Positions 1 through 64,000 of a stretch of 64,000 nucleotides of DNA are shown in pieces. This DNA comes from an uncultured Gammaproteobacteria bacterium. Lineage in GTDB: Bacteria; Patescibacteriota; Microgenomatia; UBA8517; JACQJR01. The notes beneath the pieces are model-generated. The model searched no databases and was not told the origin of the DNA. It saw only the letters and a list, made by a program, of their open reading frames with translations. Location of the stretch: positions 19,842-83,841 of the forward strand of contig CAYTZB010000003.1 of NCBI GenBank assembly GCA_964442455.1. The letters are read 5' to 3'. The translations under genes and the position numbers were made by a program. Within the stretch, counting starts at the first letter, position 1. The number at the start of each line of letters is the position of its first letter.

Positions 1-364
1 AGTCAGACAAGCCATAGAGGTTTTTAGAGAAATTGGTAAAGCAACAACGTCAGCTTTCTTTATTAGACAAAATTTCTATTTAGGAGATGGTGAGGTTTCT
101 TTGTGGTTGGCAGTAAAGCGTCAACGGCCTTCTTGGTATTGACTTTAAATTAACGTGAATTAGGCGAGTTTTTGTTGAGGGAAGACAAGGCAGGGTATTC
201 GTATATACCTGTTTTACATCATTTTTAATGCAAATTAAGGTTAAACAGGTATATAATAAATGAAATGAAAAAACTCTACTCCGCTAAAGCTTCGCAGGGC
301 AAGCGAGTACTATCTGGCATTAGGGCCCTTCGGCAAGCTCAGGGTAAACTGGGGAGGTATTTTT

Positions 365-1357
365 GTGGCTAAGAAGCGTCGTGTGTTGTCGGGAATAAGA
401 GCTACTGGGAGACTACACCTTGGGAATTATTTAGGTGCGGTGAAGGGTATGCTGGCACTGCAGGATGACCCTGGGTATGAAACCTTTTATATGGTTGCGG
501 ACCTTCATACTATTACAACGCCATACGACCCTGAAGAACTCCGGAAAAATGTACGCGAGGTGATTTTGGATTATCTTGCCGCAGGGCTTAATCCCAAAAA
601 ATCTGTCATTTTTGTCCAATCACACGTTCCCGAGCATGTTGAACTTGCGTATTTGTTTTCCACGCTCGTTAGCGTGGCTAGAATGCAGCATCTCCCCACT
701 TTCAAAGAAAAGGTAAAACAATACCCACAAGCGGTTACCATGGCCTTACTTAACTATCCGGTCTTGATGGCCGCTGACATATTGATGTATAAAGCTAATC
801 TTGTCCCTGTTGGCATTGATCAAGAACCACATCTCGAGATTGCGCGTGAGATTGCCCGAAAAGTTAACGAGCGATACGGTTTATCGTTTCCAGAACCACA
901 ACGCTTCTCAACAAATGGTGAATATGTTCCATCCTTGACTGGCGAGGGGAAAATGAGTAAATCAGTTGAGGGAAGTTATATTAATTTAACAGACGATTTA
1001 AAGACTATAAAAGAAAAGTTGGCTAAAGTACCCACAGACAGTGGAGTTTCAGGCGGACCTATTCCAGAAGTTGGTGGTGTTAGAAGTCTCTATGTATTTT
1101 ACAGTCTTTTCGCACCAGATAAGTTTAAAGAAGAATTTGAGAAACCATACAAAGAGGGCAGAATTCGTTATGAACGAATCAAAAATAGCCTAGCACAAGC
1201 TATCTACCACGAACTCGAACCAATTCAGAAGAAGAGAATAGAATTCGAAAAAAATCCGAAACAGGTTGACGAAATCATCGAGGATGGCAATTCCCGCGCA
1301 CGAGTTGTTGCACAAGAGACCCTCAAGGAAGTAAAAGAGTTAATGGGGTTAGGGTAG
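365..1357 (+). CDS. trpS: tryptophan--tRNA ligase (class I aminoacyl-tRNA synthetase)
   Basis: GTG start. HIGH-type motif HLGNY near the N-terminus and a KMSKS motif. About 330 aa, typical TrpRS size. Confidence 0.85.
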   Translation: MAKKRRVLSGIRATGRLHLGNYLGAVKGMLALQDDPGYETFYMVADLHTITTPYDPEELRKNVREVILDYLAAGLNPKKSVIFVQSHVPEHVELAYLFSTLVSVARMQHLPTFKEKVKQYPQAVTMALLNYPVLMAADILMYKANLVPVGIDQEPHLEIAREIARKVNERYGLSFPEPQRFSTNGEYVPSLTGEGKMSKSVEGSYINLTDDLKTIKEKLAKVPTDSGVSGGPIPEVGGVRSLYVFYSLFAPDKFKEEFEKPYKEGRIRYERIKNSLAQAIYHELEPIQKKRIEFEKNPKQVDEIIEDGNSRARVVAQETLKEVKELMGLG

Positions 1358-2569
1358 TCGCTCCGGGAGCGCTACTCCAACTGTACTATTATCTATGGTT
1401 GAGGCCCAATTTGCTACAATCGCGCGCGTGACCGGATAATAATCAAACCACGCCTGACCCTCTGCATCTGCAGTGAGTGTTCTAAATGTTTCTCTTCCCA
1501 TCCCTTTGCTATAGAGTTTAGAAGCGACAATGAGTCGATAACTTTTTACTCCGGAGTCCAAAGTTCTTTCCGTAAAGATGTATCCCCTCTTGGCGTCAAT
1601 AATGCTTTTTCTTACTATTGAAGTTTGTGGGGCGGACGTCCTTACCTTTTCAATTTTAGTAAACGCCTGTTCGATGGTGTCCGCGGTGTCCACCCCCCCT
1701 TCAGAACCTCCTATTTGAATCGCAATCTCGGGTTTTTTATTGGGTCTCCTTCCCTCAAGTTCAACACCGCCTTTCGCGTAGAGTAACAGACCATTATCTT
1801 CACCAACAATAGTCGATATTAACCACCCTTTTGGCACGGGATAAAGAGAATCAAATGCCGCAACTAAGAACCAGTCTCCCTTCTCGGTGGTAACACTGAA
1901 TCCGTACGGATTTTGAAGGTTTTCGCCCGGTAGAAATAGTCCTTGCGGAATCTTGAGGTTGGGAATTCGGGTTACTAGCACCTCAGGAGGAATTTGTGTC
2001 TGTGGGTTTAACTCGACAAAAGAGGCTGACCAGCCAACCTGAAGTTTGCTTCCTTTACAATCAATGTCTGCATTCCCTTTCCACACGTTACTATCTGGTC
2101 CAAATGTTCCTTGAATAGTCACTCGGGTGCCTTGGAGGGCATCGAACTCCGTGAAGGAGAAAGAGTTCTGTTTAATCGGAGGATCTTTTGCCACTGCCAA
2201 CATATTGTCAGTTGGGCAGCCAGGAATATTATACTTTATACTGAACAAGTGGATGATGTTCCCTGACTCTACTACAAAACCAACGTCGCGTCCTTCGGAG
2301 GTTGTACCAATATACGTCCCAGTAAATGTTCTCTCTCGTTTGAGCTCTGTAGGTGGGGTGGTGGGTGCTATTTCGACGCGTGGTGTCACTTCAATAAGCG
2401 GGGTGGGGGTTGGTTGTACCTCGGTGGTGGGCACTGGCCTCGGACTTGCTGCAGGTCCACCGCTCTCAGGTGGGGGAGCTGCCCTTGAATCTTGACCGCA
2501 CGCAACACCCAGTATTGCTATCCCCATTGCAATAGGCATTCTCAATCGCCGTTCAGTAAGAAACATCAC
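1349..2569 (-). CDS. hypothetical secreted/lipoprotein-like protein
   Basis: Hydrophobic N-terminal signal ending in ..LGVACGQ, then a Pro/Thr-rich linker (PTPTPLIEVTP...) and a globular domain. No recognisable catalytic motif. Confidence 0.4.
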   Translation of the reverse strand: MMFLTERRLRMPIAMGIAILGVACGQDSRAAPPPESGGPAASPRPVPTTEVQPTPTPLIEVTPRVEIAPTTPPTELKRERTFTGTYIGTTSEGRDVGFVVESGNIIHLFSIKYNIPGCPTDNMLAVAKDPPIKQNSFSFTEFDALQGTRVTIQGTFGPDSNVWKGNADIDCKGSKLQVGWSASFVELNPQTQIPPEVLVTRIPNLKIPQGLFLPGENLQNPYGFSVTTEKGDWFLVAAFDSLYPVPKGWLISTIVGEDNGLLLYAKGGVELEGRRPNKKPEIAIQIGGSEGGVDTADTIEQAFTKIEKVRTSAPQTSIVRKSIIDAKRGYIFTERTLDSGVKSYRLIVASKLYSKGMGRETFRTLTADAEGQAWFDYYPVTRAIVANWASTIDNSTVGVALPERLP

Positions 2570-2671
2570 GCATTTATATCTTTTCCAGAAGGGTTTGTCA
2601 ACTAACTTCTATTTCGCAGTCCCACGCTGTTGCCCAAGAAACCCTTCAAGAAGTAAAACGAGCAATGGGAC

Positions 2672-3361
2672 TTACCTAAGTTTTGCTAGTCTTTCTACAG
2701 CAGCCTCTATTTCATGCCACCCAGCTACACGAGTTATATGATGAGCTGTAGCATTTCTGTTCCAGGGCCAATCAAGTAAAATAACTGGAACATTCATCGC
2801 TTCAGCAACTTCTTGGTGATCCTCAATAACAAGATGCGCGCCAATTGCGTTTATTGCGGCTACTTTATGATCAAGTGCTGTGTTTCCTATATTTGGAGAA
2901 ACAGCTCTTGTGGATAAGTGAACTCCTGTTTCTGGGAAAAGCAGTCCATGTCTAGAAAGCCACGATACGGTCGTTTCGTTAAGGTGGGTGGGTCGTGCAC
3001 TGACGTAGTGAATTACATGATTTTGGCCAATATTTTGTAGGACTGGTACAGCATGAGGTAAAGGTTCTGCTTCGTGGTATAGGTCAGGATCTCTATAATA
3101 CCGCTGGAAGACTACATTTTTTTCATTTTCGGTAAGATGAGATGCATATTTTTCGATAAAACTAGGTAAGAAATTAAAAGTTGAGATATCTTCCGTTTGT
3201 AATGAAGTCCCAAACTCTTCATTAAATCGCATCAATACTCTCAAGAATAAATCGTTTATAGTAGAGTCTATGTCACAGGCAATCACAAGCCTGCGGTAAC
3301 TTTCAGGTGTTTGTGGTTTTTCTCCGTCTTCTTTGCTCATTTTTCTCCATATTACTCTCAC
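2672..3361 (-). CDS. HAD-superfamily hydrolase (possible nucleotidase/phosphatase)
   Basis: HAD motif I, DxDxT, present as VIACDIDSTIND. 229 aa. Confidence 0.45.
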   Translation of the reverse strand: MRVIWRKMSKEDGEKPQTPESYRRLVIACDIDSTINDLFLRVLMRFNEEFGTSLQTEDISTFNFLPSFIEKYASHLTENEKNVVFQRYYRDPDLYHEAEPLPHAVPVLQNIGQNHVIHYVSARPTHLNETTVSWLSRHGLLFPETGVHLSTRAVSPNIGNTALDHKVAAINAIGAHLVIEDHQEVAEAMNVPVILLDWPWNRNATAHHITRVAGWHEIEAAVERLAKLR

Positions 3362-3447
3362 AAAGTAAAACGAGCAATGGGACTCCTTTAAAGAGTATCC
3401 ATGCAGCCCATGGTACTCTCAATCTTTTTGTGCTATAATTTTCTATT

Positions 3448-5322
3448 ATGAAACCTCGGATTCCGAAACCAAAAATGAGAAAATTTGAGTTGCGCCTTCA
3501 CTTTAATTTGCGCACGTTTCTGCTTATTCTTCTTATTCTTTTCTTCACGGTGCCGTTTTTCTTTTCTCTCTCAGGGATGAGACAAGGGACAGAGGAGATT
3601 GCGCTTTCTGCTGCACTTACCGACATTAAGGAACGCAAAGTTGAGAAAGTACACATAGAACAGGATAGGGTATCGCTTACCTATAAAGATGGGACTGCGC
3701 GTGTCGCGTTCAAAGAATCTAATGAGTCATTTGGACAAATACTCAAGAATGCAGATATTGACCCCAGCACGGTCTCTTACACTGTCGCTGACCAGACTTT
3801 CTCACGGATATGGGTTGATATCTTGGGAATATTGCTTCCCGTGGGTCTTATGGTGCTTTTCTTTCTCTTCATTTTCAGGCAAGCAAGAGGCGCCCAAGAG
3901 ACACTCTTTAGTTTTGGGCAATCAAGAGCCCGCTTGTTTGCCAAAGGGAAACAAAATGTGACATTTAAGGATGTTGCAGGCGTTGATGAGGCAAAGAAGG
4001 AACTCGAGGAGGTGGTTGATTTCTTAAAGAACCCCGGAAAGTATCGCGCGATGGGCGCTCGAACCCCGAAGGGGGTACTCTTGTTTGGGCCAAGCGGAGT
4101 AGGTAAAACCCTCCTGGCGCGTGCATTAGCGGGTGAGGCAGGGGTGCCATTTTTCTCAATCGCAGGAAGCGAGTTTATGGAGATGTTGGTAGGAGTCGGT
4201 GCTTCACGCGTTCGTGACCTATTTGATAATGCCAAAAAAGCTGCCCCTTCCATTATTTTCATTGATGAGATAGATGCAATAGGAAGACAGCGTGGGTTTG
4301 GAGTTACCGGTGGCCATGATGAGCGAGAACAGACATTGAACCAAATTTTGGTTGAGATGGATGGATTTACACCGAATGATAATGTGGTGGTACTTGCGGC
4401 AACCAATAGGGGAGATTTGTTGGATCCGGCACTTCTTCGTCCTGGGCGATTTGACCGACGGGTAGTGCTTGACATGCCGGATAAAGAAGGGCGGCTGGCA
4501 ATTTTACGCATTCATGCACGAGGTAAGCGGTTTAGCCATAACATAAATTGGGATAGAACTGCCGAGCGTACTGTTGGGTTTTCTGGAGCAGATCTTGAGA
4601 ATATGCTCAATGAAGCGGCAATTTTGGCAGCGCGCGATGAGAAGAAAGAAATCACCATGGTTGAGATTGAGGAGGCGGCAACGAAGGTAAAGCTTGGACC
4701 TGCCAAGAAACGGCTTCAAACAGAAGAGGATAAGAAGATTACTGCGTATCATGAAGCAGGGCACGGTATTGTGACGCATAACTTGCCCCACATGGACCCG
4801 GTACACCGCATTTCTATCGTCGCGCGCGGTATGTCTCTGGGGCACACACTTATTCCTCCAGCGGCTGACCGCTCGCATGAAACGAAGAGTCATTTACTTG
4901 AGCAAATAACCGCGATGCTCGGCGGTCGAGCAGCCGAGGAGCTTGTGTTTCGTGAGATGACGACAGGCGCAGCCAACGATATTGAAGGAGCAACTCGTCT
5001 TGCACGGCATATGGTAATTGATTTTGGCATGTCGGAACTTGGTCCGATTGATTTAGGGCCGCAAGTGGAATATGGCGAGTTTGGGAAAGCATGGCTTGAA
5101 CCGACACAAGTTTCTCCTGCAATGCAAGAGAAGGTAGATCGCGAAGTCAAAAAAATAATTGATTCATGCTACAAGCAGGCACGAGCAACTCTTCACAGCG
5201 CACGTAGGGGACTCGATACGGTAGCGCAAGCTTTGATTGAGCGCGAGACCCTCGAGCGAGATGATTTTGAGAAACTTGTTGGTCCAAAGCCTACCACTGC
5301 CCCTGCTTTTGTGAAGGTGTAA
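3448..5322 (+). CDS. ftsH: ATP-dependent zinc metalloprotease FtsH
   Basis: N-terminal TM segments. AAA Walker A GPSGVGKT and SRH region. Zinc-binding HEAGH motif. 624 aa. Confidence 0.9.
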
Positions 5323-5324
5323 CT

Positions 5325-5921
5325 ATGGCAGGAGAAACGGTAATAAAAACTGAACTTCGAGAACGAGGAGAGCATTTCCTACACGAGCTTTACGATCGGA
5401 TTTCTATGTGGACGGCCCTACAGAATATGAGGCTTATTGCAGAGTTTGGGAGTCAAGAGATAAGAAATTGGCAACAAGGAGAGGGACGTGATCTTGGATC
5501 TTCTGTTTCTTTGAGATTTTTATTGGAAAAGGGAAGAATTGTCGCCAGTGATACGGTAACCTTTGGAATGGCATTAGGCGAGGGTTTGCGTTCACGATAC
5601 GATAGGGAACGCTCAATAAGACTGCAGCTTGGTGGTTTTTATTGGCCTCCAAGAGAAGGGAAGGAGCTGGGGATTGATGATCTACGGGCAATGGTTACCC
5701 AGAATTTCTCCGGTGATTTCCTCTTCGGTGAAGTTTACTTTGATCAGGGTCAGCAAAGGATACTGACTGATTGTTGGGCGGACGACTTTCGATTTGGTGG
5801 TCAAGGTATAGGCAAAGGAAGTTTGTATGGCTGGCCACAAGAGGAGATTGTAAGCGAGAGGGGAATGCAAGGATCCCTCAGAATTGTTGAACGAACGGTA
5901 CTTCAGGGGAGAAAACGATAG
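5325..5921 (+). CDS. hypothetical protein
   Basis: Long ORF immediately after ftsH in the same orientation. No motif recognised. Confidence 0.25.
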   Translation: MAGETVIKTELRERGEHFLHELYDRISMWTALQNMRLIAEFGSQEIRNWQQGEGRDLGSSVSLRFLLEKGRIVASDTVTFGMALGEGLRSRYDRERSIRLQLGGFYWPPREGKELGIDDLRAMVTQNFSGDFLFGEVYFDQGQQRILTDCWADDFRFGGQGIGKGSLYGWPQEEIVSERGMQGSLRIVERTVLQGRKR

Positions 5922-5953
5922 TTTTGGGTTCATTTCTGCTATAATTCCTTTAC

Positions 5954-6979
5954 ATGACCCCCAAAAAGCTCGTTCTTAATCCAAAGGATCAAGGTTCAGC
6001 GAAGCTGGTTCTTATTGATGGGAATGCTATTTTGCATCGCGCGTATCATGCGCTTCCTCCGTTAACCAACCGACAAGGCCAAATAGTCAACGCAGTGTAT
6101 GGATTTTGTACGATGCTTTTCCGCGTTGTTCAGGATTTGAAGCCTTCACATCTGGCAGTTGCATTCGATACCGAGAAACCAACCTTTCGGCATGCTGCGT
6201 ACGTGGGGTATCAAGCACAGAGACCTCGGATGGAATCAGATTTGTCAGAGCAAATTGCACTTGTTCAAGATATGGTAAGTACAATGGGGGTTCCCATTTA
6301 TATTGCTCCTGGATACGAGGCGGATGATGTGATTGGAACGCTTGCGCATCAAGCAAAAAGCAATAAGCAAAAAGCCGCGCCCGCCAAAGCTAAGCTTAGG
6401 CGATGCGGGCGGGCAATAAGCGAAGTAATCGTGGTAACCGGTGATCGGGATCTTTTTCAGCTTATTAACAAACACGTCAAAGTGTACTCTCCAATGAAGG
6501 GATTGTCAGAAGCACAGGTATTTGATGAGAAAGGGGTAGAGGATTACATGGGAATTCCCTCGACAAAAATCGTCGATTATAAAGCGCTTATTGGTGACTC
6601 TTCAGATAATTATTCCGGAGTTCCTGGAATTGGTCCGAAGACAGCAGTTGCCCTCCTTAAAAAGTATGGGAGCTTTGAGGGGATATATAAACACATAAAA
6701 GAGCTTGAACCATCGCTCGTTCAGAAACTATCAGAAGGACACGAAAGTGGGATACTATCTCGTGATCTTGCTACAATCAGAACCGATGCGCCGGTAGAAC
6801 TTGATCTTGAACATGCAAAGCTGCAGCCGTTTACAAGCAATGCGAGATTTATTAAAAGACTTCAAGAGCTTGGGTTTAAGAGTTTAGTGGCTCGGCTGCA
6901 AAATGGGACGGTCAAAGAGCAAAGAATGCCTAAAAAGAAGAAAGCTAGAAAAGGAGAGCAACAACTGAAGCTTGTGTGA
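5954..6979 (+). CDS. 5'-3' exonuclease (Pol I N-terminal / FEN-like stand-alone)
   Basis: LVLIDGNAILHRAYHALPPL and VVTGDRDLFQL motifs of the 5'-3' exonuclease family. H3TH region. Lys/Ala-rich low-complexity insert. Confidence 0.75.
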   Translation: MTPKKLVLNPKDQGSAKLVLIDGNAILHRAYHALPPLTNRQGQIVNAVYGFCTMLFRVVQDLKPSHLAVAFDTEKPTFRHAAYVGYQAQRPRMESDLSEQIALVQDMVSTMGVPIYIAPGYEADDVIGTLAHQAKSNKQKAAPAKAKLRRCGRAISEVIVVTGDRDLFQLINKHVKVYSPMKGLSEAQVFDEKGVEDYMGIPSTKIVDYKALIGDSSDNYSGVPGIGPKTAVALLKKYGSFEGIYKHIKELEPSLVQKLSEGHESGILSRDLATIRTDAPVELDLEHAKLQPFTSNARFIKRLQELGFKSLVARLQNGTVKEQRMPKKKKARKGEQQLKLV

Positions 6980-8088
6980 AAGGAATGAGAGTAGCGCTTG
7001 TACATGATTACATAAAAGAATACGGAGGAGCCGAGAGGGTTCTTGAGGCACTGCACGAGATTTGGCCGAAAGCACCAGTCTATACTACTGTCTATGCCCC
7101 TCGCTATTTAGGACCACACAGAGAGCGATTTAAAGAGTGGGACATTCGAACTTCTTGGTTGCAGTGGGTGCCGTTTAAAGAGAGGTTTATAAGTATCTTC
7201 AGGGTTATTGCACCCTTTCTGTTTAACAGCTGGGACTTCTCGAAATACGATGTAGTAATTGTCTCGGCAACCGGAGCTTATACGCCCAATTTAATTACAA
7301 AAGGAAAAGCTATCCATATTTGTTACTGTCATACGCCTCCTCGTTATTTGTATGGCTATCCGACGGCACGGGAGTGGAGTAAAAGCTTAGTACTTAGAGT
7401 TTTGAGCTTAGTGGCAAATCATGTGCTTCGGATGGTAGATTATACTGCTTCGCAACGGCCTGATTTTTTTATTGCAAACTCACAAGAAGTCGCTCGTCGA
7501 ATTAAGCGGTTTTATGGTCGCGATTCGGTAGCGATTTACCCACCCGTCGATATCCCAGCAACCCAGAAACCTAATAACCCACTATCCCGCACCTATTTTC
7601 TTGCTGGCGGAAGACTTGCTCGGCCTAAGAGGATTGATTTAGCCGTTGCTGCATGTACAAAGTTGAAGCTTCCTCTAAAAGTGTTTGGCAAACCATTCGC
7701 GGGTTATGGGGATGAATTGAAGGCTATTGCGGGTTCAACAGTTGAATTTCTCGGCGAGGTGAGTGATGAGGAAAAATATCGATTAATGGCTGGCGCAAAA
7801 GCATTTATTTTCCCTGCCCTTGAGGAAGATTTTGGGATTACTCCGGTTGAGGCAATGAGTGTGAGTACTCCTGTCATCGCACTTCGTTCAGGTGGAGTAG
7901 TGGAATCAGTAGTAGAAGGCAAAACCGGGATCTTTTTCAATGAACCAACAGTTGATACATTAGTTAATGCTTTGAAACAGTTTGATAGATTAAAGTTCAA
8001 TCACGTCGCAATTGCCAAACACGCTCAAAAATTTTCAAAAGAGAGATTTAAAAAAGAAATTCAAGAATTTGTGAATTCTAGAATCTAA
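6976..8088 (+). CDS. glycosyltransferase family 4
   Basis: C-terminal GT4 signature EDFGITPVEAMSVSTPVIA (E-X7-E-like region). Start overlaps the preceding stop. Confidence 0.7.
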   Translation: MKGMRVALVHDYIKEYGGAERVLEALHEIWPKAPVYTTVYAPRYLGPHRERFKEWDIRTSWLQWVPFKERFISIFRVIAPFLFNSWDFSKYDVVIVSATGAYTPNLITKGKAIHICYCHTPPRYLYGYPTAREWSKSLVLRVLSLVANHVLRMVDYTASQRPDFFIANSQEVARRIKRFYGRDSVAIYPPVDIPATQKPNNPLSRTYFLAGGRLARPKRIDLAVAACTKLKLPLKVFGKPFAGYGDELKAIAGSTVEFLGEVSDEEKYRLMAGAKAFIFPALEEDFGITPVEAMSVSTPVIALRSGGVVESVVEGKTGIFFNEPTVDTLVNALKQFDRLKFNHVAIAKHAQKFSKERFKKEIQEFVNSRI

Positions 8089-8649
8089 ATGATTTACTTG
8101 CCGTTTCTGCCTCGAGAAAAGATTAAACACCCAGCGCTCCTCTTGACCGCGCTTATAAGAATTGGGGCCAGTTATTTCTTTTTTATTGATCTTTGGGTCG
8201 GGTGGATTATCTGGACGGTTCTTGATACGCTAGACAGCATTCCTTTGAGAAATTTTGCTAAGTTAACGGCTATAGAATACGAGATATTTGATAAATATAT
8301 AGATAACGTTGTCTATATTGTGATGCTTTTGGCCTCAATAAAATATGGAGTTTTTTGGCCTCTCCTAGTATTAGTTTTTGCGAGAATAATCGGAGAGATT
8401 TTGTTTTTCAGAACGAAAGATGAAAAGTACTTAATTTACTTTCCTAATCTTTTTGAGCCTTATTGGCTCTGGACAGTAGCGGCGACTTCTCCACTGATTC
8501 CGACTTTTCTTGATATATTTAAAACCACAAACGGACTTATATATCTGGTACTACTCAAGTTGCTTCAGGAGGCTATTAAACATTATTTTGGCCCGAAGTA
8601 TATTTTCCCAATAGTTGATAGGTTTATGGGCCGAGACTATAACTTGTAA
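8089..8649 (+). CDS. hypothetical integral membrane protein
   Basis: Multiple hydrophobic helices. Start abuts the previous stop. Confidence 0.3.
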   Translation: MIYLPFLPREKIKHPALLLTALIRIGASYFFFIDLWVGWIIWTVLDTLDSIPLRNFAKLTAIEYEIFDKYIDNVVYIVMLLASIKYGVFWPLLVLVFARIIGEILFFRTKDEKYLIYFPNLFEPYWLWTVAATSPLIPTFLDIFKTTNGLIYLVLLKLLQEAIKHYFGPKYIFPIVDRFMGRDYNL

Positions 8650-8686
8650 TTTTACACTTTGAACTTTAAACTTTGAATCTAAGACT

Positions 8687-9553
8687 ATGCCAGAACTACC
8701 CGAAGTTGAAACAGTACGGAGAGGTCTAGAGAAGTATCTTGTGGGGCACACAATCACCGGCGTTGAAGTGAAACTTCGGAAATTAGTGAGTGGGGATACG
8801 CAGAATGTTATTGGCGGGAAGATAAAAGGTGTAAGACGAGCCGGCAAGGGACTCATTATTGATTTGGACAATGGGTATTCGGTTGCGATTCATATTAAAT
8901 TAACAGGACAACTGATTTATCAGGGGCCAGATTCGCCCAAGCTGAAACTTTCAGAGAAGGTGGGTGGTCAACTTCCTAACAAATGGACTCACGTGATTTT
9001 CAGGCTCGATAAGAATGCATTCCTTTACTATAACGATCTACGACAATTTGGGTGGATTAAGATTGTTAAGACCGATGAGATTAAAAATCTTCCGTTCTTT
9101 CGTGAGCTTGGTCCTGAGCCCCTCGTCACTGGAAGTTCCTCGGGGCAAGCCCCCTTAACGCTTGAGAAATTTAGAGAGATTGTTAGTCGTGCTTCTACCA
9201 AAATTAAACCGTTACTTATGGATCAAAAGAAAATCGGTGGGGTAGGGAATATTTACGCCAATGATGCACTATGGCTTGCTGGTATTGATCCCAGGCGAAC
9301 TGCAAAAGGTTTAACTCCCAATGAACAGTCGAAGTTGTATAATGCAATCCTTGAAGTGCTCAAAAAAGGGTTAGCCGAGGGTGGTGCTAGCGAACTTAAT
9401 TACGTCAATGCATTGGGACAGGAAGGGGGATATCAGAAGTACTTTTTGGTCTATGGACAAGAAGGCCAACCGTGTCCCAAGAAGCATGGATTAATACAGA
9501 AAATCTATTTAGCTGGAAGAGGCACGTATTTCTGTCCCGCCTGCCAGCGCTAG
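8687..9553 (+). CDS. mutM: formamidopyrimidine-DNA glycosylase (Fpg/MutM)
   Basis: N-terminal MPELPEVE with catalytic Pro2/Glu3. H2TH region. C-terminal zinc finger CPKKHG...CPACQ. Confidence 0.85.
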   Translation: MPELPEVETVRRGLEKYLVGHTITGVEVKLRKLVSGDTQNVIGGKIKGVRRAGKGLIIDLDNGYSVAIHIKLTGQLIYQGPDSPKLKLSEKVGGQLPNKWTHVIFRLDKNAFLYYNDLRQFGWIKIVKTDEIKNLPFFRELGPEPLVTGSSSGQAPLTLEKFREIVSRASTKIKPLLMDQKKIGGVGNIYANDALWLAGIDPRRTAKGLTPNEQSKLYNAILEVLKKGLAEGGASELNYVNALGQEGGYQKYFLVYGQEGQPCPKKHGLIQKIYLAGRGTYFCPACQR

Positions 9554-9584
9554 GGAGCAGGCTTTGCGGGCAGGCCGAAATGCC

Positions 9585-9655
9585 AAAAATAATTTTCAAT
9601 TTAAAATTTACAATTTTCAATGGAATAATGTTTAAAACATTAAAAATTTAGAATT
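9585..9655. repeat. AT-rich AATTTTCAATTT-type repeat element (intergenic mutM-recF)
   Basis: AAAAATAATTTTCAATTTAAAATTTACAATTTTCAATGGAATAATGTTTAAAACATTAAAAATTTAGAATTT, with an internal palindrome. Confidence 0.45.
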
Positions 9656-9656
9656 T

Positions 9657-10706
9657 ATGTTTATTAAGGCAATTACGCTTCAACATTTCCGAAGCTTTAG
9701 CAAGGCTACATTCTCTTTTTCTCCCAGAAAAACGACCATTATTGTTGGGCCAAACGCCTCGGGTAAAACAAATCTTCTTGAAGCGGTATATCTTCTTGCG
9801 ACAGGTAAGTCGTTCCGTGTGAGTATTGAGGAGGAAATGATAAAAACTGGCCAGGAGTTGGCACGAGTAACTGGAGTGGTTGAGACCGATGACGAACGCA
9901 AAACTTTAGAGGTGGTACTTACGCGTGGAGAGGTGGCGGGAGAGCGGGTAGGGAGAAAAAAACTCTCCATTAATCGTTTAGCAAAACGGCTTATGGATTA
10001 TCAAGGAACACTACGAATAGTTCTTTTTGGGCCTTGGGATATGGGACTGATTACCGATTCGCCATCCGTGAGAAGAAAATTCTTAGATAGTGTTCTTGTA
10101 CAAGTTGATCGTGAGTACAGACGAGCATTACTCTCTTACGAGAAAGGGCTTCGCGCACGCAATAAACTGCTTGAACGAATTCGGGATGAAGGTGCAGCAA
10201 GAGGTCAACTACTTTTTTGGGATAGACTCCTTATTAAAAATGGCGATTATTTAAGCAGTAAACGAGAGGAATTTCTGGAGTTTGTAAATAATACACCTGC
10301 CCTAGATAGCGAAATATTTCATCTAGAGTATGACAAGAGTGCAATTTCAGAAGCCCGACTTGCACAGTACGCGGATGAAGAAGTGTCAGCAGCAACGACA
10401 CTTGTCGGACCTCACCGTGACGATGTAGTCTTTAAAACTGATTCCAGAAATTTGGCAGTGTTTGGAAGTAGGGGAGAACAGCGTATGTGTGTGTTGTGGC
10501 TGAAATTAGCAGAATTGTCTTTTGTTGAAAAAACTACTGGTGAGAAACCAATCCTCCTTCTTGATGATATCTTTTCAGAGCTTGACCATCGCCATCGAGA
10601 AATTGTGATGGGCGTTATTGGCAAACAGCAGACTATTGTAACGACCGCAGATCCGCATACAATTATTGGTTTAAAAAAGGACGTAGAACGTATAGAATTA
10701 GGCTGA
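9657..10706 (+). CDS. recF: DNA replication and repair protein RecF
   Basis: Walker A GPNASGKTNLLEAVY. SMC-like signature. Walker B LLLDD near the C-terminus. Confidence 0.85.
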   Translation: MFIKAITLQHFRSFSKATFSFSPRKTTIIVGPNASGKTNLLEAVYLLATGKSFRVSIEEEMIKTGQELARVTGVVETDDERKTLEVVLTRGEVAGERVGRKKLSINRLAKRLMDYQGTLRIVLFGPWDMGLITDSPSVRRKFLDSVLVQVDREYRRALLSYEKGLRARNKLLERIRDEGAARGQLLFWDRLLIKNGDYLSSKREEFLEFVNNTPALDSEIFHLEYDKSAISEARLAQYADEEVSAATTLVGPHRDDVVFKTDSRNLAVFGSRGEQRMCVLWLKLAELSFVEKTTGEKPILLLDDIFSELDHRHREIVMGVIGKQQTIVTTADPHTIIGLKKDVERIELG

Positions 10707-11629
10707 TGAAACAATTTAATCGACATGAGTTGAAAAGATTGTATCGTCCACATACTGCTTCAGCAAACGAGGACAACGGGCAGGTGACGATTATTGGGGG
10801 ATCTAGCTTGTTCCATGGGGCACCGATTTTGGCCTTGAAAGTAGCCAGTAGAATCGTTGACATGGTCTTTTTTGCAACACCTGAGTCGAGTGTCGGGAAG
10901 GTTGCAGAACAGCTAAAATCCCAGCTTTCCTCATTTATTTGGATTCCGTGGGATGAAGTTGACGCATATATTGAAAAATCGGATGCGGTTCTTATTGGGC
11001 CGGGGATGATGAGATACCACAAAGAAGTTAAAAGTGCCCTGCCCACAGATGCTACGCATCAAGTGTTGCAGGCGGGAAAGTTCAAAAATCAAAGTTTAGA
11101 TGGGGCAGGAAAGAAGACAAGAGAGATTACCGAAAGACTTTTAAAACAGTTTCCCCACAAACAGTGGGTGATTGATGCGGGGAGTCTTCAAACGATGGAT
11201 GTTGCTTGGATTCCGGAGAATGCGATTTTGACACCGAATAAAAAGGAATTCGAAATGCTTTTTGAAGCTAATTTAGCTAACCAGCCAACTAGTGAATTAG
11301 TTGAAAAGATGGCTAAAAGGTATAACTGCTTTATTGTCTTAAAGGGTGAGACAACGATTGTGTGTCCGCCAGCTGGCGGATGTGTGGGGATAACGGGTGG
11401 CAATCCTGGACTAACAAAAGGTGGGACAGGAGATGTTCAAGCAGGATTAACTGTTGCGTTAGCTGCAAAAAACGAACCGTTCCTGGCTGCCTCATCTACA
11501 GCATGGATTATCAAAAAGGCAGCAGACGAGCTTTACGAGCGTGTGGGTATTGTCTATAACGCAGACGATGTGGCTGATGAGATACCGGTTATTTTTTCTC
11601 TCCAATCACTTTCGAAAGTTGATAAGTGA
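10706..11629 (+). CDS. nnrD: ADP-dependent NAD(P)H-hydrate dehydratase (YjeF C-terminal domain)
   Basis: GGSSLFHGAPILA and GGNPGLTKGGTGDVQAGL motifs of the carbohydrate-kinase YjeF_C family. Confidence 0.7.
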   Translation: MKQFNRHELKRLYRPHTASANEDNGQVTIIGGSSLFHGAPILALKVASRIVDMVFFATPESSVGKVAEQLKSQLSSFIWIPWDEVDAYIEKSDAVLIGPGMMRYHKEVKSALPTDATHQVLQAGKFKNQSLDGAGKKTREITERLLKQFPHKQWVIDAGSLQTMDVAWIPENAILTPNKKEFEMLFEANLANQPTSELVEKMAKRYNCFIVLKGETTIVCPPAGGCVGITGGNPGLTKGGTGDVQAGLTVALAAKNEPFLAASSTAWIIKKAADELYERVGIVYNADDVADEIPVIFSLQSLSKVDK

Positions 11630-11819
11630 TAGTGACGGCAAGTAGTGTAACAATGACGGCATAAATAAGTTTTGAAAGGACCGTTGAGCCACCACCAACA
11701 AGGGGTTTGATATACGTATCGATTGTTTCCTGGATAAACTCATTCCATGCAAGCGCGGCGACAAATCCAAACCCGCTGGTTGCGAGGGTCAACATTTGTT
11801 TAAGAATTTCTCTCGGCAT
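11589..11819 (-). CDS. small membrane protein (2 TM), hypothetical
   Basis: 76 aa with two hydrophobic helices. Convergent overlap with the nnrD 3' end. Confidence 0.3.
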   Translation of the reverse strand: MPREILKQMLTLATSGFGFVAALAWNEFIQETIDTYIKPLVGGGSTVLSKLIYAVIVTLLAVTITYQLSKVIGEKK

Positions 11820-11895
11820 GGTTCGGCAAGCACTTCGGCCATGAGCTCAGTGCTGAATGGCTCACCACAGTTGTGCTACTATATCAGTGTAGCAT

Positions 11896-12954
11896 ATGTA
11901 CGAACCCAAATATACCATCACGAACGAGATTCTTAAAAATATTGGAATCGTTGAGGCATGTCGAGAGGTAATTGAGAACGCACCTCTTATCCCCAGTTAC
12001 GAGAAGAAATTCCAAGATGATGCGGCACTACGCACTGTCTATCACGGGACGCACCTAGAAGGGAATGATCTAACCTTCACCCAAGCACAACGAGTACTGG
12101 AAGGAGAACAAATTGTGGCACGCGAGAGGGATATTCAAGAGGTAATTAACTATCGCAATGTCATGCGTTTTTTAGATACCATAACCCGCCCGCTCACGTA
12201 CACCATTGACTTACTCTGTCGCTTACATACGTTAACGATTGAACGACTATTGCCACCGGAGAGTGTGGGTGCCATTCGTCAGACTCAAGTCGTGGTGAAA
12301 GATGCTGCAACAGGAGAAGTAACGTTTCGTCCTCCCTCCAGCGTTGAGGTACCGTTTCTACTTGATGATTTTTTCAACTGGCTTAACTCTAAAGAGGGGA
12401 GAGATGTACATCCGGTGTTGCGCGCAGGCATTACTCACTATGTGCTCGTTGCCATTCATCCATTCGTTGAAGGAAACGGGCGTGCTTCGCGCTCATTTGC
12501 AACATTGGTCCTTTTTGCCGAAGGATATGATATTAAGCGGCTTTTTTCTCTTGAAGAATATTTTGATAAAGATGCCGCGGCATACTACGAGGTATTACAG
12601 AAAGTGTCTTCGGAGTCGCGAGACTTAGCCGAGCGTGATCTCACCCCTTGGATTACCTATTTTACAAGCGGATTGGCAGCTGAGCTTGAGAAAGTGAAAG
12701 AGCAGGTGCGTCGTATATCTGCTGATTTGCAGATTAAGCGGCGCGTTGGTCATCAAGTTGCGCTTAGTGAGCGGCAATTAAAAATCATGGAATATCTGAA
12801 TGCTCATGGGAATATTCAAATGAAATATGCCAAAAAGCTCATTCCCATGGTGTCGGAGGACACTATCCTTCGTGAATTTCAAGACCTTGTGAGACAGGGT
12901 ATAATTAAGAAGGAAAGCCATGGCCGAGGGTCGACGTATAAAATTAAAACTTAA
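11896..12954 (+). CDS. Fic family protein (AMPylation-type active site) with C-terminal winged-helix
   Basis: Canonical Fic motif HPFVEGNGRASR (HxFx[DE]GNGRxxR). N-terminal HLEGN inhibitory-like segment. C-terminal HTH-like region. Confidence 0.85.
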   Translation: MYEPKYTITNEILKNIGIVEACREVIENAPLIPSYEKKFQDDAALRTVYHGTHLEGNDLTFTQAQRVLEGEQIVARERDIQEVINYRNVMRFLDTITRPLTYTIDLLCRLHTLTIERLLPPESVGAIRQTQVVVKDAATGEVTFRPPSSVEVPFLLDDFFNWLNSKEGRDVHPVLRAGITHYVLVAIHPFVEGNGRASRSFATLVLFAEGYDIKRLFSLEEYFDKDAAAYYEVLQKVSSESRDLAERDLTPWITYFTSGLAAELEKVKEQVRRISADLQIKRRVGHQVALSERQLKIMEYLNAHGNIQMKYAKKLIPMVSEDTILREFQDLVRQGIIKKESHGRGSTYKIKT

Positions 12955-12956
12955 GA

Positions 12957-13157
12957 ATGAGCACAACTGACCCACAATTTTTCTATATGATACTGGTCCT
13001 GCCGACACTTTTTGGGTTGACTTTGGTTGGGGAAGGATTGACAAAAATTTTTCGTGAAGAAAACGGAGGTTGGATGTCAGTAATATTTGGATTTTTGTTC
13101 ATTGGAGTGGTTGTGTTTGCTTTTTTCTTTTTCTCTACCCTCACACCGAAACCCTGA
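12957..13157 (+). CDS. small membrane protein, hypothetical
   Basis: 66 aa with two hydrophobic helices. Abuts the fic stop. Confidence 0.2.
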   Translation: MSTTDPQFFYMILVLPTLFGLTLVGEGLTKIFREENGGWMSVIFGFLFIGVVVFAFFFFSTLTPKP

Positions 13158-13203
13158 GAGGGTGCTTTCAGCATAATTGTCTAAACTCTAATCAAATGTT
13201 ACA

Positions 13204-15000
13204 ATGGGCGTGGAAACGTACATGACCTTTCGAGAGCTTTCCAACTATCTAGAAAAGCTTGAAAAAACTACCTCAAGAAATGAGATAACAAGGATTCTTG
13301 CTGAGTTATTCAAAAAGACTCCGGCAACAGAAATAGATAAAGTCTGTTACCTCCTCCTTGGAGAGCTTGTTCCGGCCTATAAGGGGATTGAGTTTAATTT
13401 GGCAGAGCGGATGATGGTGAGGATTCTTGCTCGGGCTTATGGTGTGGAACCAGGAAAAGTGGCAGCGATGTACAAAAAGAGTGGTGATCTGGGAGATGTG
13501 GCTACCGCCTTGGCGGCAAATTCGAAGCACGAAGCACGAAATTCGAAACTATCTGTTCCTGAGGTGTATGACCGACTTATGGAAATTGCAACAGAAGGGG
13601 GAGCAGGGAGTCAGGGGAGGAAAATTACGAAGATGGCAAAGTTACTTTTGGAATTAGATTCCATTTCTGCTAAGTTTGTAGCAAGAATTCCAGTTGGAAG
13701 ACTGCGTCTCGGTTTTTCAGACGTCACCATACTTGATGCGTTGTCGGTGATGGAAAAAGGAGACAAGTCTGCCCGACCACAGATTGAGCAGGCGTACAAT
13801 GTAACAGCCGACATCGGAATGATTGCTCAACACGTTAAGAAGGGAGGAATAGGCTCACTTTCTCGAGTAAAAGCACAGCCAGGTATTCCCATACGGCCCT
13901 CTCTTGCCGAACGACTACCCACGGCAGAAAAGATTATTGAAAAGGTAGGCCCAAAAGTAGGGGTTGAGCCAAAGTTGGATGGATTTCGGACAACCATTCA
14001 TATTTGGTATGAAGGAGGTAAAAAACAAGTGGCAACGTTTTCGCGCAATCTTGAGAATACAACGCACATGTTTCCAGAAATCATAGCGGCGGCACGAAAA
14101 CTTCCTGTCAGAAGCGTTATTTTGGATGGAGAAACAATTGGATACAATCCAAAAACTGGTAAGTTCTTACCGTTTCAAGAAACAGTGCAACGCAAACGGA
14201 AGCATGGTATTGAAGAGGCAGCAAAGAAACTCCCACTTCGTGTTTTTGTATTTGATATTTTATATCTTAATGGTCGTGACCTTCTGTCAGTTCCGTTTAT
14301 TAAACGACGCGAGATCTTAGAGAAGACACTTAAAGTGCATCAAGATGGAGTAAAGTTGGTCGTGCAGAGAATAACCTCTGATGTCGCGGTTGTTAAAGAA
14401 GAATTTAAGAAAAATATTACTGCAGGGCTCGAGGGAATTGTTGCGAAAAAGTTAGATAGTCCTTATCGTGCAGGAAGCAGAGGGTTTGAATGGATAAAAC
14501 TCAAAGGTGGTTCAGGCGCACTTGAGCAACTGCGAGCAGGAGGAAAAGGAGGACTCTTAGACACGGTTGATTGTGTCGTGATGGGTGCATACAGAGGGCG
14601 TGGGAAGCGAGCCTCTTTTGGTGTTGGAGGATTTTTGTTGGGTGTCAGAGAGGGAGACCAATACTTTACGATTTCAAGACTTGGTACTGGGCTTTCTGAT
14701 GAACAGTTCAGGGAGGCCAATAAACGTATAGAAAAATTAAAGGTTAAAGAACAGCCGAAAGAATACGTGGTAGTCAAAGAGGCCACTCCTGATATTTGGG
14801 CAAAACCTTCGCTTGTTGTTGAAATTTTGGCAGATGAGATAACCCTTTCTCCACGCCATACTGCCGGGAATAAAAGTGGACGTGGGTACTCTTTGCGTTT
14901 TCCACGCTTAGTAAGATTTAGAGATGATAAGAATGCGCAAGATGCTACTTCTGTTAAGGAAATTGAATCGATGTATAAAAGCCAAAAAACAAAAGGATAA
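13204..15000 (+). CDS. ATP-dependent DNA ligase (archaeal/eukaryotic-type)
   Basis: Adenylation motif I KLDGFR. EGIVAKK-type motif. Length about 598 aa. The N-terminal DNA-binding domain contains an in-frame repeat-derived segment NSKHEARNSK. Confidence 0.8.
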   Translation: MGVETYMTFRELSNYLEKLEKTTSRNEITRILAELFKKTPATEIDKVCYLLLGELVPAYKGIEFNLAERMMVRILARAYGVEPGKVAAMYKKSGDLGDVATALAANSKHEARNSKLSVPEVYDRLMEIATEGGAGSQGRKITKMAKLLLELDSISAKFVARIPVGRLRLGFSDVTILDALSVMEKGDKSARPQIEQAYNVTADIGMIAQHVKKGGIGSLSRVKAQPGIPIRPSLAERLPTAEKIIEKVGPKVGVEPKLDGFRTTIHIWYEGGKKQVATFSRNLENTTHMFPEIIAAARKLPVRSVILDGETIGYNPKTGKFLPFQETVQRKRKHGIEEAAKKLPLRVFVFDILYLNGRDLLSVPFIKRREILEKTLKVHQDGVKLVVQRITSDVAVVKEEFKKNITAGLEGIVAKKLDSPYRAGSRGFEWIKLKGGSGALEQLRAGGKGGLLDTVDCVVMGAYRGRGKRASFGVGGFLLGVREGDQYFTISRLGTGLSDEQFREANKRIEKLKVKEQPKEYVVVKEATPDIWAKPSLVVEILADEITLSPRHTAGNKSGRGYSLRFPRLVRFRDDKNAQDATSVKEIESMYKSQKTKG

Positions 15001-15150
15001 AAACCCAGAGGACCCGCCTAATCTTACTTTGCGCCTTTTGCAGTATTATTCATACACGGCGCAAATAGCGATTTATCGGCGGGCAAGTGCAACGACGGTT
15101 AGGGAGATAGAGAGTATGTATCAACAGCAAGGGAAAAGTAAATTTCCTTC

Positions 15151-15420
15151 TTGACAGAAAGAATTCGATACATTGTAATAGGAGGTGGGCATAGCCCATT
15201 TTTTATTGGAAATATGGATACTGAACGACGAAATGGTCAACAAAGACAGGAAATACTTCGTCGTGTCATGGACGGTAAAGTAGCTCCTGATGACACTTCA
15301 CAGCTTATGAGGAGTGTCGAAGCAGGATGGCGGGCAGAAGGAGAGTTGTTTGAAGGCCAGCCTCATGATGTAGAAATAGTGCAACAACAGCGTCTTGATT
15401 CTCAAGAAACACCCCGTTAA
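15151..15420 (+). CDS. hypothetical protein
   Basis: 89-aa ORF only. It follows a duplicated ligase 3' segment. Confidence 0.15.
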   Translation: MTERIRYIVIGGGHSPFFIGNMDTERRNGQQRQEILRRVMDGKVAPDDTSQLMRSVEAGWRAEGELFEGQPHDVEIVQQQRLDSQETPR

Positions 15421-15460
15421 GTACGCTTCTTTAATGATTGTTTAATGCTATGATTAGTTA

Positions 15461-16858
15461 ATGAATCTTGCTGCGCATACCGTTGAGCACATGCCTCCTC
15501 CTCCACGGTTTCGTGCTCTTCTCGGGCCAAGTTTCATTCTCCTTGGGTTAGGGCTAGGGAGTGGAGAACTAATTCTTTGGCCCTTTCTTACCTCGAATTA
15601 CGGTATGGGAATTATCTGGGGAGCGGTTTTAGGAATCACCATGCAGTTTTTTATCAACATGGAGATTGAACGCTACTCCTTGGTTCGAGGAGAAAGTATT
15701 TTTGTGGGTTTTGCCAGAAAACTTTCGGGGCTACCCTTTTGGTTTATATTCTCAACCTTTATTGGTTTTGGCTGGCCGGGAATTGTGGGTGCTTCAGCCA
15801 AATTGGTGGGTAATGTGTTTGGAATTGATGAGTCGCATTACGTTGCCATGGGTATGTTGGTTCTTATGGGGTTGATTTTAACATTGGGCCCCGTTCTTTA
15901 TAAAACAGTCGAGCGAGTTCAGATGGGGTTGATCGCAATTGGCGTACCAAGTATTTTTATTTTGGTGTTACTTTTAGCTGACCCAGTATCATGGGTTTCG
16001 TTCTTTAAAGGATTGGTAGGAGTGGGGGGTGGCTATTTTCTTCTACCCGAGGGATTACCAATTGCATCGTTCTTGGCTGCCTTTGCGTTTGCAGGTGCAG
16101 GAGGAAACCTTAATCTTGCGCAATCGTTCTATATTAAAGAGAAAGGGTATGGTATGGGGAGATTTAGTGGGAGGATTACGAGCATCCTGACAGGAAAGGT
16201 GGAGAATATAAAACTTGAAGGAGCGCGGTTTGAAATGGATAAGGAGAACTTGGGTCGTTTTAGAAAGTGGTGGGAGTTAATTAATAGAGAGCATTTACTG
16301 GTATTTTGGGCAACGGGTGCGTTTACTATTTCACTTTTGGGTCTTTTAGCATATGCAACAGTGTTTGGTAAAACAACACCAGCTGCCGGTATTAACTTTG
16401 TCTTGTATGAAGCAGCAGAGATTGGTCTCCAAACAGCCCCAATAATAGGGACAATTTTTTTGGTGCTTGGAGGAGTGATGCTTTTTGCAACGCAAATGAC
16501 AGTTCTCGATGCGACAAGTCGTGTTATGGCTGAAAACCTCTTGCTAATTCGAAGTCAGGTATGGAAGCCAAAGATACTTCCTAGTATTTATTATTCGTTT
16601 CTGTGGGCGCAGATTGTGTTTGGCGCAATTGTCTTTTTAACCAATCTTCGCGAGCCATTATTCCTCTTGACACTTGGAGCAGTAATTAACGCAGGAGCAA
16701 TGGCGGTTCACGTGGCGCTAACTTTATGGCTAAATATAACCTCTCTTGAGCGACAACTTCGTCCTTCTCTTTTGCGTCAAGGCGCTATGGTCGCTGCCTT
16801 TTTATTTTTGGGGTACTTTACCGCGAGGGTATTACTTGAGTCTGTTTTTAAGGTATAA
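15461..16858 (+). CDS. Nramp-like polytopic membrane transporter (putative divalent metal transporter)
   Basis: About 11 TM helices. N-terminal LLGPSFILLGLGLGSGELILWP...MQFFINMEIERYSL resembles the Nramp/MntH first-repeat signature, but distantly. Confidence 0.45.
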   Translation: MNLAAHTVEHMPPPPRFRALLGPSFILLGLGLGSGELILWPFLTSNYGMGIIWGAVLGITMQFFINMEIERYSLVRGESIFVGFARKLSGLPFWFIFSTFIGFGWPGIVGASAKLVGNVFGIDESHYVAMGMLVLMGLILTLGPVLYKTVERVQMGLIAIGVPSIFILVLLLADPVSWVSFFKGLVGVGGGYFLLPEGLPIASFLAAFAFAGAGGNLNLAQSFYIKEKGYGMGRFSGRITSILTGKVENIKLEGARFEMDKENLGRFRKWWELINREHLLVFWATGAFTISLLGLLAYATVFGKTTPAAGINFVLYEAAEIGLQTAPIIGTIFLVLGGVMLFATQMTVLDATSRVMAENLLLIRSQVWKPKILPSIYYSFLWAQIVFGAIVFLTNLREPLFLLTLGAVINAGAMAVHVALTLWLNITSLERQLRPSLLRQGAMVAAFLFLGYFTARVLLESVFKV

Positions 16859-16897
16859 AGGAGTTTTGTTGATAAGAAGGTATGGTACTATGAGACT

Positions 16898-19375
16898 ATG
16901 CCCTTCGACTCGGCTCAGAATAAACCCACTAAAGTACAAGGATTGACTTCCCAAGAAGCAAAACAAAGGCTTGCCAGGTTTGGTCCTAATATCCTTCCTG
17001 AGCGACCACCCCCATCAGATCTTGTTATTTTTATCTCACAAATCAGGAGCCCACTCGTGTATGTATTGCTTTTCGCAGCACTTGTTACCGCAACACTGGG
17101 GAAAATTGGCGATACAACAATTATCCTTACGGCAATTTTTATCAATACAGTACTTGGATTTTGGCAAGAAAGGCGCGCGAACCAAACCCTTGCATCACTT
17201 CGTCAATTGGTAGTACCACATGCAGTGGTCGCTCGAGACGGAAAACACAGGAAAATACCTCTTTCGGACGTTGTTCCAGGAGATATTGCACTACTTGCCC
17301 ATGGTGAGGGAGTACCCGCTGATGGAGAAATCACTGAGGCAGTAGATTTATTTGTTAATGAAGCGATACTCACAGGAGAGAGTAAACCCGCCCCCAAAAA
17401 GTTGGAAAGCGAGGTGTTTATGGGAACAGTGGTGGCAGGGGGTCGAGGAATAATGCGCGTTTCTGCTACTGGAGCCTCAACTGAAGTTGGAAAGATTGCG
17501 CAAGCTGTGAGTGGTCCTGCCGAACAAACTCCGCTGAAACGACAATTACATAGATTGTCCAAACAACTTGCCGCTCTTGTGGGTGTGTTGACAGTATTTG
17601 TGTTTACCTTTGGAGTACTCACCGGACGGCCATTGCTTGAAATGTTTTTAACCGCAGTGGCACTGGCAGTTTCCGCAATTCCTGAGGGACTTCTTATATC
17701 AACCACAGCAGTTCTTGCGATTGGCATGACAAAAATTCTTAAAAGAAGAGGTCTCGTACGGCGCCTCTTGGCAGCTGAGACATTGGGAGGAGTTACGGTT
17801 ATCTGCGTTGATAAAACAGGAACACTTACTGAAGGAATAATGCGTGTCGTGGGAACTGAGGGGGATAAGGAATGGTTGGTGAAAGCAACCGTACTGTGTA
17901 ACAACCTTCATGACCCGTTTGAGGTTGCACAGTTTACCTGGGCGGAAGAGAAAATAAAAACAGAAGGAGGGGATGCACAGCGCATTATTGAAACATATCC
18001 AAGAGTAGACGAGATTATATTCTCAAGCAGAGAGAAATATCAAGCTGTTCTTTGTCACGACACAGAAGCGAATAAACAAACGCTTTTTGTGATGGGGGCG
18101 CCAGAGGTGATACTTGAGAAATGCAAAATGTCGCGCCAGAACATTCTAGAATGGGAGCAACAGTTTAAGGAGTATGGAGGAAAGGGACACCGTATGGTGG
18201 GATTTGCGTATAAGGAGATTAACAGGAATCTTTCATCTCTTTCCACTAAAGAGGTAAGGGATCTTGTATGGATTGGAATTTTGCTTTTCGATGATCCTGT
18301 ACGAGCCGGTGTAAAAGAAGCATTGGAGGAAACACAGCAGGCAGGAGTTGAAGTCAAGGTGATAACAGGAGATTATCCCGATACCGCGCGTGCGGTATTG
18401 GACAAATTAGGGCTGAGGGTAGGTGATCACGAGATACTTTTAGGACCGGAGTTGGCTTCTATGGGAAGAGAAGAGCTTGAGAATCGTATCCCTAAAATAA
18501 TCCTCTTTGCTCGTACCACGCCTGAACAAAAACTAACAATTGTTGAGACACTCAAAGAACGCGGGGAAATTGTCGCGATGACCGGGGATGGTGTAAATGA
18601 TGCACCTGCACTCTCAAGAGCAGACATAGGCATTGTAGTAGGCGAAGCAAGTGAGGTTGCACGCGAATCGGCTGATTTAGTGCTTCTCGATTCGAATTTT
18701 TCAACAATTGTGGCGGCAATTGAGGAAGGGAGGGGGATTTTTGATAATCTTCGCAAGATCGTCGTTTATTTGCTGTCTGATGCATTCTCTGAAATTACGA
18801 CTGTGGTTGGTACGATTCTTCTTGCGTTTCCACTTCCTCTTACTGCTGCGCAAATACTCTGGATTAATTTAATCTCGGATGGATTTCCAAATCTTGCCTT
18901 AACAGTTGATCCTAAACGCCATGGGCTTATGAAAGAGTCTCCTCGCAATACACGAGAGCAGGTTGTGACGCGTACAATTGCGATCATCATTGGAACAGCA
19001 AGTGTATTTTCAGGAATTTTGGCATTGGTAGTGTTTGTATTCTTCTATACCACAACCAGAGATTTACACATTGCACGTTCTGTTGCATTCCTCACCCTGG
19101 GTGTTAATTCTCTCTTGTTTGTATTCTCAGTGAGAAACTTGGGGGAATTTATCTTAAGAGACGGGTGGTTAGCAAACCGGTGGTTAGTTGCGGCTGTTGG
19201 TGTTGGGTTTTTCCTCCAGGCACTTCCGTTTTACGTGCCACTCTTGCGAGAATTTTTTGGCGTTGAGCCCCTTAATATTGTTCATTGGGCGACCGCACTC
19301 GGTGCAGGAATTTTGGTGGTTTTCTTTATTGAGCTTTCAAAAGTATTATTTATTAAGAGAACAAACAATCCTTAA
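16898..19375 (+). CDS. P-type cation-transporting ATPase (P2-type, Ca2+/Mg2+-like)
   Basis: Phosphorylation motif DKTGTLT and hinge motif GDGVNDAPAL. 10-TM architecture. 825 aa. Confidence 0.85.
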   Translation: MPFDSAQNKPTKVQGLTSQEAKQRLARFGPNILPERPPPSDLVIFISQIRSPLVYVLLFAALVTATLGKIGDTTIILTAIFINTVLGFWQERRANQTLASLRQLVVPHAVVARDGKHRKIPLSDVVPGDIALLAHGEGVPADGEITEAVDLFVNEAILTGESKPAPKKLESEVFMGTVVAGGRGIMRVSATGASTEVGKIAQAVSGPAEQTPLKRQLHRLSKQLAALVGVLTVFVFTFGVLTGRPLLEMFLTAVALAVSAIPEGLLISTTAVLAIGMTKILKRRGLVRRLLAAETLGGVTVICVDKTGTLTEGIMRVVGTEGDKEWLVKATVLCNNLHDPFEVAQFTWAEEKIKTEGGDAQRIIETYPRVDEIIFSSREKYQAVLCHDTEANKQTLFVMGAPEVILEKCKMSRQNILEWEQQFKEYGGKGHRMVGFAYKEINRNLSSLSTKEVRDLVWIGILLFDDPVRAGVKEALEETQQAGVEVKVITGDYPDTARAVLDKLGLRVGDHEILLGPELASMGREELENRIPKIILFARTTPEQKLTIVETLKERGEIVAMTGDGVNDAPALSRADIGIVVGEASEVARESADLVLLDSNFSTIVAAIEEGRGIFDNLRKIVVYLLSDAFSEITTVVGTILLAFPLPLTAAQILWINLISDGFPNLALTVDPKRHGLMKESPRNTREQVVTRTIAIIIGTASVFSGILALVVFVFFYTTTRDLHIARSVAFLTLGVNSLLFVFSVRNLGEFILRDGWLANRWLVAAVGVGFFLQALPFYVPLLREFFGVEPLNIVHWATALGAGILVVFFIELSKVLFIKRTNNP

Positions 19376-19381
19376 GAGAAT

Positions 19382-20353
19382 ATGGCAATTCCTTTAGCAA
19401 TACTTATTTTTTTCTTCGTGTTCCTCCTTCTGCTTGGAGCGAATATGGTTGTTGCTGGGTTGCGTCACTTTTCTTCTACGTCAAAGACTTCTGTATTTAC
19501 CCTTTCAGCAATTCTTCTTGCGCTTGCAACATCGTTTCCAGAGCTTTTTGTTGCGTTGACATCAGGGCTTGAAGGAAGTTCAGAACTTTCATTGGGTAAT
19601 GTCTTGGGCGCTAATGTTACAAACCTTACCTTGGTGGCTGGGGGAGCAGCACTTCTTGCTGGTCGAGTGACGATGCAGGGTGCCTTTTTGCAGCGTGAAG
19701 CATGGTTTGCACTCATCGCAGGCGTAATTCCACTTGTGTTGTTATTGGATGGTGTTATATCTCGTGTTGATGGGATGATTCTTATTACTGTATGGGGAGC
19801 GTATGTTGCTCACTTCTTTCATATTCGTTTTGTACAAATTGCGCATAGACTTGTACAAGAGGGGTTTTGGTACAGATTCTTACATAGAGTTGAAGTGGAT
19901 GTTAATGGGGCGAGAAGAAAAGAGCTGGCTCGACTTTTGTTAGGGGTAGCACTGCTTCTTTTCTCAGCTGACGTCATTGTCCGGTTATCACTTTCTCTTG
20001 CAACAGACATTGGTATACCGATCTTTTTAGTAGGTGTTCTGGTCGTGGCACTTGGGACAACACTTCCTGAGCTTGCATTTTCGTTCCGCTCTCTTGCTGA
20101 TGGTGAACCACAGATGTTTTTAGGCAATATTTTGGGATCCCTTATTACGAATGCAACGCTTGTCGTAGGGGTAGCAGCGCTTCTTTCTCCTATTCGCGTT
20201 GAACTCACTCCAGTGTTAACGGTCGGCGCGGTTTTTGTTATAACGTATGCACTTTTTTGGTTTTTTATACGAACAAAGCAACGTCTTGATCGTTTTGAAG
20301 CTCTAGCTCTCGTGGTAGTGTATATTTTATTTGTGATTGTTATTCGCTCATGA
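19382..20353 (+). CDS. Ca2+/Na+ antiporter, CaCA family (YrbG-like)
   Basis: Two alpha-repeat signatures, GNVLGANVTNL and GNILGSLITNATLV. About 10 TM helices. Confidence 0.75.
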   Translation: MAIPLAILIFFFVFLLLLGANMVVAGLRHFSSTSKTSVFTLSAILLALATSFPELFVALTSGLEGSSELSLGNVLGANVTNLTLVAGGAALLAGRVTMQGAFLQREAWFALIAGVIPLVLLLDGVISRVDGMILITVWGAYVAHFFHIRFVQIAHRLVQEGFWYRFLHRVEVDVNGARRKELARLLLGVALLLFSADVIVRLSLSLATDIGIPIFLVGVLVVALGTTLPELAFSFRSLADGEPQMFLGNILGSLITNATLVVGVAALLSPIRVELTPVLTVGAVFVITYALFWFFIRTKQRLDRFEALALVVVYILFVIVIRS

Positions 20354-20383
20354 ACCTCAAAAGCGTGTTACAATTATCCTGCC

Positions 20384-21889
20384 ATGAAGGTAGTTACTGA
20401 CCTTCACTCACATTCTCGCTATGCTCGGGCGGTTTCTCAACAGATGGTGCTTCCGGTAATTTCCGAGTGGGCAGCAAGAAAAGGAATAGATGTAGTTTCG
20501 ACAGGGGATTGGACGCATCCGTTGTGGTTAAGAGAGATTCAAGCACAGCTTGAAGAAGTAGCACCAGGCCTTTATGCAGTAAGGGCGGGTGACACGGGTG
20601 GAAGGGGTCCCGACACGCGCGCAGACTTTAATGTCGAGCACTGGCGGGAGGGAAAACCCGGGGCAGGACCCGCCTTTCCATTGTTCCTTCTTTCCACAGA
20701 AGTTGCAGCAATTTATTCCCAAGGAGGAAAAGGACGTAGAATCCACATGCTTATTTTTGCACCCAGTTTGACGGCGGTTGAAAAGATAAACAAAGAGCTG
20801 ACGCGACGAGGCGCAAACCTTTTTTCTGATGGTAGGCCAATTTTGGGAATGTCGGCGCGTGATGTAACACAGATTGTATTGGAAGCGGACGAGCGGTGTC
20901 TTGTAATACCGGCTCACGCGTGGACCCCTTGGTTTTCTCTTTATGGTTCAATGTCTGGTTTCGACTCAATTGAAGAGTGTTTTGGAGATATGGCGAAATT
21001 TGTTTATGGTATTGAAACGGGATTGTCGTCCGACCCTGCAATGAATTGGAGGGTTGCTGATTTAGACAATCGGGCAATTCTTTCGTTTTCAGATGCACAT
21101 AGCCCGGCAAAGTTGGGGAGAGAGGCGACGGTGTTTGATCTGCCGGAAGTAAGCTACAACAGCATCTACGATGCTATTAGGTTATCGGGTAACTGGGACA
21201 CTGGGACACTGGGTAAAAATAATCCCAGTAACCAAGATACCCAGAAACCTAGTAACCCCAAAATTGCTTATACCATTGAGTTTTATCCTGAGGAAGGAAA
21301 ATATCATTTTACTGGCCATCGTGATTGCAACGTTCGTCAAACTCCCGAGGAGACAAAAGAGTTGGGGACTACTTGCCCTGTATGTAAAAGACTATTAACA
21401 GTTGGGGTTATGCACCGCGTTGAAGAACTTGCGAAGCGACAAAACTCGCGCCGGGCCAGAGGCCCTCAAGGGCCGGAGGCAAAACTAAAAACTAAAAATG
21501 ACGAGCATGGTGTGCGGTGGATACAGCATCAGCAGAATAATCGTCCTTCTTACGTGATGATAGTGCCGTTGCTCGAGATTTTATCGGAAGCAATTGGGTC
21601 ACTAACGACAAGCCAAAGAGTTATTAATGAGTATAAAAAGTTAACTGAATTATTGGGAAGTGAGTTCTTTGTTTTACTACAAACAAAATCCGAAGAAATC
21701 GAAAGAGTATCTGGAGGGAAAATACGAGAAGCACTTGAGAAAGTGAGAAGTGGTAATATTGTCATCGAGCCGGGGTATGATGGAGTTTTTGGAAAAGTAA
21801 AAATATGGCGTGAAGAAACGCAAAGAGCAAAGGGGAAAATGCAAAGCATAGAAGAAGAAAATAAAGAGAGCCAGATGGGACTATTCTAA
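20384..21889 (+). CDS. PHP-domain nuclease, Endonuclease Q-like (TIGR00375-type)
   Basis: N-terminal DLHSHSRYA PHP motif. Internal AHAWTPWFSLYG and SFSDAHSPAKLGRE segments as in EndoQ. C-terminal Cys/His zinc-ribbon-like HRDCN...TCPVCKR. Also carries low-complexity inserts and one copy of a GC-rich palindrome. Confidence 0.55.
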   Translation: MKVVTDLHSHSRYARAVSQQMVLPVISEWAARKGIDVVSTGDWTHPLWLREIQAQLEEVAPGLYAVRAGDTGGRGPDTRADFNVEHWREGKPGAGPAFPLFLLSTEVAAIYSQGGKGRRIHMLIFAPSLTAVEKINKELTRRGANLFSDGRPILGMSARDVTQIVLEADERCLVIPAHAWTPWFSLYGSMSGFDSIEECFGDMAKFVYGIETGLSSDPAMNWRVADLDNRAILSFSDAHSPAKLGREATVFDLPEVSYNSIYDAIRLSGNWDTGTLGKNNPSNQDTQKPSNPKIAYTIEFYPEEGKYHFTGHRDCNVRQTPEETKELGTTCPVCKRLLTVGVMHRVEELAKRQNSRRARGPQGPEAKLKTKNDEHGVRWIQHQQNNRPSYVMIVPLLEILSEAIGSLTTSQRVINEYKKLTELLGSEFFVLLQTKSEEIERVSGGKIREALEKVRSGNIVIEPGYDGVFGKVKIWREETQRAKGKMQSIEEENKESQMGLF

Positions 21890-22518
21890 TGTTTCTCTCG
21901 CGCGAACAAGCAGCCGAATTACTTGCCCAACAATTAAAAGAAAAAGGCTATGGTGGAGAGAATACTATTGTTCTTGCAATCCCGCGAGGTGGGGTGGTAA
22001 CGGGTAGAGTAGTTGCCGATGCCCTTGGTGCACCGCTTGATATTGTGATCACTCGCAAAATTCCTGCCCCCCATCAACCTGAGTTGGCGCTTGGGGCAGT
22101 TGGTCCTGAAGGGGTTAGAATTGTGAATTGGGAAACTGTCGCTCATGCAGGTGTTGATGAGGAGTATATAGATACGAAAAGTGAATTATTAGAAAAGGAA
22201 ATAGCAGAGAGAGAACGACTGTTTCGTGGTGGTAAACCTGCGCTTGATGTAAACAAAAAAGTAGTCATGGTAACTGATGATGGAGTGGCGACAGGGGCAA
22301 CGGTTGAGGCAGCAGTTGCATATCTAGGGACAAAAAATCCAAGTAAAATTGTTGTTGCTGTACCAGTTGCTTCTCAAGATGCTGTAATGAAATTAACCCC
22401 GCTTGTTGATGAGATGGTAGTGCTTGAAAGTCCGGAAGATTTCGGAGCTGTTGGTCAATTCTACAGACAGTTTCCCCAAGTAACCGACGAGGAAGTTATA
22501 GAGATACTTAGAGGTTAG
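21889..22518 (+). CDS. phosphoribosyltransferase-domain protein
   Basis: Type I PRTase PRPP-binding motif VVMVTDDGVATGATVEAA. 209 aa. Start overlaps the previous stop (ATGA). Confidence 0.65.
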   Translation: MFLSREQAAELLAQQLKEKGYGGENTIVLAIPRGGVVTGRVVADALGAPLDIVITRKIPAPHQPELALGAVGPEGVRIVNWETVAHAGVDEEYIDTKSELLEKEIAERERLFRGGKPALDVNKKVVMVTDDGVATGATVEAAVAYLGTKNPSKIVVAVPVASQDAVMKLTPLVDEMVVLESPEDFGAVGQFYRQFPQVTDEEVIEILRG

Positions 22519-22533
22519 CTATTAGAGGTTAGT

Positions 22534-22914
22534 ATGGCAAAAATAGCATCATTTGAGGATCTAAAAGTTTGGCAAAAGGCTCGAGAGTTAGTTAATATTT
22601 TGTATGATTTGACTGTTAATCTTCCTCAGGAAGAAAAATTCAACCTTATAGATCAAATGAGGCGGGCTGTGGTATCTATTACAGCAAATATAGCTGAGGG
22701 ATTTTCGCGTTACCATCTCGCAGAAAGTATTATGTTCTATCGTAATGCGCGCGGCTCACTCTCTGAATTAAAAAGTCACTTATATGTTTGTTTTGATCGT
22801 CAATATATTGACGAAGGAACTTTAGGAGATCTTTTTAGTAAGATAGATGAGGTAGGTAAAATGTTAAATGGTTTGATTAATAAAACCGAAACATTTAGAA
22901 AAACTAGGCTCTAA
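22534..22914 (+). CDS. four-helix-bundle protein (23S rRNA intervening-sequence protein family, TIGR02436-like)
   Basis: DLKVWQKARELV...ITANIAEGFSRY...ARGSLSELKSHL pattern, typical of this family. Confidence 0.75.
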   Translation: MAKIASFEDLKVWQKARELVNILYDLTVNLPQEEKFNLIDQMRRAVVSITANIAEGFSRYHLAESIMFYRNARGSLSELKSHLYVCFDRQYIDEGTLGDLFSKIDEVGKMLNGLINKTETFRKTRL

Positions 22915-22926
22915 CAGCCAATAGCT

Positions 22927-23415
22927 ATGCAACTAATAGTAGGATTGGGTAATCCAGGGAAACAGTATGAGAACACCCGACATAACGTTGGGTACATTGT
23001 AATTGAGGAACTCAAAAAGAGAAAATTACCTAAAAGTGTAGTAGCTAAGAAAACTGGTGTTTATATGAATGAGTCGGGCAAAGCAGTAAAAAAACTGACT
23101 ACTGACTACCGACTACTGACTACCGCCCTCTATGTTGTTCATGACGACTTAGATATTCCACTTGGACAGTTTAAAATTCAGTTTGCCAAAGGGCCAAAAG
23201 ATCATAAGGGAATACAATCGATTGAGGAGACGCTTGGAACAAATGAATTTTGGAGAGTTAGAGTTGGAATAGAAAATAGGGGACAGGTTACAGGGAACAG
23301 GGAAAAAGGTGAGGAATATGTGTTGCAAGATTGGACGAGTGAGGAGCGCACTATAATAGATGCTGTTATTAAGGAAGTAGTACGTGAGATTACTCGTCGG
23401 ATTCGGGAAGCTTAG
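22927..23415 (+). CDS. pth: peptidyl-tRNA hydrolase
   Basis: N-terminal LIVGLGNPGKQYENTRHNVG with catalytic His. Short low-complexity insert. Confidence 0.85.
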   Translation: MQLIVGLGNPGKQYENTRHNVGYIVIEELKKRKLPKSVVAKKTGVYMNESGKAVKKLTTDYRLLTTALYVVHDDLDIPLGQFKIQFAKGPKDHKGIQSIEETLGTNEFWRVRVGIENRGQVTGNREKGEEYVLQDWTSEERTIIDAVIKEVVREITRRIREA

Positions 23416-24043
23416 TTTCTTCTGTTGACGGCAAGAGAGAATGATGGTAATGCTTTTTAAGCAAGATAAGTGAAATTATAAATGAGGTAAATGTCAATAA
23501 GAAAAGAAGCCAGAGAAGGGTGTAAAAACCAAAGATAGATGCAATAAGTGCCCCTACAAACGATCCTGTTGCCGAGACAAGGAATGCCATGGCATTCCAG
23601 TTGCCCCATGCAATTGCAAGATGGCTGGGTGCACTTTGAGAAAGTAACACATCATATGCCGGTACTCTTATTGCTGTTGCAACGCCAAGAATAAATTGGA
23701 CCATAAAGAGTAAAGATGGAGAAGAAACAAAGAGGTAGAGAAAATACCCGAGCGATGCTACGAAGTATCCTATGACAACGAAGTGCCTGAAGTCTCTTAC
23801 TCTATCTTCAATGCGCGAGAAGAGAAAAATTCCAATTCCTGCTGTAAGGGAGTAGATAGTCACTGCAATACCCGCTTCTAAAATCCCCCCTCCCACTCGC
23901 TCGACAAAAATAGCAAAAATAGGCGCAATTAGCGATGCTCCTGTAATAAGCAATCCATCAGTTAAATAAAGAATTGCTCTCAAAATGAGGTTTGAAAATG
24001 CTTTACGAACCTGTTCTGTTAAATAAGATAGCACTTTTATCAT
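23390..24043 (-). CDS. MFS-like six-helix membrane protein (half-size; possibly truncated transporter)
   Basis: 217 aa with about 6 TM helices, resembling one half of a major-facilitator transporter. No partner half is adjacent. Confidence 0.35.
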   Translation of the reverse strand: MIKVLSYLTEQVRKAFSNLILRAILYLTDGLLITGASLIAPIFAIFVERVGGGILEAGIAVTIYSLTAGIGIFLFSRIEDRVRDFRHFVVIGYFVASLGYFLYLFVSSPSLLFMVQFILGVATAIRVPAYDVLLSQSAPSHLAIAWGNWNAMAFLVSATGSFVGALIASIFGFYTLLWLLFLLTFTSFIISLILLKKHYHHSLLPSTEETKLPESDE

Positions 24044-24071
24044 TTCCGGTCTTCTAGTCTATAATACTGGT

Positions 24072-24371
24072 ATGCAGTCTATAAAACAAATACTTGATAA
24101 ATTTGATCCCTTAAAAGATAAATACATTTCTCGGGAGTTTCAGAAGTATGGATATGAGTTAGCCGAGGAGTTGGGGGATTTAGAGCATAAAGGGCTCTAT
24201 ATGAAACTTGCAAAAGAGTTGCCAAGAGCAATATTGGAGCATGCACGGAATTTTGTGAAGGATGCGGGGAGTGTGGATTCAAGGCCGAGATTGTTCATGT
24301 GGAAAGTAACTCAGCTCCGTAAGGAACTGAAAGCACGAAGCACGAAATCCGAAGCACGAAACAATATTTAA
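24072..24371 (+). CDS. hypothetical protein; C-terminal tail encoded by a palindromic repeat
   Basis: 99-aa ORF. Its last roughly 14 codons (KARSTKSEARNNI) come from the CGAAGCACGAA repeat element. Confidence 0.3.
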   Translation: MQSIKQILDKFDPLKDKYISREFQKYGYELAEELGDLEHKGLYMKLAKELPRAILEHARNFVKDAGSVDSRPRLFMWKVTQLRKELKARSTKSEARNNI

Positions 24372-24443
24372 TGTTTTAAACATTTTAAAATTCAAAACGT
24401 TTTGAATTTGTTTCGAATTTCGATATTCGAATTTCGAATTTAT
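24329..24443. repeat. AT-rich palindromic element, CGAAGCACGAA...TTCGAATTTCG family (intergenic copy)
   Basis: GAAGCACGAA units on the left arm and TTCGAATTTCG units on the right arm form an imperfect long hairpin. Same family as the rRNA insertions. Confidence 0.6.
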
Positions 24444-24450
24444 TAAGACT

Positions 24451-25422
24451 ATGTCATTAGACGGTAACTGGATTGATTTAATAATTTTGATTATCCTTGC
24501 TTTCTATGTCCTCGAAGGATACGAGAGGGGAGTGTGGATACTTCTTGCTGATTTGGCTTCCTTTATTGGGGCGCTTGCCGCGGCACTGCGGTTTTATCCT
24601 ACGGGCAGCAAGTTTTTTATTGATAATTTTTCTCTTCCTCACTCATTTGCCAATGCGCTTGGGTTTCTGGTGATTGCAGTACTTTCTGAAGTCATTTTTT
24701 CCACTCTCATTGTACGATGGGTATTGCCTAAACTTCCGCGTGCACTATGGGAGACGCGACTGCAAAAATTCCTTGGGATTATTCCCTCCTTCATTAATGG
24801 TCTTATTCTTATTGCCTTTTTCTTGACACTTTTTATTGCGTTGCCACTTCGTCCACCCATAAAAACAGCGATTAACAACTCAAAAATTGGTGGCTACTTA
24901 GTTTCCCAAACGGTTCGGCTTGAGCGTCAATTGGCAGATATCTTTGGGGGAGCCCTTAAGGATACGTTAACTTATTTTACGATTGAGCCTCAATCTCATG
25001 AAAGCGTTCCTCTTAATTTTGAGCCAGAAGAACTTACCGTTGATGAGGCGGCGGAAACGCAAATGTTCGCACTTGTTAACAAAGAGCGTCGCGAGCGGGG
25101 AATACCCGAGCTTGTGTGGGATCAGAAAATTGTTATCGTGGCGCGAGCGCATTCACGCGACATGTGGGAGCGACGCTATTTTTCGCATGTTGACCCTGAT
25201 GGAAAAAGTCCGGGTGATCGGCTTGAACAAGGTGGTGTGAATTTTACGTACGCAGGTGAAAATCTTGCCCTTGCCCCAACGACACAGCTTGCCCACCAAG
25301 GCTTAATGAACTCTGAAGGCCACAGACGCAATATTTTAGACCCAAGTTTCAGAAGAGTGGGGATTGGAGTAATAGACGGTGGAGTTTATGGAAAGATGTT
25401 TACGCAGAACTTTGCTGATTAG
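24451..25422 (+). CDS. CvpA-like membrane domain fused to a CAP/SCP (cysteine-rich secretory protein) domain
   Basis: N-terminal multi-TM region like colicin V production protein. C-terminal CAP motifs HSRDM...GENL...GHRRNILDPSFRRVGIGV. Confidence 0.6.
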   Translation: MSLDGNWIDLIILIILAFYVLEGYERGVWILLADLASFIGALAAALRFYPTGSKFFIDNFSLPHSFANALGFLVIAVLSEVIFSTLIVRWVLPKLPRALWETRLQKFLGIIPSFINGLILIAFFLTLFIALPLRPPIKTAINNSKIGGYLVSQTVRLERQLADIFGGALKDTLTYFTIEPQSHESVPLNFEPEELTVDEAAETQMFALVNKERRERGIPELVWDQKIVIVARAHSRDMWERRYFSHVDPDGKSPGDRLEQGGVNFTYAGENLALAPTTQLAHQGLMNSEGHRRNILDPSFRRVGIGVIDGGVYGKMFTQNFAD

Positions 25423-25843
25423 GCGAAGTATTACCACTGTTTTTACTTCTTAGTTCATGGAGTTCCTCAAGAGCAGTTTTAATTTCCAGTTCTCTTTTTG
25501 GGCCGATTAGTATTAGATAATTAGATAACTGTTGGTCTTTTCCTATAGTTTCTTCGAGCTGAGTTATTGTTTCTATACCGTTCCTTCTTAGAGCTGAGTG
25601 GGTTCCATAGGGTAAACTAAGATGAGTTAGAGCGTTATCACCCCATTGTTTAATGTTCAATTGATACAGATTAAATAGTTGTCTTGCGGTATAAGGCAGA
25701 CTTTTATAATCGATTGAGGATAAATCAAGTTTTCCGTCAACACGATTCGTGGCAAAAAATTGATGGGTTCTACCCTTGTAGTTTTCAGAAAATACTTTGC
25801 CTGATTCTGACTGAAGCGGTAGGTCTTCTTCCTGTTCAGCCAT
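25400..25843 (-). CDS. hypothetical protein with RpoA-CTD-like helix-hairpin-helix segment
   Basis: LSLPYGTHSALRRNGIETITQL resembles the RNA polymerase alpha C-terminal domain HhH. 147 aa. Confidence 0.3.
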   Translation of the reverse strand: MAEQEEDLPLQSESGKVFSENYKGRTHQFFATNRVDGKLDLSSIDYKSLPYTARQLFNLYQLNIKQWGDNALTHLSLPYGTHSALRRNGIETITQLEETIGKDQQLSNYLILIGPKRELEIKTALEELHELRSKNSGNTSPNQQSSA

Positions 25844-25905
25844 AGTTTTAACAGGTTAGGTTATAATTTTACTACAACTTACTGAAATTACAAATTTTTA
25901 AAGGT

Positions 25906-26244
25906 ATGAATATGGGTAAATATGAAGAAATTTATGCAGTTGTAAGAAAGATTCCAAAAGGGAAAGTGGCAACGTATGGGCAGATAGCGAAACAGTTAAA
26001 AGTTCAAAATGCAAAGTTAAAATTTAACCCAAGATTAGTGGGACGAGCGCTTCATAAGAATCCATACCCCAAAATTATTCCGTGTCATCGGGTGGTTGAT
26101 AGAAATGGAAAAATTGCAGATAGCTTTGCCTTTGGTGGTGCAAGGGAACAAAGGAAACGATTGTTGGAAGAAGGAGTGGGATTTAAAGATACTATGCATG
26201 TGGATTTGGGGAAATGCTTTTGGGGAATTTCTGTAGTAAAATAA
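25906..26244 (+). CDS. methylated-DNA--protein-cysteine methyltransferase, DNA-binding domain (MGMT/Ogt-like)
   Basis: Active-site PCHRVV motif with the cysteine retained. Short 112-aa single-domain form. Confidence 0.7.
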   Translation: MNMGKYEEIYAVVRKIPKGKVATYGQIAKQLKVQNAKLKFNPRLVGRALHKNPYPKIIPCHRVVDRNGKIADSFAFGGAREQRKRLLEEGVGFKDTMHVDLGKCFWGISVVK

Positions 26245-26251
26245 ATGCAGG

Positions 26252-26815
26252 ATGGGTAGACAGCGCTTTCTGTTTCTTTCAATTCCTGTTTTAATTTTTA
26301 TCGCATTTTTGATTGGGACAAAAATTGGAAAGGTTGGTTTTCCATACGGTGCAGTTGCTGGCTCACTCGAAAAATTTGAATATCTCGCAAAACAACAAAG
26401 CAATGTTTGTGCAAGGCTTAGTGCAGAACAACTTTCAACTTATCCTGAAGATGCGCGACTTGCGGGTTCTTGTTGTGGACCTATGGATTTCCACAGCTAT
26501 AGTGAGCAAGTCGAGGGTTTAAAAAAATACAAAAGCATTTCTCAAATTCCAAAAGACCCATATGATATACCAGTAACGCTTGCCAAAGAGCTCCTAAGTT
26601 ATAAAGATAATATTACGCTTAATTCGGATCAGCAAAAAGTTTATGATGAGGCTACAGAATTATCTCATGAAGGTGGACCGTGTTGTTGTCGGTGTTGGCG
26701 TTGGGATGCTTTTGAAGGTTTAGCAAAATACTTAATAACACAAAATAATTTTACATCTGAACAAATTGCCAAAATTTGGGATTTGGAAGATGGGTGCGGC
26801 GGTTCGGGTCATTAG
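26252..26815 (+). CDS. membrane-anchored Cys-rich protein (uncharacterised PCC-W-D domain)
   Basis: N-terminal TM segment. Motifs GSCCGP and GGPCCCRCWRWDAFEGL. Paralogous to the C-terminal domain of the rhodanese fusion at 30588-31793. Confidence 0.35.
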   Translation: MGRQRFLFLSIPVLIFIAFLIGTKIGKVGFPYGAVAGSLEKFEYLAKQQSNVCARLSAEQLSTYPEDARLAGSCCGPMDFHSYSEQVEGLKKYKSISQIPKDPYDIPVTLAKELLSYKDNITLNSDQQKVYDEATELSHEGGPCCCRCWRWDAFEGLAKYLITQNNFTSEQIAKIWDLEDGCGGSGH

Positions 26816-26864
26816 GGTAAGCTTGACTTCTCTCATAAACCTGAACTAGAATGGCGTAGTTCTC

Positions 26865-27104
26865 ATGGCCCGCGAACAAGAAGGCTACTACACGCCCGAT
26901 CCTGAATCAGAGTCCCAGAGAGAGGCAACGATAGCTGTGTATCAGAAATTACCTCCCACAGAGAAAGTCATGATAGATGAACTCGTAAGACGTATCGAGG
27001 AGAAGAGAATAAGAAGGTTTGGAATAAGGAGTGCAATTGAGTTCATAGGTGCCTTAGGAATTTTTCTTGTTAGACAAGAAGAAAACACTGTAAAGAGACC
27101 GTAG
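26865..27104 (+). CDS. hypothetical small protein
   Basis: 79-aa ORF only. Confidence 0.15.
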   Translation: MAREQEGYYTPDPESESQREATIAVYQKLPPTEKVMIDELVRRIEEKRIRRFGIRSAIEFIGALGIFLVRQEENTVKRP

Positions 27105-27135
27105 GATTTTCTGCCCGCACATAAAAGAAGAATAT

Positions 27136-27936
27136 ATGGATGATCTTGAAAACCTTCCACGCCGCGAGCGGCGAAGACTTTTGCGTGAGCAGCAAAGAGA
27201 GCAAGAAGGGAAAAGGGGAGTAGCTGCGGGAGCACGCAATTGGATTATTGGATTATTGATTATTGTACTGTTCGCTGCTGGGGTGTGGTGGTTTTATAAA
27301 GAATCAACAAAACCTTTACCGGGGCAAGCGGTAGCAGATTTGGGTAGAGAACATGTAACTGACATATCAGACGTTACATACAATTCAAATCCACCAACAT
27401 CTGGGAAACATTTTCCGGTATGGGCAAAGAGGGGAATGTATGACAGAGTACTTTCTGATGGATATCTTCTCCATTCACTTGAGCACGGTTATGTTGTCGC
27501 AAGTTATAATTGCGACAAGTTAAAAGTTCAAAGTGTAAAGTTCAAAGTTATTTCTAGGGTTTTTGCGCATGAAACTGAAGAACCTCATGAAGAGCCGGTA
27601 GACGCAACTCCTTCAGGTGAAATAAAACCATTAACCCGAATGACAGTACAAACAAAAGCTGGTATGAGCTGGTTTACTCCCGAGGATCCGCCATCTATTG
27701 AAGTAGAACTTCCAGAGAGCTTTAAGAGTGAAAGTTGTAAAAACCTAGTTGATGAATTATCCCAAATAGCAAAAGGATACGATAGGGTTATTGTTGTTCC
27801 TAGAGTGGACCTTGACACCCCTATTGCTCTTACTGCGTGGGGAAGAATTGAAAAGATGGATAGTTTTGACCGAGAACGGATTAAGACGTTTATCTCCGCC
27901 TTCCACAACAAAGGCCCTGAAAAAACGCAAGAGTAG
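27136..27936 (+). CDS. DUF3105-like membrane-anchored protein
   Basis: N-terminal TM segment. GKHFPVWAKRG...LHSLEHGYVV signature typical of DUF3105. Confidence 0.45.
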   Translation: MDDLENLPRRERRRLLREQQREQEGKRGVAAGARNWIIGLLIIVLFAAGVWWFYKESTKPLPGQAVADLGREHVTDISDVTYNSNPPTSGKHFPVWAKRGMYDRVLSDGYLLHSLEHGYVVASYNCDKLKVQSVKFKVISRVFAHETEEPHEEPVDATPSGEIKPLTRMTVQTKAGMSWFTPEDPPSIEVELPESFKSESCKNLVDELSQIAKGYDRVIVVPRVDLDTPIALTAWGRIEKMDSFDRERIKTFISAFHNKGPEKTQE

Positions 27937-27969
27937 TAATGTTTACACACCGTTTGCTACACTAAAGAT

Positions 27970-28641
27970 ATGGAAAAGTACCCGTTTAAGATTTTAGTCG
28001 TATTTTATTCATTCACCGGGCATACAGCAAAACTCGCCACGCATATTGCAGGTGGTGCTCAAGAAATAAGTGGTGCAGATGTAATCGTGCGTCAAGCGCC
28101 AGAAATTCTTCCCAACGAGGTTTTTGAGCGCTATCCGCAGGCACAGAAAGCCAGAGAAGTAAACCAGCATATCCCTGTTGCAACTATTGAAGAGTTAACC
28201 TCTGCTGATGGCATTGCCTTTGGGACGCCAGTCCATTTTGGAAGTTTTGCAAGTCAGCTCAAACAATTTATCGATCAATTGACACCAGCATTTCTGAAAG
28301 GAACAGTGGTTGGAAAACCTGCTGTATGTTTTGCGAGTGCGGGAGGCATACACGGTGGTGAGGAGGCAGCTCTTATTTCGCTGATGATTCCACTTCTCAA
28401 CTTAGGAATGATACCAATTGGCGTACCATATCCTATTCAAGGAGAGAGTAGAGAGTTTGACGCCGGGAGCCCCTACGGCGCTATCTTTGTATCGGGACAC
28501 GAGGGTGAGAAAGAGCTTACCGAAGGCGATATAAAAATTGCTCGTATCTTAGGGAAACGACTTTCAGCTATGGCGAAGGTGATGAAATATGGGTCTATGC
28601 AATTTCCTGAATGCCAGTTTTTAACCAGTAAATACGAATAA
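27970..28641 (+). CDS. WrbA-like flavodoxin-fold NAD(P)H:quinone oxidoreductase
   Basis: KILVVFYSFTGHTAKLA flavodoxin-like FMN-binding start. Size and motifs match the WrbA family. Confidence 0.7.
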   Translation: MEKYPFKILVVFYSFTGHTAKLATHIAGGAQEISGADVIVRQAPEILPNEVFERYPQAQKAREVNQHIPVATIEELTSADGIAFGTPVHFGSFASQLKQFIDQLTPAFLKGTVVGKPAVCFASAGGIHGGEEAALISLMIPLLNLGMIPIGVPYPIQGESREFDAGSPYGAIFVSGHEGEKELTEGDIKIARILGKRLSAMAKVMKYGSMQFPECQFLTSKYE

Positions 28642-28668
28642 TCTCCGCTTGTACCCAAAACTGACCTA

Positions 28669-28716
28669 TTGACAATCCCCGAGAGGATTACTACAATATC
28701 CCTGGTGGGGGGATAT
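28669..28716 (+). promoter_or_regulatory. sigma70-like promoter (TTGACA-17 nt-TACAAT) overlapping an inverted-repeat operator ATATCCC-N5-GGGGATAT
   Basis: The -35 TTGACA lies at 28669-28674 and the -10 TACAAT at 28692-28697. A GC-rich palindrome sits at 28696-28716, resembling CsoR operators (ATACCC...GGGGTAT), directly upstream of csoR. Confidence 0.45.
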
Positions 28717-28739
28717 CCTTCAACCAACCTAGGACACAT

Positions 28740-29009
28740 ATGGCCTATAGACCAAAAGATACCCAAGAAAGAATTATTCATAGACTAAAAATTGCCGAAG
28801 GACACTTAAAACGCGTTAAGAAAATGGTTGAGATGGGTGCGTATTGTCCTGATGTTATCCACCAATCGCAAGCTGTCCAAGCAGCACTCAAAAAAGTTGA
28901 TGAGATTGTCCTCCATGGCCATCTCCACACATGCGTACTTGGAGATATTCATGGATCTGAAAAAGAAAAACTAACAGAGGAACTCGTTTTACTTTTTAAG
29001 AAGACGTAG
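28740..29009 (+). CDS. csoR: CsoR/RcnR-family metal-sensing transcriptional repressor
   Basis: 89 aa. Cys-His-Cys ligand spacing as in CsoR (..YCPDVIHQ...HLHTCV). All-helical protein. Confidence 0.75.
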   Translation: MAYRPKDTQERIIHRLKIAEGHLKRVKKMVEMGAYCPDVIHQSQAVQAALKKVDEIVLHGHLHTCVLGDIHGSEKEKLTEELVLLFKKT

Positions 29010-29012
29010 GGA

Positions 29013-29567
29013 ATGCTTTCTATGACTATGACCGACCCAAACGGGATTAACAAATTGTTAGCAAAAGTTGAGGGGGTGGTGCGTGAGAAAAAACTTGATT
29101 TATCGTCTGACGAAGACCTTTCAATCGGAATAATGAATCTTATCTCAATAGAGGAGCATCTTTTCTTTACCTCCCAAAAAACAGGCAAAGAGGAATATCT
29201 TAGCCTCTTAAATGAGGTGAGGGATATGCGCAAAGAGCTTTTGGGGCGGCTCGTTACCGACTATGAAGGAGAGGTGTGGTGTATCTCAAAGCATCTGCTT
29301 GCTGCTTCGATGAGGTTGATAGAAGTTGGAACGAAATATCTAGCAAAGGGAAAGAAATCCGATGCCCGTGAATTTTTCTCAAAAGCTTATAAGCTTTACA
29401 GTCTTTTTTGGGGACTAAATCTTGGATTAGTGAAAGTTAATGAGATTAAAAGAGAGGACGACAATGTTCGTTTCCTCAATGATGATGGAAAAAAGAGTGC
29501 ATCAGTTTCGTTACTGGACAAATTAGGGCAGGTTCTCAAAAAGGCAATTGATTGTTGCAGGGAGTAA
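29013..29567 (+). CDS. hypothetical helical protein
   Basis: 184-aa ORF co-oriented with and downstream of csoR. Confidence 0.3.
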   Translation: MLSMTMTDPNGINKLLAKVEGVVREKKLDLSSDEDLSIGIMNLISIEEHLFFTSQKTGKEEYLSLLNEVRDMRKELLGRLVTDYEGEVWCISKHLLAASMRLIEVGTKYLAKGKKSDAREFFSKAYKLYSLFWGLNLGLVKVNEIKREDDNVRFLNDDGKKSASVSLLDKLGQVLKKAIDCCRE

Positions 29568-29570
29568 CTT

Positions 29571-30077
29571 ATGCAAAAAGATTGGAAGATTTTAGCAGGT
29601 AGTATTTTGTTTACCTTTCTTCTTATTGTTGGCTTGGTTCTTTGGCAGGGGAGAGGAGGATTAAGCAAAACCCAAGTATTGTCAGACGGTTCTGGAATTG
29701 AGCTTTCTCCTCAACCTTCGGATTGGGGCGAAATACAGATTAATGGAGGAATTGTAACCCGTGAATTTGAGATTAAAAATACAAGCGAAAGATCAATAAA
29801 ACTTAAAAAAATTGTAACCTCATGTATGTGTACCACTGCCGCAGTCAAGATTGGGGAAGAGTCAACAAGATTTTTTGGAATGGAGATGAGCGGTGATAAG
29901 AATCCGCCGGTTAATATGGAAATTGATGCAGGTGAGGTAGCAAAGATTATTGTTAAATTCGACCCAGCAGCTCATGGCCCTCAGGGCGTGGGGCCGTTTG
30001 AAAGAATAGTCTGGCTCACTTTTTCTGACCCGGCGGGAGTCAAAGAGCTTAAGTTTAATGGGAGAGTTGTGCAATGA
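29571..30077 (+). CDS. DUF1573-like protein with N-terminal TM anchor
   Basis: IVTSCMCTT motif typical of DUF1573. Confidence 0.4.
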   Translation: MQKDWKILAGSILFTFLLIVGLVLWQGRGGLSKTQVLSDGSGIELSPQPSDWGEIQINGGIVTREFEIKNTSERSIKLKKIVTSCMCTTAAVKIGEESTRFFGMEMSGDKNPPVNMEIDAGEVAKIIVKFDPAAHGPQGVGPFERIVWLTFSDPAGVKELKFNGRVVQ

Positions 30078-30586
30078 ACATACTAAGGTATTTACTGGTT
30101 GCCATTCTCCCTGTCTTTTTTTTAGCAAAACCTGCGTTTGCTCATTGTCCTTTATGCGTTGCAGGAGCAGGCATTGGTCTTTCGCTCGCAAATAGTTTGG
30201 GAATTGATGATAGCATAACTGGTGTGTGGATAGGAGCCTTTCTGGGAGCAGTTTCTTTTTGGACAGAGGTGTTTCTATCCAAGAAGAAAATCAAAAATGT
30301 GCTGATGCGACCGTTACTCTATCTCGTTATCTTTATTAGCACCATTTGGTCATTCTATGCATTCGGTTTGGTCAACAAGCATTTTGGTACCATTTTCGGT
30401 CTTGATAAGTTGACCTTTGGCATAATTTCCGGAGGAGCTGTCTTTTATTTGGCTGATTTTGTTGATGGTTGGGTGATAAAGAGGGTGGGCCGAGTATTTA
30501 TCCCTTATCAGCGAATTTATGTGAGTTTAGGAAGTATGCTTGTTTTGAGCATACTTATTTATATTCTTATTAACTATTATATTTAA
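30074..30586 (+). CDS. hypothetical integral membrane protein
   Basis: About 5 TM helices. Overlapping start (ATGA). Confidence 0.35.
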   Translation: MNILRYLLVAILPVFFLAKPAFAHCPLCVAGAGIGLSLANSLGIDDSITGVWIGAFLGAVSFWTEVFLSKKKIKNVLMRPLLYLVIFISTIWSFYAFGLVNKHFGTIFGLDKLTFGIISGGAVFYLADFVDGWVIKRVGRVFIPYQRIYVSLGSMLVLSILIYILINYYI

Positions 30587-30587
30587 T

Positions 30588-31793
30588 ATGTCGCGTATTA
30601 TCTCGAAAACAATGAAGTTTAATAAAAGGATACTATTATTTCTTGTCTTTAGTAGTCTTATAATTGTGGGATTTCTTTTGGGCACAAATTATAACTCCCT
30701 ACAAAATTTTTCCTTTCCCGAGACTTTTAGAATAAAGATTGCTGAGAATATCTCTCCAAGACAACTTGATAAAGAGCTTAAAGACAAAAACTTCACTTTT
30801 GTTAACGTTCATACCCCCTATGAGGGGGAAATTAAAGGGACGGATATGTTTATCACCCATGATGAAATGATTGCGAATAAAGCTCAACTTCCAAATGACA
30901 AAAACGCTCCGATTATCCTTTACTGTAAAACTGGAAGAATGAGTGCCGATGCCCTTGCGACTCTTCGGGGTATGGGTTATACGAACGTCCGCCATCTTGA
31001 AGGAGGAATGGATGCATGGAAGAGGGCGGGGTATGAAGTGCTTGACCTATCAAGGCTTCCGGAAGAAGTTTTACCCAAAGAAGGTATGGTGCTTCCGGTT
31101 AAGTGGGGACAGATAGGTCCACGGCTCGTTGAAGCGGGAGTGATAGATTTGGATAAATTCAATAATAATTTAACGGACGAACAGAAAAAGATTTTGACCC
31201 AAAGTTCAAGCGAGTTTATCAAAATAGATAGTTCCAATAGCCATTTTGTTGTCAATATGCTGTGGGCGTTGGGTCTGGCGCAAAAAAGCATAGTGTACGA
31301 GGAAGGCCCAATGGGGAAAGAGCATAAGGCAGGAGTTGGTAACTTTGCCTCAACAGGGGGGTGGACGCTTGGTCGAGAAGATGCAGTTCGTTATCTTAAC
31401 CAATATGAGCTTGTCCCGTTAACTGCCGAACAGCAGCAAAAGGTTGCTGAGATTGCCAAGAATGTGTACCGGCCCTGTTGCGGAAATTCAACGTGGTTTC
31501 CTGATTGCAACCATGGGATGGCAGCGCTGAGTGCGATTGAGCTTATGGTTGCCGAAGGTGTACCAGAGGAGCAGATTTATAAGTATATCCTCGCGCTTAA
31601 TTCCTACTGGTTTCCTGATACTTATATAGTGACTGCAACCTATTTTGCTCGGCAGGGCATACAGTGGAAAGATGTAGATGCTAAGCTTGTGTTAGGGAAA
31701 GATTTTTCTTCAGCGCAGGGAGCGCGTGAGGTTGCCAAAAAGGTTGGACCGTTGCTCTATAGAGCAGAACGGAGCGGAAGTTGCGGAGCATGA
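30588..31793 (+). CDS. rhodanese-domain protein fused to an uncharacterised Cys-rich domain
   Basis: Rhodanese active-site loop YCKTGRMS...HLEGGMDAWKRAGY. C-terminal domain with the PCCGNSTWFPDCNHG motif and a terminal SCGA. Confidence 0.6.
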   Translation: MSRIISKTMKFNKRILLFLVFSSLIIVGFLLGTNYNSLQNFSFPETFRIKIAENISPRQLDKELKDKNFTFVNVHTPYEGEIKGTDMFITHDEMIANKAQLPNDKNAPIILYCKTGRMSADALATLRGMGYTNVRHLEGGMDAWKRAGYEVLDLSRLPEEVLPKEGMVLPVKWGQIGPRLVEAGVIDLDKFNNNLTDEQKKILTQSSSEFIKIDSSNSHFVVNMLWALGLAQKSIVYEEGPMGKEHKAGVGNFASTGGWTLGREDAVRYLNQYELVPLTAEQQQKVAEIAKNVYRPCCGNSTWFPDCNHGMAALSAIELMVAEGVPEEQIYKYILALNSYWFPDTYIVTATYFARQGIQWKDVDAKLVLGKDFSSAQGAREVAKKVGPLLYRAERSGSCGA

Positions 31794-31813
31794 GCGGGAG
31801 GGAGGTGAGATAG

Positions 31814-32074
31814 ATGAAGTTAAATGAACAGGCCTTTGCAAATGCGTCAGCTATACTTACCGGACTTGTTTATCTTGTTTGTTCTCTTTTAGTAGCGCTT
31901 TTCCCGGATTTTTTCAGAATAGTTAGTCAAAGCTGGTTTCATGGCATCAATTTAGAGACAATCTGGACAGGAAGTGCTAGAGGAAATTTCTTATTGGGGC
32001 TTATTACGGCGGTAGTTGGAACGTGGTTAACAGGTTGGGCGTTCGCGTGGGTGTACAATAAATTGAGTAAGTAA
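31814..32074 (+). CDS. small membrane protein
   Basis: 86 aa with two or three hydrophobic helices. Confidence 0.3.
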   Translation: MKLNEQAFANASAILTGLVYLVCSLLVALFPDFFRIVSQSWFHGINLETIWTGSARGNFLLGLITAVVGTWLTGWAFAWVYNKLSK

Positions 32075-32133
32075 CCCTCCTTCGTCCGCCAGCTGGCGGA
32101 CTTCGGCGAGGGCAAGGGAGGTGAGAAAGTACC

Positions 32134-32274
32134 ATGATGGGATGGGGATATGGCAACATGATGAATTGGGGAGGTGGCACGCTTGGTTTTTTGGCTACGC
32201 TGTTTTGGGTTGTGATTTTGATTGACTTAATTTTAGTAGGAGTATGGCTTTGGAAACAGATTAACAAGAAATAA
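32134..32274 (+). CDS. 46-aa membrane peptide (not in ORF track)
   Basis: ATG preceded by GGAGGTGAGAAAG. Translation MMGWGYGNMMNWGGGTLGFLATLFWVVILIDLILVGVWLWKQINKK has a Gly-rich N-terminus and one TM helix. Confidence 0.3.
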   Translation: MMGWGYGNMMNWGGGTLGFLATLFWVVILIDLILVGVWLWKQINKK

Positions 32275-32293
32275 CTTTCAAGAAGGGAGAGAA

Positions 32294-32605
32294 GTGAAGA
32301 TTCAATTGATTAGAAATGAAGGGTGCCATATTTGGCAAACTACAGAAAAGGAACTTAGGGCGGCGCTTGCTCAAGCAGGGATACCGCCCGAGTATGAAAT
32401 TGTGGTGGTTAGTAACAATGAGGATGCTACTCGGTATCGTTTCTTTGGCTCTCCTCAAATAACGATTGATGGACAAGATTTAGATCCCACAGCCCAAAAT
32501 TTCGAACAGTTTCAAGCGCTTGGATGTCGTATTTATATCTGGCAGGGGAAAATGTATGAATATCCGCCGAAAGAAATGATTCTAGCTGCTCTCCAAAGGA
32601 AATAA
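32294..32605 (+). CDS. hypothetical small protein upstream of the heavy-metal ATPase
   Basis: 103 aa with GTG start. Two Cys (GCH..., LGCR). Possible thioredoxin-like or metal-handling accessory, but no firm motif. Confidence 0.3.
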   Translation: MKIQLIRNEGCHIWQTTEKELRAALAQAGIPPEYEIVVVSNNEDATRYRFFGSPQITIDGQDLDPTAQNFEQFQALGCRIYIWQGKMYEYPPKEMILAALQRK

Positions 32606-32607
32606 AT

Positions 32608-34821
32608 ATGACCTACACGTGTCCCATGCATCCTGGTGTTCGCCAGGATAAACCTGGGCGTTGTCCGAAGTGTGGAATGGACTTAATTCCCATTACAAAA
32701 AAGCAAGAGCAAAAAGGTATAGATCATAATAATCATATGGAACATATGATGAAACCTGCTTCAGAATTATCCTGGTGGGAAAAATTTAAGATGAGCATGG
32801 GTATGACAATGGGTATGGAGCATGGCGGGTTGGCAGGAAGAGAAATGGCTCGTCTCATGGAACAAGATATCAGAAACAAATTCTTTTTTGCCTTGTTCTT
32901 TTCGATTCCAATTGTCGCTTACTCGCCCTTGGGAGAAAAATTTTTGGGAAAACTTCCCAGTCCGATCCCGGTACACTGGCTGACGTTTATCCTAACGACA
33001 CCTGTCTTTTTCTACTCCGGTTGGATTTTCCTTTACTCGTCATATAAAGCCCTGCAGAAAAAAACACTCAATATGGCGGTTTTAATTGCCGTCGGCATCA
33101 CGGCGGCATACTGCTTTAGCATCGTTCTGACTTTATTGGGTTCAAGCGATTCGTATTATGAGGCCGCGGCGCTTTTGATCACTTTCGTTCTTTTCGGCCA
33201 TTGGATGGAAATGAAGTCAAGGCGTGGCACGACAGATGCTTTGCAAGCGCTTTTTGCGTTAGTCCCGCCGCAGGCGAGGGTAATAAGAAATGGCAAGGAA
33301 GAGCTTATCCCGACCGCTCAAGTCAAGGTCGGCGACACTGTCGTTCTTAAACCCGGCGATAAAGTGCCGGTAGATGGTCAAATTATAGACGGTGAAACTG
33401 CGATTGATGAATCACTAGTCACCGGCGAATCAATCCCGGTTGCCAAGGAAGAAGGCGACAAAGTAATTGGCGGGTCTATCAATCACTCCGGATCGGTCAG
33501 GTTCAAAGCCACAAAGGTCGGGGAGGATACAGCCCTTGCCCAAATTGTCAAAATGGTTGAAATCGCCCAAAGCTCCAAAGCTCCAGGGCAAAAGATTGCT
33601 GATAGATTCGCCCAGTATTTGGTAATTGTCGCGGTCGGCGGCGGACTGCTTGCCTTTGGAGCATGGTACTTCATTATGGGTGCACCTCTCCTTATTGCGC
33701 TTACCTTTGCAATATCAACCACTGTCATTGCCTGCCCCGACGCTTTAGGCCTTGCAACACCAACTGCCGTCGCGGTTGGTACCGGGTTGGGCGCTAAGCA
33801 TAATATTCTTATTAAAGATGCACCAACGCTTGAACAAATGTCCAAAATCCAATCAGTAGTTTTAGATAAAACCGGAACCTTAACCGAAGGTAAACCTAAA
33901 ATTACCGACGTTATCGTTGTCAAAGGTTTTACCAAAGATGAACTACTTAAACTTGCTGCTGCTGCCGAAGTAAAATCAAGCCATCCATTAAGTTTAGCGG
34001 TTATTGAGGAGGCCAAAAAAAGAAAACTAAAAATCCCGGCAAACGTTTCGAAATTTAAAAACCTTGAGGGTCATGGCGTAGAGGCAACTGTAGAAGGCAA
34101 GCATGTACTCATTGGAACTGTTAGGTTAATGAAAGATCGTGGTGTAGACATAAAACCTCTGCAAAAAGAAATAGATAGACTCCTTGCAGAAGGCAAAACA
34201 ATAATGATTCTTCCAATAAACGGTAAGATTGCTGGTGTTGCAGCCGCAGCAGATCCTATAAAGGAAAATGCCAAAAAGGCAGTCGAGCGAATGGAAGAGC
34301 TAGGACTTGAGGTAGCGATAATTACCGGAGATAACCAAAAAACTGCAGAGGCAATAGGTAAACAGCTCGGCATCAAAAGAATTTTTGCAGAGGTTTTGCC
34401 CCAAGACAAAGCAAAATATGTAAAAAAACTTCAGGATGAAGGAAAGTTTGTGGCAATGGTAGGAGATGGGGTTAATGATGCGCCAGCATTAGCCCAAGCT
34501 GATATTGGTATAGCAATAGGCGCAGGAACCGATGTGGCAATTGAGACAGCAAAAGTGGTGTTAATGAAATCTGATCCAGCTGATGTATTGCGGGCAATCA
34601 GACTTTCCAAAGCAACAGTTACTAAGATGAAGCAGAATCTGTTTTGGGCATCAATTTATAATCTTTTGGCAATTCCTGTTGCAGCAGGCGTGCTTTATCC
34701 AACGTTTGGTATATCCCTAAGACCTGAAATATCAGCACTACTCATGAGTCTTTCTTCCATAATAGTTGCTACCAACGCAGTTTTACTAAACAGAGCAGAG
34801 AAAGATCTGGTGTCAGTGTAA
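32608..34821 (+). CDS. heavy-metal-translocating P1B-type ATPase (CopA-like)
   Basis: N-terminal zinc-ribbon-like metal-binding motif CPMHPGV...CPKCGM. Transmembrane CPD (CPx) motif. DKTGTLT, GDGVNDAPAL. Confidence 0.8.
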   Translation: MTYTCPMHPGVRQDKPGRCPKCGMDLIPITKKQEQKGIDHNNHMEHMMKPASELSWWEKFKMSMGMTMGMEHGGLAGREMARLMEQDIRNKFFFALFFSIPIVAYSPLGEKFLGKLPSPIPVHWLTFILTTPVFFYSGWIFLYSSYKALQKKTLNMAVLIAVGITAAYCFSIVLTLLGSSDSYYEAAALLITFVLFGHWMEMKSRRGTTDALQALFALVPPQARVIRNGKEELIPTAQVKVGDTVVLKPGDKVPVDGQIIDGETAIDESLVTGESIPVAKEEGDKVIGGSINHSGSVRFKATKVGEDTALAQIVKMVEIAQSSKAPGQKIADRFAQYLVIVAVGGGLLAFGAWYFIMGAPLLIALTFAISTTVIACPDALGLATPTAVAVGTGLGAKHNILIKDAPTLEQMSKIQSVVLDKTGTLTEGKPKITDVIVVKGFTKDELLKLAAAAEVKSSHPLSLAVIEEAKKRKLKIPANVSKFKNLEGHGVEATVEGKHVLIGTVRLMKDRGVDIKPLQKEIDRLLAEGKTIMILPINGKIAGVAAAADPIKENAKKAVERMEELGLEVAIITGDNQKTAEAIGKQLGIKRIFAEVLPQDKAKYVKKLQDEGKFVAMVGDGVNDAPALAQADIGIAIGAGTDVAIETAKVVLMKSDPADVLRAIRLSKATVTKMKQNLFWASIYNLLAIPVAAGVLYPTFGISLRPEISALLMSLSSIIVATNAVLLNRAEKDLVSV

Positions 34822-34928
34822 ATGCACTTTTGCTTCGAGGAACAAAGCTATAAAGCAGTTGGGGCTTGACATAATATACACCTTTTGTGGTAGTGTGAAA
34901 AAGGGAGCGGTAACCGCTCCTTAACTAT

Positions 34929-35249
34929 ATGGCAACTAGTGCTGTGACAGATAACGATTTTGAGGATAAGGTAATAAAGAGTAAAACACCCATTCTTGTT
35001 GATTTCTGGGCCGCATGGTGTGGGCCGTGCCGGCTTGCTGAACCTGTTCTTGAGGAGCTTTCTTCGGAATATAAAGATAAAATAGTTGTTGCAAAATTAA
35101 ATGTTGACGAAAATCAAAAGATGACGGAAAAGTATAGTGTCATGTCTATTCCTACCACAATTCTTTTTAAGAATGGCCAAGAAGTCGGGCGTCAAGTAGG
35201 TTTTGCGGGGAAAACAGAGTTTGAAGAACTAATAAAAAAAGCACTTTAG
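34929..35249 (+). CDS. trxA: thioredoxin
   Basis: WCGPC active site in WAAWCGPCR. 106 aa. Confidence 0.85.
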   Translation: MATSAVTDNDFEDKVIKSKTPILVDFWAAWCGPCRLAEPVLEELSSEYKDKIVVAKLNVDENQKMTEKYSVMSIPTTILFKNGQEVGRQVGFAGKTEFEELIKKAL

Positions 35250-35257
35250 TGCTTTTT

Positions 35258-35392
35258 CAAATCCGAAGCACGAAATCCGAAATCTGAAACAATATTTAAA
35301 TTCAAAATCACAAGTTCAAAACGTTTAGAATTTGAGAAATTAGAATTTTGAATTTGTTTCGAATTTAGAAATTCGAATTTAGAATTTACTTA
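35258..35392. repeat. AT-rich palindromic element, CGAAGCACGAA family (intergenic copy)
   Basis: AATCCGAAGCACGAAATCCGAAATC ... TTTCGAATTTAGAAATTCGAATTT arms. Follows a hairpin right after the trxA stop. Confidence 0.6.
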
Positions 35393-35409
35393 AAAGGAGG
35401 TGATAAATT

Positions 35410-35667
35410 ATGGATCCAACAAATCCAACAGGGACTGATCAGCCGATGCCGGGAGGCTCTGCTCCAACCAGCGGAGGGGGTGAACCGGTCTCAACACCGA
35501 GCGGACAAGGCGGACCAACTGTTCCACCACCACAACCAACTCCTGGTGCGTCAACACCTCCAACGGAGCCTACCTCGCCGGCAGGCGGGCCAGTACAAAC
35601 TCCATCTGAAGGGGGAGACGAGCCTACAGGCGGGCAAACCCCCCCTCCAGTAGGTGGTCAACTCTAG
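35410..35667 (+). CDS. Pro/Gly/Thr-rich small protein (low complexity)
   Basis: Strong SD AAAGGAGGTG 8 nt upstream of the ATG. 85 aa, compositionally biased. Confidence 0.25.
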   Translation: MDPTNPTGTDQPMPGGSAPTSGGGEPVSTPSGQGGPTVPPPQPTPGASTPPTEPTSPAGGPVQTPSEGGDEPTGGQTPPPVGGQL

Positions 35668-35755
35668 GGGAGTGTAAAAGGCCACCGGCCAAGAGGGCCT
35701 TCACCGAACCAGAAGGTTCTCCGAACCGGAGGTCTGGCCCGGAAGGGAGAGTTTT

Positions 35756-36805
35756 ATGGTACAGAGCGTCTATGATGTGGCTATTATAGGTAGTGGCCCT
35801 GCTGCATTTACTGCTGCTATTTACACAACGCGTGGTGCGGCAAAGACGTTGATTTTGGGTGGAAGCAAATGGGGTGGGCAGTTGATGTTGACAACAGAAG
35901 TTGAGAACTTTCCGGGCTTCCCTTCAATACTTGGACCAGAGCTCATGGAAAAAATGAAGGGACATGCTACAAAATTTGGAGCGGTGTTTGTAGCAGCGGA
36001 TGTTGAGGAAGTAGACTTTGCCCCGCCAACTGGCCCGCTTCGACGCGAGGCGAGCGGGGTATTTACGCTTAAAGCAGGCGGTCAGGAGTACAAGGTTGCA
36101 TCAGTTATCATTGCAACCGGAGCAAGCGCACGCTGGCTTGGTCTCCCTTCAGAACAAAAGTATATTGGTCGAGGTGTTTCTTCCTGTGCACCATGCGATG
36201 CCCCGTTTTTTAAAGATAAGAACGTCATTGTGGCGGGAGGAGGGGACTCGGCTATTGAAGAAGCGTTGGTGCTCATTAAATATGCAACCACAGTAACAAT
36301 TGTCCACAGACGTGATAGCTTTCGTGCCTCGAAGATTATGCAACAGCGTGCGCTAACAAATCCAAAGATAAAGGTTATGTGGGATACGGTGGTTGAAGAG
36401 GTTATGGGGAATGAGAAAGTGACTGGTGTTAAGCTCAAAAACGTAAAGACAAACCAAATAACTGAGTTGCCAATTGACGGAGTGTTTGTGGCTGTCGGAC
36501 ATGATCCTGCAACGAATCTACTTACGGGAAAAGTACAGCTTGATGAAAAGGGGTATGTCAAGATTGTTACTCACGATAAATACAATACTTCTAATGAAGA
36601 AGGAAAAGTGATTGGTAATAAATTTTCTACCATGACAAGTGTAGAAGGTGTTTTTGTCGCAGGAGATGTCCATGATTTCCATTACCGACAAGCGATAACT
36701 GCCGCTGGCTTTGGCTGTCAAGCCGCTATGGATGCGCTCGCGTGGTTAGATGACCTCCGGTCCAGAGAGACCTCCGGTCCGGCGGAAGTGCGCGTTGGGG
36801 CTTGA
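35756..36805 (+). CDS. trxB: thioredoxin-disulfide reductase
   Basis: FAD-binding GSGPAA. Redox CAPC motif. NADPH-binding GGGDSA. About 349 aa. Confidence 0.8.
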   Translation: MVQSVYDVAIIGSGPAAFTAAIYTTRGAAKTLILGGSKWGGQLMLTTEVENFPGFPSILGPELMEKMKGHATKFGAVFVAADVEEVDFAPPTGPLRREASGVFTLKAGGQEYKVASVIIATGASARWLGLPSEQKYIGRGVSSCAPCDAPFFKDKNVIVAGGGDSAIEEALVLIKYATTVTIVHRRDSFRASKIMQQRALTNPKIKVMWDTVVEEVMGNEKVTGVKLKNVKTNQITELPIDGVFVAVGHDPATNLLTGKVQLDEKGYVKIVTHDKYNTSNEEGKVIGNKFSTMTSVEGVFVAGDVHDFHYRQAITAAGFGCQAAMDALAWLDDLRSRETSGPAEVRVGA

Positions 36806-36837
36806 CACTCGACTTTTAATACCTGATACTTACTCCA

Positions 36838-37557
36838 ATGGCCAAAAAACTACCAAATCTTCCAAATCTCATTACTCCTATCCTTGTCGTTCTTCTTGTC
36901 GCTGCAGCATTCACCATTGGTATGTTTTGGCAAAAAGTGCAAGTTTTAGAGAAAGGTGCAGGGACTCAAACTACAACAGGAGCAACACGAACACCCGCAC
37001 CTGCTCCCACAGTACTTTCTTCTGAGAAATTTTCAGAGGTAGTTCGCGACGCAGTTTTTGTTGCCGGAAATAAAGATGCGAAAGTGAAATTAGTTGAGTT
37101 TACCGATTTTGAATGTCCTTTTTGTGGAAGATTCTTTACCGATACATTTCCGCAAATAGAAAAGGAATACCTTACAAATGGGAAGATTGCTTACTATATC
37201 CGCCATTTTCCGCTTTATTCTATTCACCCCAATGCGGAAAACGCAGGGTTAGCCGCTGAATGTGCGCGCGAGCAGAATAAATTCAAGGAAATGCACGACA
37301 TGATTTTCCAAAATCAAAAAGCGATAAGTGTGCAAGACTTAAAAGGGTATGCGGCAAAGCTTGGGCTCAAAACCGACCAATTTAATTCTTGTCTTGATGA
37401 TAAAAAGTACAAAGCGAACATTGATAGAGACGTAAAGTTGGGAAATGAGGTTGGTGTCTCCGGAACCCCCACTTTTTACCTCAACGGCCGCGTCATCAAT
37501 GGCGCCCAACCGTTTGCCAACTTCAAAACCGCGATTGATGAAGAATTGAAGAAGTAA
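36838..37557 (+). CDS. DsbA-like thiol:disulfide oxidoreductase with N-terminal TM anchor
   Basis: CPFC active site in FECPFCGRF within a thioredoxin fold. Confidence 0.7.
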   Translation: MAKKLPNLPNLITPILVVLLVAAAFTIGMFWQKVQVLEKGAGTQTTTGATRTPAPAPTVLSSEKFSEVVRDAVFVAGNKDAKVKLVEFTDFECPFCGRFFTDTFPQIEKEYLTNGKIAYYIRHFPLYSIHPNAENAGLAAECAREQNKFKEMHDMIFQNQKAISVQDLKGYAAKLGLKTDQFNSCLDDKKYKANIDRDVKLGNEVGVSGTPTFYLNGRVINGAQPFANFKTAIDEELKK

Positions 37558-38316
37558 CTATCTTCTTCCTACTCGCCTTCCTAAGCCAGAGCGATAATTG
37601 GGATCACTAGAAGTTTTGAAAACTGAAGGGAGACATGTTGATAATAAATTTGCTCCTGATTTCCAATTTTGAGCTAAGTTATATCTGATGTTTCCTCTTA
37701 CAAGATTAATGAGTTCGTCTCTTCGGTCAATCCAATTACCGCCCTCTTTTATTATCTCTTCCATAGATGGTCTAGATTCATTTAGATACGCTTCGCGAAG
37801 CTCTGCTAATTTCACATCAGGATAAACAAAAATATAAATAGCTCTTCTTAATGCTTGCTCGGTGACTTCTTCTGAATCTTCAGTGGAGATGTTTGAATTA
37901 AGGAAGGCAGTGTCGTCAATTATATCTACACTTTCTATAATTTTCCTCCTTAGGATACCTACTACTTCTGAAAATCTTAGCTGAGGAATTCTTAAGTCTA
38001 TGCCACCCCAAAAAGTACCTTCGTGTATACTTTCAGGTTCATCTGATTTAGTATCAAGTAAACTTTCTATTAATTTATTTAAGGAGCCCACTTCATAAAT
38101 TGGAGTTTTTGATCCAACTGTGATGAGGCAATACTCTACCGGTTTATATGGTGGTAAGTATCCGGGGTTAAAGATAGAAGGTGGTACAACTTTATCGCTT
38201 GTAACTGTAATAGCGGGATTTGTATAGAGCTGTTCTCGGATGCGCGTGAGTAGTGAAGCTGAAGTTTCGCCGGTTTCTTGTGGTGGTTGTGATGGTTGTT
38301 CAGCTTTGTTCCTCAT
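37558..38316 (-). CDS. hypothetical protein
   Basis: 252-aa ORF with no recognisable motif. Confidence 0.3.
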   Translation of the reverse strand: MRNKAEQPSQPPQETGETSASLLTRIREQLYTNPAITVTSDKVVPPSIFNPGYLPPYKPVEYCLITVGSKTPIYEVGSLNKLIESLLDTKSDEPESIHEGTFWGGIDLRIPQLRFSEVVGILRRKIIESVDIIDDTAFLNSNISTEDSEEVTEQALRRAIYIFVYPDVKLAELREAYLNESRPSMEEIIKEGGNWIDRRDELINLVRGNIRYNLAQNWKSGANLLSTCLPSVFKTSSDPNYRSGLGRRVGRR

Positions 38317-38414
38317 GCCCTTTCTAGTCTATTGGTCACTTTGACAAGCAAACTCTTTTTACATCCAAATTTAATTTTTGTCAAGGATAATTGATGAAGA
38401 ATTGAAGAAGTAAG

Positions 38415-38774
38415 TTAGCGAGAAAACCTTCGCATCACCGCACCTGCTCCTAACAAGGCAAGAAGCACAATTCCTACAGCAACAGCTGGAACTCCAGTTT
38501 TAGGAAGCTCGCTTACTACTCCTGTTTGGGGAAGGGAAGTGGGTACGGGACTTGAGGTTGGTCGGAGTGTGGGAAGAGGTGATTGTCGTACGACTTGTTG
38601 GGAAGTGGGTTCTTGCGAGCGGCGCTGCCAAAGATACCATCCACCCGCAACAATCACTACAACTACAAGAAATCCAATAATCGTTGGTATATATCCTCGT
38701 GCTCGTTCCAAGTAAGGTGGACCTTCGGGAGAAATTTCAGGAGAACGGAGAGGTTGTGTGTACTCATCCGGCAT
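38415..38774 (-). CDS. small LPXTG-motif cell-surface protein
   Basis: C-terminal LPKTG followed by a hydrophobic stretch and RRFSR tail (sortase sorting signal). N-terminal signal-anchor. Pro/Ser/Thr-rich middle. Confidence 0.4.
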   Translation of the reverse strand: MPDEYTQPLRSPEISPEGPPYLERARGYIPTIIGFLVVVVIVAGGWYLWQRRSQEPTSQQVVRQSPLPTLRPTSSPVPTSLPQTGVVSELPKTGVPAVAVGIVLLALLGAGAVMRRFSR

Positions 38775-38887
38775 GGTGGATACAGTATATAGTATTTTTA
38801 CTTGTTGTCAAGAAACAAGCTCTGAAGTAATGAGCAGTTACTGAATACTTGCTCAACAAACCTTTTTGCGCTAAAATATACATCTGA

Positions 38888-38959
38888 GGCCCTGTAGTCT
38901 AGCGGTTAGGACACGACCCTTTCAAGGTTGGGACACGGGTTCGATTCCCGTCAGGGCCA
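38888..38959 (+). tRNA. tRNA-Glu(TTC)
   Basis: Manual cloverleaf. Acceptor GGCCCTG/CAGGGCC. Anticodon loop CTTTCAA. T-loop TTCGATT. Confidence 0.85.
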
Positions 38960-38967
38960 CCCAAAAT

Positions 38968-39100
38968 ATTTTCCATTGTCCATCTTGCCTGTCGGCAGAC
39001 AGGTTTTCCAGTTTCCAATTATTGTCGATTTACTAATCTTCAAATTGATGAATGGAAAATCAATGGCAAATGGCAGTTGGAAATTGGCAAATTTTAAATA
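38968..39100. repeat. AT-rich TTCCAATT/AATTGGAA-type repeat element between tRNA genes
   Basis: Hairpin CCTGTCGGCAGACAGG followed by TTCCAGTTTCCAATT ... GGAAATTGGCAAATTT palindromic arms. Confidence 0.5.
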
Positions 39101-39101
39101 T

Positions 39102-39175
39102 GGGCCGCTAGCTCAACTGGATAGAGCAGGAGCCTTTTAAGCTCTTGGTTCTGGGTCCGAGTCCCAGGCGGCTCA
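39102..39175 (+). tRNA. tRNA-Lys(TTT)
   Basis: Manual cloverleaf. Acceptor GGGCCGC/GCGGCTC. Anticodon loop CTTTTAA. T-loop TCCGAGT-type. Confidence 0.85.
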
Positions 39176-39182
39176 CTGTTAT

Positions 39183-39256
39183 TGCGGGTTCGTCTAACGG
39201 CAGGACTGCGCTCTTTGGAAGCGTATATCGGGGTTCGAATCCCTGACCCGCAGCCA
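39183..39256 (+). tRNA. tRNA-Gln(TTG), CCA encoded
   Basis: Manual cloverleaf. U1-A72 acceptor TGCGGGT/ACCCGCA. Anticodon loop CTTTGGA. T-loop TTCGAAT. 3' GCCA. Confidence 0.8.
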
Positions 39257-39336
39257 AATTGGGCACCATGGCGACACAAGTTCTTTAGATTCCCTTCCTT
39301 TTACCCCAAGTCCTTAGTACAGGGGTTTAACAAGAT

Positions 39337-40671
39337 ATGTATGGCGTGGGGTATAATACGGCTGTGAAAGACCTCTACGAACTGATTAGCAGAAAAAAAC
39401 TCAGTACGCCAGATAAGGTGTTGGGCTTCTGTTTCGAAAACAAGTTTAAGGAGGTTCTCGAAACTTGTTTCGAAGCACTTGTTATCACTCACAAGGCCAA
39501 GGGTAGTGAAGTTGTGCCCTCTTTGTTTAGTTTTTCAGCATCCTTAACACTAAGCGGGTCAAATTATCCTTGTGAGTCTTTAATGTGCCGAATGGACAGA
39601 GTAGCAGAGTTAGCGAAGTTTTCTTGTTTGTATTCCGATCGGACAACTATTTACAACCCCTTTGATTTTGTTTATTTCTACTTGAACCCGCAAGACGAAC
39701 CGGGGATGTCAGATGAAAGATTTCGAAAGGAAGCAGCCAATGCCTTTATGATATCTCTAGAATTTAGACCGTTGATAGAACGTGGACTCATTGTTTTTTC
39801 TAAAACAATCTCTTTAATTTGTTCAGAATGCAAAAAGAAAAAAGACAAGAAGGTTAACTCTATAGTGCAGGAATTAGAGGCAATTTCAAAAAACACACTC
39901 TTCCCATTACTTAAAGAAGAGATAGAAATAGAATATGGAGACGGTTTCTTCAACTTGGCTGGGATTGACTCGCTTATTGGGGATAATGTTTACTTACACT
40001 ATAAAAAATTTCCAACGTTTTTGTTAAAGAGTGGCAAAAAGGTAGAGAGCTTGAAAAGACTTGAGTATAACAATCCCTTGGTTCAGAGGATCGTTGGAGA
40101 AGCGATAGATAGTCTAGTTTTCCAAAAAATAGACAATCTTGAAAGCCTGACTCAGACATATTTGACATCCAATGTGCTTGAAAGGCTCTTGTTGGAAAAG
40201 TTGCAAATACAGACAGAGAGTAGGGCTTTCACCATGTTTACTGAGGGACTTCCAATAGTTCAAGATTTATCTTACGAGGAGATTATGAAAACAAGAGACT
40301 CCTACCCTGACGAGTTCGGGTCTTTTCAGGAACATGTTTCCAACTTGGTAACCAAAGCGAGGGCTTTCGAAACACAAAAAGAGTTTGATACGTACATATC
40401 CAGTAAACTTAAAAGGGATCTAAAAGATTTGGAAAAAATCCAAAACGAGGCAAAAAGGAAACTACGAATAAAAGGTTTTGCCGAAGGCGCATTTCTCAGT
40501 GCAGCAATAGCCATCTCCCCTTTGCCTAATTCTGCAATCCCTGGAATTTTGGGTGTTGCTAAGGCAATCTACGGTTGTACAAAACTAGTCACCGAAGCCG
40601 ACGAAACCGAAAAAAGAGTCCGTCGAAGTCCATTATTCTTTTATTACAAGCTTAGCAGGGCTAGGCACTAA
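39337..40671 (+). CDS. hypothetical protein (444 aa, no recognisable domain)
   Basis: Long ORF between the tRNA cluster and the rRNA operon. Predicted helical/coiled-coil regions. Confidence 0.3.
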   Translation: MYGVGYNTAVKDLYELISRKKLSTPDKVLGFCFENKFKEVLETCFEALVITHKAKGSEVVPSLFSFSASLTLSGSNYPCESLMCRMDRVAELAKFSCLYSDRTTIYNPFDFVYFYLNPQDEPGMSDERFRKEAANAFMISLEFRPLIERGLIVFSKTISLICSECKKKKDKKVNSIVQELEAISKNTLFPLLKEEIEIEYGDGFFNLAGIDSLIGDNVYLHYKKFPTFLLKSGKKVESLKRLEYNNPLVQRIVGEAIDSLVFQKIDNLESLTQTYLTSNVLERLLLEKLQIQTESRAFTMFTEGLPIVQDLSYEEIMKTRDSYPDEFGSFQEHVSNLVTKARAFETQKEFDTYISSKLKRDLKDLEKIQNEAKRKLRIKGFAEGAFLSAAIAISPLPNSAIPGILGVAKAIYGCTKLVTEADETEKRVRRSPLFFYYKLSRARH

Positions 40672-40703
40672 TTGATTATGGGCTCGAAAGGGTCTAGACC
40701 GAC

Positions 40704-41447
40704 ATGCTCAGCCAATTAAAACTACAGAATAACATGGACACAGATATTAAAAGACGAATAGAGGCGGCCTACACACTACTGCAGCAAGAGACGACTACGC
40801 GCGAAAAATTCGAGTCAGTGAGAACACTCATAAAGGGAATTAACCCTCAACTTGATAAGCAACTGACTAACGTTTCTCGTGCGCTTTCTGACATGGAGAA
40901 TCTCCAAAAAGGTCAAGTGATTGAGCTATCAGCCGAGCACTTACCAGAGCCAACAGAAGAAGATAAACGAAGAAAACGAGCACTTCTTTTGTTCATACGT
41001 ACATGGAAACAATTGGCTAGTGAAGTTGAACGAGTAAGGGCAGAAGTTGAGAAAATGGGAGAGCAGGAGTCAGTTAAGGAGAAAGCAACGAGTGTGAGCA
41101 AACTTGTGGGGCTGGCAAAAGGACCGTTTGGGATTATAACAGTTATTGCCCTTCTTATTGCTGGTGGATTTATACTTATTAATGGGCAAAGATCCTCAGT
41201 CCCAACCCAGCGTGTTACATCTTTACCATCCCCACCAAAAACTAAAGTGATTATTTTTAATGATAAGAAAATTCCAGTTAGTGGACTTCGAGTAGGTGAG
41301 GGTCCAGAATGTGAGGGACCGCATTACCATGCCAATGACGGTACCGCTACCCGCTCTCTTGATGGAAGTTTAGTTCCTGACCCCGGAGGTTGCGGATACG
41401 GCAAGGTGAGCGAGGTGGAAGTCGTCGAAGAAACAATCTTACAATAA
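40704..41447 (+). CDS. hypothetical coiled-coil protein with single TM and Cys/His-containing C-terminal tail
   Basis: N-terminal coiled-coil. TM GPFGIITVIALLIAGGFILI. C-terminal GPECEGPHYH...GGCGYG. Confidence 0.3.
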   Translation: MLSQLKLQNNMDTDIKRRIEAAYTLLQQETTTREKFESVRTLIKGINPQLDKQLTNVSRALSDMENLQKGQVIELSAEHLPEPTEEDKRRKRALLLFIRTWKQLASEVERVRAEVEKMGEQESVKEKATSVSKLVGLAKGPFGIITVIALLIAGGFILINGQRSSVPTQRVTSLPSPPKTKVIIFNDKKIPVSGLRVGEGPECEGPHYHANDGTATRSLDGSLVPDPGGCGYGKVSEVEVVEETILQ

Positions 41448-41551
41448 TATGGTATTTTACCTAAAAGTTCTCTTGACAAATTAATCTCCAGTTGATATCC
41501 TTTAGGTGGATATGAGAAGATTGTGACCAAGCCGGATGTATCTTCGTAGCG

Positions 41552-41579
41552 AATCCCGACTTGGTCGGGATTTTTTTGT
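41552..41579 (+). terminator. rho-independent terminator
   Basis: Stem ATCCCGAC-TTGG-TCGGGAT followed by a T7 tract. Confidence 0.5.
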
Positions 41580-41961
41580 ATACAATTGACATTTTTATAA
41601 CAGCATTCAAGAAAACCGCGACCCGTAAGGTCGCGGATGAATTGAACGCTGATATGTCATCCTCCTTTAGAGGTGAAAACCCCGTTCGTAAGAACGGGGA
41701 GGATGTCATAAATAGCATACAACCCTCCAGCAAACGCAGCTTGAGCCGTTCCGCCAGCTGGCGGATGAAAAGCGAAAGCTAAGTTGCGGAGGGTGGTTTA
41801 ATAAGCACCTTGACAATCAGAAAGTGATCGGAAGTCAATTTTTTGTACTTTCGATGTAACTCAGTACAAAAATACTGAGCGAAGTCGAATGTATTTTTGA
41901 GGGTTTGATCCTGGCCCAGGATGAACGCTAGCGGCGTGCCTTAGGCATGCAAGTAGAACGG

Positions 41962-42160
41962 TCCTTGTGCTTTGCACAAGGAAATTCGAAGCACGAATTT
42001 TAAAGCACGAAATTCGAATATCGAAGCACGAAACAAATCATAAATTCAAATTTTCAAATGTTTCAAACATTAGAATTTTGAACATTTAGTATTGTTTCGA
42101 ATTTCGTATTTCTGATTTCGAATTTAATTTTCTTTCGGATTTTCTCGCGCAGAGCGCGAG
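41962..42160 (+). repeat. intervening-sequence-like palindromic element inserted in 16S helix 6 (V1)
   Basis: Lies between GCAAGTAGAACGG and GGATAGTTGCAAACGGGTGAGTAACGCG. Bounded by hairpins CCTTGTGC-TTTG-CACAAGG and CTCGCGC-AGAG-CGCGAG. Core is the CGAAGCACGAA...TTCGAATTTCG element. Confidence 0.6.
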
Positions 42161-42941
42161 GATAGTTGCAAACGGGTGAGTAACGCGTAGGAATCTACCC
42201 TTTGGTGGGGTATAGTCCGCCGAAAGGCGGGGTAATTCCCCATAGTCTTGCAAGAGTAAAGCGCGTAACTGCGCACCAAAGGAGGAGCCTGCGTCCTATC
42301 AGCTAGTTGGTAGGGTAATGGCCTACCAAGGCAGTGACGGGTAGCTGGATTGAGAGATCGGTCAGCCACAAGGGCACTGAGACACGGGCCCTACACCTAC
42401 GGGTGGCAGCAACTGGGAATCGTCGGCAATGGGGGAAACCCTGACCGCGCGACGCCGCGTGAGGGATGACGGCCTTCGGGTTGTAAACCTCTAATATCCG
42501 CCGAAAGGCGAGATAAACTAGCGCCCGCAAACCACGTGCCAGCAGCTGCGGTGATACGTGGGGCGCAAGCGTTATCCGGATTTACTGGGCGTAAAGCGTT
42601 CGTAGGCGTCTCGGTAAGTCGCACTTTAAATACTCGGGCTTAACTCGAGAAATGGGTGCGATACTGTCGGGATTGAGTGTGCGAGGGGGTACTGGAACTG
42701 CCGGTGTAGGGGTGAAATCCGTTGATATCGGCAGGAACACCAAGGGCGAAGGCGAGTACCTGGCGCATAACTGACGTTGAGGGACAAAAGCTAGGGGAGC
42801 GAACCGGATTAGAGACCCGGGTAGTCCTAGCCGTAAACGATGCTCGCTAGCTGCCTCACTCTTTCTGTGCATGAGATTATCTTACTAATTATTTTGTGCT
42901 TAGAAAGTGTGGGGTGGCGTAAGCTAACGCGTTAAGCGAGT

Positions 42942-42990
<49 letters not shown>

Positions 42991-43107
42991 ACCTGCACAA
43001 CCAGTGGAGCATGTGGTTTAATTCGAGACAAACCGAAGGACCTTACCTGGGTTTGACATGCTACCGTTCACCCCGATGGAAACATCGGGGGATCAGCAAT
43101 GATGGTA

Positions 43108-43151
<44 letters not shown>

Positions 43152-43538
43152 CGGCTTCAGTGCCGTAACGAGCGCAACCCCTACCTGCTGTTAGATTATT
43201 CAGCGGGGACGGTCTCCCTTCGGGGAGAAGGAAGGAGGGGATGATGTCAAGTCAGCATGGCCCTTATACCCAGGGCAACACACATGCTACAATGACCGCG
43301 ACAATGGGTTGCCAAGCCGTAAGGTGGAGCTAATCCCATCAAACGTGGTCTCAGTGGGGATTGTGGGCTGCAACTCGCCCACATGAACGCGGAATTGGTA
43401 GTAATCGCGGGTCAGCTATACCGCGGTGAATACGTTATCAGGTCTTGTACACACCGCCCGTCAAGCCAGCAAAGTTGGGGGCACCTGAAGGTCCCTTTTT
43501 GGGAACGAGGGTGAATCCAGCGATGAGGACTAAGTCGT

Positions 43539-44282
43539 AGACGCAAACTGCGTTTGTTGCGACCTTCTGGAGTAATCCAGTTGAAAAATTCAACTGTATC
43601 GGTGAACTCCTACTTGATATTCGCGTCATCTTCGGATACGCTGAATTAAAAAGGAGAATACCGAGGGAAGTCTCCCATTAGATACGAAGTTATCTAACGG
43701 GATGACCCCGTAGAGACTACACGTTGACTCCTCAAGAATGACTAAAGCATATTTGCTTGGCGCTTTACATGACGGTACCGTACGGAGACTAACTTATCGC
43801 ATCGTCCAGAAAGATCAAGAGTACATTGAATTTCTTGTAAAAGGGATTCAGAATCTTGGTCAAAAAGTCTGGATGTATAAAGAAGGGAAGAGCAGACAAC
43901 TTTATGTTGCCGAGTTCTCAAGAAACTTCTTAAAAGATTTTGTTTTGCAAACTTTGCAGGACAAAGTTGATTACATCCGAGGTTATTTCGATGCAGAAGG
44001 TGGAGTCTCGAGAAATCCAAAAGTTCGATACTACATTTATTTCGCTCAGAAAAATCTAAAAGATTTAGAGCAGGTAAAAAGATTTTTAGAAGAACTAGGG
44101 ATAGAATGCGGTATCTTACATAATCCAAGCAAAGGAGTAGACCCCAATTATTGGCGATTTTTCGTTAGAGCTTGTTCTTACGGAAGATTTGCACACTTAA
44201 TTGGAAGTTGGCATCCTGTTAAAAGTCAATTTTTGAGGATGAAGATATAGTCCATGCCACTAGTAATAGTTGGAGTAACATG
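43539..44282 (+). mobile_element. intron in 16S rRNA at E. coli position ~1506 (putative group I), encoding a homing endonuclease
   Basis: Removing 43539-44282 restores the universal AAGTCGT|AACAAGGTA. The 5' exon ends in U and the insertion ends in G. Confidence 0.7.
43738..44250 (+). CDS. LAGLIDADG-family homing endonuclease (intron-encoded)
   Basis: Two LAGLIDADG-like motifs, LLGALHDGTV and IRGYFDAEGGV. 170 aa. Located entirely inside the 16S insertion. Confidence 0.8.
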   Translation: MTKAYLLGALHDGTVRRLTYRIVQKDQEYIEFLVKGIQNLGQKVWMYKEGKSRQLYVAEFSRNFLKDFVLQTLQDKVDYIRGYFDAEGGVSRNPKVRYYIYFAQKNLKDLEQVKRFLEELGIECGILHNPSKGVDPNYWRFFVRACSYGRFAHLIGSWHPVKSQFLRMKI

Positions 44283-44595
44283 AACAAGGTATCCGTACTG
44301 GAAGGTGCGGATGGATCACCTCCTTTCTAGGAGAAATAGGGTTCACGGCCCTATCCGCCAATTGGCGGAGTGATATTCACCCGAGAGTTTACCTTTACTC
44401 TCGTTTCCTCCCAAAGCCCATTTTGGGCATTGTGGCGGACCAGCCTAAATACTTTTGTTTTTGGCTGGAAACAACAAAAGGATTCTTCCGGTCACTTTCT
44501 GAAGGTCAAGGAAAAAATCCCTAGCAAACGCTGGGGATTTTTTGCCTCCGGCCCTTGAGGGCCTCTGGCCCGGAGGGTATAATTAATGTGCCTTT

Positions 44596-44805
44596 GGGCT
44601 GCTGGTTCAGCGGTAGAACGCTTTCCTGATGACAAACAAAGTTTGACATATCAAATTTTGATACATAACATGGGTGCGTGGCTCAGTGGTAGAGCGTCGT
44701 CCTGATAAGACGAAGGTCCTTGGTTCGATCCCAAGCGCACCCACACAGCAAAGTACAAAATTTGTTATAAGAAAGAGGTGCTAGGTTCGACTCCTAGGCA
44801 GCCCA
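44596..44805 (+). tRNA. split tRNA with GAU anticodon (tRNA-Ile-like) carrying a 136-nt insertion in the anticodon loop
   Basis: The 5' half 44596-44632 and 3' half 44770-44805 pair perfectly: acceptor GGGCTGC/GCAGCCC, D-stem GTTC/GAAC, anticodon stem CTTTC/GAAAG, T-arm CTAGG-TTCGACT-CCTAG. The anticodon loop CTGATGA is interrupted at the canonical 37/38 site. Confidence 0.6.
44672..44743 (+). tRNA. tRNA-Ile(GAT), nested inside the insertion of the outer tRNA
   Basis: Manual cloverleaf. Acceptor GGGTGCG/CGCACCC. Anticodon stem TCGTC/GACGA. Loop CTGATAA. T-loop TTCGATC. Confidence 0.85.
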
Positions 44806-45277
44806 CTACCAAAATCAAAATTTCAAGTCCGTTATCCCTCCCTCACCCACACAATTCACAGTTGACCCATTCGGCTTAGCTCAGGTCTTCGACTCTGAGG
44901 TTGAGCACCTCAGTGCTCAGACTCGAAGAGGTCAATCCTGAATATAATTGAAGGGTTGACAAGCTTCTTTTAATTCCTCTATAATGTAACGTACTGGGTT
45001 AGCCAGTTTTCCTGAATGAGAAGAATCTTACAATCCTTAAAAGCGATTTCGCGGAAATTTTGGCGTGGCAAAGAATAGATAGCTAAGGAAATTCTTCTTG
45101 AGTTTGAAACTGGCGAACCCGCCAGTTTTTTTTGTGTACCTTTAGAATTATAAAAACAAGCTTTGCTTGTTTTTCGCTTTGCTCAAAATAGTACACAACC
45201 CTACCAAAATCGCAGCACGAAGCGTATACGAATAGTATTGAAAAGCTGAGTGCTAAGATTGGGAGGGTATTACATAC

Positions 45278-45350
45278 GGGCCCGTAGTTCAACCGGCAGA
45301 ACACTTCATTTGCAATGAAGAGGTAGGCGGTTCGACACCGCCCGGGTCCA
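45278..45350 (+). tRNA. tRNA-Ala(TGC)
   Basis: G3:U70 identity pair (GGGCCCG/CGGGTCC). Anticodon loop TTTGCAA. T-loop TTCGACA. Confidence 0.85.
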
Positions 45351-45909
45351 CAATCCGCCAGCTGGCGGAGGTTCTTTGACAACCAAGAGAAAATTGTGCA
45401 AGATTTAAACTATTTGCCTTTTGATAACACGAGGCAAGATAGTGGAGTAGAGCCGTGTCAACAGAACGCGCACAGTGGATGCCTTGGCACACGCTACCGA
45501 AGAAGGACGCAGTTGGCCGCGATACTCGTCGGATAGGTGCCAACAACCGATAATCCGGCGATTTCCGAATGGGGAAACCCCTCCGATGGTAACATCGGAG
45601 AGCCCCCGATTTAATCGGGGGTGGGGAACTCGGGGAACTGAAACATCTAAGTACCCGGAGGAAGAGAAATCTAAGAGATTCCGTCAGTAGCGGTGAGCGA
45701 AAGCGGAAGAGCCTAAACCCCCTCGTGGGGTGTTGTGGGACTAACATACGGGATGGAGGAGGATAGCAGAAGAGTCTGGAATGGCTCACCAAAGAAGGTG
45801 AAAGTCCGGTACGCGAAATCCAAATCCACCTAGTTTTGCTCCCAAGTACCATGGAGCAGATACTCTGTGGGAATCTGGGGGGACCACCCTCCAAGGCTAA
45901 ATATAGTGT

Positions 45910-45952
<43 letters not shown>

Positions 45953-46009
45953 TGGGCGGGACGCCCAGTGAAATAGAACCTGAAACTGTGTGCGAACAAG
46001 CCGGTAGAG

Positions 46010-46203
46010 CTTGTGCATGGCACAAGAAATTCGAAGCACGAATTTTAAAGCACGAAATTCGAATATCGAAGCACGAAACAAATCATAAATTCAAATTTTC
46101 AAATGTTTCAAACATTAGAATTTTGAACATTTAGTATTGTTTCGAATTTCGTATTTCTGATTTCGAATTTAATTTTCTTTCGAGTTTCTCGCGCTGTGCG
46201 CGA
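46010..46203 (+). repeat. intervening-sequence-like palindromic element in 23S helix 25 region (E. coli ~540)
   Basis: Lies between ...GAACAAGCCGGTAGAG and TGATACCGTGCCTATTGAAGAATGAGCCGGCGAGT. Hairpins CTTGTGC-ATGG-CACAAG and CTCGCGC-TGTG-CGCGAG. The core is nearly identical to the 16S copy. Confidence 0.6.
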
Positions 46204-46716
46204 GTGATACCGTGCCTATTGAAGAATGAGCCGGCGAGTCCTCATCGTTTCTGTGTCTAAGTCATTAACTGACGCAGGCATAGAGAAATCGAGTGTGAAT
46301 AGCGCGTTTCTGGTCTATACCAGATTAGAAACGGTGGGGGACCCGAAACCGGGCGATCTATCCATGGGCAGGGTGAACCCCGCAGAAATGCGGGGGAAGG
46401 CCCGAACCCGTCTAGGGGACAATCTGGTGGGATGACCTGTGGATAGCGGTAAAATGCCAATCGAGCCCGGAGATAGCTGGTTCTCCCCGAAAGGTCTATG
46501 GGGACCGCGGAAGTAAAAAGCGTGTCAGGGGTAGAGCACTGAATGGGTGGAGGAGGGTAACCGACTTCACTCAATCAAACTCCGAATACTGGCGCGTATA
46601 AATCCAGACAGACTCACGGGGCTAAGCTCGTGAGTCGAGAGGGAAACAGCCCAGATTCTCGTCTAAGGTCTCGAAGTCTTGGCTCAGTTGGAAAGGATGT
46701 CATATTCCCAAGACAC

Positions 46717-46747
<31 letters not shown>

Positions 46748-46845
46748 TAAAGAAAGCGTAACAGCTCACTGGAAGAGGCCCGCATGGGCTGGGAGTATGG
46801 CGCCGAAAATGATCGAGGATTAAGCCAAGCACCGAAGACAGAGGG

Positions 46846-47013
46846 CCTTGTCATTTGGACAGGGAAATTCGAAGCACGAATATCGAAGCTCGAAACAATA
46901 TCAAAATTCAAAAATTTAAATTTCAAAATTATTTTGAATTTAGTATTTTAAGAATTGTAATTTGTTTCGGATTTCGGATTTAGAATTTCGGATTTTCTCG
47001 CCCAGAGGGCGAG
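46846..47013 (+). repeat. intervening-sequence-like palindromic element in 23S helix 45 region (E. coli ~1170)
   Basis: Lies just before the conserved TTGGTAGGGGAGCGTTCCGTA. Hairpins CCTTGTC-ATTTG-GACAGG and CTCGCCC-AGAG-GGCGAG flank a GAAATTCGAAGCACGAA ... TTTCGGATTTCGGATTT core. Confidence 0.6.
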
Positions 47014-48369
47014 GTTGGTAGGGGAGCGTTCCGTATGCGGTGAAGTTTCACCGTAAGGTGAGGTGGAGCGTACGGAAGTGAGAATGCCGGCATGAGTAGC
47101 GTACGAGTCCGGTGAGAATCCGGACCGCCGAATACCCAAGGTTTCCGTCGCAACGTTCGTCGACGACGGGTTAGTCGGTCCTAAGGAGAGCCCGCCAACT
47201 GGCGGGGTATCTGATGGGAAAGCCGTTAATAATCGGCTACTCGTTTTGTATCGTTATTTAGCCAGGGGTTGACGAGTGTGGAGGTGTTGGGCCCTATACA
47301 GATTGGGGTGTAAGCTGCAAGGCAGTTCCGGCAGGGAAATCCGCCGAAGCGTTTTAACCGAGCAGCAATGCAGACCCCCGTAAGGGGGAATTCAACTACC
47401 TTTAGACTCCGAGAAAAGACTCGTGGTGAGATACAGAACGGACCGTACCGCAAACCGACACTGGTGGGTTGGCAGAGTATGCTAAGGCGAGTGGGAGAAA
47501 GAGGCTCAAGGAACTCGGCAAACAAGCTGGACGTAAGTTCGCAAGATGTCCTCCCCACCCTTTCTGGGTATCAGTATTCCGATATGGGTATTGGTATTTA
47601 GAAAGGGTGGGGTGCAACAAATGACTGTCTCTCGACTGTTTAGCAAAAACACAGGTCCCTGCAAACCCGAAAGGGAAGGTATAGGGGCTGACGCCTGCCC
47701 AGTGCCGGTAAGTCAAGGGGAGGTGTCCGTTGTCCGCCTTTGGCGGACTATGGAGCACTGAACTGAAGCTCCGGTAAACGGCAGCAGTAACTATAACTGT
47801 TCTACGGTAGCGAAGTTCCTTGTCGTGTAAGTTACGACCCGCACGAAAGGCGTCACGAGGAGACAACTGTCTTGAGCCTTTACCCAGCGAAATTGCGATG
47901 GCTGTGAAGACGCGGCCTACTTGCACCAGGACAAATAGACCCCGTGGAGCTTTACTGCAACCTGGCATTGCTACCATTTGTTTTGATTGTTGAGCGTAGG
48001 AGGGAGTCCTTTCCGCAAGGTCAGGACGTCAATGAAACACCTCTCTTCAAAATACGTGGGGCTTATCTGAGTCCGCTGGAAACGCGGATAGAAACAGTGC
48101 TTGGTGGGCAGTTTTACTGGGGCGGTATCCTGCTAAAGTGTAACGCAGGAGTGCAAAGGTCGGCTTAGCACGGATGGAAATCGTGCTGGACGGGTAAGAC
48201 CTTAAGCCGGCTTGACTGCAAGGTCGACGGACCGAGCAGGTACGAAAGTAGGTTCTAGTGATCCTCGCGTTCGTCGTGGGACGGCGCGGGCTTAACGGAT
48301 AAAAGCTACCCCGGGGATAACAGAGTAGTCGGTCCCGAGAGTCCATATCGACGGGCCGGTTCGCTACCT

Positions 48370-48720
48370 CAACAATGACATCGGGGTCCTTCGATGGTAA
48401 CATCGGAGTGCTGTTAGTCAAACTCTACCAGTAGTTTGGCAAAATATCGACTCATAACGGTGAATCCTGTATATTGACATTCGTGTATCTTTCGGGATAA
48501 CGTTAGTTAATAATGGTAACACCGTGGGAAGTTTATCGGATGTTCAACAACAATTAATTTTAGGTTGTGTCTTGGCGGTATAAAATTCCGATATAACCCC
48601 GTATCGACTTTTTCTTTTTAAGAAAAGATGGAGAGTTTTCTCCATAATACGTCGACGCCCATTTTGTTGTGATGGGTGAAGGTATAGTCAGGCTACCACG
48701 AAAGTGGATAGGTTTATTTG
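48370..48720 (+). mobile_element. ORF-less intron-like insertion in 23S rRNA at E. coli ~2499/2500 (candidate group I intron)
   Basis: Removing 48370-48720 restores GCTACCT|CGATGTCGGCTC (E. coli GGCACCTCGATGTCGGCTC). The exon ends in U and the insertion ends in G. GAAGGTATAGTCAGG resembles the group I S element AAGATATAGTCC. Confidence 0.45.
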
Positions 48721-49157
48721 CGATGTCGGCTCAGCGTATCCTGGGGGTGAAGAAGCTCCCAAGGGTTGGTCTGTTCGCCCATTAAAACGCTACGCGAGCT
48801 GGGTTCAGAACGATGTGAATCAGTTCGGACTCTATCCGGTGCAAGCGTGAGAGTCTTGAGGGGATCTGGCCTCAGTACGAGAGGACCAGGCTGGAGGAAT
48901 CCCTAGTGTGCCGGTTGTCCCATCCGGGGCAACGCCGGGTAGCTACATTCCTACGGGATAACTGTTGAAAGCATCAAATCAGGAAACCCACCCCAAGATG
49001 AGGACTCCTTATCAAGACCCCTGGAAGATTACCAGGTTGATAGGTAGGAGGTGGAAGGAGAGCAATCTCTTAAGCCTACCTATACTAATTGGTCAACACA
49101 CGGCTTACTCCACACATTTTGTTTCGTGTTATTAGAAGGCAATTTTCTCATGAGTTG

Positions 49158-49280
49158 TTTGGCCTGGTGGCTCGAGCGGTATGGAACCACCTCTTCCCAT
49201 CTCGAACAGAGAAGTGAAACGTACCAGCGCCGACGATATCCTAACATTACGTTTGGGGAAAATAGGTCGTTGCCAGGCCA
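49158..49280 (+). rRNA. 5S rRNA
   Basis: TTGGCCTGGTGGC...CCCATCTCGAACAGAGAAGTGAAAC...TGCCAGGCCA. Typical 5S ends and loop C. About 120 nt. Confidence 0.8.
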
Positions 49281-49309
49281 AATTTAAAGAAAGGTGGTTG
49301 TCGTGATTT

Positions 49310-50407
49310 GTGACTGTAAAAAACTCCTTAAAAACTAACAAGACTCTATCTACGGGAATGGCTGCACTCCTTGCTAAAGAGGAGTATCGACCACGAGTAC
49401 TCCGCAGAGGCGAGACACTCCAAGGAAGCGTACGAGAGGTAACTGCTGGTCGTGTCTTCATTGATATAGGTGCCAAATCAGAAGGAGTAGTAAGTGGAGA
49501 GGAGTATGATGCCGTACGCGAATTTGCGAAGACGTTGCAAGTAGGTGCCTACGTTCCGGTGACAGTCATTACTCCTGAGACCCCGGAAGGTACAGCTCTT
49601 GTATCGTTAAGAGGGGCGGCACGTACCTTTGCTTGGGAGAAAGCAGCTGCCGCGGCGGCGAGTCAGGAACCCCTTCAGGCACGGGTGATACATGTTGCGA
49701 GGGGAGGAATAACAGTAGAACTCTTTGGCATCTCCTGTTTTATCCCGACTGTGGAGCTTGGCAAATATGTGCGCGAAGCAAGTTTTGCCCTTGATGGGAA
49801 AAGCATTGCGGTCCGAGTAATTGAAGTTGATAGAGAGAAAGAACGCATTATACTGTCTGAACGAGCAGTATCGGAAAAAGAGGAAATTTTACGCGTGCAA
49901 GAATTGGTGAAGCGTATACCTGCGGGAGAGCGTCTTGTGGGTGAAGTTACCAAAATTGCTCCTTTTGGCGCCTTTATAGAGATTGTGAAAGACAATGTAC
50001 GTATTGAAGGGCTTGTGCATATCTCTGAGCTTTCTTGGGAGAAAATAGATGACCCGAGTTCGGTCGTTTCAATGGGGGATAAGGTAGAGGTAGTAGTCCT
50101 GGGTGAGCGGGAAGGACGCCTCGCTTTATCACGCAAACGTGCAGGGCGAGATCCTTGGCAGGGAACAGCGCAGCGTTTTCCCTCCGATACTCCTGTGTCT
50201 GGGACGGTAACAAAAATCACGGACAGAAATATCGTCGTTGAAGTTGAGGGAGGATTGGAGGCTATTATTCAAAAACGCACCCTTCCTCCTGGTGCGCAGC
50301 CAAAAGTTGGCGAGCGCATAGAATGTTTTGTAGAGAGGGTTGAAGAAGATAAACGGAGGATGATGCTGTCGGTTCGGCTTACTGCAAAGCCGGTGGGATA
50401 TAAATAA
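49310..50407 (+). CDS. S1 RNA-binding domain protein (short ribosomal protein S1-like, 4 S1 repeats)
   Basis: GTG start. Repeated S1-fold segments (G.V..V...G.FI..G...G..H.SE). 365 aa. Confidence 0.7.
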   Translation: MTVKNSLKTNKTLSTGMAALLAKEEYRPRVLRRGETLQGSVREVTAGRVFIDIGAKSEGVVSGEEYDAVREFAKTLQVGAYVPVTVITPETPEGTALVSLRGAARTFAWEKAAAAAASQEPLQARVIHVARGGITVELFGISCFIPTVELGKYVREASFALDGKSIAVRVIEVDREKERIILSERAVSEKEEILRVQELVKRIPAGERLVGEVTKIAPFGAFIEIVKDNVRIEGLVHISELSWEKIDDPSSVVSMGDKVEVVVLGEREGRLALSRKRAGRDPWQGTAQRFPSDTPVSGTVTKITDRNIVVEVEGGLEAIIQKRTLPPGAQPKVGERIECFVERVEEDKRRMMLSVRLTAKPVGYK

Positions 50408-50500
50408 AAAATTTTCCATTTTCCAATTTCCATTTGCCAATGATTTTCAATTTATAATTTGAAAATTGACAAATCAATAAATAAATGGACAATGGTAGAT
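50402..50500. repeat. AT-rich TTCCAATTT/GGACAATGG repeat element overlapping the radA 5' end
   Basis: TTTTCCATTTTCCAATTTCCATTTGCCAATG ... ATGGACAATGGTAGATGGACAATGGCAAAT. The annotated radA N-terminus MDNGRWTMAN is encoded by this repeat. Confidence 0.5.
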
Positions 50501-51867
50501 GGACAATGGCAAATCGTACTTCCAACTTTGTTTGTCAGCAATGTGGTTATAGTCAGGTAGGGTGGGCTGGCCGTTGTCCGAACTGCGGCTCATGGGGAAG
50601 TTTGGTTGAAACAATTGAGGCAATCAATAAACGAAAAGTTAAAAGCGAAAAACATAAAGAATTAGAAGTTATCGAGCTTACTAAAGTTAAAGGAGAAGGG
50701 TTAAGGAGAATTTCTTCAGGAATTCACGAAGTTGATAGAGTATTGGGTGGTGGTATTGTCCCTGGGCAAGTAGTTCTTCTCGCGGGTGAGCCAGGAATTG
50801 GGAAGTCAACGCTTCTTTCCCAGATTGCAGAAAAAATATACTCACCGAGCCAGAGGCTCTCTAGAGCCGGAGGCGCGAATTCAAAGAAAAAGAATATTCT
50901 TTACGTTTCTGGAGAAGAGTCAGCAAGCCAAATAAAACTTCGGATAGAGAGACTTGGACTTTCCGGCAAAGATGTATTTGTTATCGGAGAGACAGATGTA
51001 GACGAAATACTAGAAGTGATTAGTAATCAGTTGTTAGTGACTAGTGCCCTAGTAATTGTTGATTCCATCCAAACTCTTTCAACTACTGATCTTTCGGGTA
51101 TGGCAGGGAGTGTCGGTCAGGTAAGAGAATGTGCCGCTCGGCTCATTGCGATGGGTAAACAAAACTCAGTGCCTGTATTTCTTGTGGGCCATGTTACCAA
51201 AGAGGGGACTATTGCTGGCCCGCGAGTACTTGAGCATATGGTTGATACGGTGCTGTGGTTTGAGGGAGACCGCGCTCATGTATTACGGTTGCTGCGGGCA
51301 GTCAAAAATCGTTTTGGTCCAACAGACGAGGTGGGTATTTTTACTATGGAGGAACGGGGACTCCATCCTGTTGAAAATCCTTCCTCTCTCTTTATCTCTG
51401 GACTCACAAATGTTCCCGGACAGGTTTCTACCGTTATTGTTGAAGGGACAAGGCCCCTTATCGTTGAGATACAAGCACTCGTGGTACCCACAAAGATGCC
51501 CTTTCCCCGTCGAACCGTGCAAGGGTTGGATGCTCGACGTGTGGAGTTTCTTTTAGCTGTTGCCACTCGACGGGCGGGGATACAGTTTGATAGTTTTGAC
51601 GTGTTTGTGAATGTTCCTGGTGGGATATCTATTCGAGAGCCGGCGGCAGATTTGGCTATACTTCTTGCATTGACCAGCGCCGCCCTTAATAAACCACTTC
51701 CTCCTCATGCCGCGATATTCGGAGAAGTGGGACTGCTGGGAGAAGTAAGACCCGTATCGCAGGAAAGACGACGCATCAAGGAGGCAAGACGACTTGGGTT
51801 TAAAACTCTTGTGACGAGTAGCGTTGTCCGCACGGTTGGAGAGGCGATAAAGAGGTTTGTAAAATAG
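50485..51867 (+). CDS. radA: DNA repair protein RadA/Sms
   Basis: Zinc finger CQQCGY...CPNCGSWGS. Walker A GEPGIGKST. KNRFG motif. C-terminal Lon-like domain. The true start may be the internal ATG at 50506 (MANRTSNFVC...). Confidence 0.85.
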   Translation: MDNGRWTMANRTSNFVCQQCGYSQVGWAGRCPNCGSWGSLVETIEAINKRKVKSEKHKELEVIELTKVKGEGLRRISSGIHEVDRVLGGGIVPGQVVLLAGEPGIGKSTLLSQIAEKIYSPSQRLSRAGGANSKKKNILYVSGEESASQIKLRIERLGLSGKDVFVIGETDVDEILEVISNQLLVTSALVIVDSIQTLSTTDLSGMAGSVGQVRECAARLIAMGKQNSVPVFLVGHVTKEGTIAGPRVLEHMVDTVLWFEGDRAHVLRLLRAVKNRFGPTDEVGIFTMEERGLHPVENPSSLFISGLTNVPGQVSTVIVEGTRPLIVEIQALVVPTKMPFPRRTVQGLDARRVEFLLAVATRRAGIQFDSFDVFVNVPGGISIREPAADLAILLALTSAALNKPLPPHAAIFGEVGLLGEVRPVSQERRRIKEARRLGFKTLVTSSVVRTVGEAIKRFVK

Positions 51868-52609
51868 CTAAATGGTTGATTGTTAATTGTTAACTAAACT
51901 ATGTAGCCATTTAACCATTTGACTATTTCTTTCCCCACAACTTATCCACATTCTCTTAATTATCCAAACTTATTACGAAAAACAAGCTTAAATTTCAACC
52001 CTAAATTATTATAAGATATTACGTTTTCGGTCTGTGAATTATTATAGGCCTTGACAAGATAGAATATAGGTGTTACTGTAGCAAAGGAATGCGAAAAGTA
52101 ATAAAGAAATTCTTGCACACAATAAGAACCTGCTTCACAGAACCTTGGCCTTTCAGGCTAAGAATACGTAAAACTCGTATTAATCAAGGAGCGAAAGAAT
52201 GGCGTGAGCTTGCACGGTTAGGACAGAATTTAATTGTGATGCAGATGGGGAGATGAACGAATTTGCACTTTAAAAAAAGAGCATTGCTGTCGCTGGGTCA
52301 CTCCAAGTACCATACGATACCTGGTGACTTCTCCACGGGCAGTAATGCTCTTTGTGAATGGTTGCTGCTCATGAGACACAACGGTTTAGGCAGACAACCG
52401 ATTTCAGCGTAAGACTTAAAAATAATTTTGTCAAGTCCTTAATCGCTTTTCTTGGGCGGGAGTGTATGTAGGGCAGGCGTACACTCTCGCACAGGGGAAG
52501 CGATTTTTTTGCCTCCGGGCCCTTGAGGGCCTCTGGTCCGGAGGGCCTTCACAGGTCTTCATAGTTTAAAACTTGACAACACAGCTTATAGTTTGTTATA
52601 GTCTGGGCA

Positions 52610-53899
52610 TTGAACATGAGAAATAGAGCGTGGCATTCCGCACTACAGGTAAATTCTCTTCTCAAGGGAGCATTGCTTGGAGCTTTAATTCTTATAATAG
52701 TGTTAGGAGCAAGAGTACTTTTTAGCTCCCCAGGAGCAGATGCTCTTGGTACAGCGGCAATTTGTTTCACTGCTGACCCCGCATTCCCCGATGGGTATGA
52801 ATATATTCCCGGAGCACTGGATGTGTGGGTACTTTATTCCGACTCAAATGGCAATGAAATAGGTCAAATTCCTAATGTCAACGTTCATGCTCAAGCTCTC
52901 CACAACGGCTCCTGTGATAAAGATCTAAGTTGTCAATTCCATCCACGTACAGAAATAGATGGTCCTGGCTGTGGATTTAGTGCAGATGGTATGACAGGGA
53001 CCAATGGCTATACACATCTTGAACCTCTCAATTGCGGACACAATAATTTCGCGCTTTCTGCATCTAATCTTCCGCCCGGAATAAACTATGTAGGATCTAC
53101 CTTTAATGATAGCGGGCTCAATCAAGTTGATATAAGTCAGCTTTCACTTCAGAACGGAAGAGTCGATGTGGTTAAATTGTATTACTTGCCAGCACCACAA
53201 CAGACACCAACACCCACACCTACTCCTACACCTACCCCAACTCCAGTTGTTGGGGGCCCGATATGTCCTTACTCTTCAACTCAGGCGCGCGTGCAAAAAG
53301 ATACGAGTTCGCCGTGGGATATCTTTAAAGCCATAACAAGTGGACAGCAAATAAGACTTGGGGGATTTCATGATGGGACGGGACTTTTGGCAGGGGATGT
53401 TCGTCTTGATGTCAGTGGCCCACTGAACTTTTCAAATGTTGGCAATGGGGCCTTTATTACTCCCACCGCATCAGGTGACTATGCATTGAGGGTAACTACA
53501 CCTGGTAAACCAGGTTCTGCATGTGAGGCCCAGGCATTCTTCCGAGTGCTTGCCGCTCCAACCCCAACACCAACTCCCACACCGAGCCCGAGTCCATCGC
53601 CGACCGCAACCCCAACTCCCACCCCCGCACCGACTGTAACGCCCTCACCCACACCTACTCCTGTGCCTCAACAGCAACAACAGCAGCAACAACAGCAACA
53701 GCAGCAACAACAGCAAATCATTATTACCCAAGTAGGCTTGCCTGCGCAAGCAGGACCGTCGCAACCACCCCAGGTACTTGGGGCTGTTGCACCCTCAGTT
53801 CTCCCCAAGACCGGAGCAGGAGCTGTATTTGCAGCGCCTTTACTTTTGGGCGTGTGGCTGTTGGGGAGAAGACTACGTAAACACTTCAAGCTCACTTAA
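52610..53899 (+). CDS. LPXTG-anchored cell-surface protein with Pro/Thr linkers and a poly-Gln tract
   Basis: N-terminal signal peptide. PTPTPTPTP linkers. Q16 tract from (CAR)16 at about 53669-53716. C-terminal LPKTG, hydrophobic segment and RRLRK tail. Confidence 0.6.
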   Translation: MNMRNRAWHSALQVNSLLKGALLGALILIIVLGARVLFSSPGADALGTAAICFTADPAFPDGYEYIPGALDVWVLYSDSNGNEIGQIPNVNVHAQALHNGSCDKDLSCQFHPRTEIDGPGCGFSADGMTGTNGYTHLEPLNCGHNNFALSASNLPPGINYVGSTFNDSGLNQVDISQLSLQNGRVDVVKLYYLPAPQQTPTPTPTPTPTPTPVVGGPICPYSSTQARVQKDTSSPWDIFKAITSGQQIRLGGFHDGTGLLAGDVRLDVSGPLNFSNVGNGAFITPTASGDYALRVTTPGKPGSACEAQAFFRVLAAPTPTPTPTPSPSPSPTATPTPTPAPTVTPSPTPTPVPQQQQQQQQQQQQQQQQIIITQVGLPAQAGPSQPPQVLGAVAPSVLPKTGAGAVFAAPLLLGVWLLGRRLRKHFKLT

Positions 53900-53913
53900 A
53901 GTTAGGCGGTTCC

Positions 53914-54663
53914 ATGAGACCCTCAGGCATAATCTATGATTTCCGCTCAAAGAGAAACTTTGGACAAACAAGGATTGTGCTAACTTTTCCTCTTCGTTTG
54001 TTCTATCGTACTCTTCATCTACTGGGAACAGGACTTGTTGTGGGAGGAGTAGGGGGATTGGTGTTCTTGTTTGGGCCGATTATGAGGGAAGAGGTTATGT
54101 ATCGCATCCATCTCTTGAGGGGCGCCACACAGGAACAAACATACTTTGGTCAACTGGTTGAACATGCGTCTGCAGAGCAGCAAGAGCGTGAGTTTGTCAT
54201 GACACGCGCACAAGAGCTGGGAGCGCCAAACACATCATTTTCTATTGTAATTCCTAAAATAGGGGCACGCGCTCGGGTTACTGCAAACGTTTCGCCAGCT
54301 GATGAAGCTTCTTATGTCGAGTCGTTGCAGAGGGGAGTAGCTCACGCAGCTGGTACTGTCTTTCCTGGTATGGAGGGGACGACCTTCCTTTTCGCCCATT
54401 CTACCGATACACCTTTCAATATTGCTCGCTACAATGCAGTGTTCTATCTTTTACGTGAGATGGAACCAGGAGATACGATTCTTGTTTTTTTTACTGACCA
54501 GTTCTATGAGTATCGGGTGGTGGAGAAGAGAATTGTTGACCCAGAGGATACGTCGTGGATTACCAACGCAAGGACAACTGCCGAGCAACTCGTATTGCAA
54601 ACATGCTGGCCGCCCGGCACAACGCTCAAGCGGTTACTGGTGATAGCCGAACCCGTAAGGTAG
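53914..54663 (+). CDS. sortase (transpeptidase)
   Basis: N-terminal TM anchor. Catalytic LVLQTC (TLxTC-type). Conserved His in TFLFAHST. Adjacent to the LPXTG substrate gene. Confidence 0.6.
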   Translation: MRPSGIIYDFRSKRNFGQTRIVLTFPLRLFYRTLHLLGTGLVVGGVGGLVFLFGPIMREEVMYRIHLLRGATQEQTYFGQLVEHASAEQQEREFVMTRAQELGAPNTSFSIVIPKIGARARVTANVSPADEASYVESLQRGVAHAAGTVFPGMEGTTFLFAHSTDTPFNIARYNAVFYLLREMEPGDTILVFFTDQFYEYRVVEKRIVDPEDTSWITNARTTAEQLVLQTCWPPGTTLKRLLVIAEPVR

Positions 54664-54862
54664 AGGGTACCACGTGATACTTTCTTTCTGTAACTCCCTA
54701 TTGACAGGAATGTAGTATAGAGTTATAGTAATGTAACCTCCCAAGAAGGCTCTCTTCTTGAAGGATCCCTTTCAAGTTTAAGAACGTAAGTTATGATACG
54801 TGGCTAGGGGCGCGGGTATAACCTCCTAGGCGCGTCGTTTCCACAAAATTTTCTATTACCTT

Positions 54863-56044
54863 ATGACTGTCAAGCAGTACATTCCTACTACACAAGAAAT
54901 ACCTCCTTTTCCTGATGCCCACCTTCCCACCGAGTATGTGGAAGGTGTGCTTGATATTGCAGAGGAAGGGTCAGGGTTGCTTCGTCCTGAATATCATCCA
55001 ACAGACCATGACGTTTATATCTCAGCTTCGCAGATTAGGAGGTTTGCGTTGAGGCCGGGCGATGTCGTTGGAGGACAAGCCCGTGTTCCGAAAGAGAATG
55101 AACGATATTGGGGACTTTTAAAGGTTGAGCGGGTGAATGGCACGCCGGTCGAGGAACTTCGTGATAGATTAAACTTTGACGAGTTGGTACCCATTCATCC
55201 GAATAGGCCGCTTAAACTATCAACGGGGAAAGAGCCGTTAACCACCCGTGTCATTGATTTGATAGCTCCCATTGGATTTGGCCAGAGGGGCTTAATTGTC
55301 TCGCCACCCAAAGCCGGCAAAACGTGGTTATTGAAAGACATTGCAACAGGGATTGCCAAAAACTATCCGGATGTCCATTTAATGGCAGTCTTAATTGGAG
55401 AACGGCCGGAAGAGGTGACCGATATTACGCTTCACATTAAAGAAGTGACAAACGATCGCGGTGAGGTTGCCGCGAGTAATTTTGATGAGCCTCCGGATGC
55501 ACAAGCTGCGGTAGCCGAGCTTGCGCTTGAGCATATTAAACGCTTGGTTGAAGTCGGCCGCGATGTGGTAATACTCCTTGACTCAATTACCCGTCTTGCC
55601 CGTGCTTACAATTTGGCGTTGCCCACTTCAGGTCGAACGTTAACAGGTGGGTTTGATCCGGTGGCGCTCTACCCTGCGAAACGGTTTTTTGGTGCGGCAC
55701 GCAATTTTAAAGACGGCGGAAGTTTGACGATTATTGGAACGACTATAGTTGAGACCGGGTCAAAGATGGATGACTTAATTTATGAGGAATTTAAAGGGAC
55801 GGGGAATATGGAGCTCCACTTAGTGCGCTTTTTGGCGGAGCGGCGTATTTTCCCTGCCGTTGACGTCTCACGCTCTGGCACCCGCCAAGAAGAGCTTTTA
55901 TATGGTGAGGATTTGCCCAAAGTAGTGACGATGCGCCGGATGCTCGAGATGCTCTCGCCTGATGAGAGGACAGAAGTATTCCTGGAGAGACTTAAGAAAA
56001 CGGAAGACAACAAGGAATTCTTGGAAAGCCTATCGAAAGGATAA
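54863..56044 (+). CDS. rho: transcription termination factor Rho
   Basis: OB/CSD-like N-terminus. Walker A GQRGLIVSPPKAGKT. Q- and R-loops. 393 aa with no large N-terminal insertion. Confidence 0.9.
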   Translation: MTVKQYIPTTQEIPPFPDAHLPTEYVEGVLDIAEEGSGLLRPEYHPTDHDVYISASQIRRFALRPGDVVGGQARVPKENERYWGLLKVERVNGTPVEELRDRLNFDELVPIHPNRPLKLSTGKEPLTTRVIDLIAPIGFGQRGLIVSPPKAGKTWLLKDIATGIAKNYPDVHLMAVLIGERPEEVTDITLHIKEVTNDRGEVAASNFDEPPDAQAAVAELALEHIKRLVEVGRDVVILLDSITRLARAYNLALPTSGRTLTGGFDPVALYPAKRFFGAARNFKDGGSLTIIGTTIVETGSKMDDLIYEEFKGTGNMELHLVRFLAERRIFPAVDVSRSGTRQEELLYGEDLPKVVTMRRMLEMLSPDERTEVFLERLKKTEDNKEFLESLSKG

Positions 56045-56045
56045 T

Positions 56046-56165
56046 AAGCTCCTAAAATTTCTAATTTCTAATTATTCTAATTGACCTAAAGAATTTTCAA
56101 GCACCAATTAGACATTTTATCATTGGGATTTTATTAGAAATTAGTAATTAGGTTAATTAGGTGAA
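56046..56165. repeat. AT-rich CTAATTGACC/ATTAGTAATTAG-type repeat element
   Basis: TTTCTAATTTCTAATTATTCTAATTGACCTAA ... AAATTAGTAATTAGGTTAATTAGG. Related copies lie in-frame inside the giant surface-protein gene at about 62215-62300. Confidence 0.5.
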
Positions 56166-56213
56166 TTTGGATGTTTGACTTCTTTCTAATATTTTGCTAC
56201 AACAATAACTAAC

Positions 56214-57287
56214 TTGAAACGACTCCTTTCCGATTTCAATATTTTTTTATATCGGTTTCTTTTCTACCTTCGTCGTCGAGTTCTACGTGGATTTTTTCAG
56301 TTTGAGCGTGGGAAGGGTCTGTTTGTCGGAGCTCTCTATCAGCAGCGAGGGCGTTTGGTGCGGCCATTTCTTCACTCGAGTATGGGTGTAATTACGGCCA
56401 TGAGTTTACTGCTCGCGCCTGTCGTGGCGCAACAGTTACCCCAAGGGAATGAGGATCCCTGGCAAGCAGTCCCTGCGGTTCTTTCTGCCGAAACCGAAAA
56501 TCCGCAGACCGCAACGCTTATATCCGACAAACCTCGTGATCGTATTATTGAATATACTGTTCAGAGTGGCGATACAGTTGGGGTACTCGCCCAGAAGTTT
56601 GGTATTTCAGAAGAGACTATTCTTTGGGCGAATAATTTAAGCGCACGCTCGACTCTCAAGCCCGGACAGACCATACAAATTTTGCCGGTGTCGGGAATTG
56701 CCCATAAAGTAGGACCGGGTGATACGATTTATTCGATTGCAAAGAAATACACTGCCGAACCACAGGCTATTGTTGATTTTCCCTTCAATACCTTTACCAA
56801 TGATGAAACATTCGCGTTGGCAGTAGGGCAGATTATCGTTGTGCCTGATGGAGCGCCGCCAAAGGAAGCACCCGCGCCGCTCGCGCAACGCCGACGTACC
56901 ACACCTGACGCAGGAACAGTCACTGCTTCGGGGACCTTTATTTGGCCGGTTTCTGGAAACTTCTCACAGGGTTTTGCTTGGTATCACAGGGGGATAGACA
57001 TTGCCAACAAGGCAGGGCCTGATGTACTGGCCGCGGATTCGGGTACGGTTGTGTTTGCCGGGTGCGTGGGCGGAGGATACGGATGCCACGTCATTATTGA
57101 CCATGAAAACGGATATAAGACGCTATATGGACATTTTTCTCAAATCTATGTCGCTCAGGGACAGCGAGTTGCGAGAGGGAATGCGATAGGGAAGATGGGC
57201 TCAACCGGCCGCTCAACCGGCACCCACCTTCACTTTGAGATTATCCAGTCTGGAGTCCAGGTAAATCCGTTGAGTATATTAAGATAG
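56214..57287 (+). CDS. LysM-domain M23 family metallopeptidase
   Basis: Two LysM repeats (YTVQSGDTVGVLAQKFGI; HKVGPGDTIYSIAKKY). M23 motifs HRGIDI and GSTGRSTGTHLHFEI. Confidence 0.75.
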   Translation: MKRLLSDFNIFLYRFLFYLRRRVLRGFFQFERGKGLFVGALYQQRGRLVRPFLHSSMGVITAMSLLLAPVVAQQLPQGNEDPWQAVPAVLSAETENPQTATLISDKPRDRIIEYTVQSGDTVGVLAQKFGISEETILWANNLSARSTLKPGQTIQILPVSGIAHKVGPGDTIYSIAKKYTAEPQAIVDFPFNTFTNDETFALAVGQIIVVPDGAPPKEAPAPLAQRRRTTPDAGTVTASGTFIWPVSGNFSQGFAWYHRGIDIANKAGPDVLAADSGTVVFAGCVGGGYGCHVIIDHENGYKTLYGHFSQIYVAQGQRVARGNAIGKMGSTGRSTGTHLHFEIIQSGVQVNPLSILR

Positions 57288-57360
57288 TGGACCCGAGGGG
57301 ATTCGAACCCCTAGTCTCTTCCATGCCATGGAAGCGCGATAGCCATTACGCTACGGGCCC
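57288..57360 (-). tRNA. tRNA-Ala(GGC)
   Basis: Reverse-complement cloverleaf. G3:U70 (GGGCCCG/CGGGTCC). Anticodon stem CTTCC/GGAAG with loop ATGGCAT. T-loop TTCGAAT. Confidence 0.75.
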
Positions 57361-57361
57361 T

Positions 57362-57435
57362 TGGTGGACCTGCCGAGAATCGAACTCGGAACTTACCCAT
57401 GCGAAGGGTACGGTATACCACTTACCTACAGGCCC
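57362..57435 (-). tRNA. tRNA-Ala(CGC), CCA encoded
   Basis: Reverse-complement cloverleaf. G3:U70 (GGGCCTG/CAGGTCC). Anticodon stem TACCC/GGGTA with loop TTCGCAT. T-loop TTCGATT. 3' ACCA. Confidence 0.75.
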
Positions 57436-57584
57436 ATACTGACCCCCTAATTATAGTAAACCAAGCGGGGCTTGACAAGCTCACATAAACTATTTCACAA
57501 TGAGGACGGGCCCTCCGAATCGGAGGGTAAGCTGGGGGAAGCAATGGATTCCACGTTAAAGGTGGTTTCTTCATACTGCCCCAA

Positions 57585-57680
57585 TTAAAATTTTCAATTT
57601 CTAATTTACAATTTGCAATGAATTTTTAATGAAACATTGAGATATTAATTAATTGAATGAAAATTGAAAATTAAAAATTA
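57585..57680. repeat. AT-rich AATTTTCAATTT-type repeat element upstream of the membrane/TPR gene
   Basis: AATTAAAATTTTCAATTTCTAATTTACAATTTGCAATGAATTTTTAATG ... AATGAAAATTGAAAATTAAAAATT. Confidence 0.45.
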
Positions 57681-59647
57681 TGTCCGATCTTTTATCCAAA
57701 CTTCAAAGTTGGGGGCTTTTGCTTCTCATATTCCTTTTGCCTCTCTTTTTCCTTCCCATAACAACTGATTTTTTTGATTTTCAAAAGCTTGCACTTCTTG
57801 TTGTAGGAACACTTCTTCTAGCGCTCGTATGGGCGCTGCGTGGGGTAGTCATAGGTCGACTCTCGTTCACCACAACAATATTTGATTTACCGGTTGTTGC
57901 GCTCGCGCTGTCATCAGTTCTTGCAGCATTTGTCCGTACTCCAAACAAAATGGACGCATTTCTTATTCCAGGAACTGCCACACTTATACTTTCTTGTACA
58001 CTTTTGTATTTTCTTATCACCCAAACCGTGAGAACCGACCGAGCACGCCTGCTTGTTTATGTGTTGTTCGGCTCGGGAATTATTGTTGCGCTTGTGTCTG
58101 CGGCCGCCTCAATGGGACTTCTTGAGTCCGTCACTATCCTTCCCGCTTTTATGAAGCAGAAAGTGTTTTCTTTGGTGGGTGCACCATTACCCACAATGAC
58201 ATTTGTGGGGGTTCTGGTTGTCCTTGCATTGGGGGGAATTATTAGGACGGTGCGCGCACAGCAATTTTTACTCTCCGGGCTTTTTGTCGTGCTCTCGGTC
58301 GTGTTTGCCTTGAGTTTGGGGGCAGTGTTACTGCAAGCTGCTCCCGGCAAACCCGCAGCGCCAAAACTTCTTCCGCTAACGACTGGCTGGGCAATTGCCA
58401 CAGAAGCGCTCAAACACTCACCCTTTGGGGTTGGTCCAGGCAACTTTATTGCTGGTTTTATGCAATATCGGCCAGTCGAATTTAATCAAACAGACGTGTG
58501 GAATCTACGCTTTGCTGTATCCTCAAACTGGTATCTCCAACTTTTTACCGAAGCGGGAATTGTGGGACTTTTAGTTTTTGTGTTTTTGGTGTGGAGGATT
58601 GTGCGATTAAAGACAATGGACAGTTCTATCCGCTATACGTTATACGCTATACTACTACTCTTTCTTCTCATTCCCGCTAACCTTTTATTACTTATTATTT
58701 TTTACTTATTACTTGCCCTGGCGGGAGTGGTAACTGCGAGAACACCCGTCCCGTATGCTAATCCAGTTAATGCCGAGTATGGAGTACCTAACACTGCGCT
58801 TCCCGCGCTGGTACTGGTGGTGGTTGTAGGTGTAGCGATTACAGTGGGCATCTTTGGGAGTCGGGCGTACGCGGCGGAGATGACGTACAAGCGAGCTCTA
58901 TCTGCTGCTGCCCGAAATGATGGGATTGCGCTTTACAACTTAATGATTGAGGCAATAAAGCGCAACCCACGTGTCGACCGTTATCGTATTACGTATTCAC
59001 AAACCAACCTTGCCTTAGCCAACACCATTGCACAAAAACAAGATATTACCGACCAAGACAGACAAACTATCACCGCACTGGTACAACAGGCTATAAGGGA
59101 GGGGCAGGGAGCGGTGGCGCTCAACCGTGAGAGCGCAATAAATTGGGAGAATTTGGCAAATATCTATCGCTCGCTTATCCCATTTGCTCAAGGAGCGGAC
59201 CAATGGGCATCGACCGCGTATAGCCAAGCGATTGCATTCGACCCCGTTAATCCACTTTTAAGGGTGGCGCTGGGGGGCGTGCACTATGGGGCAGGCAGAT
59301 TTGACGAGGCCATTCGCTCGTTTGAGCTTGCCACAATTGCCAAACCAGACTTTGCCAATGCCCACTATAATTTAGCCGCCGCGCTGCGAGAGAAAGGTGA
59401 CCAAAGTTCGCTCGAGCGGGCAGTCAAAGAGATGGAGCAAGTGCTCTCTCTTGTCCAACCGGGTACCCAAGATTACCAGACTGCCCAAAGAGAGCTAGAG
59501 AATTTGAAGAGTAAGCTGCCTAAAACTTCAACTGCAGGTGGGGAAACCTTACAAGCACCGCAACCGTCTCCGGCGCCGGTAATCAAGCCACCGCTTGAGC
59601 TTCCGGAGGAAGCCGGGCCACCCGAGGGACCAACCCCGAGCCCATAA
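57680..59647 (+). CDS. polytopic membrane protein (O-antigen ligase/Wzy-like) with C-terminal TPR repeats
   Basis: About 12 TM helices followed by TPR-like repeats (AYSQAIAFDP..., AHYNLAAALREKGD). Pro-rich tail. Confidence 0.5.
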   Translation: MSDLLSKLQSWGLLLLIFLLPLFFLPITTDFFDFQKLALLVVGTLLLALVWALRGVVIGRLSFTTTIFDLPVVALALSSVLAAFVRTPNKMDAFLIPGTATLILSCTLLYFLITQTVRTDRARLLVYVLFGSGIIVALVSAAASMGLLESVTILPAFMKQKVFSLVGAPLPTMTFVGVLVVLALGGIIRTVRAQQFLLSGLFVVLSVVFALSLGAVLLQAAPGKPAAPKLLPLTTGWAIATEALKHSPFGVGPGNFIAGFMQYRPVEFNQTDVWNLRFAVSSNWYLQLFTEAGIVGLLVFVFLVWRIVRLKTMDSSIRYTLYAILLLFLLIPANLLLLIIFYLLLALAGVVTARTPVPYANPVNAEYGVPNTALPALVLVVVVGVAITVGIFGSRAYAAEMTYKRALSAAARNDGIALYNLMIEAIKRNPRVDRYRITYSQTNLALANTIAQKQDITDQDRQTITALVQQAIREGQGAVALNRESAINWENLANIYRSLIPFAQGADQWASTAYSQAIAFDPVNPLLRVALGGVHYGAGRFDEAIRSFELATIAKPDFANAHYNLAAALREKGDQSSLERAVKEMEQVLSLVQPGTQDYQTAQRELENLKSKLPKTSTAGGETLQAPQPSPAPVIKPPLELPEEAGPPEGPTPSP

Positions 59648-59697
59648 TCCCTTAATTTCCCGTATACTCCCGTTGCTTCCCATGCTATCCTTAAATT

Positions 59698-60132
59698 GTG
59701 AAGAAAACTTCTGAGGAAATTGGACGAGAACTAGCGGAGAAAACGTTTAGAGAACTGGGAATTTACGGGAACAGAGGGGAATCTAAGGGAAAATCTCCCG
59801 CCCGCCTTGCCGCGAGGCAGGTAAATTCCCCCAAACTCCCGTTTCAAATTCCAGCTATAGAAAAAACTATGAGGCAAGCGCAAAGCACCCAGGGTTACAA
59901 GGCTTCTGCGGCCTGGCAAGCGGCATCTTTATTAAGAGATTTAGTCGAGCTTTATCTTGAAATTATTCCGGCGCGGCAATTTAGAAGAAAGACCCAGCTG
60001 GAGGACGCGGCCAGAAGTCCAGAAGTATGGTTTCGACTATCGAGGAAGGTTGGGCAAGACCGACAACAAGAGAATATCTTGATTATCTTGGCTTTTCTCA
60101 AGCGAGCCTTACAGAGGTTCGTGGAGATGTAG
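59698..60132 (+). CDS. hypothetical; possible N-terminal part of a disrupted four-helix-bundle-like gene
   Basis: Overlaps the next ORF in another frame. Flanked by TTCCCGTAATT-type repeats. Confidence 0.2.
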   Translation: MKKTSEEIGRELAEKTFRELGIYGNRGESKGKSPARLAARQVNSPKLPFQIPAIEKTMRQAQSTQGYKASAAWQAASLLRDLVELYLEIIPARQFRRKTQLEDAARSPEVWFRLSRKVGQDRQQENILIILAFLKRALQRFVEM

Positions 60133-60446
60133 AGAGATTGTACACGGATGGCTACTTGAAATCGGGAAAGTTTGAAATTCCTACTCCTTCCCGTAATTCC
60201 CCCTATCCTTCCGTAAATTCCCGGAAATATCCGACAGAATATGGGAAACTACGGGAGAGACTACGGGAGTTTACGGGAAGGGATATAAAAGCTTCAGACC
60301 TTAATTACGAAATTTTTACCGAGCTTGTAAATAAAACTGATTTTCTACTAAAAAGGACTGTAGGGGGTTTACAAAGTAGAATTATAAAAGAAGAAAAGCG
60401 CAAACTTACCCAAGATTTGGAAGCAATATACAGAAAGCATTGGTAG
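60027..60446 (+). CDS. four-helix-bundle-like protein (C-terminal part)
   Basis: YLDYLGFSQASLTEVRGDVERLYTDGYL resembles the conserved FLYIALGSLSELETQL...GYI block of TIGR02436 proteins. Contains a repeat-derived segment SRNSPYPSVNSRKYP. Confidence 0.3.
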   Translation: MVSTIEEGWARPTTREYLDYLGFSQASLTEVRGDVERLYTDGYLKSGKFEIPTPSRNSPYPSVNSRKYPTEYGKLRERLREFTGRDIKASDLNYEIFTELVNKTDFLLKRTVGGLQSRIIKEEKRKLTQDLEAIYRKHW

Positions 60447-60498
60447 ATTTCAATATTTCCCGTAATTTCCCGCTTCCTGTATATTCCCTTAATTTCCC

Positions 60499-63400
60499 TT
60501 AATTTCCCGTATTCTGTAGCTCAATTACCCACCAATTAAACTTCACATCAACCGCTACGGGATTGTCGAAGCCGACGGTGAACTCGCCAGCCTGTTTACT
60601 CTTAACGTACAGCACATTATTTAGAGTAGATGAGAGTGGTGTCACATAGACAAGGGTATTATCTGTTACAAAAGGTGATTTAATAGTAATTTGTGAGACA
60701 TTTGCGGGCAATACCGCCTGTCCGGCAGTCGCATTCGTTTGAATTTCGCCTGGTGCAAGGGTTCCTGAATTAGTAGCAGTATTATCAGTAGCAATTACAA
60801 GTTTCTCAGTCTCCACCTGGGCAAATTGTGCTCGCCTCGATTCGACATCGGCGAAGCGGGCGGAACCCGAGGCATTAATTGAAGCAACAGTTGCGCCTCC
60901 CGCGCCTTTTATGAGTAAGTTCCCAAAACCTGACTGGTTAGCTGATTCACTAGTTAGCTGGTTATCTAGGTCTATAACTAGATTTTGGTTGGGGAGTGGG
61001 GTAATGGTGTTTATCGCCAGTTTCCCCTCAACAGTTAGGTTGCCTTTAATAACCACGTCTCCATTTGTGGCAATTTGCACTCTGTCGCCCATGATGTAAA
61101 GGGGTTGGGCGGCAAGAGACTGAATAGACAATGGTGCGGACAACGTATTTATTGCAGTAACCATTTGACCATTTGGCCATACAGCCATGTCAGGATTGTT
61201 AGATGGTTGAATGGTTGATTGTTGAATTATTAAATCACTTCCTACATATACCGAGCCGACAGTCGCCAGATTACCTAGAATATTGGTAGTAGGTAAGCTG
61301 CCGTAGTCTGTAGTCTGTAGTCCGTTAGCTAGACTTGCAGAATCGGTGGCAACATTAGTGCTCCAGTCGTTTGCTTGGCTCATCAGCTTTTGGTCAACCT
61401 CGACTTGTGAGAGGAGATCCTCAATTTCAGCGAGAGTCAGTTTTTCAGGAGTCGGTTGTTGGTTTTCGGTCTGTCGGTTGTCGGTTGAAACCGATACCTG
61501 ACTACCTGATAACTGAGAGCTGATACCTGATAAACTGGATTGTAATTCATTCATCTTATTATTAACTTCATCCAAATCCGCCCGTGTCAAAGTATCTGCC
61601 GATATGTTTTGAGCCAACAAGTCCCCAAATGTCCCTCGGCGGGCGATTATCTCATCAGCGTATATGGTTCCTGCCACGTTAGCATCTTTACTAACCTCTA
61701 AGCTCTCTGCTCTAAGCTCTCCGCTAATTGTGGCATTACCTTGAATTTCTACATCCCCCTGGACAATTAGTTTGCCAAAACCGCTTTCAGCTATTTGACC
61801 ATCTGGCCATGTAGCCATGTCAGGATTGTTAGATGGTTGAATGGTTGCATGGTTACTCAGATCTATGACTAGATCTTCTCCTCCTGTTCTAATCTCACTT
61901 GTTTCAACAACCGGCGAGATTATTTTCTTTTCAGCAACTAGTTCTTGGGTTTGGACAACTCCTGCTTTTAAGCTAGCGACGATTAATTCCCCGAAGGCAC
62001 CCACACGATCGATAACTTCGTCTCCAATTTTTAATTTCCAATTTTTAATTTCCAATGAATTTTCATTGGTCATTGAATCATTAGAAATTGATTGTAAATT
62101 GTTACTTGAAAATTGATCATTACTGACAAGGCGTAAATCGCCGCTGTCAGTGAGATATACATCCGGATCATACCAGCCAACGTTGACGAAAGTAAGGATT
62201 CGGCCACAGGCCGTAGAATTTCTAATTGACCTAATTTCTAATTGACCTAATTGGTCATTGGTGCTTGGTACTTGATTAGAGCAATTAGTAATTAGTAATT
62301 CGTCATTTGAGCCGTCAAACGGCTCAAATGCTTTTCCAATAATAGGTCCTGCCCTCGTTGCTTTCATCGCAATCCCTGGAGTAGAGGAAGAAGTTAAGAA
62401 GTCTCCCGCCTCAATTGGCCCATTTTCGGTTGAGACCCTAGTTTGTACCTGCCCTACAATTCCTACTAATGCAGTCAGATGAGGATTCTTCTGGTCATAA
62501 ATATCATTGCCGACAAATCCAGGGTTGCTAGATACAACCCCTACCATTGATTTTCCATTTACACATTTTTCTGCCTTTCCCTCTAATGAAAGGCATACCA
62601 AATCTCCTGTTTCCAAATCTCCAGGTATTTGCTGATAGAAATACTCAGCATAGTCAGCACCATTGATATTTACAGTACCCGCAGCATTGATTGAGCGACC
62701 GGAGGTTGCGTCTCTCCATATATGCATAACTGTGTCCGTCCCAGTGTTTGGCCCAGTAGGGCTTAGACCGTTAGCGGGATAGTAAACATCCATCACAGTT
62801 CCACCAGCGCTTACAAAGTCAATAAATTTAGTTCCCCCAGTGTTACTATTTGTTACTGTCAGCTTTCCTGTGCTCGTGAGCTGCATTAGGTTACTTTCTG
62901 TGGAACCGCCGGATGCTTCCCAAAACCAAGCAAACTGCTTTGAGGATGATCGTGTATCTATCCTAAACCATGCGGCATCTGGATTTGTTGCCCCTGATTT
63001 GAGCGGTATACCTCTTTCAGTCATTACTCCAAGGTTTAAGATTGCTTCATCTGCAACCGTGGCGGTTTGAGTTTCAAGTTCCAGGCCTGCTACAACATCG
63101 GCATTTTCTAAAATAAGTGCGGTATGGGTACCTGTGAAAGAGGTATAAAAAGCAGAGGAGTTACCAAAGTTTGGATTTCCAGAAGAAGAGAAATCGTTAA
63201 AGTCGGCCGCTGCAGCAGAAACAACTTGGAAAGGTCCGCCGGCGACAGTTATTGAGTTTTTAATAAGGTTTGGTGAGGCGAGTTTGAGCACCGAGTTAAG
63301 GCTGAAATCAAAACTTTGCATCCAAATTTTATTTGGAGCACAGGTTGTAACACAATCTACCTCTCCGCCAATTGCTAGAATGGCTTTGTTGTCTGCGATG

Positions 63401-64000
63401 TTTGTTCCGGAGTTATAAGGATGGACAGGCGAGCCGGTGACCGAAACAGCAGCAATATCCGCAGGCCCGCCGGTTGAGTAAGCAGTTCCCGAGTCATCAG
63501 ATTTTCCGGTTGAGGCATTAGAATAACCATCAACTAAAGTGTCAGAATCCGTACCAACAACAGATAGGGCACCATAGGCAGAGGTAGTGGTGTTTCGTGT
63601 TCCAACATAAATGTAGCGATTATAGTCATCAACAGCGACCGCCTTTGTTACATTGGTTGAACCTAAGAGTTGCTGATAATTATCCGCTGTCGCCTGTTCT
63701 GTAATCCGGCTTGCTGTGTGGTTCTGTAGTGCCCGTCTGCCAACCTCATACATATGTTTAATTTGACCAGCGGTTAGAGTTTCGGCAGTAACGAATGGCT
63801 CGTCAAGGGAACCTTGGAAGTAGCTACCGTCATCATTTCTGCCTAAGGAGAAGGAGGCTGTTTTGTCGGTGAGTGTGGTAGAGGCGGAGGCGGAGTTGTC
63901 CAGTACGCCGTTTACATAGATTTTAAGTGTTGTCCCGTCATAGGTGCCCACAACATAATACCAACTAGTTGTTGATGTTAACGCAGTATTGCTTATTACT
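60499..64000 (-). CDS. giant cell-surface protein (partial; N-terminus beyond window) with LamG/concanavalin-A-like lectin domain and internal repeats
   Basis: Frame stays open to the window edge: upstream codons read ...AVISNTALTSTTSWYYV. The M at 63951 is an internal GTG. LamG-like motif LKIYVNGVLDN...GSLDEPFV. Duplicated module IQPSNNPDMA(T/V)WP(D/N)GQ. More than 1,165 aa within the window. Confidence 0.55.
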   Translation of the reverse strand, partial: VISNTALTSTTSWYYVVGTYDGTTLKIYVNGVLDNSASASTTLTDKTASFSLGRNDDGSYFQGSLDEPFVTAETLTAGQIKHMYEVGRRALQNHTASRITEQATADNYQQLLGSTNVTKAVAVDDYNRYIYVGTRNTTTSAYGALSVVGTDSDTLVDGYSNASTGKSDDSGTAYSTGGPADIAAVSVTGSPVHPYNSGTNIADNKAILAIGGEVDCVTTCAPNKIWMQSFDFSLNSVLKLASPNLIKNSITVAGGPFQVVSAAAADFNDFSSSGNPNFGNSSAFYTSFTGTHTALILENADVVAGLELETQTATVADEAILNLGVMTERGIPLKSGATNPDAAWFRIDTRSSSKQFAWFWEASGGSTESNLMQLTSTGKLTVTNSNTGGTKFIDFVSAGGTVMDVYYPANGLSPTGPNTGTDTVMHIWRDATSGRSINAAGTVNINGADYAEYFYQQIPGDLETGDLVCLSLEGKAEKCVNGKSMVGVVSSNPGFVGNDIYDQKNPHLTALVGIVGQVQTRVSTENGPIEAGDFLTSSSTPGIAMKATRAGPIIGKAFEPFDGSNDELLITNCSNQVPSTNDQLGQLEIRSIRNSTACGRILTFVNVGWYDPDVYLTDSGDLRLVSNDQFSSNNLQSISNDSMTNENSLEIKNWKLKIGDEVIDRVGAFGELIVASLKAGVVQTQELVAEKKIISPVVETSEIRTGGEDLVIDLSNHATIQPSNNPDMATWPDGQIAESGFGKLIVQGDVEIQGNATISGELRAESLEVSKDANVAGTIYADEIIARRGTFGDLLAQNISADTLTRADLDEVNNKMNELQSSLSGISSQLSGSQVSVSTDNRQTENQQPTPEKLTLAEIEDLLSQVEVDQKLMSQANDWSTNVATDSASLANGLQTTDYGSLPTTNILGNLATVGSVYVGSDLIIQQSTIQPSNNPDMAVWPNGQMVTAINTLSAPLSIQSLAAQPLYIMGDRVQIATNGDVVIKGNLTVEGKLAINTITPLPNQNLVIDLDNQLTSESANQSGFGNLLIKGAGGATVASINASGSARFADVESRRAQFAQVETEKLVIATDNTATNSGTLAPGEIQTNATAGQAVLPANVSQITIKSPFVTDNTLVYVTPLSSTLNNVLYVKSKQAGEFTVGFDNPVAVDVKFNWWVIELQNTGN

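Follow-up and report, generated by a model that had tools for sequence, protein, structure and literature searches.

A tRNA-Ile(GAU) gene nested within a second tRNA-Ile(GAU) gene in a patescibacterial rRNA operon: a putative tRNA-carrying replacement cassette

[quoted passage not shown] Such introns are common in the Patescibacteria, the phylum of the DNA analysed here; a survey of tRNA interruptions in that phylum reported only group I introns there, and these have been reported at every anticodon-loop position except 37/38 (PMC13011429). Here we describe a locus, in a 64-kb stretch of DNA (hereafter the window), in which a complete tRNA-Ile(GAU) gene lies within the anticodon loop of another. 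Like the group I tRNA introns the insert is in the anticodon loop, at a known intron site (36/37) and behind a 5' exon that ends in U, and the same operon carries a group I intron with a LAGLIDADG gene in its 16S gene. Unlike them, the insert has 65 nt of non-tRNA sequence, does not match the Intron_gpI model and does not end in G; it carries a whole tRNA, and nothing suggests that the exons are rejoined.

The nest also resembles genes with bulge-helix-bulge (BHB) introns and the split, tri-split and permuted tRNA genes of Nanoarchaeum, Caldivirga and Cyanidioschyzon, in that the gene is in pieces whose halves pair to a cloverleaf; as in BHB introns, the insert adjoins the anticodon and its ends base-pair. 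It differs from all of these in having no usable BHB, in its bacterial host (the rRNAs are bacterial), and in an intervening sequence that is itself a tRNA of the same identity; moreover, the outer copies decay in relatives and are therefore not required. Integrative elements that target tRNA genes likewise place foreign DNA in a tRNA gene whose function is saved by incoming tRNA sequence, and they leave orphan tRNA halves and repeated layers (accretion). Their attP carries the 3' part of the tRNA, whereas the insert described here brings a complete and independent tRNA, leaves 5' as well as 3' orphans, is only ~138 bp long, lacks a recombinase gene and follows a conserved, RNA-like plan of hairpin and helix. 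The intervening sequences of 23S and 16S rRNA, which RNase III excises without re-ligation, are similar in being stem-forming inserts that are cut out and not spliced, as is probably the case here; fragmented rRNA still functions, however, whereas a tRNA cut at its anticodon would not, and function would move to the excised piece. Lastly, phage T4 SegB is said to bring about an intronless homing of free-standing endonuclease genes in tRNA regions, in which the rival allele is cut. That process would share with the nest the preferential inheritance or replacement of tRNA genes, but no endonuclease gene is linked to the insert, and homing of this kind reportedly replaces and does not nest. No description of a tRNA nested in a tRNA was found in the full-text literature, the coverage of which is incomplete, and a prior description elsewhere is possible. 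If the reading given below is correct, the nest is a type of interruption outside the listed forms (group I and II introns, BHB introns, split and permuted genes).

Anatomy of the nested locus

The window contains a bacterial rRNA operon (Table 1) whose 16S gene is split near its 3' end. Although the Rfam match to this gene stops at 43595, reading of the sequence places its end at ~44327: AAGTCGT at 43532–43538 is followed, beyond a group I intron with a LAGLIDADG ORF, by AACAAGGTATCC...GGATCACCTCCTTTCT at 44283 to ~44327. Because the 16S gene runs to that point, the true 16S-23S spacer begins at ~44328, and the nest, which starts about 270 nt into it, does lie in the spacer as originally predicted.

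Table 1. Positions in the window of the rRNA operon, the nest and its parts
Feature	Position	Strand	Remarks
16S rRNA	from 41893		start of the bacterial rRNA operon
LAGLIDADG ORF	43738–44250		in 16S intron; Pfam PF14528, E = 1e-16
Group I core fragment (Intron_gpI)	44157–44273		in 16S intron; Rfam, 29 bits
Terminator-like hairpin with T run	~44511–44547		upstream of promoter-like site
Promoter-like TTGAGG-17-TATAAT	44555–44583	+	10/12 consensus matches; 12 nt upstream of outer 5' end
Outer tRNA-Ile(GAU), 5' part (nt 1–36)	44596–44630	+	ends in loop CTGAT
Inserted cassette	44631–44768	+	138 nt; 5' flank, inner tRNA, 3' flank
Small hairpin CAAAC-AAA-GTTTG	44633–44645	+	two nt past 5' junction; CAAAGTTTG forms part
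Flank helix, 5' strand ATATCAAATTTTGATAC	44648–44664	+	
Inner tRNA-Ile(GAU)	44672–44743	+	presumed working gene; 72 nt, canonical loop CTGATAA, no encoded CCA
Flank helix, 3' strand GTACAAAATTTGTTAT	44753–44768	+	terminates in junction TTAT/AA, conserved in L164, L263 and L272
Outer tRNA-Ile(GAU), 3' part (nt 37–73)	44769–44805	+	begins AA; no encoded CCA
tRNA-Ala	45278–45350		between tRNA-Ile and 23S
23S rRNA	45451–49107		
5S rRNA	49163–49278		

The inner gene is an intact tRNA-Ile(GAU), as had been predicted: it scores 72.3 bits against Rfam RF00005 (threshold 29), ARAGORN agrees (44672–44743/4), and it is the sole tRNA that either program calls in the native nest region. The outer copy as encoded is missed by Rfam, with no RF00005 match, and by ARAGORN; run in intron mode on the native region, the latter returns the inner tRNA and does not call the outer one unless its halves are joined. 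When 44596–44630 is joined to 44769–44805, or 44596–44631 to 44770–44805, ARAGORN finds a 72/73-nt tRNA-Ile(gat) in which all 21 of 21 stem pairs are Watson-Crick (acceptor GGGCTGC/GCAGCCC, 7/7; D stem GTTC/GAAC, 4/4; anticodon stem CTTTC/GAAAG, 5/5; T stem CTAGG/CCTAG, 5/5), which bears out the predicted GAU tRNA in the anticodon loop of a fully paired GAU tRNA. The outer 5' part consists of the acceptor strand GGGCTGC, the D arm GTTC-AGCGGTA-GAAC and the anticodon stem strand CTTTC, and its stretch TGGTTCAGCGGTAGAACGCTTTCCTGAT is identical in the homologous locus L164; the 3' part consists of the stem strand GAAAG, variable loop AGGTG, T arm CTAGG-TTCGACT-CCTAG, acceptor strand GCAGCCC and discriminator A. 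The outer copy retains A73, C4-G69 and U12-A23, and has G15:G48 instead of the usual 15:48 pair. Inner and outer tRNAs differ at 18 or more positions, and their stems differ.

The nested feature is real and reproducible. A 138-nt deletion made at every position of the 64-kb window gives a junction-spanning tRNA at 28 adjacent offsets (44616–44643) and one other call, a spurious AT-rich match at 9464, and two T-loops 51 nt apart occur once in the window and in 0 of 100 shuffles. The exact junction is ambiguous by one or two bases. A cut at 36/37 gives the exon-exon junction CTTTCCTGAT/AAGAAAG (the slash marks the junction; joined sequence ...CTTTCCTGATAAGAAAG...) and a loop CTGATAA with A37, as in the inner tRNA, while a cut at 37/38 yields CTGATGA, whose G37 is unusual in a tRNA that reads ANN codons. 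Because the former restores the canonical loop with A37, and because homologues keep ...CTGAT/RR at the 5' junction and ...TTAT/AA at the 3' junction, the outer gene is probably interrupted at 36/37; the original placement at the "canonical" 37/38 position, with loop CTGATGA, is probably off by one. The insert had been given as 136 nt, which is 137 nt by the boundaries then drawn, with a 1-nt ambiguity, and becomes 138 nt at 36/37.

Both of the short palindromes originally described in the flanks are present. The first belongs to the small hairpin of Table 1, which covaries in the homologous nests (CAAAG-GAA-CTTTG in L164, CAAAC-GAA-GTTTG in L263 and CAGAC-TCCGAA-GTCTG in L272); the second, ATCAAATTTTGAT, makes more sense as the 5' strand of a helix whose other strand lies in the 3' flank. 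The duplex of the two flanks has a predicted energy of -10.5 kcal/mol (z = -2.9; 7 of 500 shuffles equal it), and in a hand-built structure the 15-pair flank helix seats the inner cloverleaf atop the outer anticodon arm. The sequence can form this double cloverleaf, the inner tRNA being stacked by way of the flank helix on an extended outer anticodon arm, at -61.4 kcal/mol (MFE, -67.7 kcal/mol). The insert lacks an ORF, its 65 non-tRNA nt have no Rfam match at E<=5, and BLAST finds neither a second copy of the cassette nor a relic of its flanks or of the outer halves elsewhere in the 64-kb window. Of the marks of a MITE or other small non-autonomous transposon (terminal inverted repeats, a target-site duplication and several copies per genome), it has a partial terminal repeat, GACAAA/TTTGTT, and the dinucleotide AT at both junctions, as do L164, L263, L272 and L194; the cassette is present once in the 64 kb. 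The repeat and the AT hint at a DNA-level mechanism of insertion, but fit no family that could be named.

The nest may be a separate transcription unit, because a promoter-like site lies just before it and a terminator-like hairpin before that (Table 1); in the relatives L268 and L272 a hairpin with a T run and then TATAAT are likewise found upstream of tRNA-Ile. A TTGACA-17-TAACAT sequence in the 5' flank was considered as a promoter for the inner tRNA and rejected, since it ends at the first base of that tRNA and so is too close; a promoter role was accordingly also rejected as the reason for the conservation of the motif TTGACATAT.

Signals for splicing of the insert were sought in several ways. 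A sensitive Rfam search of 43550–45500 finds no Intron_gpI match in 44631–44768, its sole match being the 16S intron, in keeping with the earlier remark that the insert is too small for a group I intron; of the end rules for such introns, the 5' exon ends in T36 as expected, and the insert ends ...GTTAT or ...GTTATA rather than in G. A BHB motif (two 3-nt bulges and a 4-bp helix, with a 7-nt loop required) was sought at 15 x 15 = 225 combinations of 5' and 3' cuts. It is absent from the three combinations that would give back a 7-nt loop, and the five 4/4 matches seen among the 225 tests equal the ~5 expected (2.3% per pair), are register-shifted and break the anticodon stem. No EndA-like splicing endonuclease or ligase was matched among the scanned ORFs of the 64-kb window. 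Nor is the gene split or permuted in the usual sense: its halves are collinear and 138 nt apart, with an intact tRNA of the same anticodon between them.

Nests in related bacteria and in other tRNA genes

The Ile loci of relatives were fetched with the gene neighbouring L164 and the LAGLIDADG protein as handles. The S1 protein of the window falls in a cluster of at least 90% identity with one named Candidatus Blackburnbacteria; its short-S1 and LAGLIDADG relatives are named Microgenomates, Blackburnbacteria or Patescibacteria, and homologues of the gene neighbouring L164 are named Woesebacteria. The lineage itself is barely sampled: in a scan of genome contigs with the S1 protein the best relative (85%) is on a contig that starts inside the 23S gene and so has no spacer, and look-ups of the exact S1 and LAGLIDADG proteins of the window, and of the closest LAGLIDADG variant, return only short contigs from which the spacer is missing; the S1 protein is present in the sequencing runs SRR12113420, SRR12113422 and SRR12113430.

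The Woesebacterial locus L164 is a true homologue, with an Ile(GAU) in an Ile(GAU), identical junctions, and then tRNA-Ala and 23S. Inserts at the same junction and with the same hairpin-plus-helix plan are present there, in L263-265 and in L272-274 (Blackburnbacteria, three assemblies), and yet the sequences of the flank helices are wholly unlike among the homologous nests (e.g. CAAATTTTG/CAAAATTTG, CAAAATTC/GAATTTTG and CCGAGATTGTC/GACAATCTCGG, the last of which, with the hairpin given above, builds the flanks of L272-274). The loci differ in how many layers they have and in the state of each. In L260/261 (96% to L164) one intact Ile is accompanied by a flank and by an orphan 5' half whose D loop contains a 29-nt hairpin; there is no 3' half. 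L164 has an orphan 5' half of this type and in addition a complete nest, and in it a 5' half together with its flank is repeated in tandem; the neighbouring proteins of these two loci are 96% identical, and one whole layer is different. In L263-265 (74%) the Ile is intact and the flank conserved, but two 5' halves and two 3' halves have decayed, with mismatches in the T stem, an insertion in the T loop and acceptor strands that have ceased to match. In L262 (85%), also Woesebacterial, the locus is inverted and the decayed outer 5' half is of the type that is still functional and uninterrupted in L260. In L272-274 the 5' half of the nest is intact and of the L268 type, but the 3' half has decayed; the flanks follow the common plan. 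L266/267 and L268/269 have a plain tRNA-Ile without a nest.

One cassette plan at one site is therefore associated with at least three types of outer tRNA: the outer tRNA of L272 is like the plain tRNA-Ile of L268, those of the window, L164 and L263 are of another type, and the outer 5' half of L262 is of the L260 type. An uninterrupted tRNA-Ile is kept in 8 of the 8 lineages fetched by synteny, and in none of them is the outer copy the only Ile gene. In the outer copies of L262, L263 and L272 the acceptor or T stem contains mismatches and hairpins have been inserted into the D or T loop, 5' halves tend to survive longer than 3' halves (L260, L272), and the junction-proximal parts of clearly dead halves are invariant (GCTTTCCTGATGA, AAGAAAGAGGTG). 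The outer halves of the window are homologous to those of L164, and their eight differences make up four compensated pairs (acceptor 5-68, 6-67 and 7-66, and T stem 50-64) with no uncompensated change, whereas the flanks that adjoin them are ~30% different, with indels. The outer copy of the window matches the Woesebacterial one and not that of its closer relative L272. The inner tRNA of the window is identical at 72 of 72 positions to that of L262, which is in a different host, while the tRNA-Ala genes of these two differ at 18 of 73 positions (8 of 73 between the window and L272); this contrast points to transfer of the inner tRNA between hosts. Outside the nest, alignment of the spacer with L164 or L272 gives no usable homology from which limits of an exchange might be drawn, and the fetched loci (2.2 Mb) contain neither an uninterrupted copy of the window's outer type nor further Ile nests.

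Nests are not confined to tRNA-Ile. A scan of metagenomes for two T-loops 28–58 nt apart gave at least 120 loci, and the matches listed are mostly a tRNA followed by an orphan 3' half (e.g. L243), with about a dozen nests. These include Val in Val in Val, three layers deep (L141), Lys(CTT) in Lys(CTT) (L159), Val(CAC) in Val(CAC) (L188), Val(GAC) in Val(GAC) (L196), Thr(GGT) in Thr(GGT) (L190), CAT in CAT (Met or Ile2; L194), a Val tRNA within the D loop of another (L207) and, in L260, a tRNA-Ala nested in a tRNA-Ala. Inner and outer anticodons are usually identical among them; the identities differ in L213 (outer Asn, inner Gly) and L250 (outer Leu(TAA), inner without clear identity). Pairing between the flanks beats shuffles in 10 of 11 nests tested (z -2.6 to -7.3), and independent nests all have tiny inserts. 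Assemblies from JGI, ENA and NCBI that are independent of one another contain homologous nests, several of which were recovered in identical form two or three times. On viral contigs the T-loop-pair pattern is mostly due to tightly packed tandem tRNAs and to scars consisting of a tRNA plus a 3' fragment.

A replacement cassette and the competing explanations

We favour, as the probable though by no means certain explanation, a 138-bp tRNA-carrying cassette inserted in a resident, cognate tRNA-Ile(GAU) gene, of which the inner gene works and the outer one is an unspliced relic. A small tRNA-carrying replacement insertion is suggested because one plan at one site is seen in at least three outer types, layers turn over between close relatives, outer copies are seen to decay and different hosts share one and the same inner tRNA. 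Among the three original readings, a novel small insertion element carrying a tRNA is the one that the comparative data support best. The cassette would split the resident gene between nt 36 and 37 and supply a complete replacement tRNA-Ile(GAU), bracketed by the small hairpin and a long leader/trailer helix. Transcription would start at the promoter-like site just upstream or come with the rRNA operon and, by the general course of bacterial tRNA maturation, RNase P would free the 5' end of the inner tRNA and its 3' end would be processed and given CCA; the inner tRNA would then serve as the decoding tRNA-Ile(GAU) of the cell. The outer halves would never be rejoined, being the remains of an earlier gene that decay with time. 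Members of this putative family appear to have entered different tRNA-Ile genes at the same site in Woesebacteria and Blackburnbacteria and to have built two or three layers. The match in identity between inner and outer tRNAs would follow because, where the interrupted tRNA gene is essential and usually present once, only an insertion that supplies that tRNA would persist; Patescibacteria in general have one copy of each tRNA, and these genomes are assumed to do likewise.

The outer copy of the window fits this explanation less easily. The suggestion that it is a decaying duplicate holds for the outer halves of L262, L263 and L272, but in the window the outer copy is still perfect, and so flawless a copy should not be a long-dead relic. 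Because the outer copies of the window and L164 differ only by compensated pairs, either the cassette entered genes of this type that still worked, recently and independently in both lineages, or the outer fold, wholly or in part, would be under selection. The invariant junction-proximal parts of dead halves, and the match of the window's outer copy to the Woesebacterial one and not to that of L272, fit no better. Selection on the outer fold is the basis of an alternative that we consider unlikely but still worth weighing, namely that the outer fold is kept for a job at the RNA level, as a scaffold that would aid the folding, protection or processing of the inner pre-tRNA or as a marker for RNase P or RNase Z cuts that release the unit from its transcript; the nest would then be a composite precursor with a function, not a gene with a relic around it. 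It would account for the four compensated pairs beside flanks that have diverged by ~30%, and is consistent with flank hairpins and helices that covary even where the outer 3' half is dead, with the longer survival of 5' halves in L260 and L272, and with an outer 5' end that lies ~6 nt from the predicted transcription start. Against it, the outer copy is decayed or partly gone in L260, L262, L263 and L272, all of which retain the inner gene, and a nest is lacking altogether from L268 and L266; because relatives bear such decay or absence with no loss of the inner gene, the outer fold is dispensable. The inner tRNA, moreover, itself provides sites for RNase P and 3' processing.

It is improbable that the outer gene is a true interrupted tRNA whose halves are ligated by a bacterial pathway or work in two pieces, so that each locus would yield two tRNA-Ile(GAU). 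The outer cloverleaf is perfect, the 36/37 join gives a canonical loop, A73, C4-G69 and U12-A23 are retained, and every change from L164 is compensated. Cleavage by RNase P and RNase Z generates 3'-OH and 5'-P ends, which in the nest would be held together by the flank helix. But removal of the inner tRNA would leave 41 and 25 nt of flank on the exons, there is no BHB at the cut pairs that give a 7-nt loop and no ribozyme in the 65 non-tRNA nt, relatives' outer copies decay and are never the sole Ile gene, and G15:G48 replaces the usual 15:48 pair. The same findings speak against a processed tRNA-in-tRNA arrangement that gives a mature outer tRNA, which had been among the first readings: it has no usable BHB or ribozyme, and relatives keep an uninterrupted Ile while their outer copies decay. 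A specific form of this idea, which we rate as very improbable, is that in some Patescibacteria the embedded tRNA is excised as an "intron" by RNase P and RNase Z, the outer halves, kept in place by the conserved flank helix, then being trimmed and ligated or used in two pieces; if true, it would constitute a new, protein-dependent route of bacterial tRNA splicing and would explain why the outer changes are only compensated ones.

A local origin without mobility is also quite doubtful. Here a tandem triplication of tRNA-Ile would have been followed by decay of the first copy's 3' half and the third copy's 5' half into the present flanks; the 5' flank is indeed faintly like a decayed 3' half (AGTTTGACA compared with GGTTCGACT), the 3' flank is faintly like a decayed 5' half (CAGCAAAGTA compared with CAGCGGTAGA; ~48% over 23 nt, by eye), and L164 has its tandem repeat of 5' half plus flank. 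Triplication leaves unexplained, however, why exactly two complementary halves are perfect while their partners have decayed, why the inner and outer genes have at least 18 differences and different stems, why one cassette architecture occurs in different outer types, and why an identical inner tRNA is present in a distant host.

There is little likelihood that the nests are leftover attachment sites of integrase-driven islands that targeted the anticodon arm and whose bodies were later deleted. Many of the listed metagenome matches (of the at least 120) do have the usual form of an integration scar, a tRNA plus an orphan 3' half, and in the window the insert ends partly mimic an anticodon arm and AT is repeated at both junctions. 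Classical integration, on the other hand, rebuilds the tRNA from a host 5' part and an element 3' part, and the inner gene is not such a hybrid because its GGGTGCG cannot pair with the outer GCAGCCC. With no rebuilt hybrid tRNA and no ORF in the insert, the ends do not behave as attL and attR; both a 5' and a 3' half are orphaned, the scanned neighbours include no integrase, and inserts are uniformly tiny in independent nests. Chance resemblance or an assembly artefact may practically be dismissed, since, although the window comes from a single source, the deletion control yields a tRNA at this site and otherwise only one spurious AT-rich call, and homologous nests are present in independent assemblies.

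Candidate movers and implications

If the cassette does move, it could be driven in trans by a site-specific nuclease or recombinase, or its spread could result from repair or recombination that involves incoming DNA. The scanned neighbours of the cassette in the window include no integrase, transposase or free-standing endonuclease. By-eye comparison of the junctions with IS200/IS605-type ends, with an IS630-type TA duplication and with an integrase core site gave no consistent fit across the homologues. In viral contigs, scans for the two junction motifs met nothing beyond chance matches to coding DNA and a scan for the inner-type tRNA had no match, and so there is no sign that a known virus carries the cassette.

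Should the replacement reading hold, a tiny cassette invades an essential RNA gene and brings the replacement for it along, with nesting up to three deep, and tRNA alleles move among lineages of ultra-small, uncultured bacteria. There would also be a blind spot in annotation, in that the outer genes are invisible to tRNA finders and orphan halves can be misread as integration scars. The nests would then be a natural test of whether bacteria can handle a tRNA interrupted by a non-ribozyme, and the conserved hairpin-and-helix flanks would indicate a processing or mobilising factor that can be searched for. We note separately that in the relative L268 a GIY-YIG ORF abuts the tRNA-Ala gene.

Nests of other tRNAs

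The comparison locus L141 carries three tRNA-Val genes layered like a Russian doll, and all three layers are recovered by a minimum-free-energy fold alone; the outermost tRNA lacks one base of its anticodon loop. Locus L243 looks like a collapsed version of an L141-type nest, with a single tRNA-Val and, after it, two orphan 3' halves. In two other nests the inner and outer identities differ. The tRNA-Leu(TAA)-like outer gene of L250 is interrupted at 34/35, the classic group I intron site of tRNA-Leu; its insert is a tRNA with an encoded CCA that ARAGORN labels "tRNA-???" and whose anticodon loop appears to be 8 nt long. In L213 the outer gene is a tRNA-Asn(GTT), and a tRNA-Gly(GCC) occupies its variable region.

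A nested tRNA-Ala is present in L260, a near relative of the Woesebacteria locus L164. Its outer tRNA-Ala is of the type found in the window and in the Blackburnbacteria locus L272, retains the G3:U70 pair and has a hairpin insertion in the D loop, and its inner tRNA-Ala is intact and of the type found in the Microgenomates locus L268. The tRNA-Ala genes of L260 and L164 differ at 19 positions, although the neighbouring proteins are 96% identical.

Features of the window and of comparison loci
Feature	Locus	Coordinates	Strand	Remarks
Group I intron, ~744 nt	window	43539-44282		in 16S rRNA, close to 3' end
LAGLIDADG ORF	window	43738-44250		within 16S group I intron
Terminator-like hairpins with T runs, and perfect-consensus promoter TTGACA-18-TATAAT	window	44511-44547, 44956-44985, 45106-45139		spacer
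23S rRNA	window	45451-49107		3657 nt
Glu-Lys-Gln tRNA cluster	window	38888-39256		upstream of rRNA operon
tRNA-Ala(GGC) and tRNA-Ala(CGC)	window	57287-57435	minus	spaced 1 nt
Triple tRNA-Val nest	L141	3981-4277	plus
tRNA-Leu(TAA)-like outer gene	L250	about 4282-4442 of reverse complement	minus
Nested tRNA-Ala	L260	about 2700-2960	minus
Region with hydrolase and HTH/Gp49 pair genes	L268	3810-5961		these genes lie between tRNA-Ile and tRNA-Ala

Insertions in rRNA genes and relic tRNA halves

The 16S intron of the window has the boundaries AAGTCGT / ... G / AACAAGGTA, and the Rfam 16S match stops at 43595, which is the wrong 3' end. Homologues of its LAGLIDADG ORF (70–86% identity) are widespread across Microgenomates, where they look to occupy the same 16S site. 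The 23S gene exceeds its 2925-nt model by about 730 nt, and this excess is presumably made up of insertions, either introns or intervening sequences.

Short hairpin-forming insertions recur in the relic tRNA halves of L164, L260, L262, L263 and L272 (tRNA-Ile loci of relatives), exactly within D or T loops, and one of 29 nt, CTTGCCCCGCCTATTTCAGGCGGGGCAAA, is common to L164 and L260. They may represent a second kind of small insertion that prefers tRNA loops.

Spacer organization and gene layout

Because terminator-like hairpins and a promoter lie in the spacer, the window operon may be transcribed as separate pieces: the 16S gene, the tRNA-Ile nest, and tRNA-Ala with 23S and 5S. Relative to tRNA-Ala and 23S, the Woesebacteria loci L262 and L266/L267 carry the tRNA-Ile gene or nest in inverted orientation; in L164 and L260 all of them point the same way. 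In L268, where protein genes separate tRNA-Ile from tRNA-Ala, an 80-aa GIY-YIG ORF begins immediately 3' of tRNA-Ala, and two further LAGLIDADG ORFs lie within the 16S region.

None of the window tRNAs read has an encoded CCA. The genes of the window lie almost exclusively on the plus strand, and the GC skew stays steadily positive.

Follow-up and report, generated by a model that had tools for sequence, protein, structure and literature searches.

A likely group I intron without its endonuclease gene at site L2500 of a bacterial 23S rRNA gene

The 23S rRNA gene that we analysed is interrupted by 351 nucleotides that are very likely a group I intron, inserted at site L2500, whose endonuclease gene has been lost. 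(Coordinates are those of the window, meaning the whole stretch of 64,000 nucleotides under study; the intron occupies 48370-48720, and all of its parts are given on the + strand.) The evidence comes from the position and boundaries of the insertion, a fold that is backed by covariation, its membership in a family of introns at the same site, and a relic of the endonuclease ORF. The intron would be expected to splice, and probably to do so without the help of a protein. If so, it is a clean example of a late stage of the homing cycle, in which the endonuclease is gone and the ribozyme is still under selection, in the part of the ribosome that is conserved most strongly.

Insertion site and boundaries

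The 23S rRNA gene lies at 45451-49107 on the + strand, as does the rRNA operon to which it belongs, which is the only rRNA operon within the window. When the gene is aligned with E. coli rrlH in MAFFT, a single 351-nt insertion (48370-48720) lies directly 3' of E. coli U2500. An earlier note on this DNA had placed the insertion at about 2499/2500; the insertion is real, and the alignment puts the site exactly at L2500, following the usual naming convention, and not at 2499. The note also held that removing the insertion restores conserved 23S sequence, and indeed, excising 48370-48720 in silico gives ACCU|CGAUGUCGG. The insertion is flanked by ...GGTTCGCTACCT on the 5' side and CGATGTCGGCTC on the 3' side. 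The last base of the 5' exon is a U (48369) and the last base of the insertion is a G (48720), which agrees with the exon-U and insertion-G rule to which the note had appealed. The 23S rRNA should therefore be annotated as two exons, 45451-48369 and 48721-49107.

L2500 falls between helices 89 and 90, in the ring of single-stranded RNA at the peptidyl-transferase centre. The G+C content of the insertion is 0.38-0.39, versus about 0.55 in the flanks. Near the site, the exon has GCU instead of the consensus GGC at E. coli 2494-2496, and the opposite strand of helix 89 has AGU instead of GCU. The exon change is thus matched by complementary changes in helix 89, and these two differences from the consensus are ordinary rRNA covariation. 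The exon variant GCUACCU also occurs in another 23S gene (L115), which is uninterrupted at this site (...GCTACCTCGATGTCGG...). Elsewhere in the 23S gene of the window, helices 25 and 45 carry hairpin insertions that resemble intervening sequences (IVS).

Fold, model scores and covariation

Both exons can pair with an internal guide sequence, ACAUCG|GGGU (48376-48387), which we read from the sequence. In P1, the end of the 5' exon (ACCU at 48366-48369, corresponding to E. coli 2497-2500 and ending in the splice-site U48369) pairs with GGGU (48384-48387) as U·G, C-G, C-G, and A-U. The P10 strand UGACAUCG (48376-48383) directly adjoins the P1 strand and is complementary to the start of the 3' exon, CGAUGUCG (48721-48728; E. 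coli 2501-2508). The chance expectation of this combination of exon and guide sequence in the window is 0.00. Furthermore, GGGU is present within the first 40 nt of all 25 of the L2500 introns in a set that was gathered without reference to the guide sequence. P1 has four exon pairs here, as compared to seven in most relatives; the GGC of the host exon has become GCU, with no matching change in the guide.

The expected core of a group I intron is present: P2, P2.1, P3 through P9, P7.1 and P7.2, the G-C pair of the guanosine binding site, J8/7, and a terminal ωG. Standard pairs suffice to draw all of the core helices, including the P4-P6 and P3-P7-P8 domains and the P3/P7 pseudoknot. P2 (48389-48408) is an 8-bp hairpin with a GUAA tetraloop (L2), and P2.1 (48417-48440) has a conserved ACCAGU in its loop. 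The 5' strand of P3 (UCGAC, 48447-48451) pairs with GUCGA at 48651-48655. The 5' strand of P4 (ACGGUG, 48457-48462) is followed by J4/5 (AA) and pairs with CACCGU at 48520-48525, which together with the GGG of the P6 5' strand (48520-48528 overall) falls within the family-wide motif AAYACCGUGGGAAG. P5, with its P5a/P5b extension and a UUCG end loop, occupies 48466-48516; P5 itself is just two C-G pairs flanked by U·U, and is weaker than in the relative L014 (5 bp). P6a (UAUCGGA/UCCGAUA, 48534-48593) surrounds the remnant of the ORF. Next come the 3' strand of P6 (CCC, 48597-48599), J6/7, and the 5' strand of P7, which together span 48597-48609. Of the joining segments, the AA after P4, the UAA before the P4 3' strand, and the GUA of J6/7 are all kept.

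The 5' strand of P7 consists of U48604, a bulged C48605, and GACU at 48606-48609. The guanosine-binding pair is G48606-C48689, beside this 5'-strand bulge, so both P7 and the G-binding site, for which the earlier note had proposed checking the fold, are present. Two hairpins, P7.1 (48610-48626) and P7.2 (48628-48645), lie between P7 and P3. They are peripheral elements of the subgroup IA type, and the helices are kept in the window, in L014, and in another relative, L050, although the sequences differ. P8 (48657-48677) is a hairpin, GCCCAU...AUGGGU, whose CC:GG pairs are likely to be the receptor for the GUAA loop of L2. It is followed by J8/7 (GAAGGUAU) and the 3' strand of P7 (AGUC plus A), at 48678-48690. 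J8/7 aligns to the Rfam consensus GAAGAUAU, and the segment that the earlier note had likened to an S element (GAAGGTATAGTCAGG, 48678-48692) does align to J8/7 and the P7 3' strand of Rfam's group I model. P9 (48693-48711) has a GAAA tetraloop, and the ωG is the final nucleotide of the intron (48720).

Two other pairings were considered and dropped. Rfam proposed a first hairpin (intron positions 40-48/56-64, with one mismatch) in place of P2.1 (48-55/64-71), and we preferred P2.1 because compensatory changes in L014 and L050 back P2.1 alone. Similarly, we dropped a form of P7 with a 3'-strand bulge at A321 and a C236-G322 pair, as covariation across the family backs a U235-A321 pair with C236 bulged.

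In a permissive scan, the insertion matched the full length (1-253) of Rfam's Intron_gpI model (RF00028) with 32.2 bits and E = 1.6e-6, which bears out the expectation that this model would match, although the score is below the gathering cutoff of 50 bits (which is a curated cutoff and not a biological feature). As a result, the intron is missed at default thresholds: a scan of the whole window at the gathering threshold found no intron. The shortfall reflects insertions relative to the model in P7.1/P7.2, P5, and P6. Homologs at the same site do exceed the gathering cutoff (75.9 bits for L007 and 64.9 bits for L012), while L014 scores just 19.8 bits. Full-length covariance models were unsuitable because the variable loops of about 11 ORF-less relatives aligned poorly in MAFFT. 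We instead relied on a model of the 3' domain and on anchor-based counting. The 3'-domain model (R1) was trained on 25 other L2500 introns, excluding those of the window, L014, and L050. When it was run against both strands of the whole window, it matched 48647-48719 (30.8 bits, E = 8.5e-5); the one further significant match was the intron in the 16S rRNA gene.

Compensatory changes support the fold. An alignment of the window's intron with those of L014 and L050 has 91.6% of its cells paired. There are 22 pairs in which both bases change, as compared to 9.6±2.2 in shuffled alignments (none of 500 shuffles was as high) and just 2-8 when one side of each pair is shifted by 1-3 columns. P2 is 100% paired and has three double-change pairs, P8 also has three, and in P2.1, five of the eight pairs are double-changed among the three relatives. 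The covariation counts here and below come from sequences that are related to one another, and so are not statistically independent, and the patterns used to gather some of the family fix P4 and P6. Across a wider set of family members, the outer P7 pair beside the bulge is A-U in 71 of 118 instances, G-C in 35, U-A in 10 (as in the window), and A·C in 2. The 5 bp of P3 are paired in 81.5% of cases across 99 distinct family members, versus 68.5% with permuted partners (0 of 1,000 permutations were as high). For P8 in a fixed register, the family is weakly above the control (60% versus 55%). This is because the register of P8 varies, so the support for P8 comes mainly from the three close relatives. 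The third base of the GNRA loop of L2 tracks the P8 receptor pair: of the 22 GNGA cases, 18 have AG, and of the 68 GNAA cases, 59 have GG, as does the window with its GUAA loop.

The minimum-free-energy z-score of the insertion is -3.29, a value that exceeds chance, as do the Rfam match, the combination of exon and guide sequence, and the R1 match. The octamer UAUCGACU occurs twice, in the 5' strand of P3 and in the 5' strand of P7, and in the minimum-free-energy fold the second copy pairs with the 3' strand of P3. The duplicated octamer might thus be a misfolding trap. The ribozyme core shows no decay. The earlier note had left the choice between a self-contained intron and a degenerate derivative of one; given the condition of the core, an ORF-less, self-contained group I intron is the better fit of the two.

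The L2500 family, the endonuclease relic, and alternative explanations

We found insertions at L2500 in 23 genomes and in many metagenome contigs, and we extracted at least 47 L2500 introns from bacteria, mostly from genomes of Candidate Phyla Radiation (CPR) bacteria. Other hosts include Coxiella endosymbionts of ticks and two proteobacterial genomes that were assembled from metagenomes. L2500 is thus a heavily used intron site in bacteria. The 47 introns share the core motifs UAACGGUGAA, AAYACCGUGGGAAG, CCCGUA..GACU, and GAAGRUAUAGUC, and the same ribozyme core is established at 10 or more sites (at least) in 23S rRNA. The closest relatives of the window's intron come from metagenome-assembled genomes of Patescibacteria, chiefly L014, which is the nearest named genome and whose 23S rRNA is about 72% identical. 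Between hosts, the intron (69-77%) and the flanking exons (72-82%) have diverged to a similar degree.

Inside the intron, there is no intact endonuclease ORF. The longest internal ORF is 34 amino acids, in agreement with the earlier note, which had reported no ORF; a relic does remain, however. At 48518-48583, overlapping the 3' strand of P4, P6, and P6a, are 21 codons and a stop (NTVGSLSDVQQQLILGCVLAV*) that align to the N terminus of the intact ORF of L050 (NTVGSLSKVQKQVILGSILGDGYM...). That ORF encodes 189 amino acids, belongs to the Pfam family LAGLIDADG_2, resembles I-SceI, and is located in the loop of P6a. The L050 intron is 892 nt long, versus 351 nt for the window's intron. Of the difference of 541 nt, the ORF in the P6a loop accounts for roughly 470-500 nt, and a separate insertion after P7.2 adds 70 nt. 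The window's intron is therefore not primitively ORF-less; it derives by deletion from an intron that encoded an endonuclease. We also considered whether a LAGLIDADG ORF at 43738-44250 could be the L2500 endonuclease at a new location, but this was ruled out (best BLASTP E = 1e-3). That ORF sits in a separate intron in the 16S rRNA gene of the same operon, 4 kb upstream, and belongs to LAGLIDADG_3.

We propose that the ancestor was a mobile intron with an I-SceI-like LAGLIDADG gene in its P6 loop, whose start reached into the 3' strands of P5 and P4 and into P6. The endonuclease gene has since been deleted, leaving 21 codons and a stop. Because of this deletion, the intron can no longer promote its own homing, and it would now be inherited vertically or be mobilised only by a relative's endonuclease. 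As for splicing, the intron would be transcribed within pre-23S rRNA and would fold as P1-P2-P2.1-P3-P4-P5(a,b)-P6(a)-P7-P7.1-P7.2-P8-P9. The GGGU of the guide would hold the ACCU end of the 5' exon, and the pair at the splice site would be a U·G wobble. The attack after U48369 would come from a free guanosine that occupies the binding site at G48606-C48689 in P7. G48720 would then enter the guanosine pocket while P10 (UGACAUCG/CGAUGUCG) aligns the 3' exon, and ligation of the exons would give ...ACCUCGAUGUCGG....

Might this group I intron need help to leave the transcript? We think it unlikely that its excision in vivo requires a protein cofactor, whether an RNA chaperone of the host or a maturase of the LAGLIDADG type. 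P1 is short and P5 is weak relative to those of its relatives, and the minimum-free-energy fold favors the alternative pairing of P3. A candidate cofactor is encoded in the same transcript, namely the LAGLIDADG_3 protein of the 16S intron, 4 kb upstream, and some LAGLIDADG proteins double as maturases (Belfort 2003, as cited in PMC11270868). However, that protein is distant from the L2500 endonuclease family (again, the best BLASTP E was 1e-3). Furthermore, the elements of the catalytic core are all kept, along with two tetraloop hairpins; the match between the L2 loop and its receptor in P8 points to an RNA that still folds alone; and about twenty ORF-less relatives persist at L2500 in the set that we collected. 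A dead intron, with the 351 nt staying in the mature 23S rRNA or with removal by an endonuclease leaving a fragmented 23S rRNA, seems very improbable. There is a precedent in Simkania, whose group I intron at L1931 of the 23S rRNA was reported to be unspliced (Everett 1999, as cited in PMC11270868). Also, the IVS-like insertions in helices 25 and 45 of the same gene imply that processing of rRNA by cleavage probably occurs in this organism. Nevertheless, a ribosome with an insert or a nick between U2500 and C2501 could hardly be expected to work, and the window has just one rRNA operon. The guide can still pair with both exons, without a mismatch in P10 and over 4 bp in P1, and the 22 compensatory pairs that maintain the fold imply selection on the ribozyme itself.

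We give almost no credence to the idea that the insertion is not an intron at all, but rather an expansion segment, an RNase III-type intervening sequence, a group II intron, or an assembly chimera. The one point in favor is its low G+C content, which any foreign insertion would show as well. Expansion segments and intervening sequences are expected at a variable helix tip and as one long hairpin; this insertion is in the invariant ring of the peptidyl-transferase centre and has a multi-domain group I fold, unlike the single long hairpins in helices 25 and 45, so the earlier note was correct to set aside an expansion segment. In a permissive Rfam scan of 48300-48800, no group II family and no other Rfam family matched, and the group I core has covariation support. 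Finally, dozens of independent assemblies carry homologous insertions with identical boundaries. To the extent that sequence analysis can decide, these non-intron explanations are refuted.

Why a group I intron without its endonuclease would be retained here is a separate question. CPR bacteria carry a single rRNA operon, and their complement of ribosome-biogenesis factors is much reduced. It is conceivable, though we consider it very doubtful, that excision of the intron acts as a checkpoint or timer for the assembly of the peptidyl-transferase centre and that the intron is kept for this reason. If so, purifying selection would keep the ribozyme, including the docking of L2 into P8, long after the endonuclease was lost. 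The compensatory upkeep of the fold, the similar divergence of introns and exons, and the many ORF-less copies all fit a checkpoint, but a simple need for continued splicing explains them equally well.

Comparison with known introns

[quoted passage not shown] 2015) and were catalogued in 2024 (PMC11270868), so the intron described here does not change the current understanding of them. The catalogue counts 222 ORF-less group I introns in CPR 23S genes (Tsurumaki et al. 2024, PMC11270868). The introns at 23IS6 through 23IS14 are likewise in domain V, around the peptidyl-transferase centre, and as at L2500, ORF-less and LAGLIDADG-containing versions occur at shared sites. They are highly similar outside of the ORF, and some have degenerate ORFs with large deletions. 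The positions given in the text of the catalogue are 1917, 1931, 1952, 2593, 2604, and 2657, and L2500 is very probably one of 23IS9-11, which lie between 1952 and 2593. The catalogue classes introns by Rfam, so its cutoff would decide whether the window's intron was counted; this intron, at 32 bits, is below the gathering score, while its E of 1.6e-6 is below the E ≤ 1e-4 that is quoted there for one IS. The endonuclease of the L2500 relatives belongs to LAGLIDADG_2 (I-SceI-like), whereas LAGLIDADG_1 predominates at the sites described in that text.

A literature search for a group I intron named L2500 found none; in chloroplasts, the site appears as rrl_2500. These chloroplast introns, in the large subunit rRNA of green algae (Lemieux, Otis and Turmel 2016, PMC4877394), are at the same site and of the same class, but the host is an organelle. 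Among bacteria, 23S introns were described at L1931 in Thermotoga and Simkania, at L1917 and L1951 in Coxiella burnetii, and at L1917, L1931, and L2593 in Synechococcus/Thermosynechococcus (Haugen et al. 2007, PMC1995217). These are also associated with LAGLIDADG proteins and located at conserved 23S sites, and their ORFs run from peripheral loops into core helices. The cyanobacterial L2593 intron has P7.1/P7.2 and a short P2, as in the window's intron. In contrast, L2500 is not in their list, and the ORF of our intron has been lost.

The two hairpins between P7 and P3 also recall the subgroup IA introns, such as those of phage T4 (td) and phage Twort (orf142-I2). The GNRA loops of L2 and L9 are common to both, and the same splicing chemistry would be expected, but the phage introns have an unrelated host gene and sequence. 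By its P7.1/P7.2, the architecture of the window's intron is of the subgroup IA type; four members at the same site (L005, L007, L012, and L016) are without P7.1/P7.2, so the L2500 family crosses the classical subgroup boundary.

An insertion after position 2500 of the 23S rRNA

The window contains one rRNA operon, on the + strand, for which Rfam places the 16S gene from 41893, the 23S gene at 45451-49107 and the 5S gene at 49163-49278. The 23S match exceeds the length of the Rfam model by about 730 nt, and alignment with E. coli rrlH (MAFFT) shows that the excess consists of three larger insertions. One, a single 351-nt block at 48370-48720, lies immediately 3' of E. coli position 2500, just where the earlier note had placed an intron-like insertion. 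Read from the sequence, the 5' exon ends in ...GGTTCGCTACCT, the insertion runs from CAACAATGAC... to ...GGTTTATTTG, and the 3' exon begins with CGATGTCGGCTC. The exon thus ends in U and the insertion in G, as the note had said, and its claim that removal of the block gives back the conserved 23S sequence also held: excision of 48370-48720 restores ACCU-CGAUGUCGGCUC, which fixes the insertion site as L2500. The insertion was described as lacking an ORF, and indeed no internal ORF is longer than 34 amino acids. Its G+C content is 0.38-0.39, as compared to about 0.55 outside. The 5' exon, GCUACCU, differs at two positions from the usual GGCACCU, and the opposite strand of helix 89 has a complementary AGU in place of GCU, so the change is normal rRNA covariation.

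The rRNA genes also carry long, AT-rich hairpins. The 23S helix-25 insertion (46014-46194) and the 16S helix-6 insertion (41968-42150) share 97% identity across about 181 nt, and copies that are 70-76% identical lie in the 23S helix-45 insertion (~46864-47001) and outside the rRNA genes at ~24329-24442 and ~35259-35391. These five copies form a dispersed family of palindromic repeats that occurs also at classical sites of intervening sequences (IVS). The repeat looks like a small mobile element that has also settled at classical IVS sites processed by RNase III.

The fold of the intron

Judged from its sequence, the L2500 insertion is a genuine, structurally intact group I intron that has lost its ORF. 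In a permissive Rfam scan of 48300-48800, the sole non-rRNA match was Intron_gpI (RF00028), which aligned across model positions 1-253 at 48405-48710 (32.2 bits, E = 1.6e-6). This is under the gathering score of 50, Rfam's curated cutoff. Two homologues at the same site pass it (L007, 75.9 bits; L012, 64.9 bits), while L014, the nearest relative of the window intron, scores only 19.8 bits. The low scores of introns of this type are due to extra material in P7.1/P7.2, P5 and P6 and not to an absent core.

We drew the secondary structure from the Rfam alignment and the sequence (intron position plus 48369 gives the window coordinate). In P1, exon ACCU pairs with intron G15-U18, with a U·G pair at the splice site; in P10, U7-G14 (UGACAUCG) pairs with the 3' exon CGAUGUCG and adjoins the P1 strand, like canonical guide sequences. 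Then come P2 (20-27/32-39, with a GUAA loop), P2.1 (48-55/64-71), P3 (78-82/282-286), P4 (88-93/151-156, flanked by AA in J4/5 and UAA in J5/4), P5 (97-98/146-147, with P5a and P5b) and P6 (157-159/228-230, with P6a at 165-171/218-224). P7 comprises U235-A321, a bulged C236, G237-C320 (the G-binding pair), A238-U319, C239-G318 and U240-A317. It is followed by P7.1 (241-247/251-257), P7.2 (259-265/270-276), P8 (288-293/303-308, window 48657-48677), J8/7 (GAAGGUAU), P9 (324-330/335-342, with a GAAA loop) and ωG, the last nucleotide (351, window 48720). In the window sequence, each of the 86 proposed pairs is of a standard type, and energy minimization recovered the local hairpins (z = -3.29 relative to shuffles). 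Every structural feature of group I introns that we looked for was found, including P7 with its G-binding pair (G48606-C48689), for which the earlier note had proposed a check, and the segment that it had likened to an S element lies at 48678-48692 (GAAGGTATAGTCAGG).

We then aligned the window intron with L014 and L050, its nearest relatives, with L050 trimmed of its ORF body and of 70 nt of inserted sequence. In this alignment, 91.6% of cells are paired, and 22 of 86 pairs have changes on both sides; column shuffles gave 9.6±2.2 such pairs, with none of 500 reaching 22, and controls with slid partners gave 2-8. The double changes are in P2, P2.1, P3, P5a, P6a, P7.1, P7.2, P8 and P9. Of 118 instances among the matches listed, the P7 pair past the bulge is A-U in 71, G-C in 35, U-A (as in the window) in 10 and A·C in 2, and this covariation settles the register of P7. 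In the wider family, also among the matches listed, all five pairs of P3 covary (81.5% paired, versus 68.5% with partners permuted; 0 of 1000 as high); pair 4, for example, is C-G in 45 sequences, U-A in 37 and U·G in 6. Furthermore, the P1 strand is GGGU in 25/25 L2500 introns whose collection did not rely on the guide sequence.

There is also a signal of a tertiary contact. Among the matches listed, the base at position 3 of the GNRA tetraloop in L2 (window 48397-48400) tracks one base pair of P8 in 90 family members: 18 of 22 GNGA loops occur with a 3'-strand AG (the CU:AG receptor) and 59 of 68 GNAA loops with GG (CC:GG). The window combines GUAA with GG, and both L014 and L050 combine GUGA with AG. 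Jaeger, Michel and Westhof reportedly proposed in 1994 the rule that pairs GUAA with CC:GG and GUGA with CU:AG. On comparative grounds, this pattern, which is the one expected for a GYRA/helix tetraloop-receptor contact (its A-minor geometry is described in PMC7913685), indicates that the contact is conserved across the family.

We also trained a covariance model on the 3' domain (from P3' onward to the end of the intron) of 25 further L2500 introns, a set that excluded the window, L014 and L050. When the entire window was searched on both strands, the model had exactly two significant matches: one in the L2500 intron (48647-48719, 30.8 bits, E = 8.5e-5) and one at 44221-44283 (38.1 bits), in a second group I intron of 744 nt that lies in the 16S gene after E. 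coli U1498 (43539-44282). The true 3' end of the 16S rRNA (GGATCACCTCCTTTCT) is at 44311-44327, not at 43595; because the Rfam SSU alignment wrongly stops at 43595, a LAGLIDADG_3 endonuclease ORF (43738-44250) appears to lie in the spacer. This ORF is in the P8 loop of the 16S intron, and its final codons overlap P8', J8/7 and P7'. The core is of the same style as in the L2500 family, and in the guide, UUGUU matches the 3' exon AACAA, while the GCGAC that follows it matches the 5' exon GUCGU.

Relatives at L2500 and the relic of an endonuclease gene

A search pattern combining the conserved 5' exon with the guide sequence (chance expectation in the window, 0) identified an insertion at L2500 in 23 genomes of a species-representative collection, mostly metagenome-assembled Patescibacteria/CPR. 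Outside the CPR, introns of the same family are found at this site in Coxiella endosymbionts of Ornithodoros ticks (L002 and L018, both over 800 nt and carrying an ORF), in a member of the Hyphomonadaceae (L004) and in a gammaproteobacterium (L015). A second pattern, from the P4 and P4'/P6 core, matched at least 120 metagenome contigs. BLAST against the E. coli 23S rRNA puts this core at at least 10 sites (~580, 780, 1931, 1951, 2449, 2500, 2504, 2511, 2593 and 2656). Loci with the core at varied sites (within L025-L144) include L088, L091, L095, L109, L122, L124 and L121; the last has three copies in one 23S gene, the most among the matches listed.

We extracted at least 47 L2500 introns, all of which share the motifs UAACGGUGAA, AAYACCGUGGGAAG, CCCGUA..GACU and GAAGRUAUAGUC. 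Among the matches listed, their lengths fall into two groups, 253-477 nt for introns that lack an ORF and 789-1050 nt for those with a LAGLIDADG ORF. Also among the matches listed, 9 of 47 end in A instead of ωG, typically as ...RUA/CGAUG (including L015, L020, L026, L046, L077, L078, L094 and L129). These retain G-C at the G-binding position, several have intact endonuclease ORFs, and they resemble the L1917 23S intron of Coxiella burnetii, a published case without ωG.

In the relatives that contain an ORF, the frame starts in P5'/P4', crosses the conserved AAUACCGUGGGAAGU (read as N-T-V-G-S) and enters the P6 loop. As the endonuclease frame reads the most conserved motif of the core, this stretch is under constraint at both the RNA and the protein level. 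The motif is present in all ORF-containing relatives (such as L007 and L050) and in the window at 48518-48532. L014, from a Patescibacteria genome, has a 300-nt intron with no ORF, and L050 has an 892-nt intron whose ORF encodes a 189-amino-acid protein (...NTVGSLSKVQKQVILGSILGDGYM...) that matches Pfam LAGLIDADG_2 (E = 6e-40) and has I-SceI as its closest solved structure. From 48518 to 48583, the window retains a frame of the L050 type, with 21 codons and a stop (NTVGSLSDVQQQLILGCVLAV, then stop), and then resumes the sequence of L050 at ...AAAAUUYCGAUAUAACCC. The window intron has therefore lost most of an endonuclease gene. P6a, which closes the ORF loop, was kept via compensatory changes (UAUCGGA/UCCGAUA in the window versus UAUCGAAA/UUUCGAUA in L050).

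The L050 intron is 541 nt longer overall, and 70 nt of this excess come from a separate insertion downstream of P7.2. This insertion (intron positions ~753-822, or 250-319 without the 502-nt ORF body) lies between direct repeats of CCAUAA and contains two ACAAGUUUG repeats.

The exon variant GCUACCU is common to the window, L014 and L050, and it is also found in L115, a locus with no intron at 2500. In L015, an ORF of the same kind is partly deleted. Together, L015 and L115 are consistent with a continuing cycle in which introns are gained, decay and are lost. With its endonuclease gone, the window intron has also lost self-mobility.

Splicing and comparison with known introns

The data establish the position and boundaries of the L2500 intron, a fold held by compensatory evolution, membership in a family, and the relic of an ORF. 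By analogy to established group I chemistry, two transesterifications would remove the intron from pre-23S rRNA. An exogenous guanosine bound at G48606-C48689 would attack after U48369; ωG48720 would then take the pocket while P10 aligns C48721; and exon ligation would restore the peptidyl-transferase ring.

Non-intron explanations of the insertion seem to us scarcely credible. That the intron is instead retained in the 23S rRNA, or fragments it, is very unlikely: U2500 and C2501 are split within an invariant single-stranded segment, so a 23S rRNA left unspliced or nicked there would probably not function. This is also the probable reason for the continued conservation of the ribozyme. Dependence of excision on a chaperone or maturase is improbable too. 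Three features of the window intron do call for caution. P1 has just 4 exon pairs, versus 7 in relatives with exon GGCACCU and guide GGGGUGCC, and P5 is down to two C-G pairs. Also, the octamer UAUCGACU occurs in the 5' strands of both P3 (48445-48452) and P7 (48602-48609). Both copies can pair with GUCGA (48651-48655), and energy minimization favors the non-native pairing, so that the minimum-free-energy fold prefers a local alternative to P3. The duplicated octamer may act as a folding trap or switch. We nevertheless favor an intron that splices by the group I reaction.

P7.1 and P7.2 in the window intron are the pattern of subgroup IA, and such helices are described as well in the L2593 intron of cyanobacteria and in the intron of phage Twort (PMC1995217). 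Because some relatives at the same site lack P7.1/P7.2, the L2500 family spans more than one classical subgroup. Insertions in CPR rRNA genes are said to have been first reported by Brown and colleagues in 2015. The classical bacterial 23S introns are at L1917, L1931, L1951 and L2593 (PMC1995217), and group I introns are well established at site 2500 in the chloroplast rrl genes of green algae (PMC4877394). In the systematic survey by Tsurumaki and colleagues (2024; PMC11270868), 82% of CPR 23S genes have insertions of at least 100 bp, and Rfam assigns 45% of those insertions to group I introns (222 without and 211 with an ORF). These introns cluster around the peptidyl-transferase center, and those with and without ORFs share common sites, with "degenerate ORFs with large deletions". 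The window intron closely fits this description. The survey describes introns at its sites 23IS9-11, between 1952 and 2593, as new for bacteria, and position 2500 is probably one of these sites. Thus, the ORF-deleted L2500 intron is of a kind that is already known and was recently catalogued.

What the first reader, a model, noticed from the sequence alone, without database searches (positions are those of the whole stretch)
60499..64000. AT-rich palindromic repeats inserted in-frame inside the giant surface-protein gene, and supplying codons to other genes
Several AT-rich repeat families found in intergenic DNA also occur inside coding sequence, in frame. The CTAATTGACC/ATTAGTAATTAG element at intergenic 56046-56165 has a related copy at about 62215-62300 inside the giant surface-protein gene, where it is translated as ...NCSNQVPSTNDQLGQLEIRSIRNS.... 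A TTCCAATTTTTAATTTCCAATG element at about 62030-62110 is translated as ...NENSLEIKNWKLKIG.... The TTCCAATTT/GGACAATGG element at 50402-50500 encodes the annotated N-terminus of RadA (MDNGRWTMAN). The CGAAGCACGAA element encodes the C-terminal 14 residues of the ORF at 24072-24371, and also a short insert (NSKHEARNSK, about 13520-13555) in the DNA ligase. In-frame tolerated insertion of palindromic elements into ORFs is the behaviour described for Rickettsia palindromic elements. A comparable system in this lineage would be new.
Basis: seen in the sequence. Interest (0 to 1): 0.7.

Follow-up and report, generated by a model that had tools for sequence, protein, structure and literature searches.

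The report
In-frame hairpin repeats in CPR genes
Short hairpin-forming DNA repeats built from 7-base units sit in frame inside a giant surface-protein gene and other genes of an uncultured Microgenomates (CPR) bacterium; one family also sits in its ribosomal RNA genes and recurs in many distant phyla, so it looks like a broader counterpart of the Rickettsia palindromic elements.

Summary
The window is a Candidatus Microgenomates (CPR) contig with far more 7-nt tandem arrays than chance gives (27 against about 1 expected), often paired as imperfect hairpins.

In the giant LamG/IMC-domain gene, the segment 62215-62310 is a 32-codon in-frame hairpin insertion. Most homologues compared lack it, and in a structure model it is a disordered loop between two beta-strands. 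At least three further insertions (61155-61227, 61440-61545, 62023-62125) are also in frame, and the conserved C-terminus shows the gene is intact.

The ligase and ORF 24072 claims hold. The RadA claim is a start-codon artefact.

New points:
- The CGAAGCA/TTTCGAA family also fills the classical intervening-sequence sites of 16S (h6) and 23S (H25, H45) rRNA.
- The same roughly 150-nt element, with about 35-nt conserved ends, occurs in MAGs labelled with roughly 15 or more phylum-level taxa, one DPANN archaeon and one cultured isolate.
- There it is sometimes in frame inside transketolase and TsaD.

So the behaviour resembles Rickettsia palindromic elements, but it is not lineage-specific. Mobility is inferred: no target-site duplications and no transposase were found. 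I found no prior description. Interest is high.

The parts
60499..64000 (-). 3' 3.5 kb of the giant LamG / Peptidase_G2 (IMC) surface-protein gene. The ORF is open to the window edge. It hosts the insertions listed below.
   Evidence: The C-terminal ~80 residues are conserved with P0121 and P0122.
62215..62310 (-). Element C: a 96-nt (32-codon) in-frame hairpin insertion (2 x AATTTCTAATTGACCT plus the complementary arm) inside the IMC domain.
   Evidence: Fold z = -3.97. Absent from homologues. Low-confidence loop between strands in the AF2 model. Only 1 of 6 frames is open, and that is the frame used.
62023..62125 (-). Element B: 14-mer x2.4 (TCCAATTTTTAATT), a 7+7 perfect hairpin CCAATGA/TCATTGG and a degenerate right arm. 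It is in frame, with a net insertion of ~12-15 residues against P0126.
   Evidence: Palindromy is weak (z = -1.6).
61785..61857 (-). Element F, copy 2: an octamer-phased repeat (ACCATYTG...ATGGTTGA) read as TIQPSNNPDMATWPDGQ.
   Evidence: 95% identical over 55 nt to 61163-61217.
61155..61227 (-). Element F, copy 1: read as TIQPSNNPDMAVWPNGQ. It falls in a gap in all three homologues.
   Evidence: Fold z = -2.55. A related intergenic copy lies at 51868-51930.
61440..61545 (-). Element G: a hairpin of (GTCGGTT)n opposite (GATACCT/ACCTGAT)n. It is in frame and lies inside a ~45-residue insertion relative to homologues.
   Evidence: Fold z = -4.33, 0 of 200 shuffles as good.. No relative elsewhere in the window.
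56046..56167 (+). Intergenic hairpin of family C, downstream of rho.
57586..57679 (+). Intergenic family-B repeat (AATTTTC/AATTTAC heptamers ... CAATGA).
50407..50515 (+). Intergenic family-B-like hairpin between rpsA and radA. Its right arm overlaps the radA start codon at 50506.
   Evidence: Fold z = -2.83.
13518..13552 (+). Solo left arm of family A (AAATTCG AAGCACG AAGCACG AAATTCG AAAC) encoding NSKHEARNSK in a loop of the ATP-dependent DNA ligase.
24331..24444 (+). Complete family-A hairpin. Its left arm supplies the last ~13 codons and the stop of ORF 24072-24371.
35259..35390 (+). Complete intergenic family-A hairpin (after the thioredoxin gene).
41981..42142 (+). Family-A hairpin inside the 16S rRNA gene, at the apex of helix 6. 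The Rfam alignment shows a 181-nt insert there.
   Evidence: RNA fold z = -8.4.
46026..46187 (+). Family-A hairpin inside 23S rRNA helix 25 (after E. coli position 543). It is 99% identical to the 16S copy.
46843..47019 (+). Family-A hairpin inside 23S rRNA helix 45 (E. coli positions 1159-1181).
21451..21484 (+). GC-rich palindrome inside CDS 20384-21889. It is a 100% identical inverted copy of the spacer element at 44540-44573.

Best explanation
The AT-rich segments in the giant gene are in-frame insertions of short hairpin-forming repeats whose arms are built from phased 7-8-nt units. They belong to a loose superfamily of such repeats scattered through this Microgenomates genome. The repeats lie in intergenic spacers, at the classical intervening-sequence sites of 16S and 23S rRNA, and in variable loops of proteins.

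The most likely reading is selfish, non-autonomous palindromic elements of the RPE/MITE kind. Copies are added by a copy-and-paste process. Arms then grow and decay by slippage. Intragenic copies survive only when three conditions hold: their length is a multiple of three, the frame used has no stops, and they fall in a surface loop or linker. There they are translated as low-complexity peptides. In rRNA they extend helix tips and are probably removed by RNase III or tolerated.

Shown: insertion relative to homologues, frame preservation, loop location, hairpin potential, near-identical dispersed copies, and the wide taxonomic spread of family A.

Inferred: mobility, its mechanism, and the fate of the rRNA inserts.
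For: - Chance is excluded.
- Element C is an exact 32-residue insertion in a conserved domain. It is missing from most homologues compared, and one (L129) has a shorter extra linker there. It is modelled as a disordered loop between strands.
- Three further in-frame insertions lie in the same gene, and its C-terminus is conserved.
- The ligase segment lies in an inter-helix coil at a site where relatives carry other nested palindromes in frame.
- Copy-and-paste signatures exist. A 162-nt element is 99% identical in 16S and 23S. A 55-nt repeat is 95% identical at two places in the giant gene. A 34-nt GC palindrome is 100% identical in a CDS and a spacer.
- The rRNA copies sit at h6, H25 and H45 and fold strongly.
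- Family A: 77 of 127 hits to one 16-mer are full hairpins, in MAGs of many phyla and in a cultured Wenzhouxiangella. It splits the Transketolase_N and TsaD domains in frame. It sits in H25 of a Saccharibacteria 23S. It is twofold depleted in stop codons.
Against: - No target-site duplication was found.
- There is no general preference for pre-existing hairpins.
- No transposase or RAYT gene is in the 64-kb window.
- Families B, C and F resemble their intergenic relatives over only 15-38 nt, and G has no relative in the window.
- Elements B, C, F and G are not depleted in stops.
- Some coding heptamer arrays (Pth 23094-23123) replace native sequence with no length change and are shared with the relative L001. 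That points to in-situ array formation, not insertion.
- No empty-site/filled-site pair between close strains was obtained.
Confidence: 0.68

Rival explanations
1. In-situ origin. The arrays and hairpins are generated locally by replication slippage and template switching on a heptamer-prone genome. Nothing transposes. Similar 'families' only reflect a shared mutational vocabulary (AATTTNN, CGAAATN).
For: - The Pth array has the same length as the native segment and is orthologous in L001.
- The last unit of element B (WKLKIGDEVID) aligns with native YQVKDSSGNVID of a homologue.
- Similarity between intragenic and intergenic B, C and F copies is weak, and G has none.
- No TSDs were found.
Against: - A 162-nt copy is 99% identical in two different rRNA genes, and a 34-nt copy is 100% identical in a CDS and a spacer.
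- Family A keeps about 35-nt conserved ends and an asymmetric internal loop (GCA opposite ATA) across many phyla, inside GC-rich flanks. Local slippage cannot produce that.
- Element C is a clean 96-nt addition.
Confidence: 0.2
2. Contingency locus. The non-triplet repeats in the surface-protein gene are phase-variation switches. Gain or loss of one 7-, 14- or 16-nt unit shifts the frame and turns the protein's C-terminal part on or off.
For: - The host is a giant surface protein.
- Unit lengths are not multiples of three.
- Several arrays are perfect: 62023-62056, 62217-62252, 61303-61322.
Against: - Copy numbers are low (2-5 units) and most arrays are imperfect.
- The same arrays occur in housekeeping genes, rRNA and spacers.
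- The arrays are paired as hairpins.
- No variant alleles were available.
Confidence: 0.07
3. Functional nucleic-acid structures. The hairpins are selected RNA signals (RNase III or processing sites, terminators, mRNA stabilisers). The intragenic copies are by-products or regulators.
For: - All 8 family-A cores in the window are in the sense orientation.
- The rRNA copies sit at sites where intervening sequences are processed in other bacteria.
- The CGAAGCA-first strand folds slightly better: 56 of 77 elements, p = 4e-5.
Against: - Across phyla there is no orientation bias relative to flanking genes: 20 same-sense against 17 antisense.
- No Rfam family matches.
- A processing site inside an ORF would cut the mRNA.
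Confidence: 0.1
4. Not insertions at all: AT-rich codon bias in low-complexity linkers, or pseudogenes or assembly artefacts.
For: - The ligase loop and the tail of ORF 24072 are K/N/S-rich and variable in all homologues.
Against: - The motifs exceed every shuffle.
- Homologues lack the peptides.
- The ORFs are intact with all domains.
- The same element occurs in a cultured isolate and in closed chromosomes.
Confidence: 0.03

Closest known systems
Rickettsia palindromic elements (RPE; Ogata et al. 2000/2002; summarised in PMC10969869)
   Same: Palindromic repeats of about 100-150 nt are dispersed in the genome. Many are inserted in frame into unrelated protein genes without destroying them. 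They are translated as extra peptides at positions compatible with the fold.
   Different: No sequence relation could be tested. The arms here are phased 7-8-nt tandem units. The same family also occupies rRNA helix tips. Family A is spread over many phyla, not one genus. The host is a CPR bacterium.
rRNA intervening sequences (IVS) in helix 25/45 of 23S and helix 6 of 16S; short non-intron insertions of CPR rRNA genes (PMC11270868)
   Same: The insertion sites and the extended-hairpin form are the same. PMC11270868 reports many short non-intron insertions at these two 23S sites in CPR and presumes RNase III processing.
   Different: Here the IVS belongs to a dispersed repeat family that is also found between genes and inside ORFs. 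That link is not made in the paper as far as I read it.
Heptanucleotide repeat systems: cyanobacterial STRR, Beggiatoaceae TAACTGA repeats (PMC4679880), Geobacter metallireducens multicopy heptanucleotide elements found between and within genes (PMC2700814)
   Same: There is an excess of period-7 tandem arrays. Some are arranged as two-strand loops, and they occur intergenically and intragenically. The unit NNNCTGA also occurs here (61493-61532; Pth array).
   Different: The unit sequences differ. Those systems are described as lineage-specific and mainly as direct repeats. No rRNA copies or in-frame domain insertions are documented there.
MITEs / REP-BIME elements
   Same: They are small, non-coding, multicopy and hairpin-forming. 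Some MITEs make in-frame fusions (PMC10969869).
   Different: No TSD and no parent IS or RAYT were found. The ends are heptamer arrays, not simple terminal inverted repeats. A single sequence family spanning many phyla is not a feature of known MITE or REP families (my own knowledge).
Organellar mobile hairpins (double-hairpin elements of Allomyces mtDNA, Volvox palindromic repeats) and the M. jannaschii coding palindromes (Suyama et al. 2005). Cited from my own knowledge, not checked here.
   Same: Short palindromes colonise spacers, rRNA variable regions and, in frame, protein genes.
   Different: The hosts and sequences differ, and there is no heptamer phasing.

Membership tests
Rickettsia palindromic elements (as a behavioural class) | Dispersed multicopy repeat of roughly 100-150 nt with palindromic (hairpin) potential | tested here: met
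   Families A, C and G fold far better than shuffles. There are 6 A copies in 64 kb. B and F2 are weak.
Rickettsia palindromic elements (as a behavioural class) | Inserted in frame in protein genes that stay intact, and absent from orthologues | tested here: met
   Giant gene. Ligase. Family A in transketolase and TsaD of other genomes.
Rickettsia palindromic elements (as a behavioural class) | Insertion sites lie at the protein surface or in loops | tested here: met
   AF2 models place the ligase segment in coil 107-116. Element C is a low-pLDDT loop 161-198 between strands (that model is weak overall, mean pLDDT 48).
Rickettsia palindromic elements (sequence families RPE-1 to RPE-10) | Sequence homology to an RPE family | not testable with these tools
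   No RPE reference sequences or models were available. There is no Rfam hit. Membership in the RPE families themselves is not claimed.
MITE | Target-site duplication flanking terminal inverted repeats | tested here: not met
   The 10-nt flanks of 73 family-A elements share no more k-mers than permuted pairs. Abutting repeats of >=3 nt occur in 2.7% against 2.4%.
MITE | A cognate autonomous IS or transposase with the same ends | tested here: inconclusive
   None was found among the window ORFs scanned. The window is only 64 kb, about 20 ORFs were not scanned, and the flanks of other loci were not screened.
REP/BIME with RAYT | 20-40-nt palindromes with a conserved tetranucleotide head, associated with a RAYT gene | tested here: not met
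   The elements are 90-180 nt with heptamer-array arms. No Y1-transposase domain is in the window.
rRNA intervening sequence (IVS) | Extra hairpin at the tip of 23S helix 25 or 45 (or 16S helix 6), absent from the E. coli rRNA | tested here: met
   The inserts lie after E. coli 23S positions 543 and 1159-1181 and at the h6 apex of 16S. Fold z = -4.8 to -10.2.
rRNA intervening sequence (IVS) | Excised from the precursor by RNase III, giving fragmented rRNA | not testable with these tools
   This needs RNA data.
Simple-sequence contingency locus | Long, perfect tandem tract whose unit number varies between cells or strains and switches the frame | tested here: inconclusive
   The tracts are short (2-5.6 units) and mostly imperfect. 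No allelic data could be retrieved.
Cyanobacterial STRR / Beggiatoaceae TAACTGA heptamer repeats | Genome-wide excess of period-7 tandem direct repeats | tested here: met
   27 arrays against 1.15 expected. The unit sequences differ except for the TTGGTCA-like and NNNCTGA units.

The most novel reading that the evidence does not exclude
Family A (AAATYCG-AAGCACG-AAATCCG-AAAC ... GTTTCGG-ATTTCGA-TATTCGA-ATTTCGG) is an undescribed, horizontally spreading hairpin element. It has about 35-nt conserved heptamer-phased ends and is shared by CPR, DPANN, Planctomycetota, Verrucomicrobiota, Desulfobacterota, Omnitrophota, Gammaproteobacteria and others. It colonises intergenic DNA, creates rRNA intervening sequences and inserts in frame into enzymes. 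That would make it a pan-prokaryotic counterpart of the RPEs, moved by a still unknown and widely available mechanism.
Probability: 0.35. Interest if true: 0.9.

Novelty: new variant of a known kind. Interest (0 to 1): 0.72.

Why it matters
In-frame 'selfish' palindromes have been treated as a near-unique oddity of Rickettsia. A 2024 review only calls it conceivable that a similar mechanism has occurred in other prokaryotes (PMC10969869).

This case adds three things.
- A CPR genome shows the same behaviour.
- One repeat family links three phenomena usually treated apart: intergenic repeats, rRNA intervening sequences and protein insertions.
- That family keeps its sequence across very distant phyla. 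This raises a testable question about how such a small element moves or is maintained.

There are also practical consequences. These elements inflate ORFs, create false N- and C-termini and spurious small 'proteins' in MAG annotation, and add length heterogeneity to 16S and 23S genes.

Tried and rejected
- Searching the protein database with a translated element found one weak hit only, so it was uninformative.
- RNAalifold on a MAFFT alignment of 39 family-A elements recovered only 6 pairs, because heptamer register slips spoil the alignment. I therefore did not build a covariance model.
- Rfam shows no family for the elements.
- Full-text searches for the element sequence and for palindromic elements in CPR found nothing relevant.
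- blastn of a full element against PLSDB plasmids and INPHARED phages gave no match; the low-complexity filter may contribute.
- Of 5 IMG/VR hits, 2 are full elements and 2 are partial, so phage carriage is possible but rare.
- I tested whether family A inserts into pre-existing host hairpins. Flank complementarity is 5.29 against 5.12 +/- 0.11, which is not significant outside rRNA.
- The TSD test was negative.
- A look-up of a second contig of the same strain, to test repeat-number polymorphism, found nothing on record.
- I rejected my first guess that the window was cyanobacterial or from Beggiatoa because of the heptamers. The ligase match and the rRNA features place it in Microgenomates.
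Full report
**What the window is.** The ATP-dependent DNA ligase at 13204-15000 is 100% identical to an NCBI protein of 'Candidatus Microgenomates bacterium'. The window carries one rRNA operon with the insertions typical of CPR bacteria: 16S from 41893 to about 44330, tRNA-Ile and tRNA-Ala in the spacer, 23S at 45451-49107, and 5S. These insertions include a LAGLIDADG ORF near the 16S 3' end and a sub-threshold group I intron at E. coli 23S position 2500. Nearly all genes are on the + strand. The finding's gene (60499 to the window edge, minus strand) encodes the C-terminal 1166 residues of a large protein with Laminin_G_3 and Peptidase_G2/IMC domains.

**Check of the observation.** Tandem Repeats Finder lists 72 non-overlapping arrays, of which 27 have period 7. 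Dinucleotide shuffles give 9.75 arrays in all and 1.15 of period 7.
- AATTTCTAATTGACCTAA with up to 3 mismatches: 5 hits against 0.15 expected, in the giant gene and in both arms of the intergenic hairpin 56046-56167.
- CGAAGCACGAAAT with up to 1 mismatch: 8 hits against 0.08 expected, all on the + strand.

Two points fail or weaken:
- For RadA, the TIGR00416 profile begins at residue 8 of the long ORF. The start is almost certainly ATG 50506, and the 'element-encoded N-terminus' comes from taking the longest ORF.
- Element B (62023-62125) is mainly a perfect 14-mer array with a 7+7 hairpin. As a whole it folds no better than 20 of 200 shuffles.

**Anatomy.** The repeats are imperfect hairpins whose two arms are tandem arrays of a 7-nt (sometimes 8-nt) unit and its complement. 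Families seen in the window:
- A: CGAAGCA/CGAAATY opposite RATTTCG.
- B: AATTTNC ... CAATGA.
- C: AATTTCT/AATTGAC.
- F: ACCATTTG opposite ATGGTTGA.
- G: GTCGGTT opposite ACCTGAT.
- GC-rich palindromes such as TCCGCCAGCTGGCGGA.

**Are the intragenic copies insertions?** For the giant protein, I aligned it with the only homologues in 5.8 billion proteins (P0121-P0126) and with nine metagenomic loci. These share 41-58% identity over the IMC domain.
- The conserved motif 'GKA.E.f.G-(5-8 residues)-G.I.vFvn.gyy' is interrupted in the window by exactly 32 extra residues, NDELLITNCSNQVPSTNDQLGQLEIRSIRNST. One homologue, L129, has a 13-residue-longer linker at this site, so the loop is variable.
- These residues are nt 62215-62310, which is hairpin C itself.
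- An AlphaFold model of residues 400-700 predicts the beta-domain with pLDDT 64-86. The inserted 161-198 stretch stays below 40, between strands 152-159 and 199-212. The model is weak overall.
- Further gaps in the homologues coincide with hairpin G (about 45 residues), F copy 1, and part of B.
- The last ~80 residues remain conserved, so the frame is kept through at least four insertions and the gene is not a pseudogene.
- Elements C and B each have only one open frame of six, and that is the frame in use.

**The other genes.**
- Ligase. NSKHEARNSK is a solo left arm of family A. It lies in a coil between helices 96-106 and 118-129, at the most indel-rich site of the family.
- Ligase relatives. 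The syntenic relative L001 (83% identity) has a GC-rich hairpin nested in frame inside this arm. L002 carries a different compound palindrome at the same codon. At a second ligase site, L001 has TCCGCCAGCTGGCGGA inserted in frame.
- ORF 24072-24371 belongs to a real family with 301 hits. Conservation ends at RLFMWK..L.K. The variable tail and the stop codon of the window copy are supplied by a complete family-A hairpin.
- CDS 20384-21889 holds a 34-nt GC palindrome identical to one in the rRNA spacer.
- Not every coding array is an insertion. The Pth array (23094-23123) has the length of the native segment and is shared with L001.

**rRNA.** Three family-A hairpins lie inside rRNA genes:
- At the apex of 16S helix 6, as a 181-nt insert in the Rfam alignment.
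- After E. coli 23S position 543, in helix 25.
- At E. coli 23S positions 1159-1181, in helix 45.

The 16S and H25 copies are 99% identical over 162 nt. They fold with z = -8.4 and -10.2. These are the classical intervening-sequence sites. A 2024 survey notes many short non-intron insertions at these two 23S sites in CPR and presumes RNase III processing (PMC11270868). It does not relate them to a dispersed repeat.

**Beyond this lineage.** I scanned the species-representative genome collection for the 16-mer AAATTCGAAGCACGAA. Chance alone would give a few hundred hits for a 16-mer in 596 Gb. However, 77 of 127 matches are followed within 260 nt by the cognate right arm TTGTTTCGGATTTCGATATTCG.
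- The elements align end to end with the window copies. They share conserved ends of about 35 nt, a conserved asymmetric internal loop (GCA opposite ATA) and a variable AT-rich tip.
- The hosts carry very diverse taxon labels: Desulfobacterota, Planctomycetota, Verrucomicrobiota, Kiritimatiellia, Lentisphaerae, Omnitrophota, Aminicenantes, Binatia and Gammaproteobacteria. They also include several CPR classes, a Nanoarchaeia MAG and a cultured Wenzhouxiangella. The flanks are often GC-rich.
- In a Saccharibacteria contig the element again sits in 23S H25.
- It splits Transketolase_N in a gammaproteobacterial MAG and TsaD in another MAG, in frame. There it gives the same peptide, NSKHEARNSK, as in the window's ligase.
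- Family A has half the stop codons of shuffled controls, and its arms are open in nearly all six frames.
- Orientation relative to neighbouring genes is unbiased, 20 against 17. This argues against a strand-specific RNA role, although the CGAAGCA-first strand folds slightly better.

**Mechanism.**
- Shown: hairpin repeats are present in frame, in loops, in intact genes. Near-identical copies exist at unlinked sites. One family is shared across phyla.
- Inferred: these are selfish, non-autonomous elements that spread by copying, evolve by unit slippage, and are filtered by selection to harmless positions.
- Missing: I found no target-site duplications. There is no general insertion into host hairpins. 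No transposase is among the window ORFs scanned. No plasmid or phage matches were found.
- Families B, C and F resemble their intergenic relatives only over 15-38 nt, and G has none. For those, an old insertion or local generation cannot be separated.

**Comparison and novelty.** The behaviour matches the Rickettsia palindromic elements, and all three behavioural criteria I could test are met. Membership in the RPE sequence families could not be tested and is not claimed. The MITE and REP definitions are not met on TSDs and architecture. Heptanucleotide repeat systems are known in cyanobacteria, Beggiatoaceae (PMC4679880) and Geobacter metallireducens, in the last case both between and within genes (PMC2700814).

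I found no report of such elements in CPR, of a repeat family shared by spacers, rRNA IVS sites and ORFs, or of the family-A sequence. The library searched is open-access only, so prior description cannot be excluded.

**Verdict.** This is a real feature and a new variant of a known kind, with a plausible more novel reading for family A.

Noticed in passing
window 44596-44814: An outer tRNA-like gene has acceptor GGGCTGC/GCAGCCC, anticodon stem CTTTC/GAAAG, loop CTGATGA (GAU, Ile) and T arm CTAGG-TTCGACT-CCTAG. It is split after the anticodon loop by about 142 nt. That insert contains the complete tRNA-Ile(GAU) called at 44672-44744, so this is a tRNA nested in a tRNA within the 16S-23S spacer.
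   Followed up: partly
window 48370-48720: A 351-nt insert in 23S after E. coli position 2500 matches the group I intron model below threshold (RF00028, 32 bits, E = 1.4e-6). It has no ORF.
   Followed up: partly
window 43596-44270 (ORF 43738-44250): An insertion near the 3' end of the 16S gene encodes a single-domain LAGLIDADG protein. The conserved 16S 3' end (GGATCACCTCCTTTCT) follows at about 44313.
   Followed up: partly
window 22534-22914 and 59698-60446: There are two genes of the four-helix-bundle '23S rRNA intervening-sequence protein'/Avd-like family (TIGR02436, PF05635). The first is wedged between two genes that overlap in the syntenic relative L001. The second is split over two overlapping ORFs and is full of GGGAATTTACGGGAA-type repeats. 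A link between this protein family and the repeats is untested.
   Followed up: partly
window 11365, 32085, 41750, 44354, 45354; 21451-21484, 44538-44577, 52506-52545: Two GC-rich palindrome families are present: TCCGCCAGCTGGCGGA, and CCGGGCCAGAGGCCCTCAAGGGCCGGAGG preceded by a T-run. They occur in spacers, flanking the rRNA genes, and inside CDSs. The relative L001 has them inserted in frame in its ligase.
   Followed up: partly
window 23094-23123 and L001 8801-8831: The Pth gene holds a heptamer array (ACTGACT/ACCGACT) at the same codons in both relatives, with no length change relative to other Pth proteins. Here the array seems to have overwritten native coding sequence rather than being added.
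   Followed up: partly
window 16898-19375 and 22534-22914 vs L001: Synteny with the 83%-identical relative L001 is broken only by two extra genes in the window: a P-type Ca-ATPase and the four-helix-bundle gene.
   Followed up: no
L006, L034, L024 (family-A elements in other genomes): GC-rich hairpins are nested inside the AT-rich arms of family-A elements in Saccharibacteria and Thermodesulfobacteriota MAGs. This is the same arrangement as in the L001 ligase. Repeats inserting into repeats looks recurrent.
   Followed up: no
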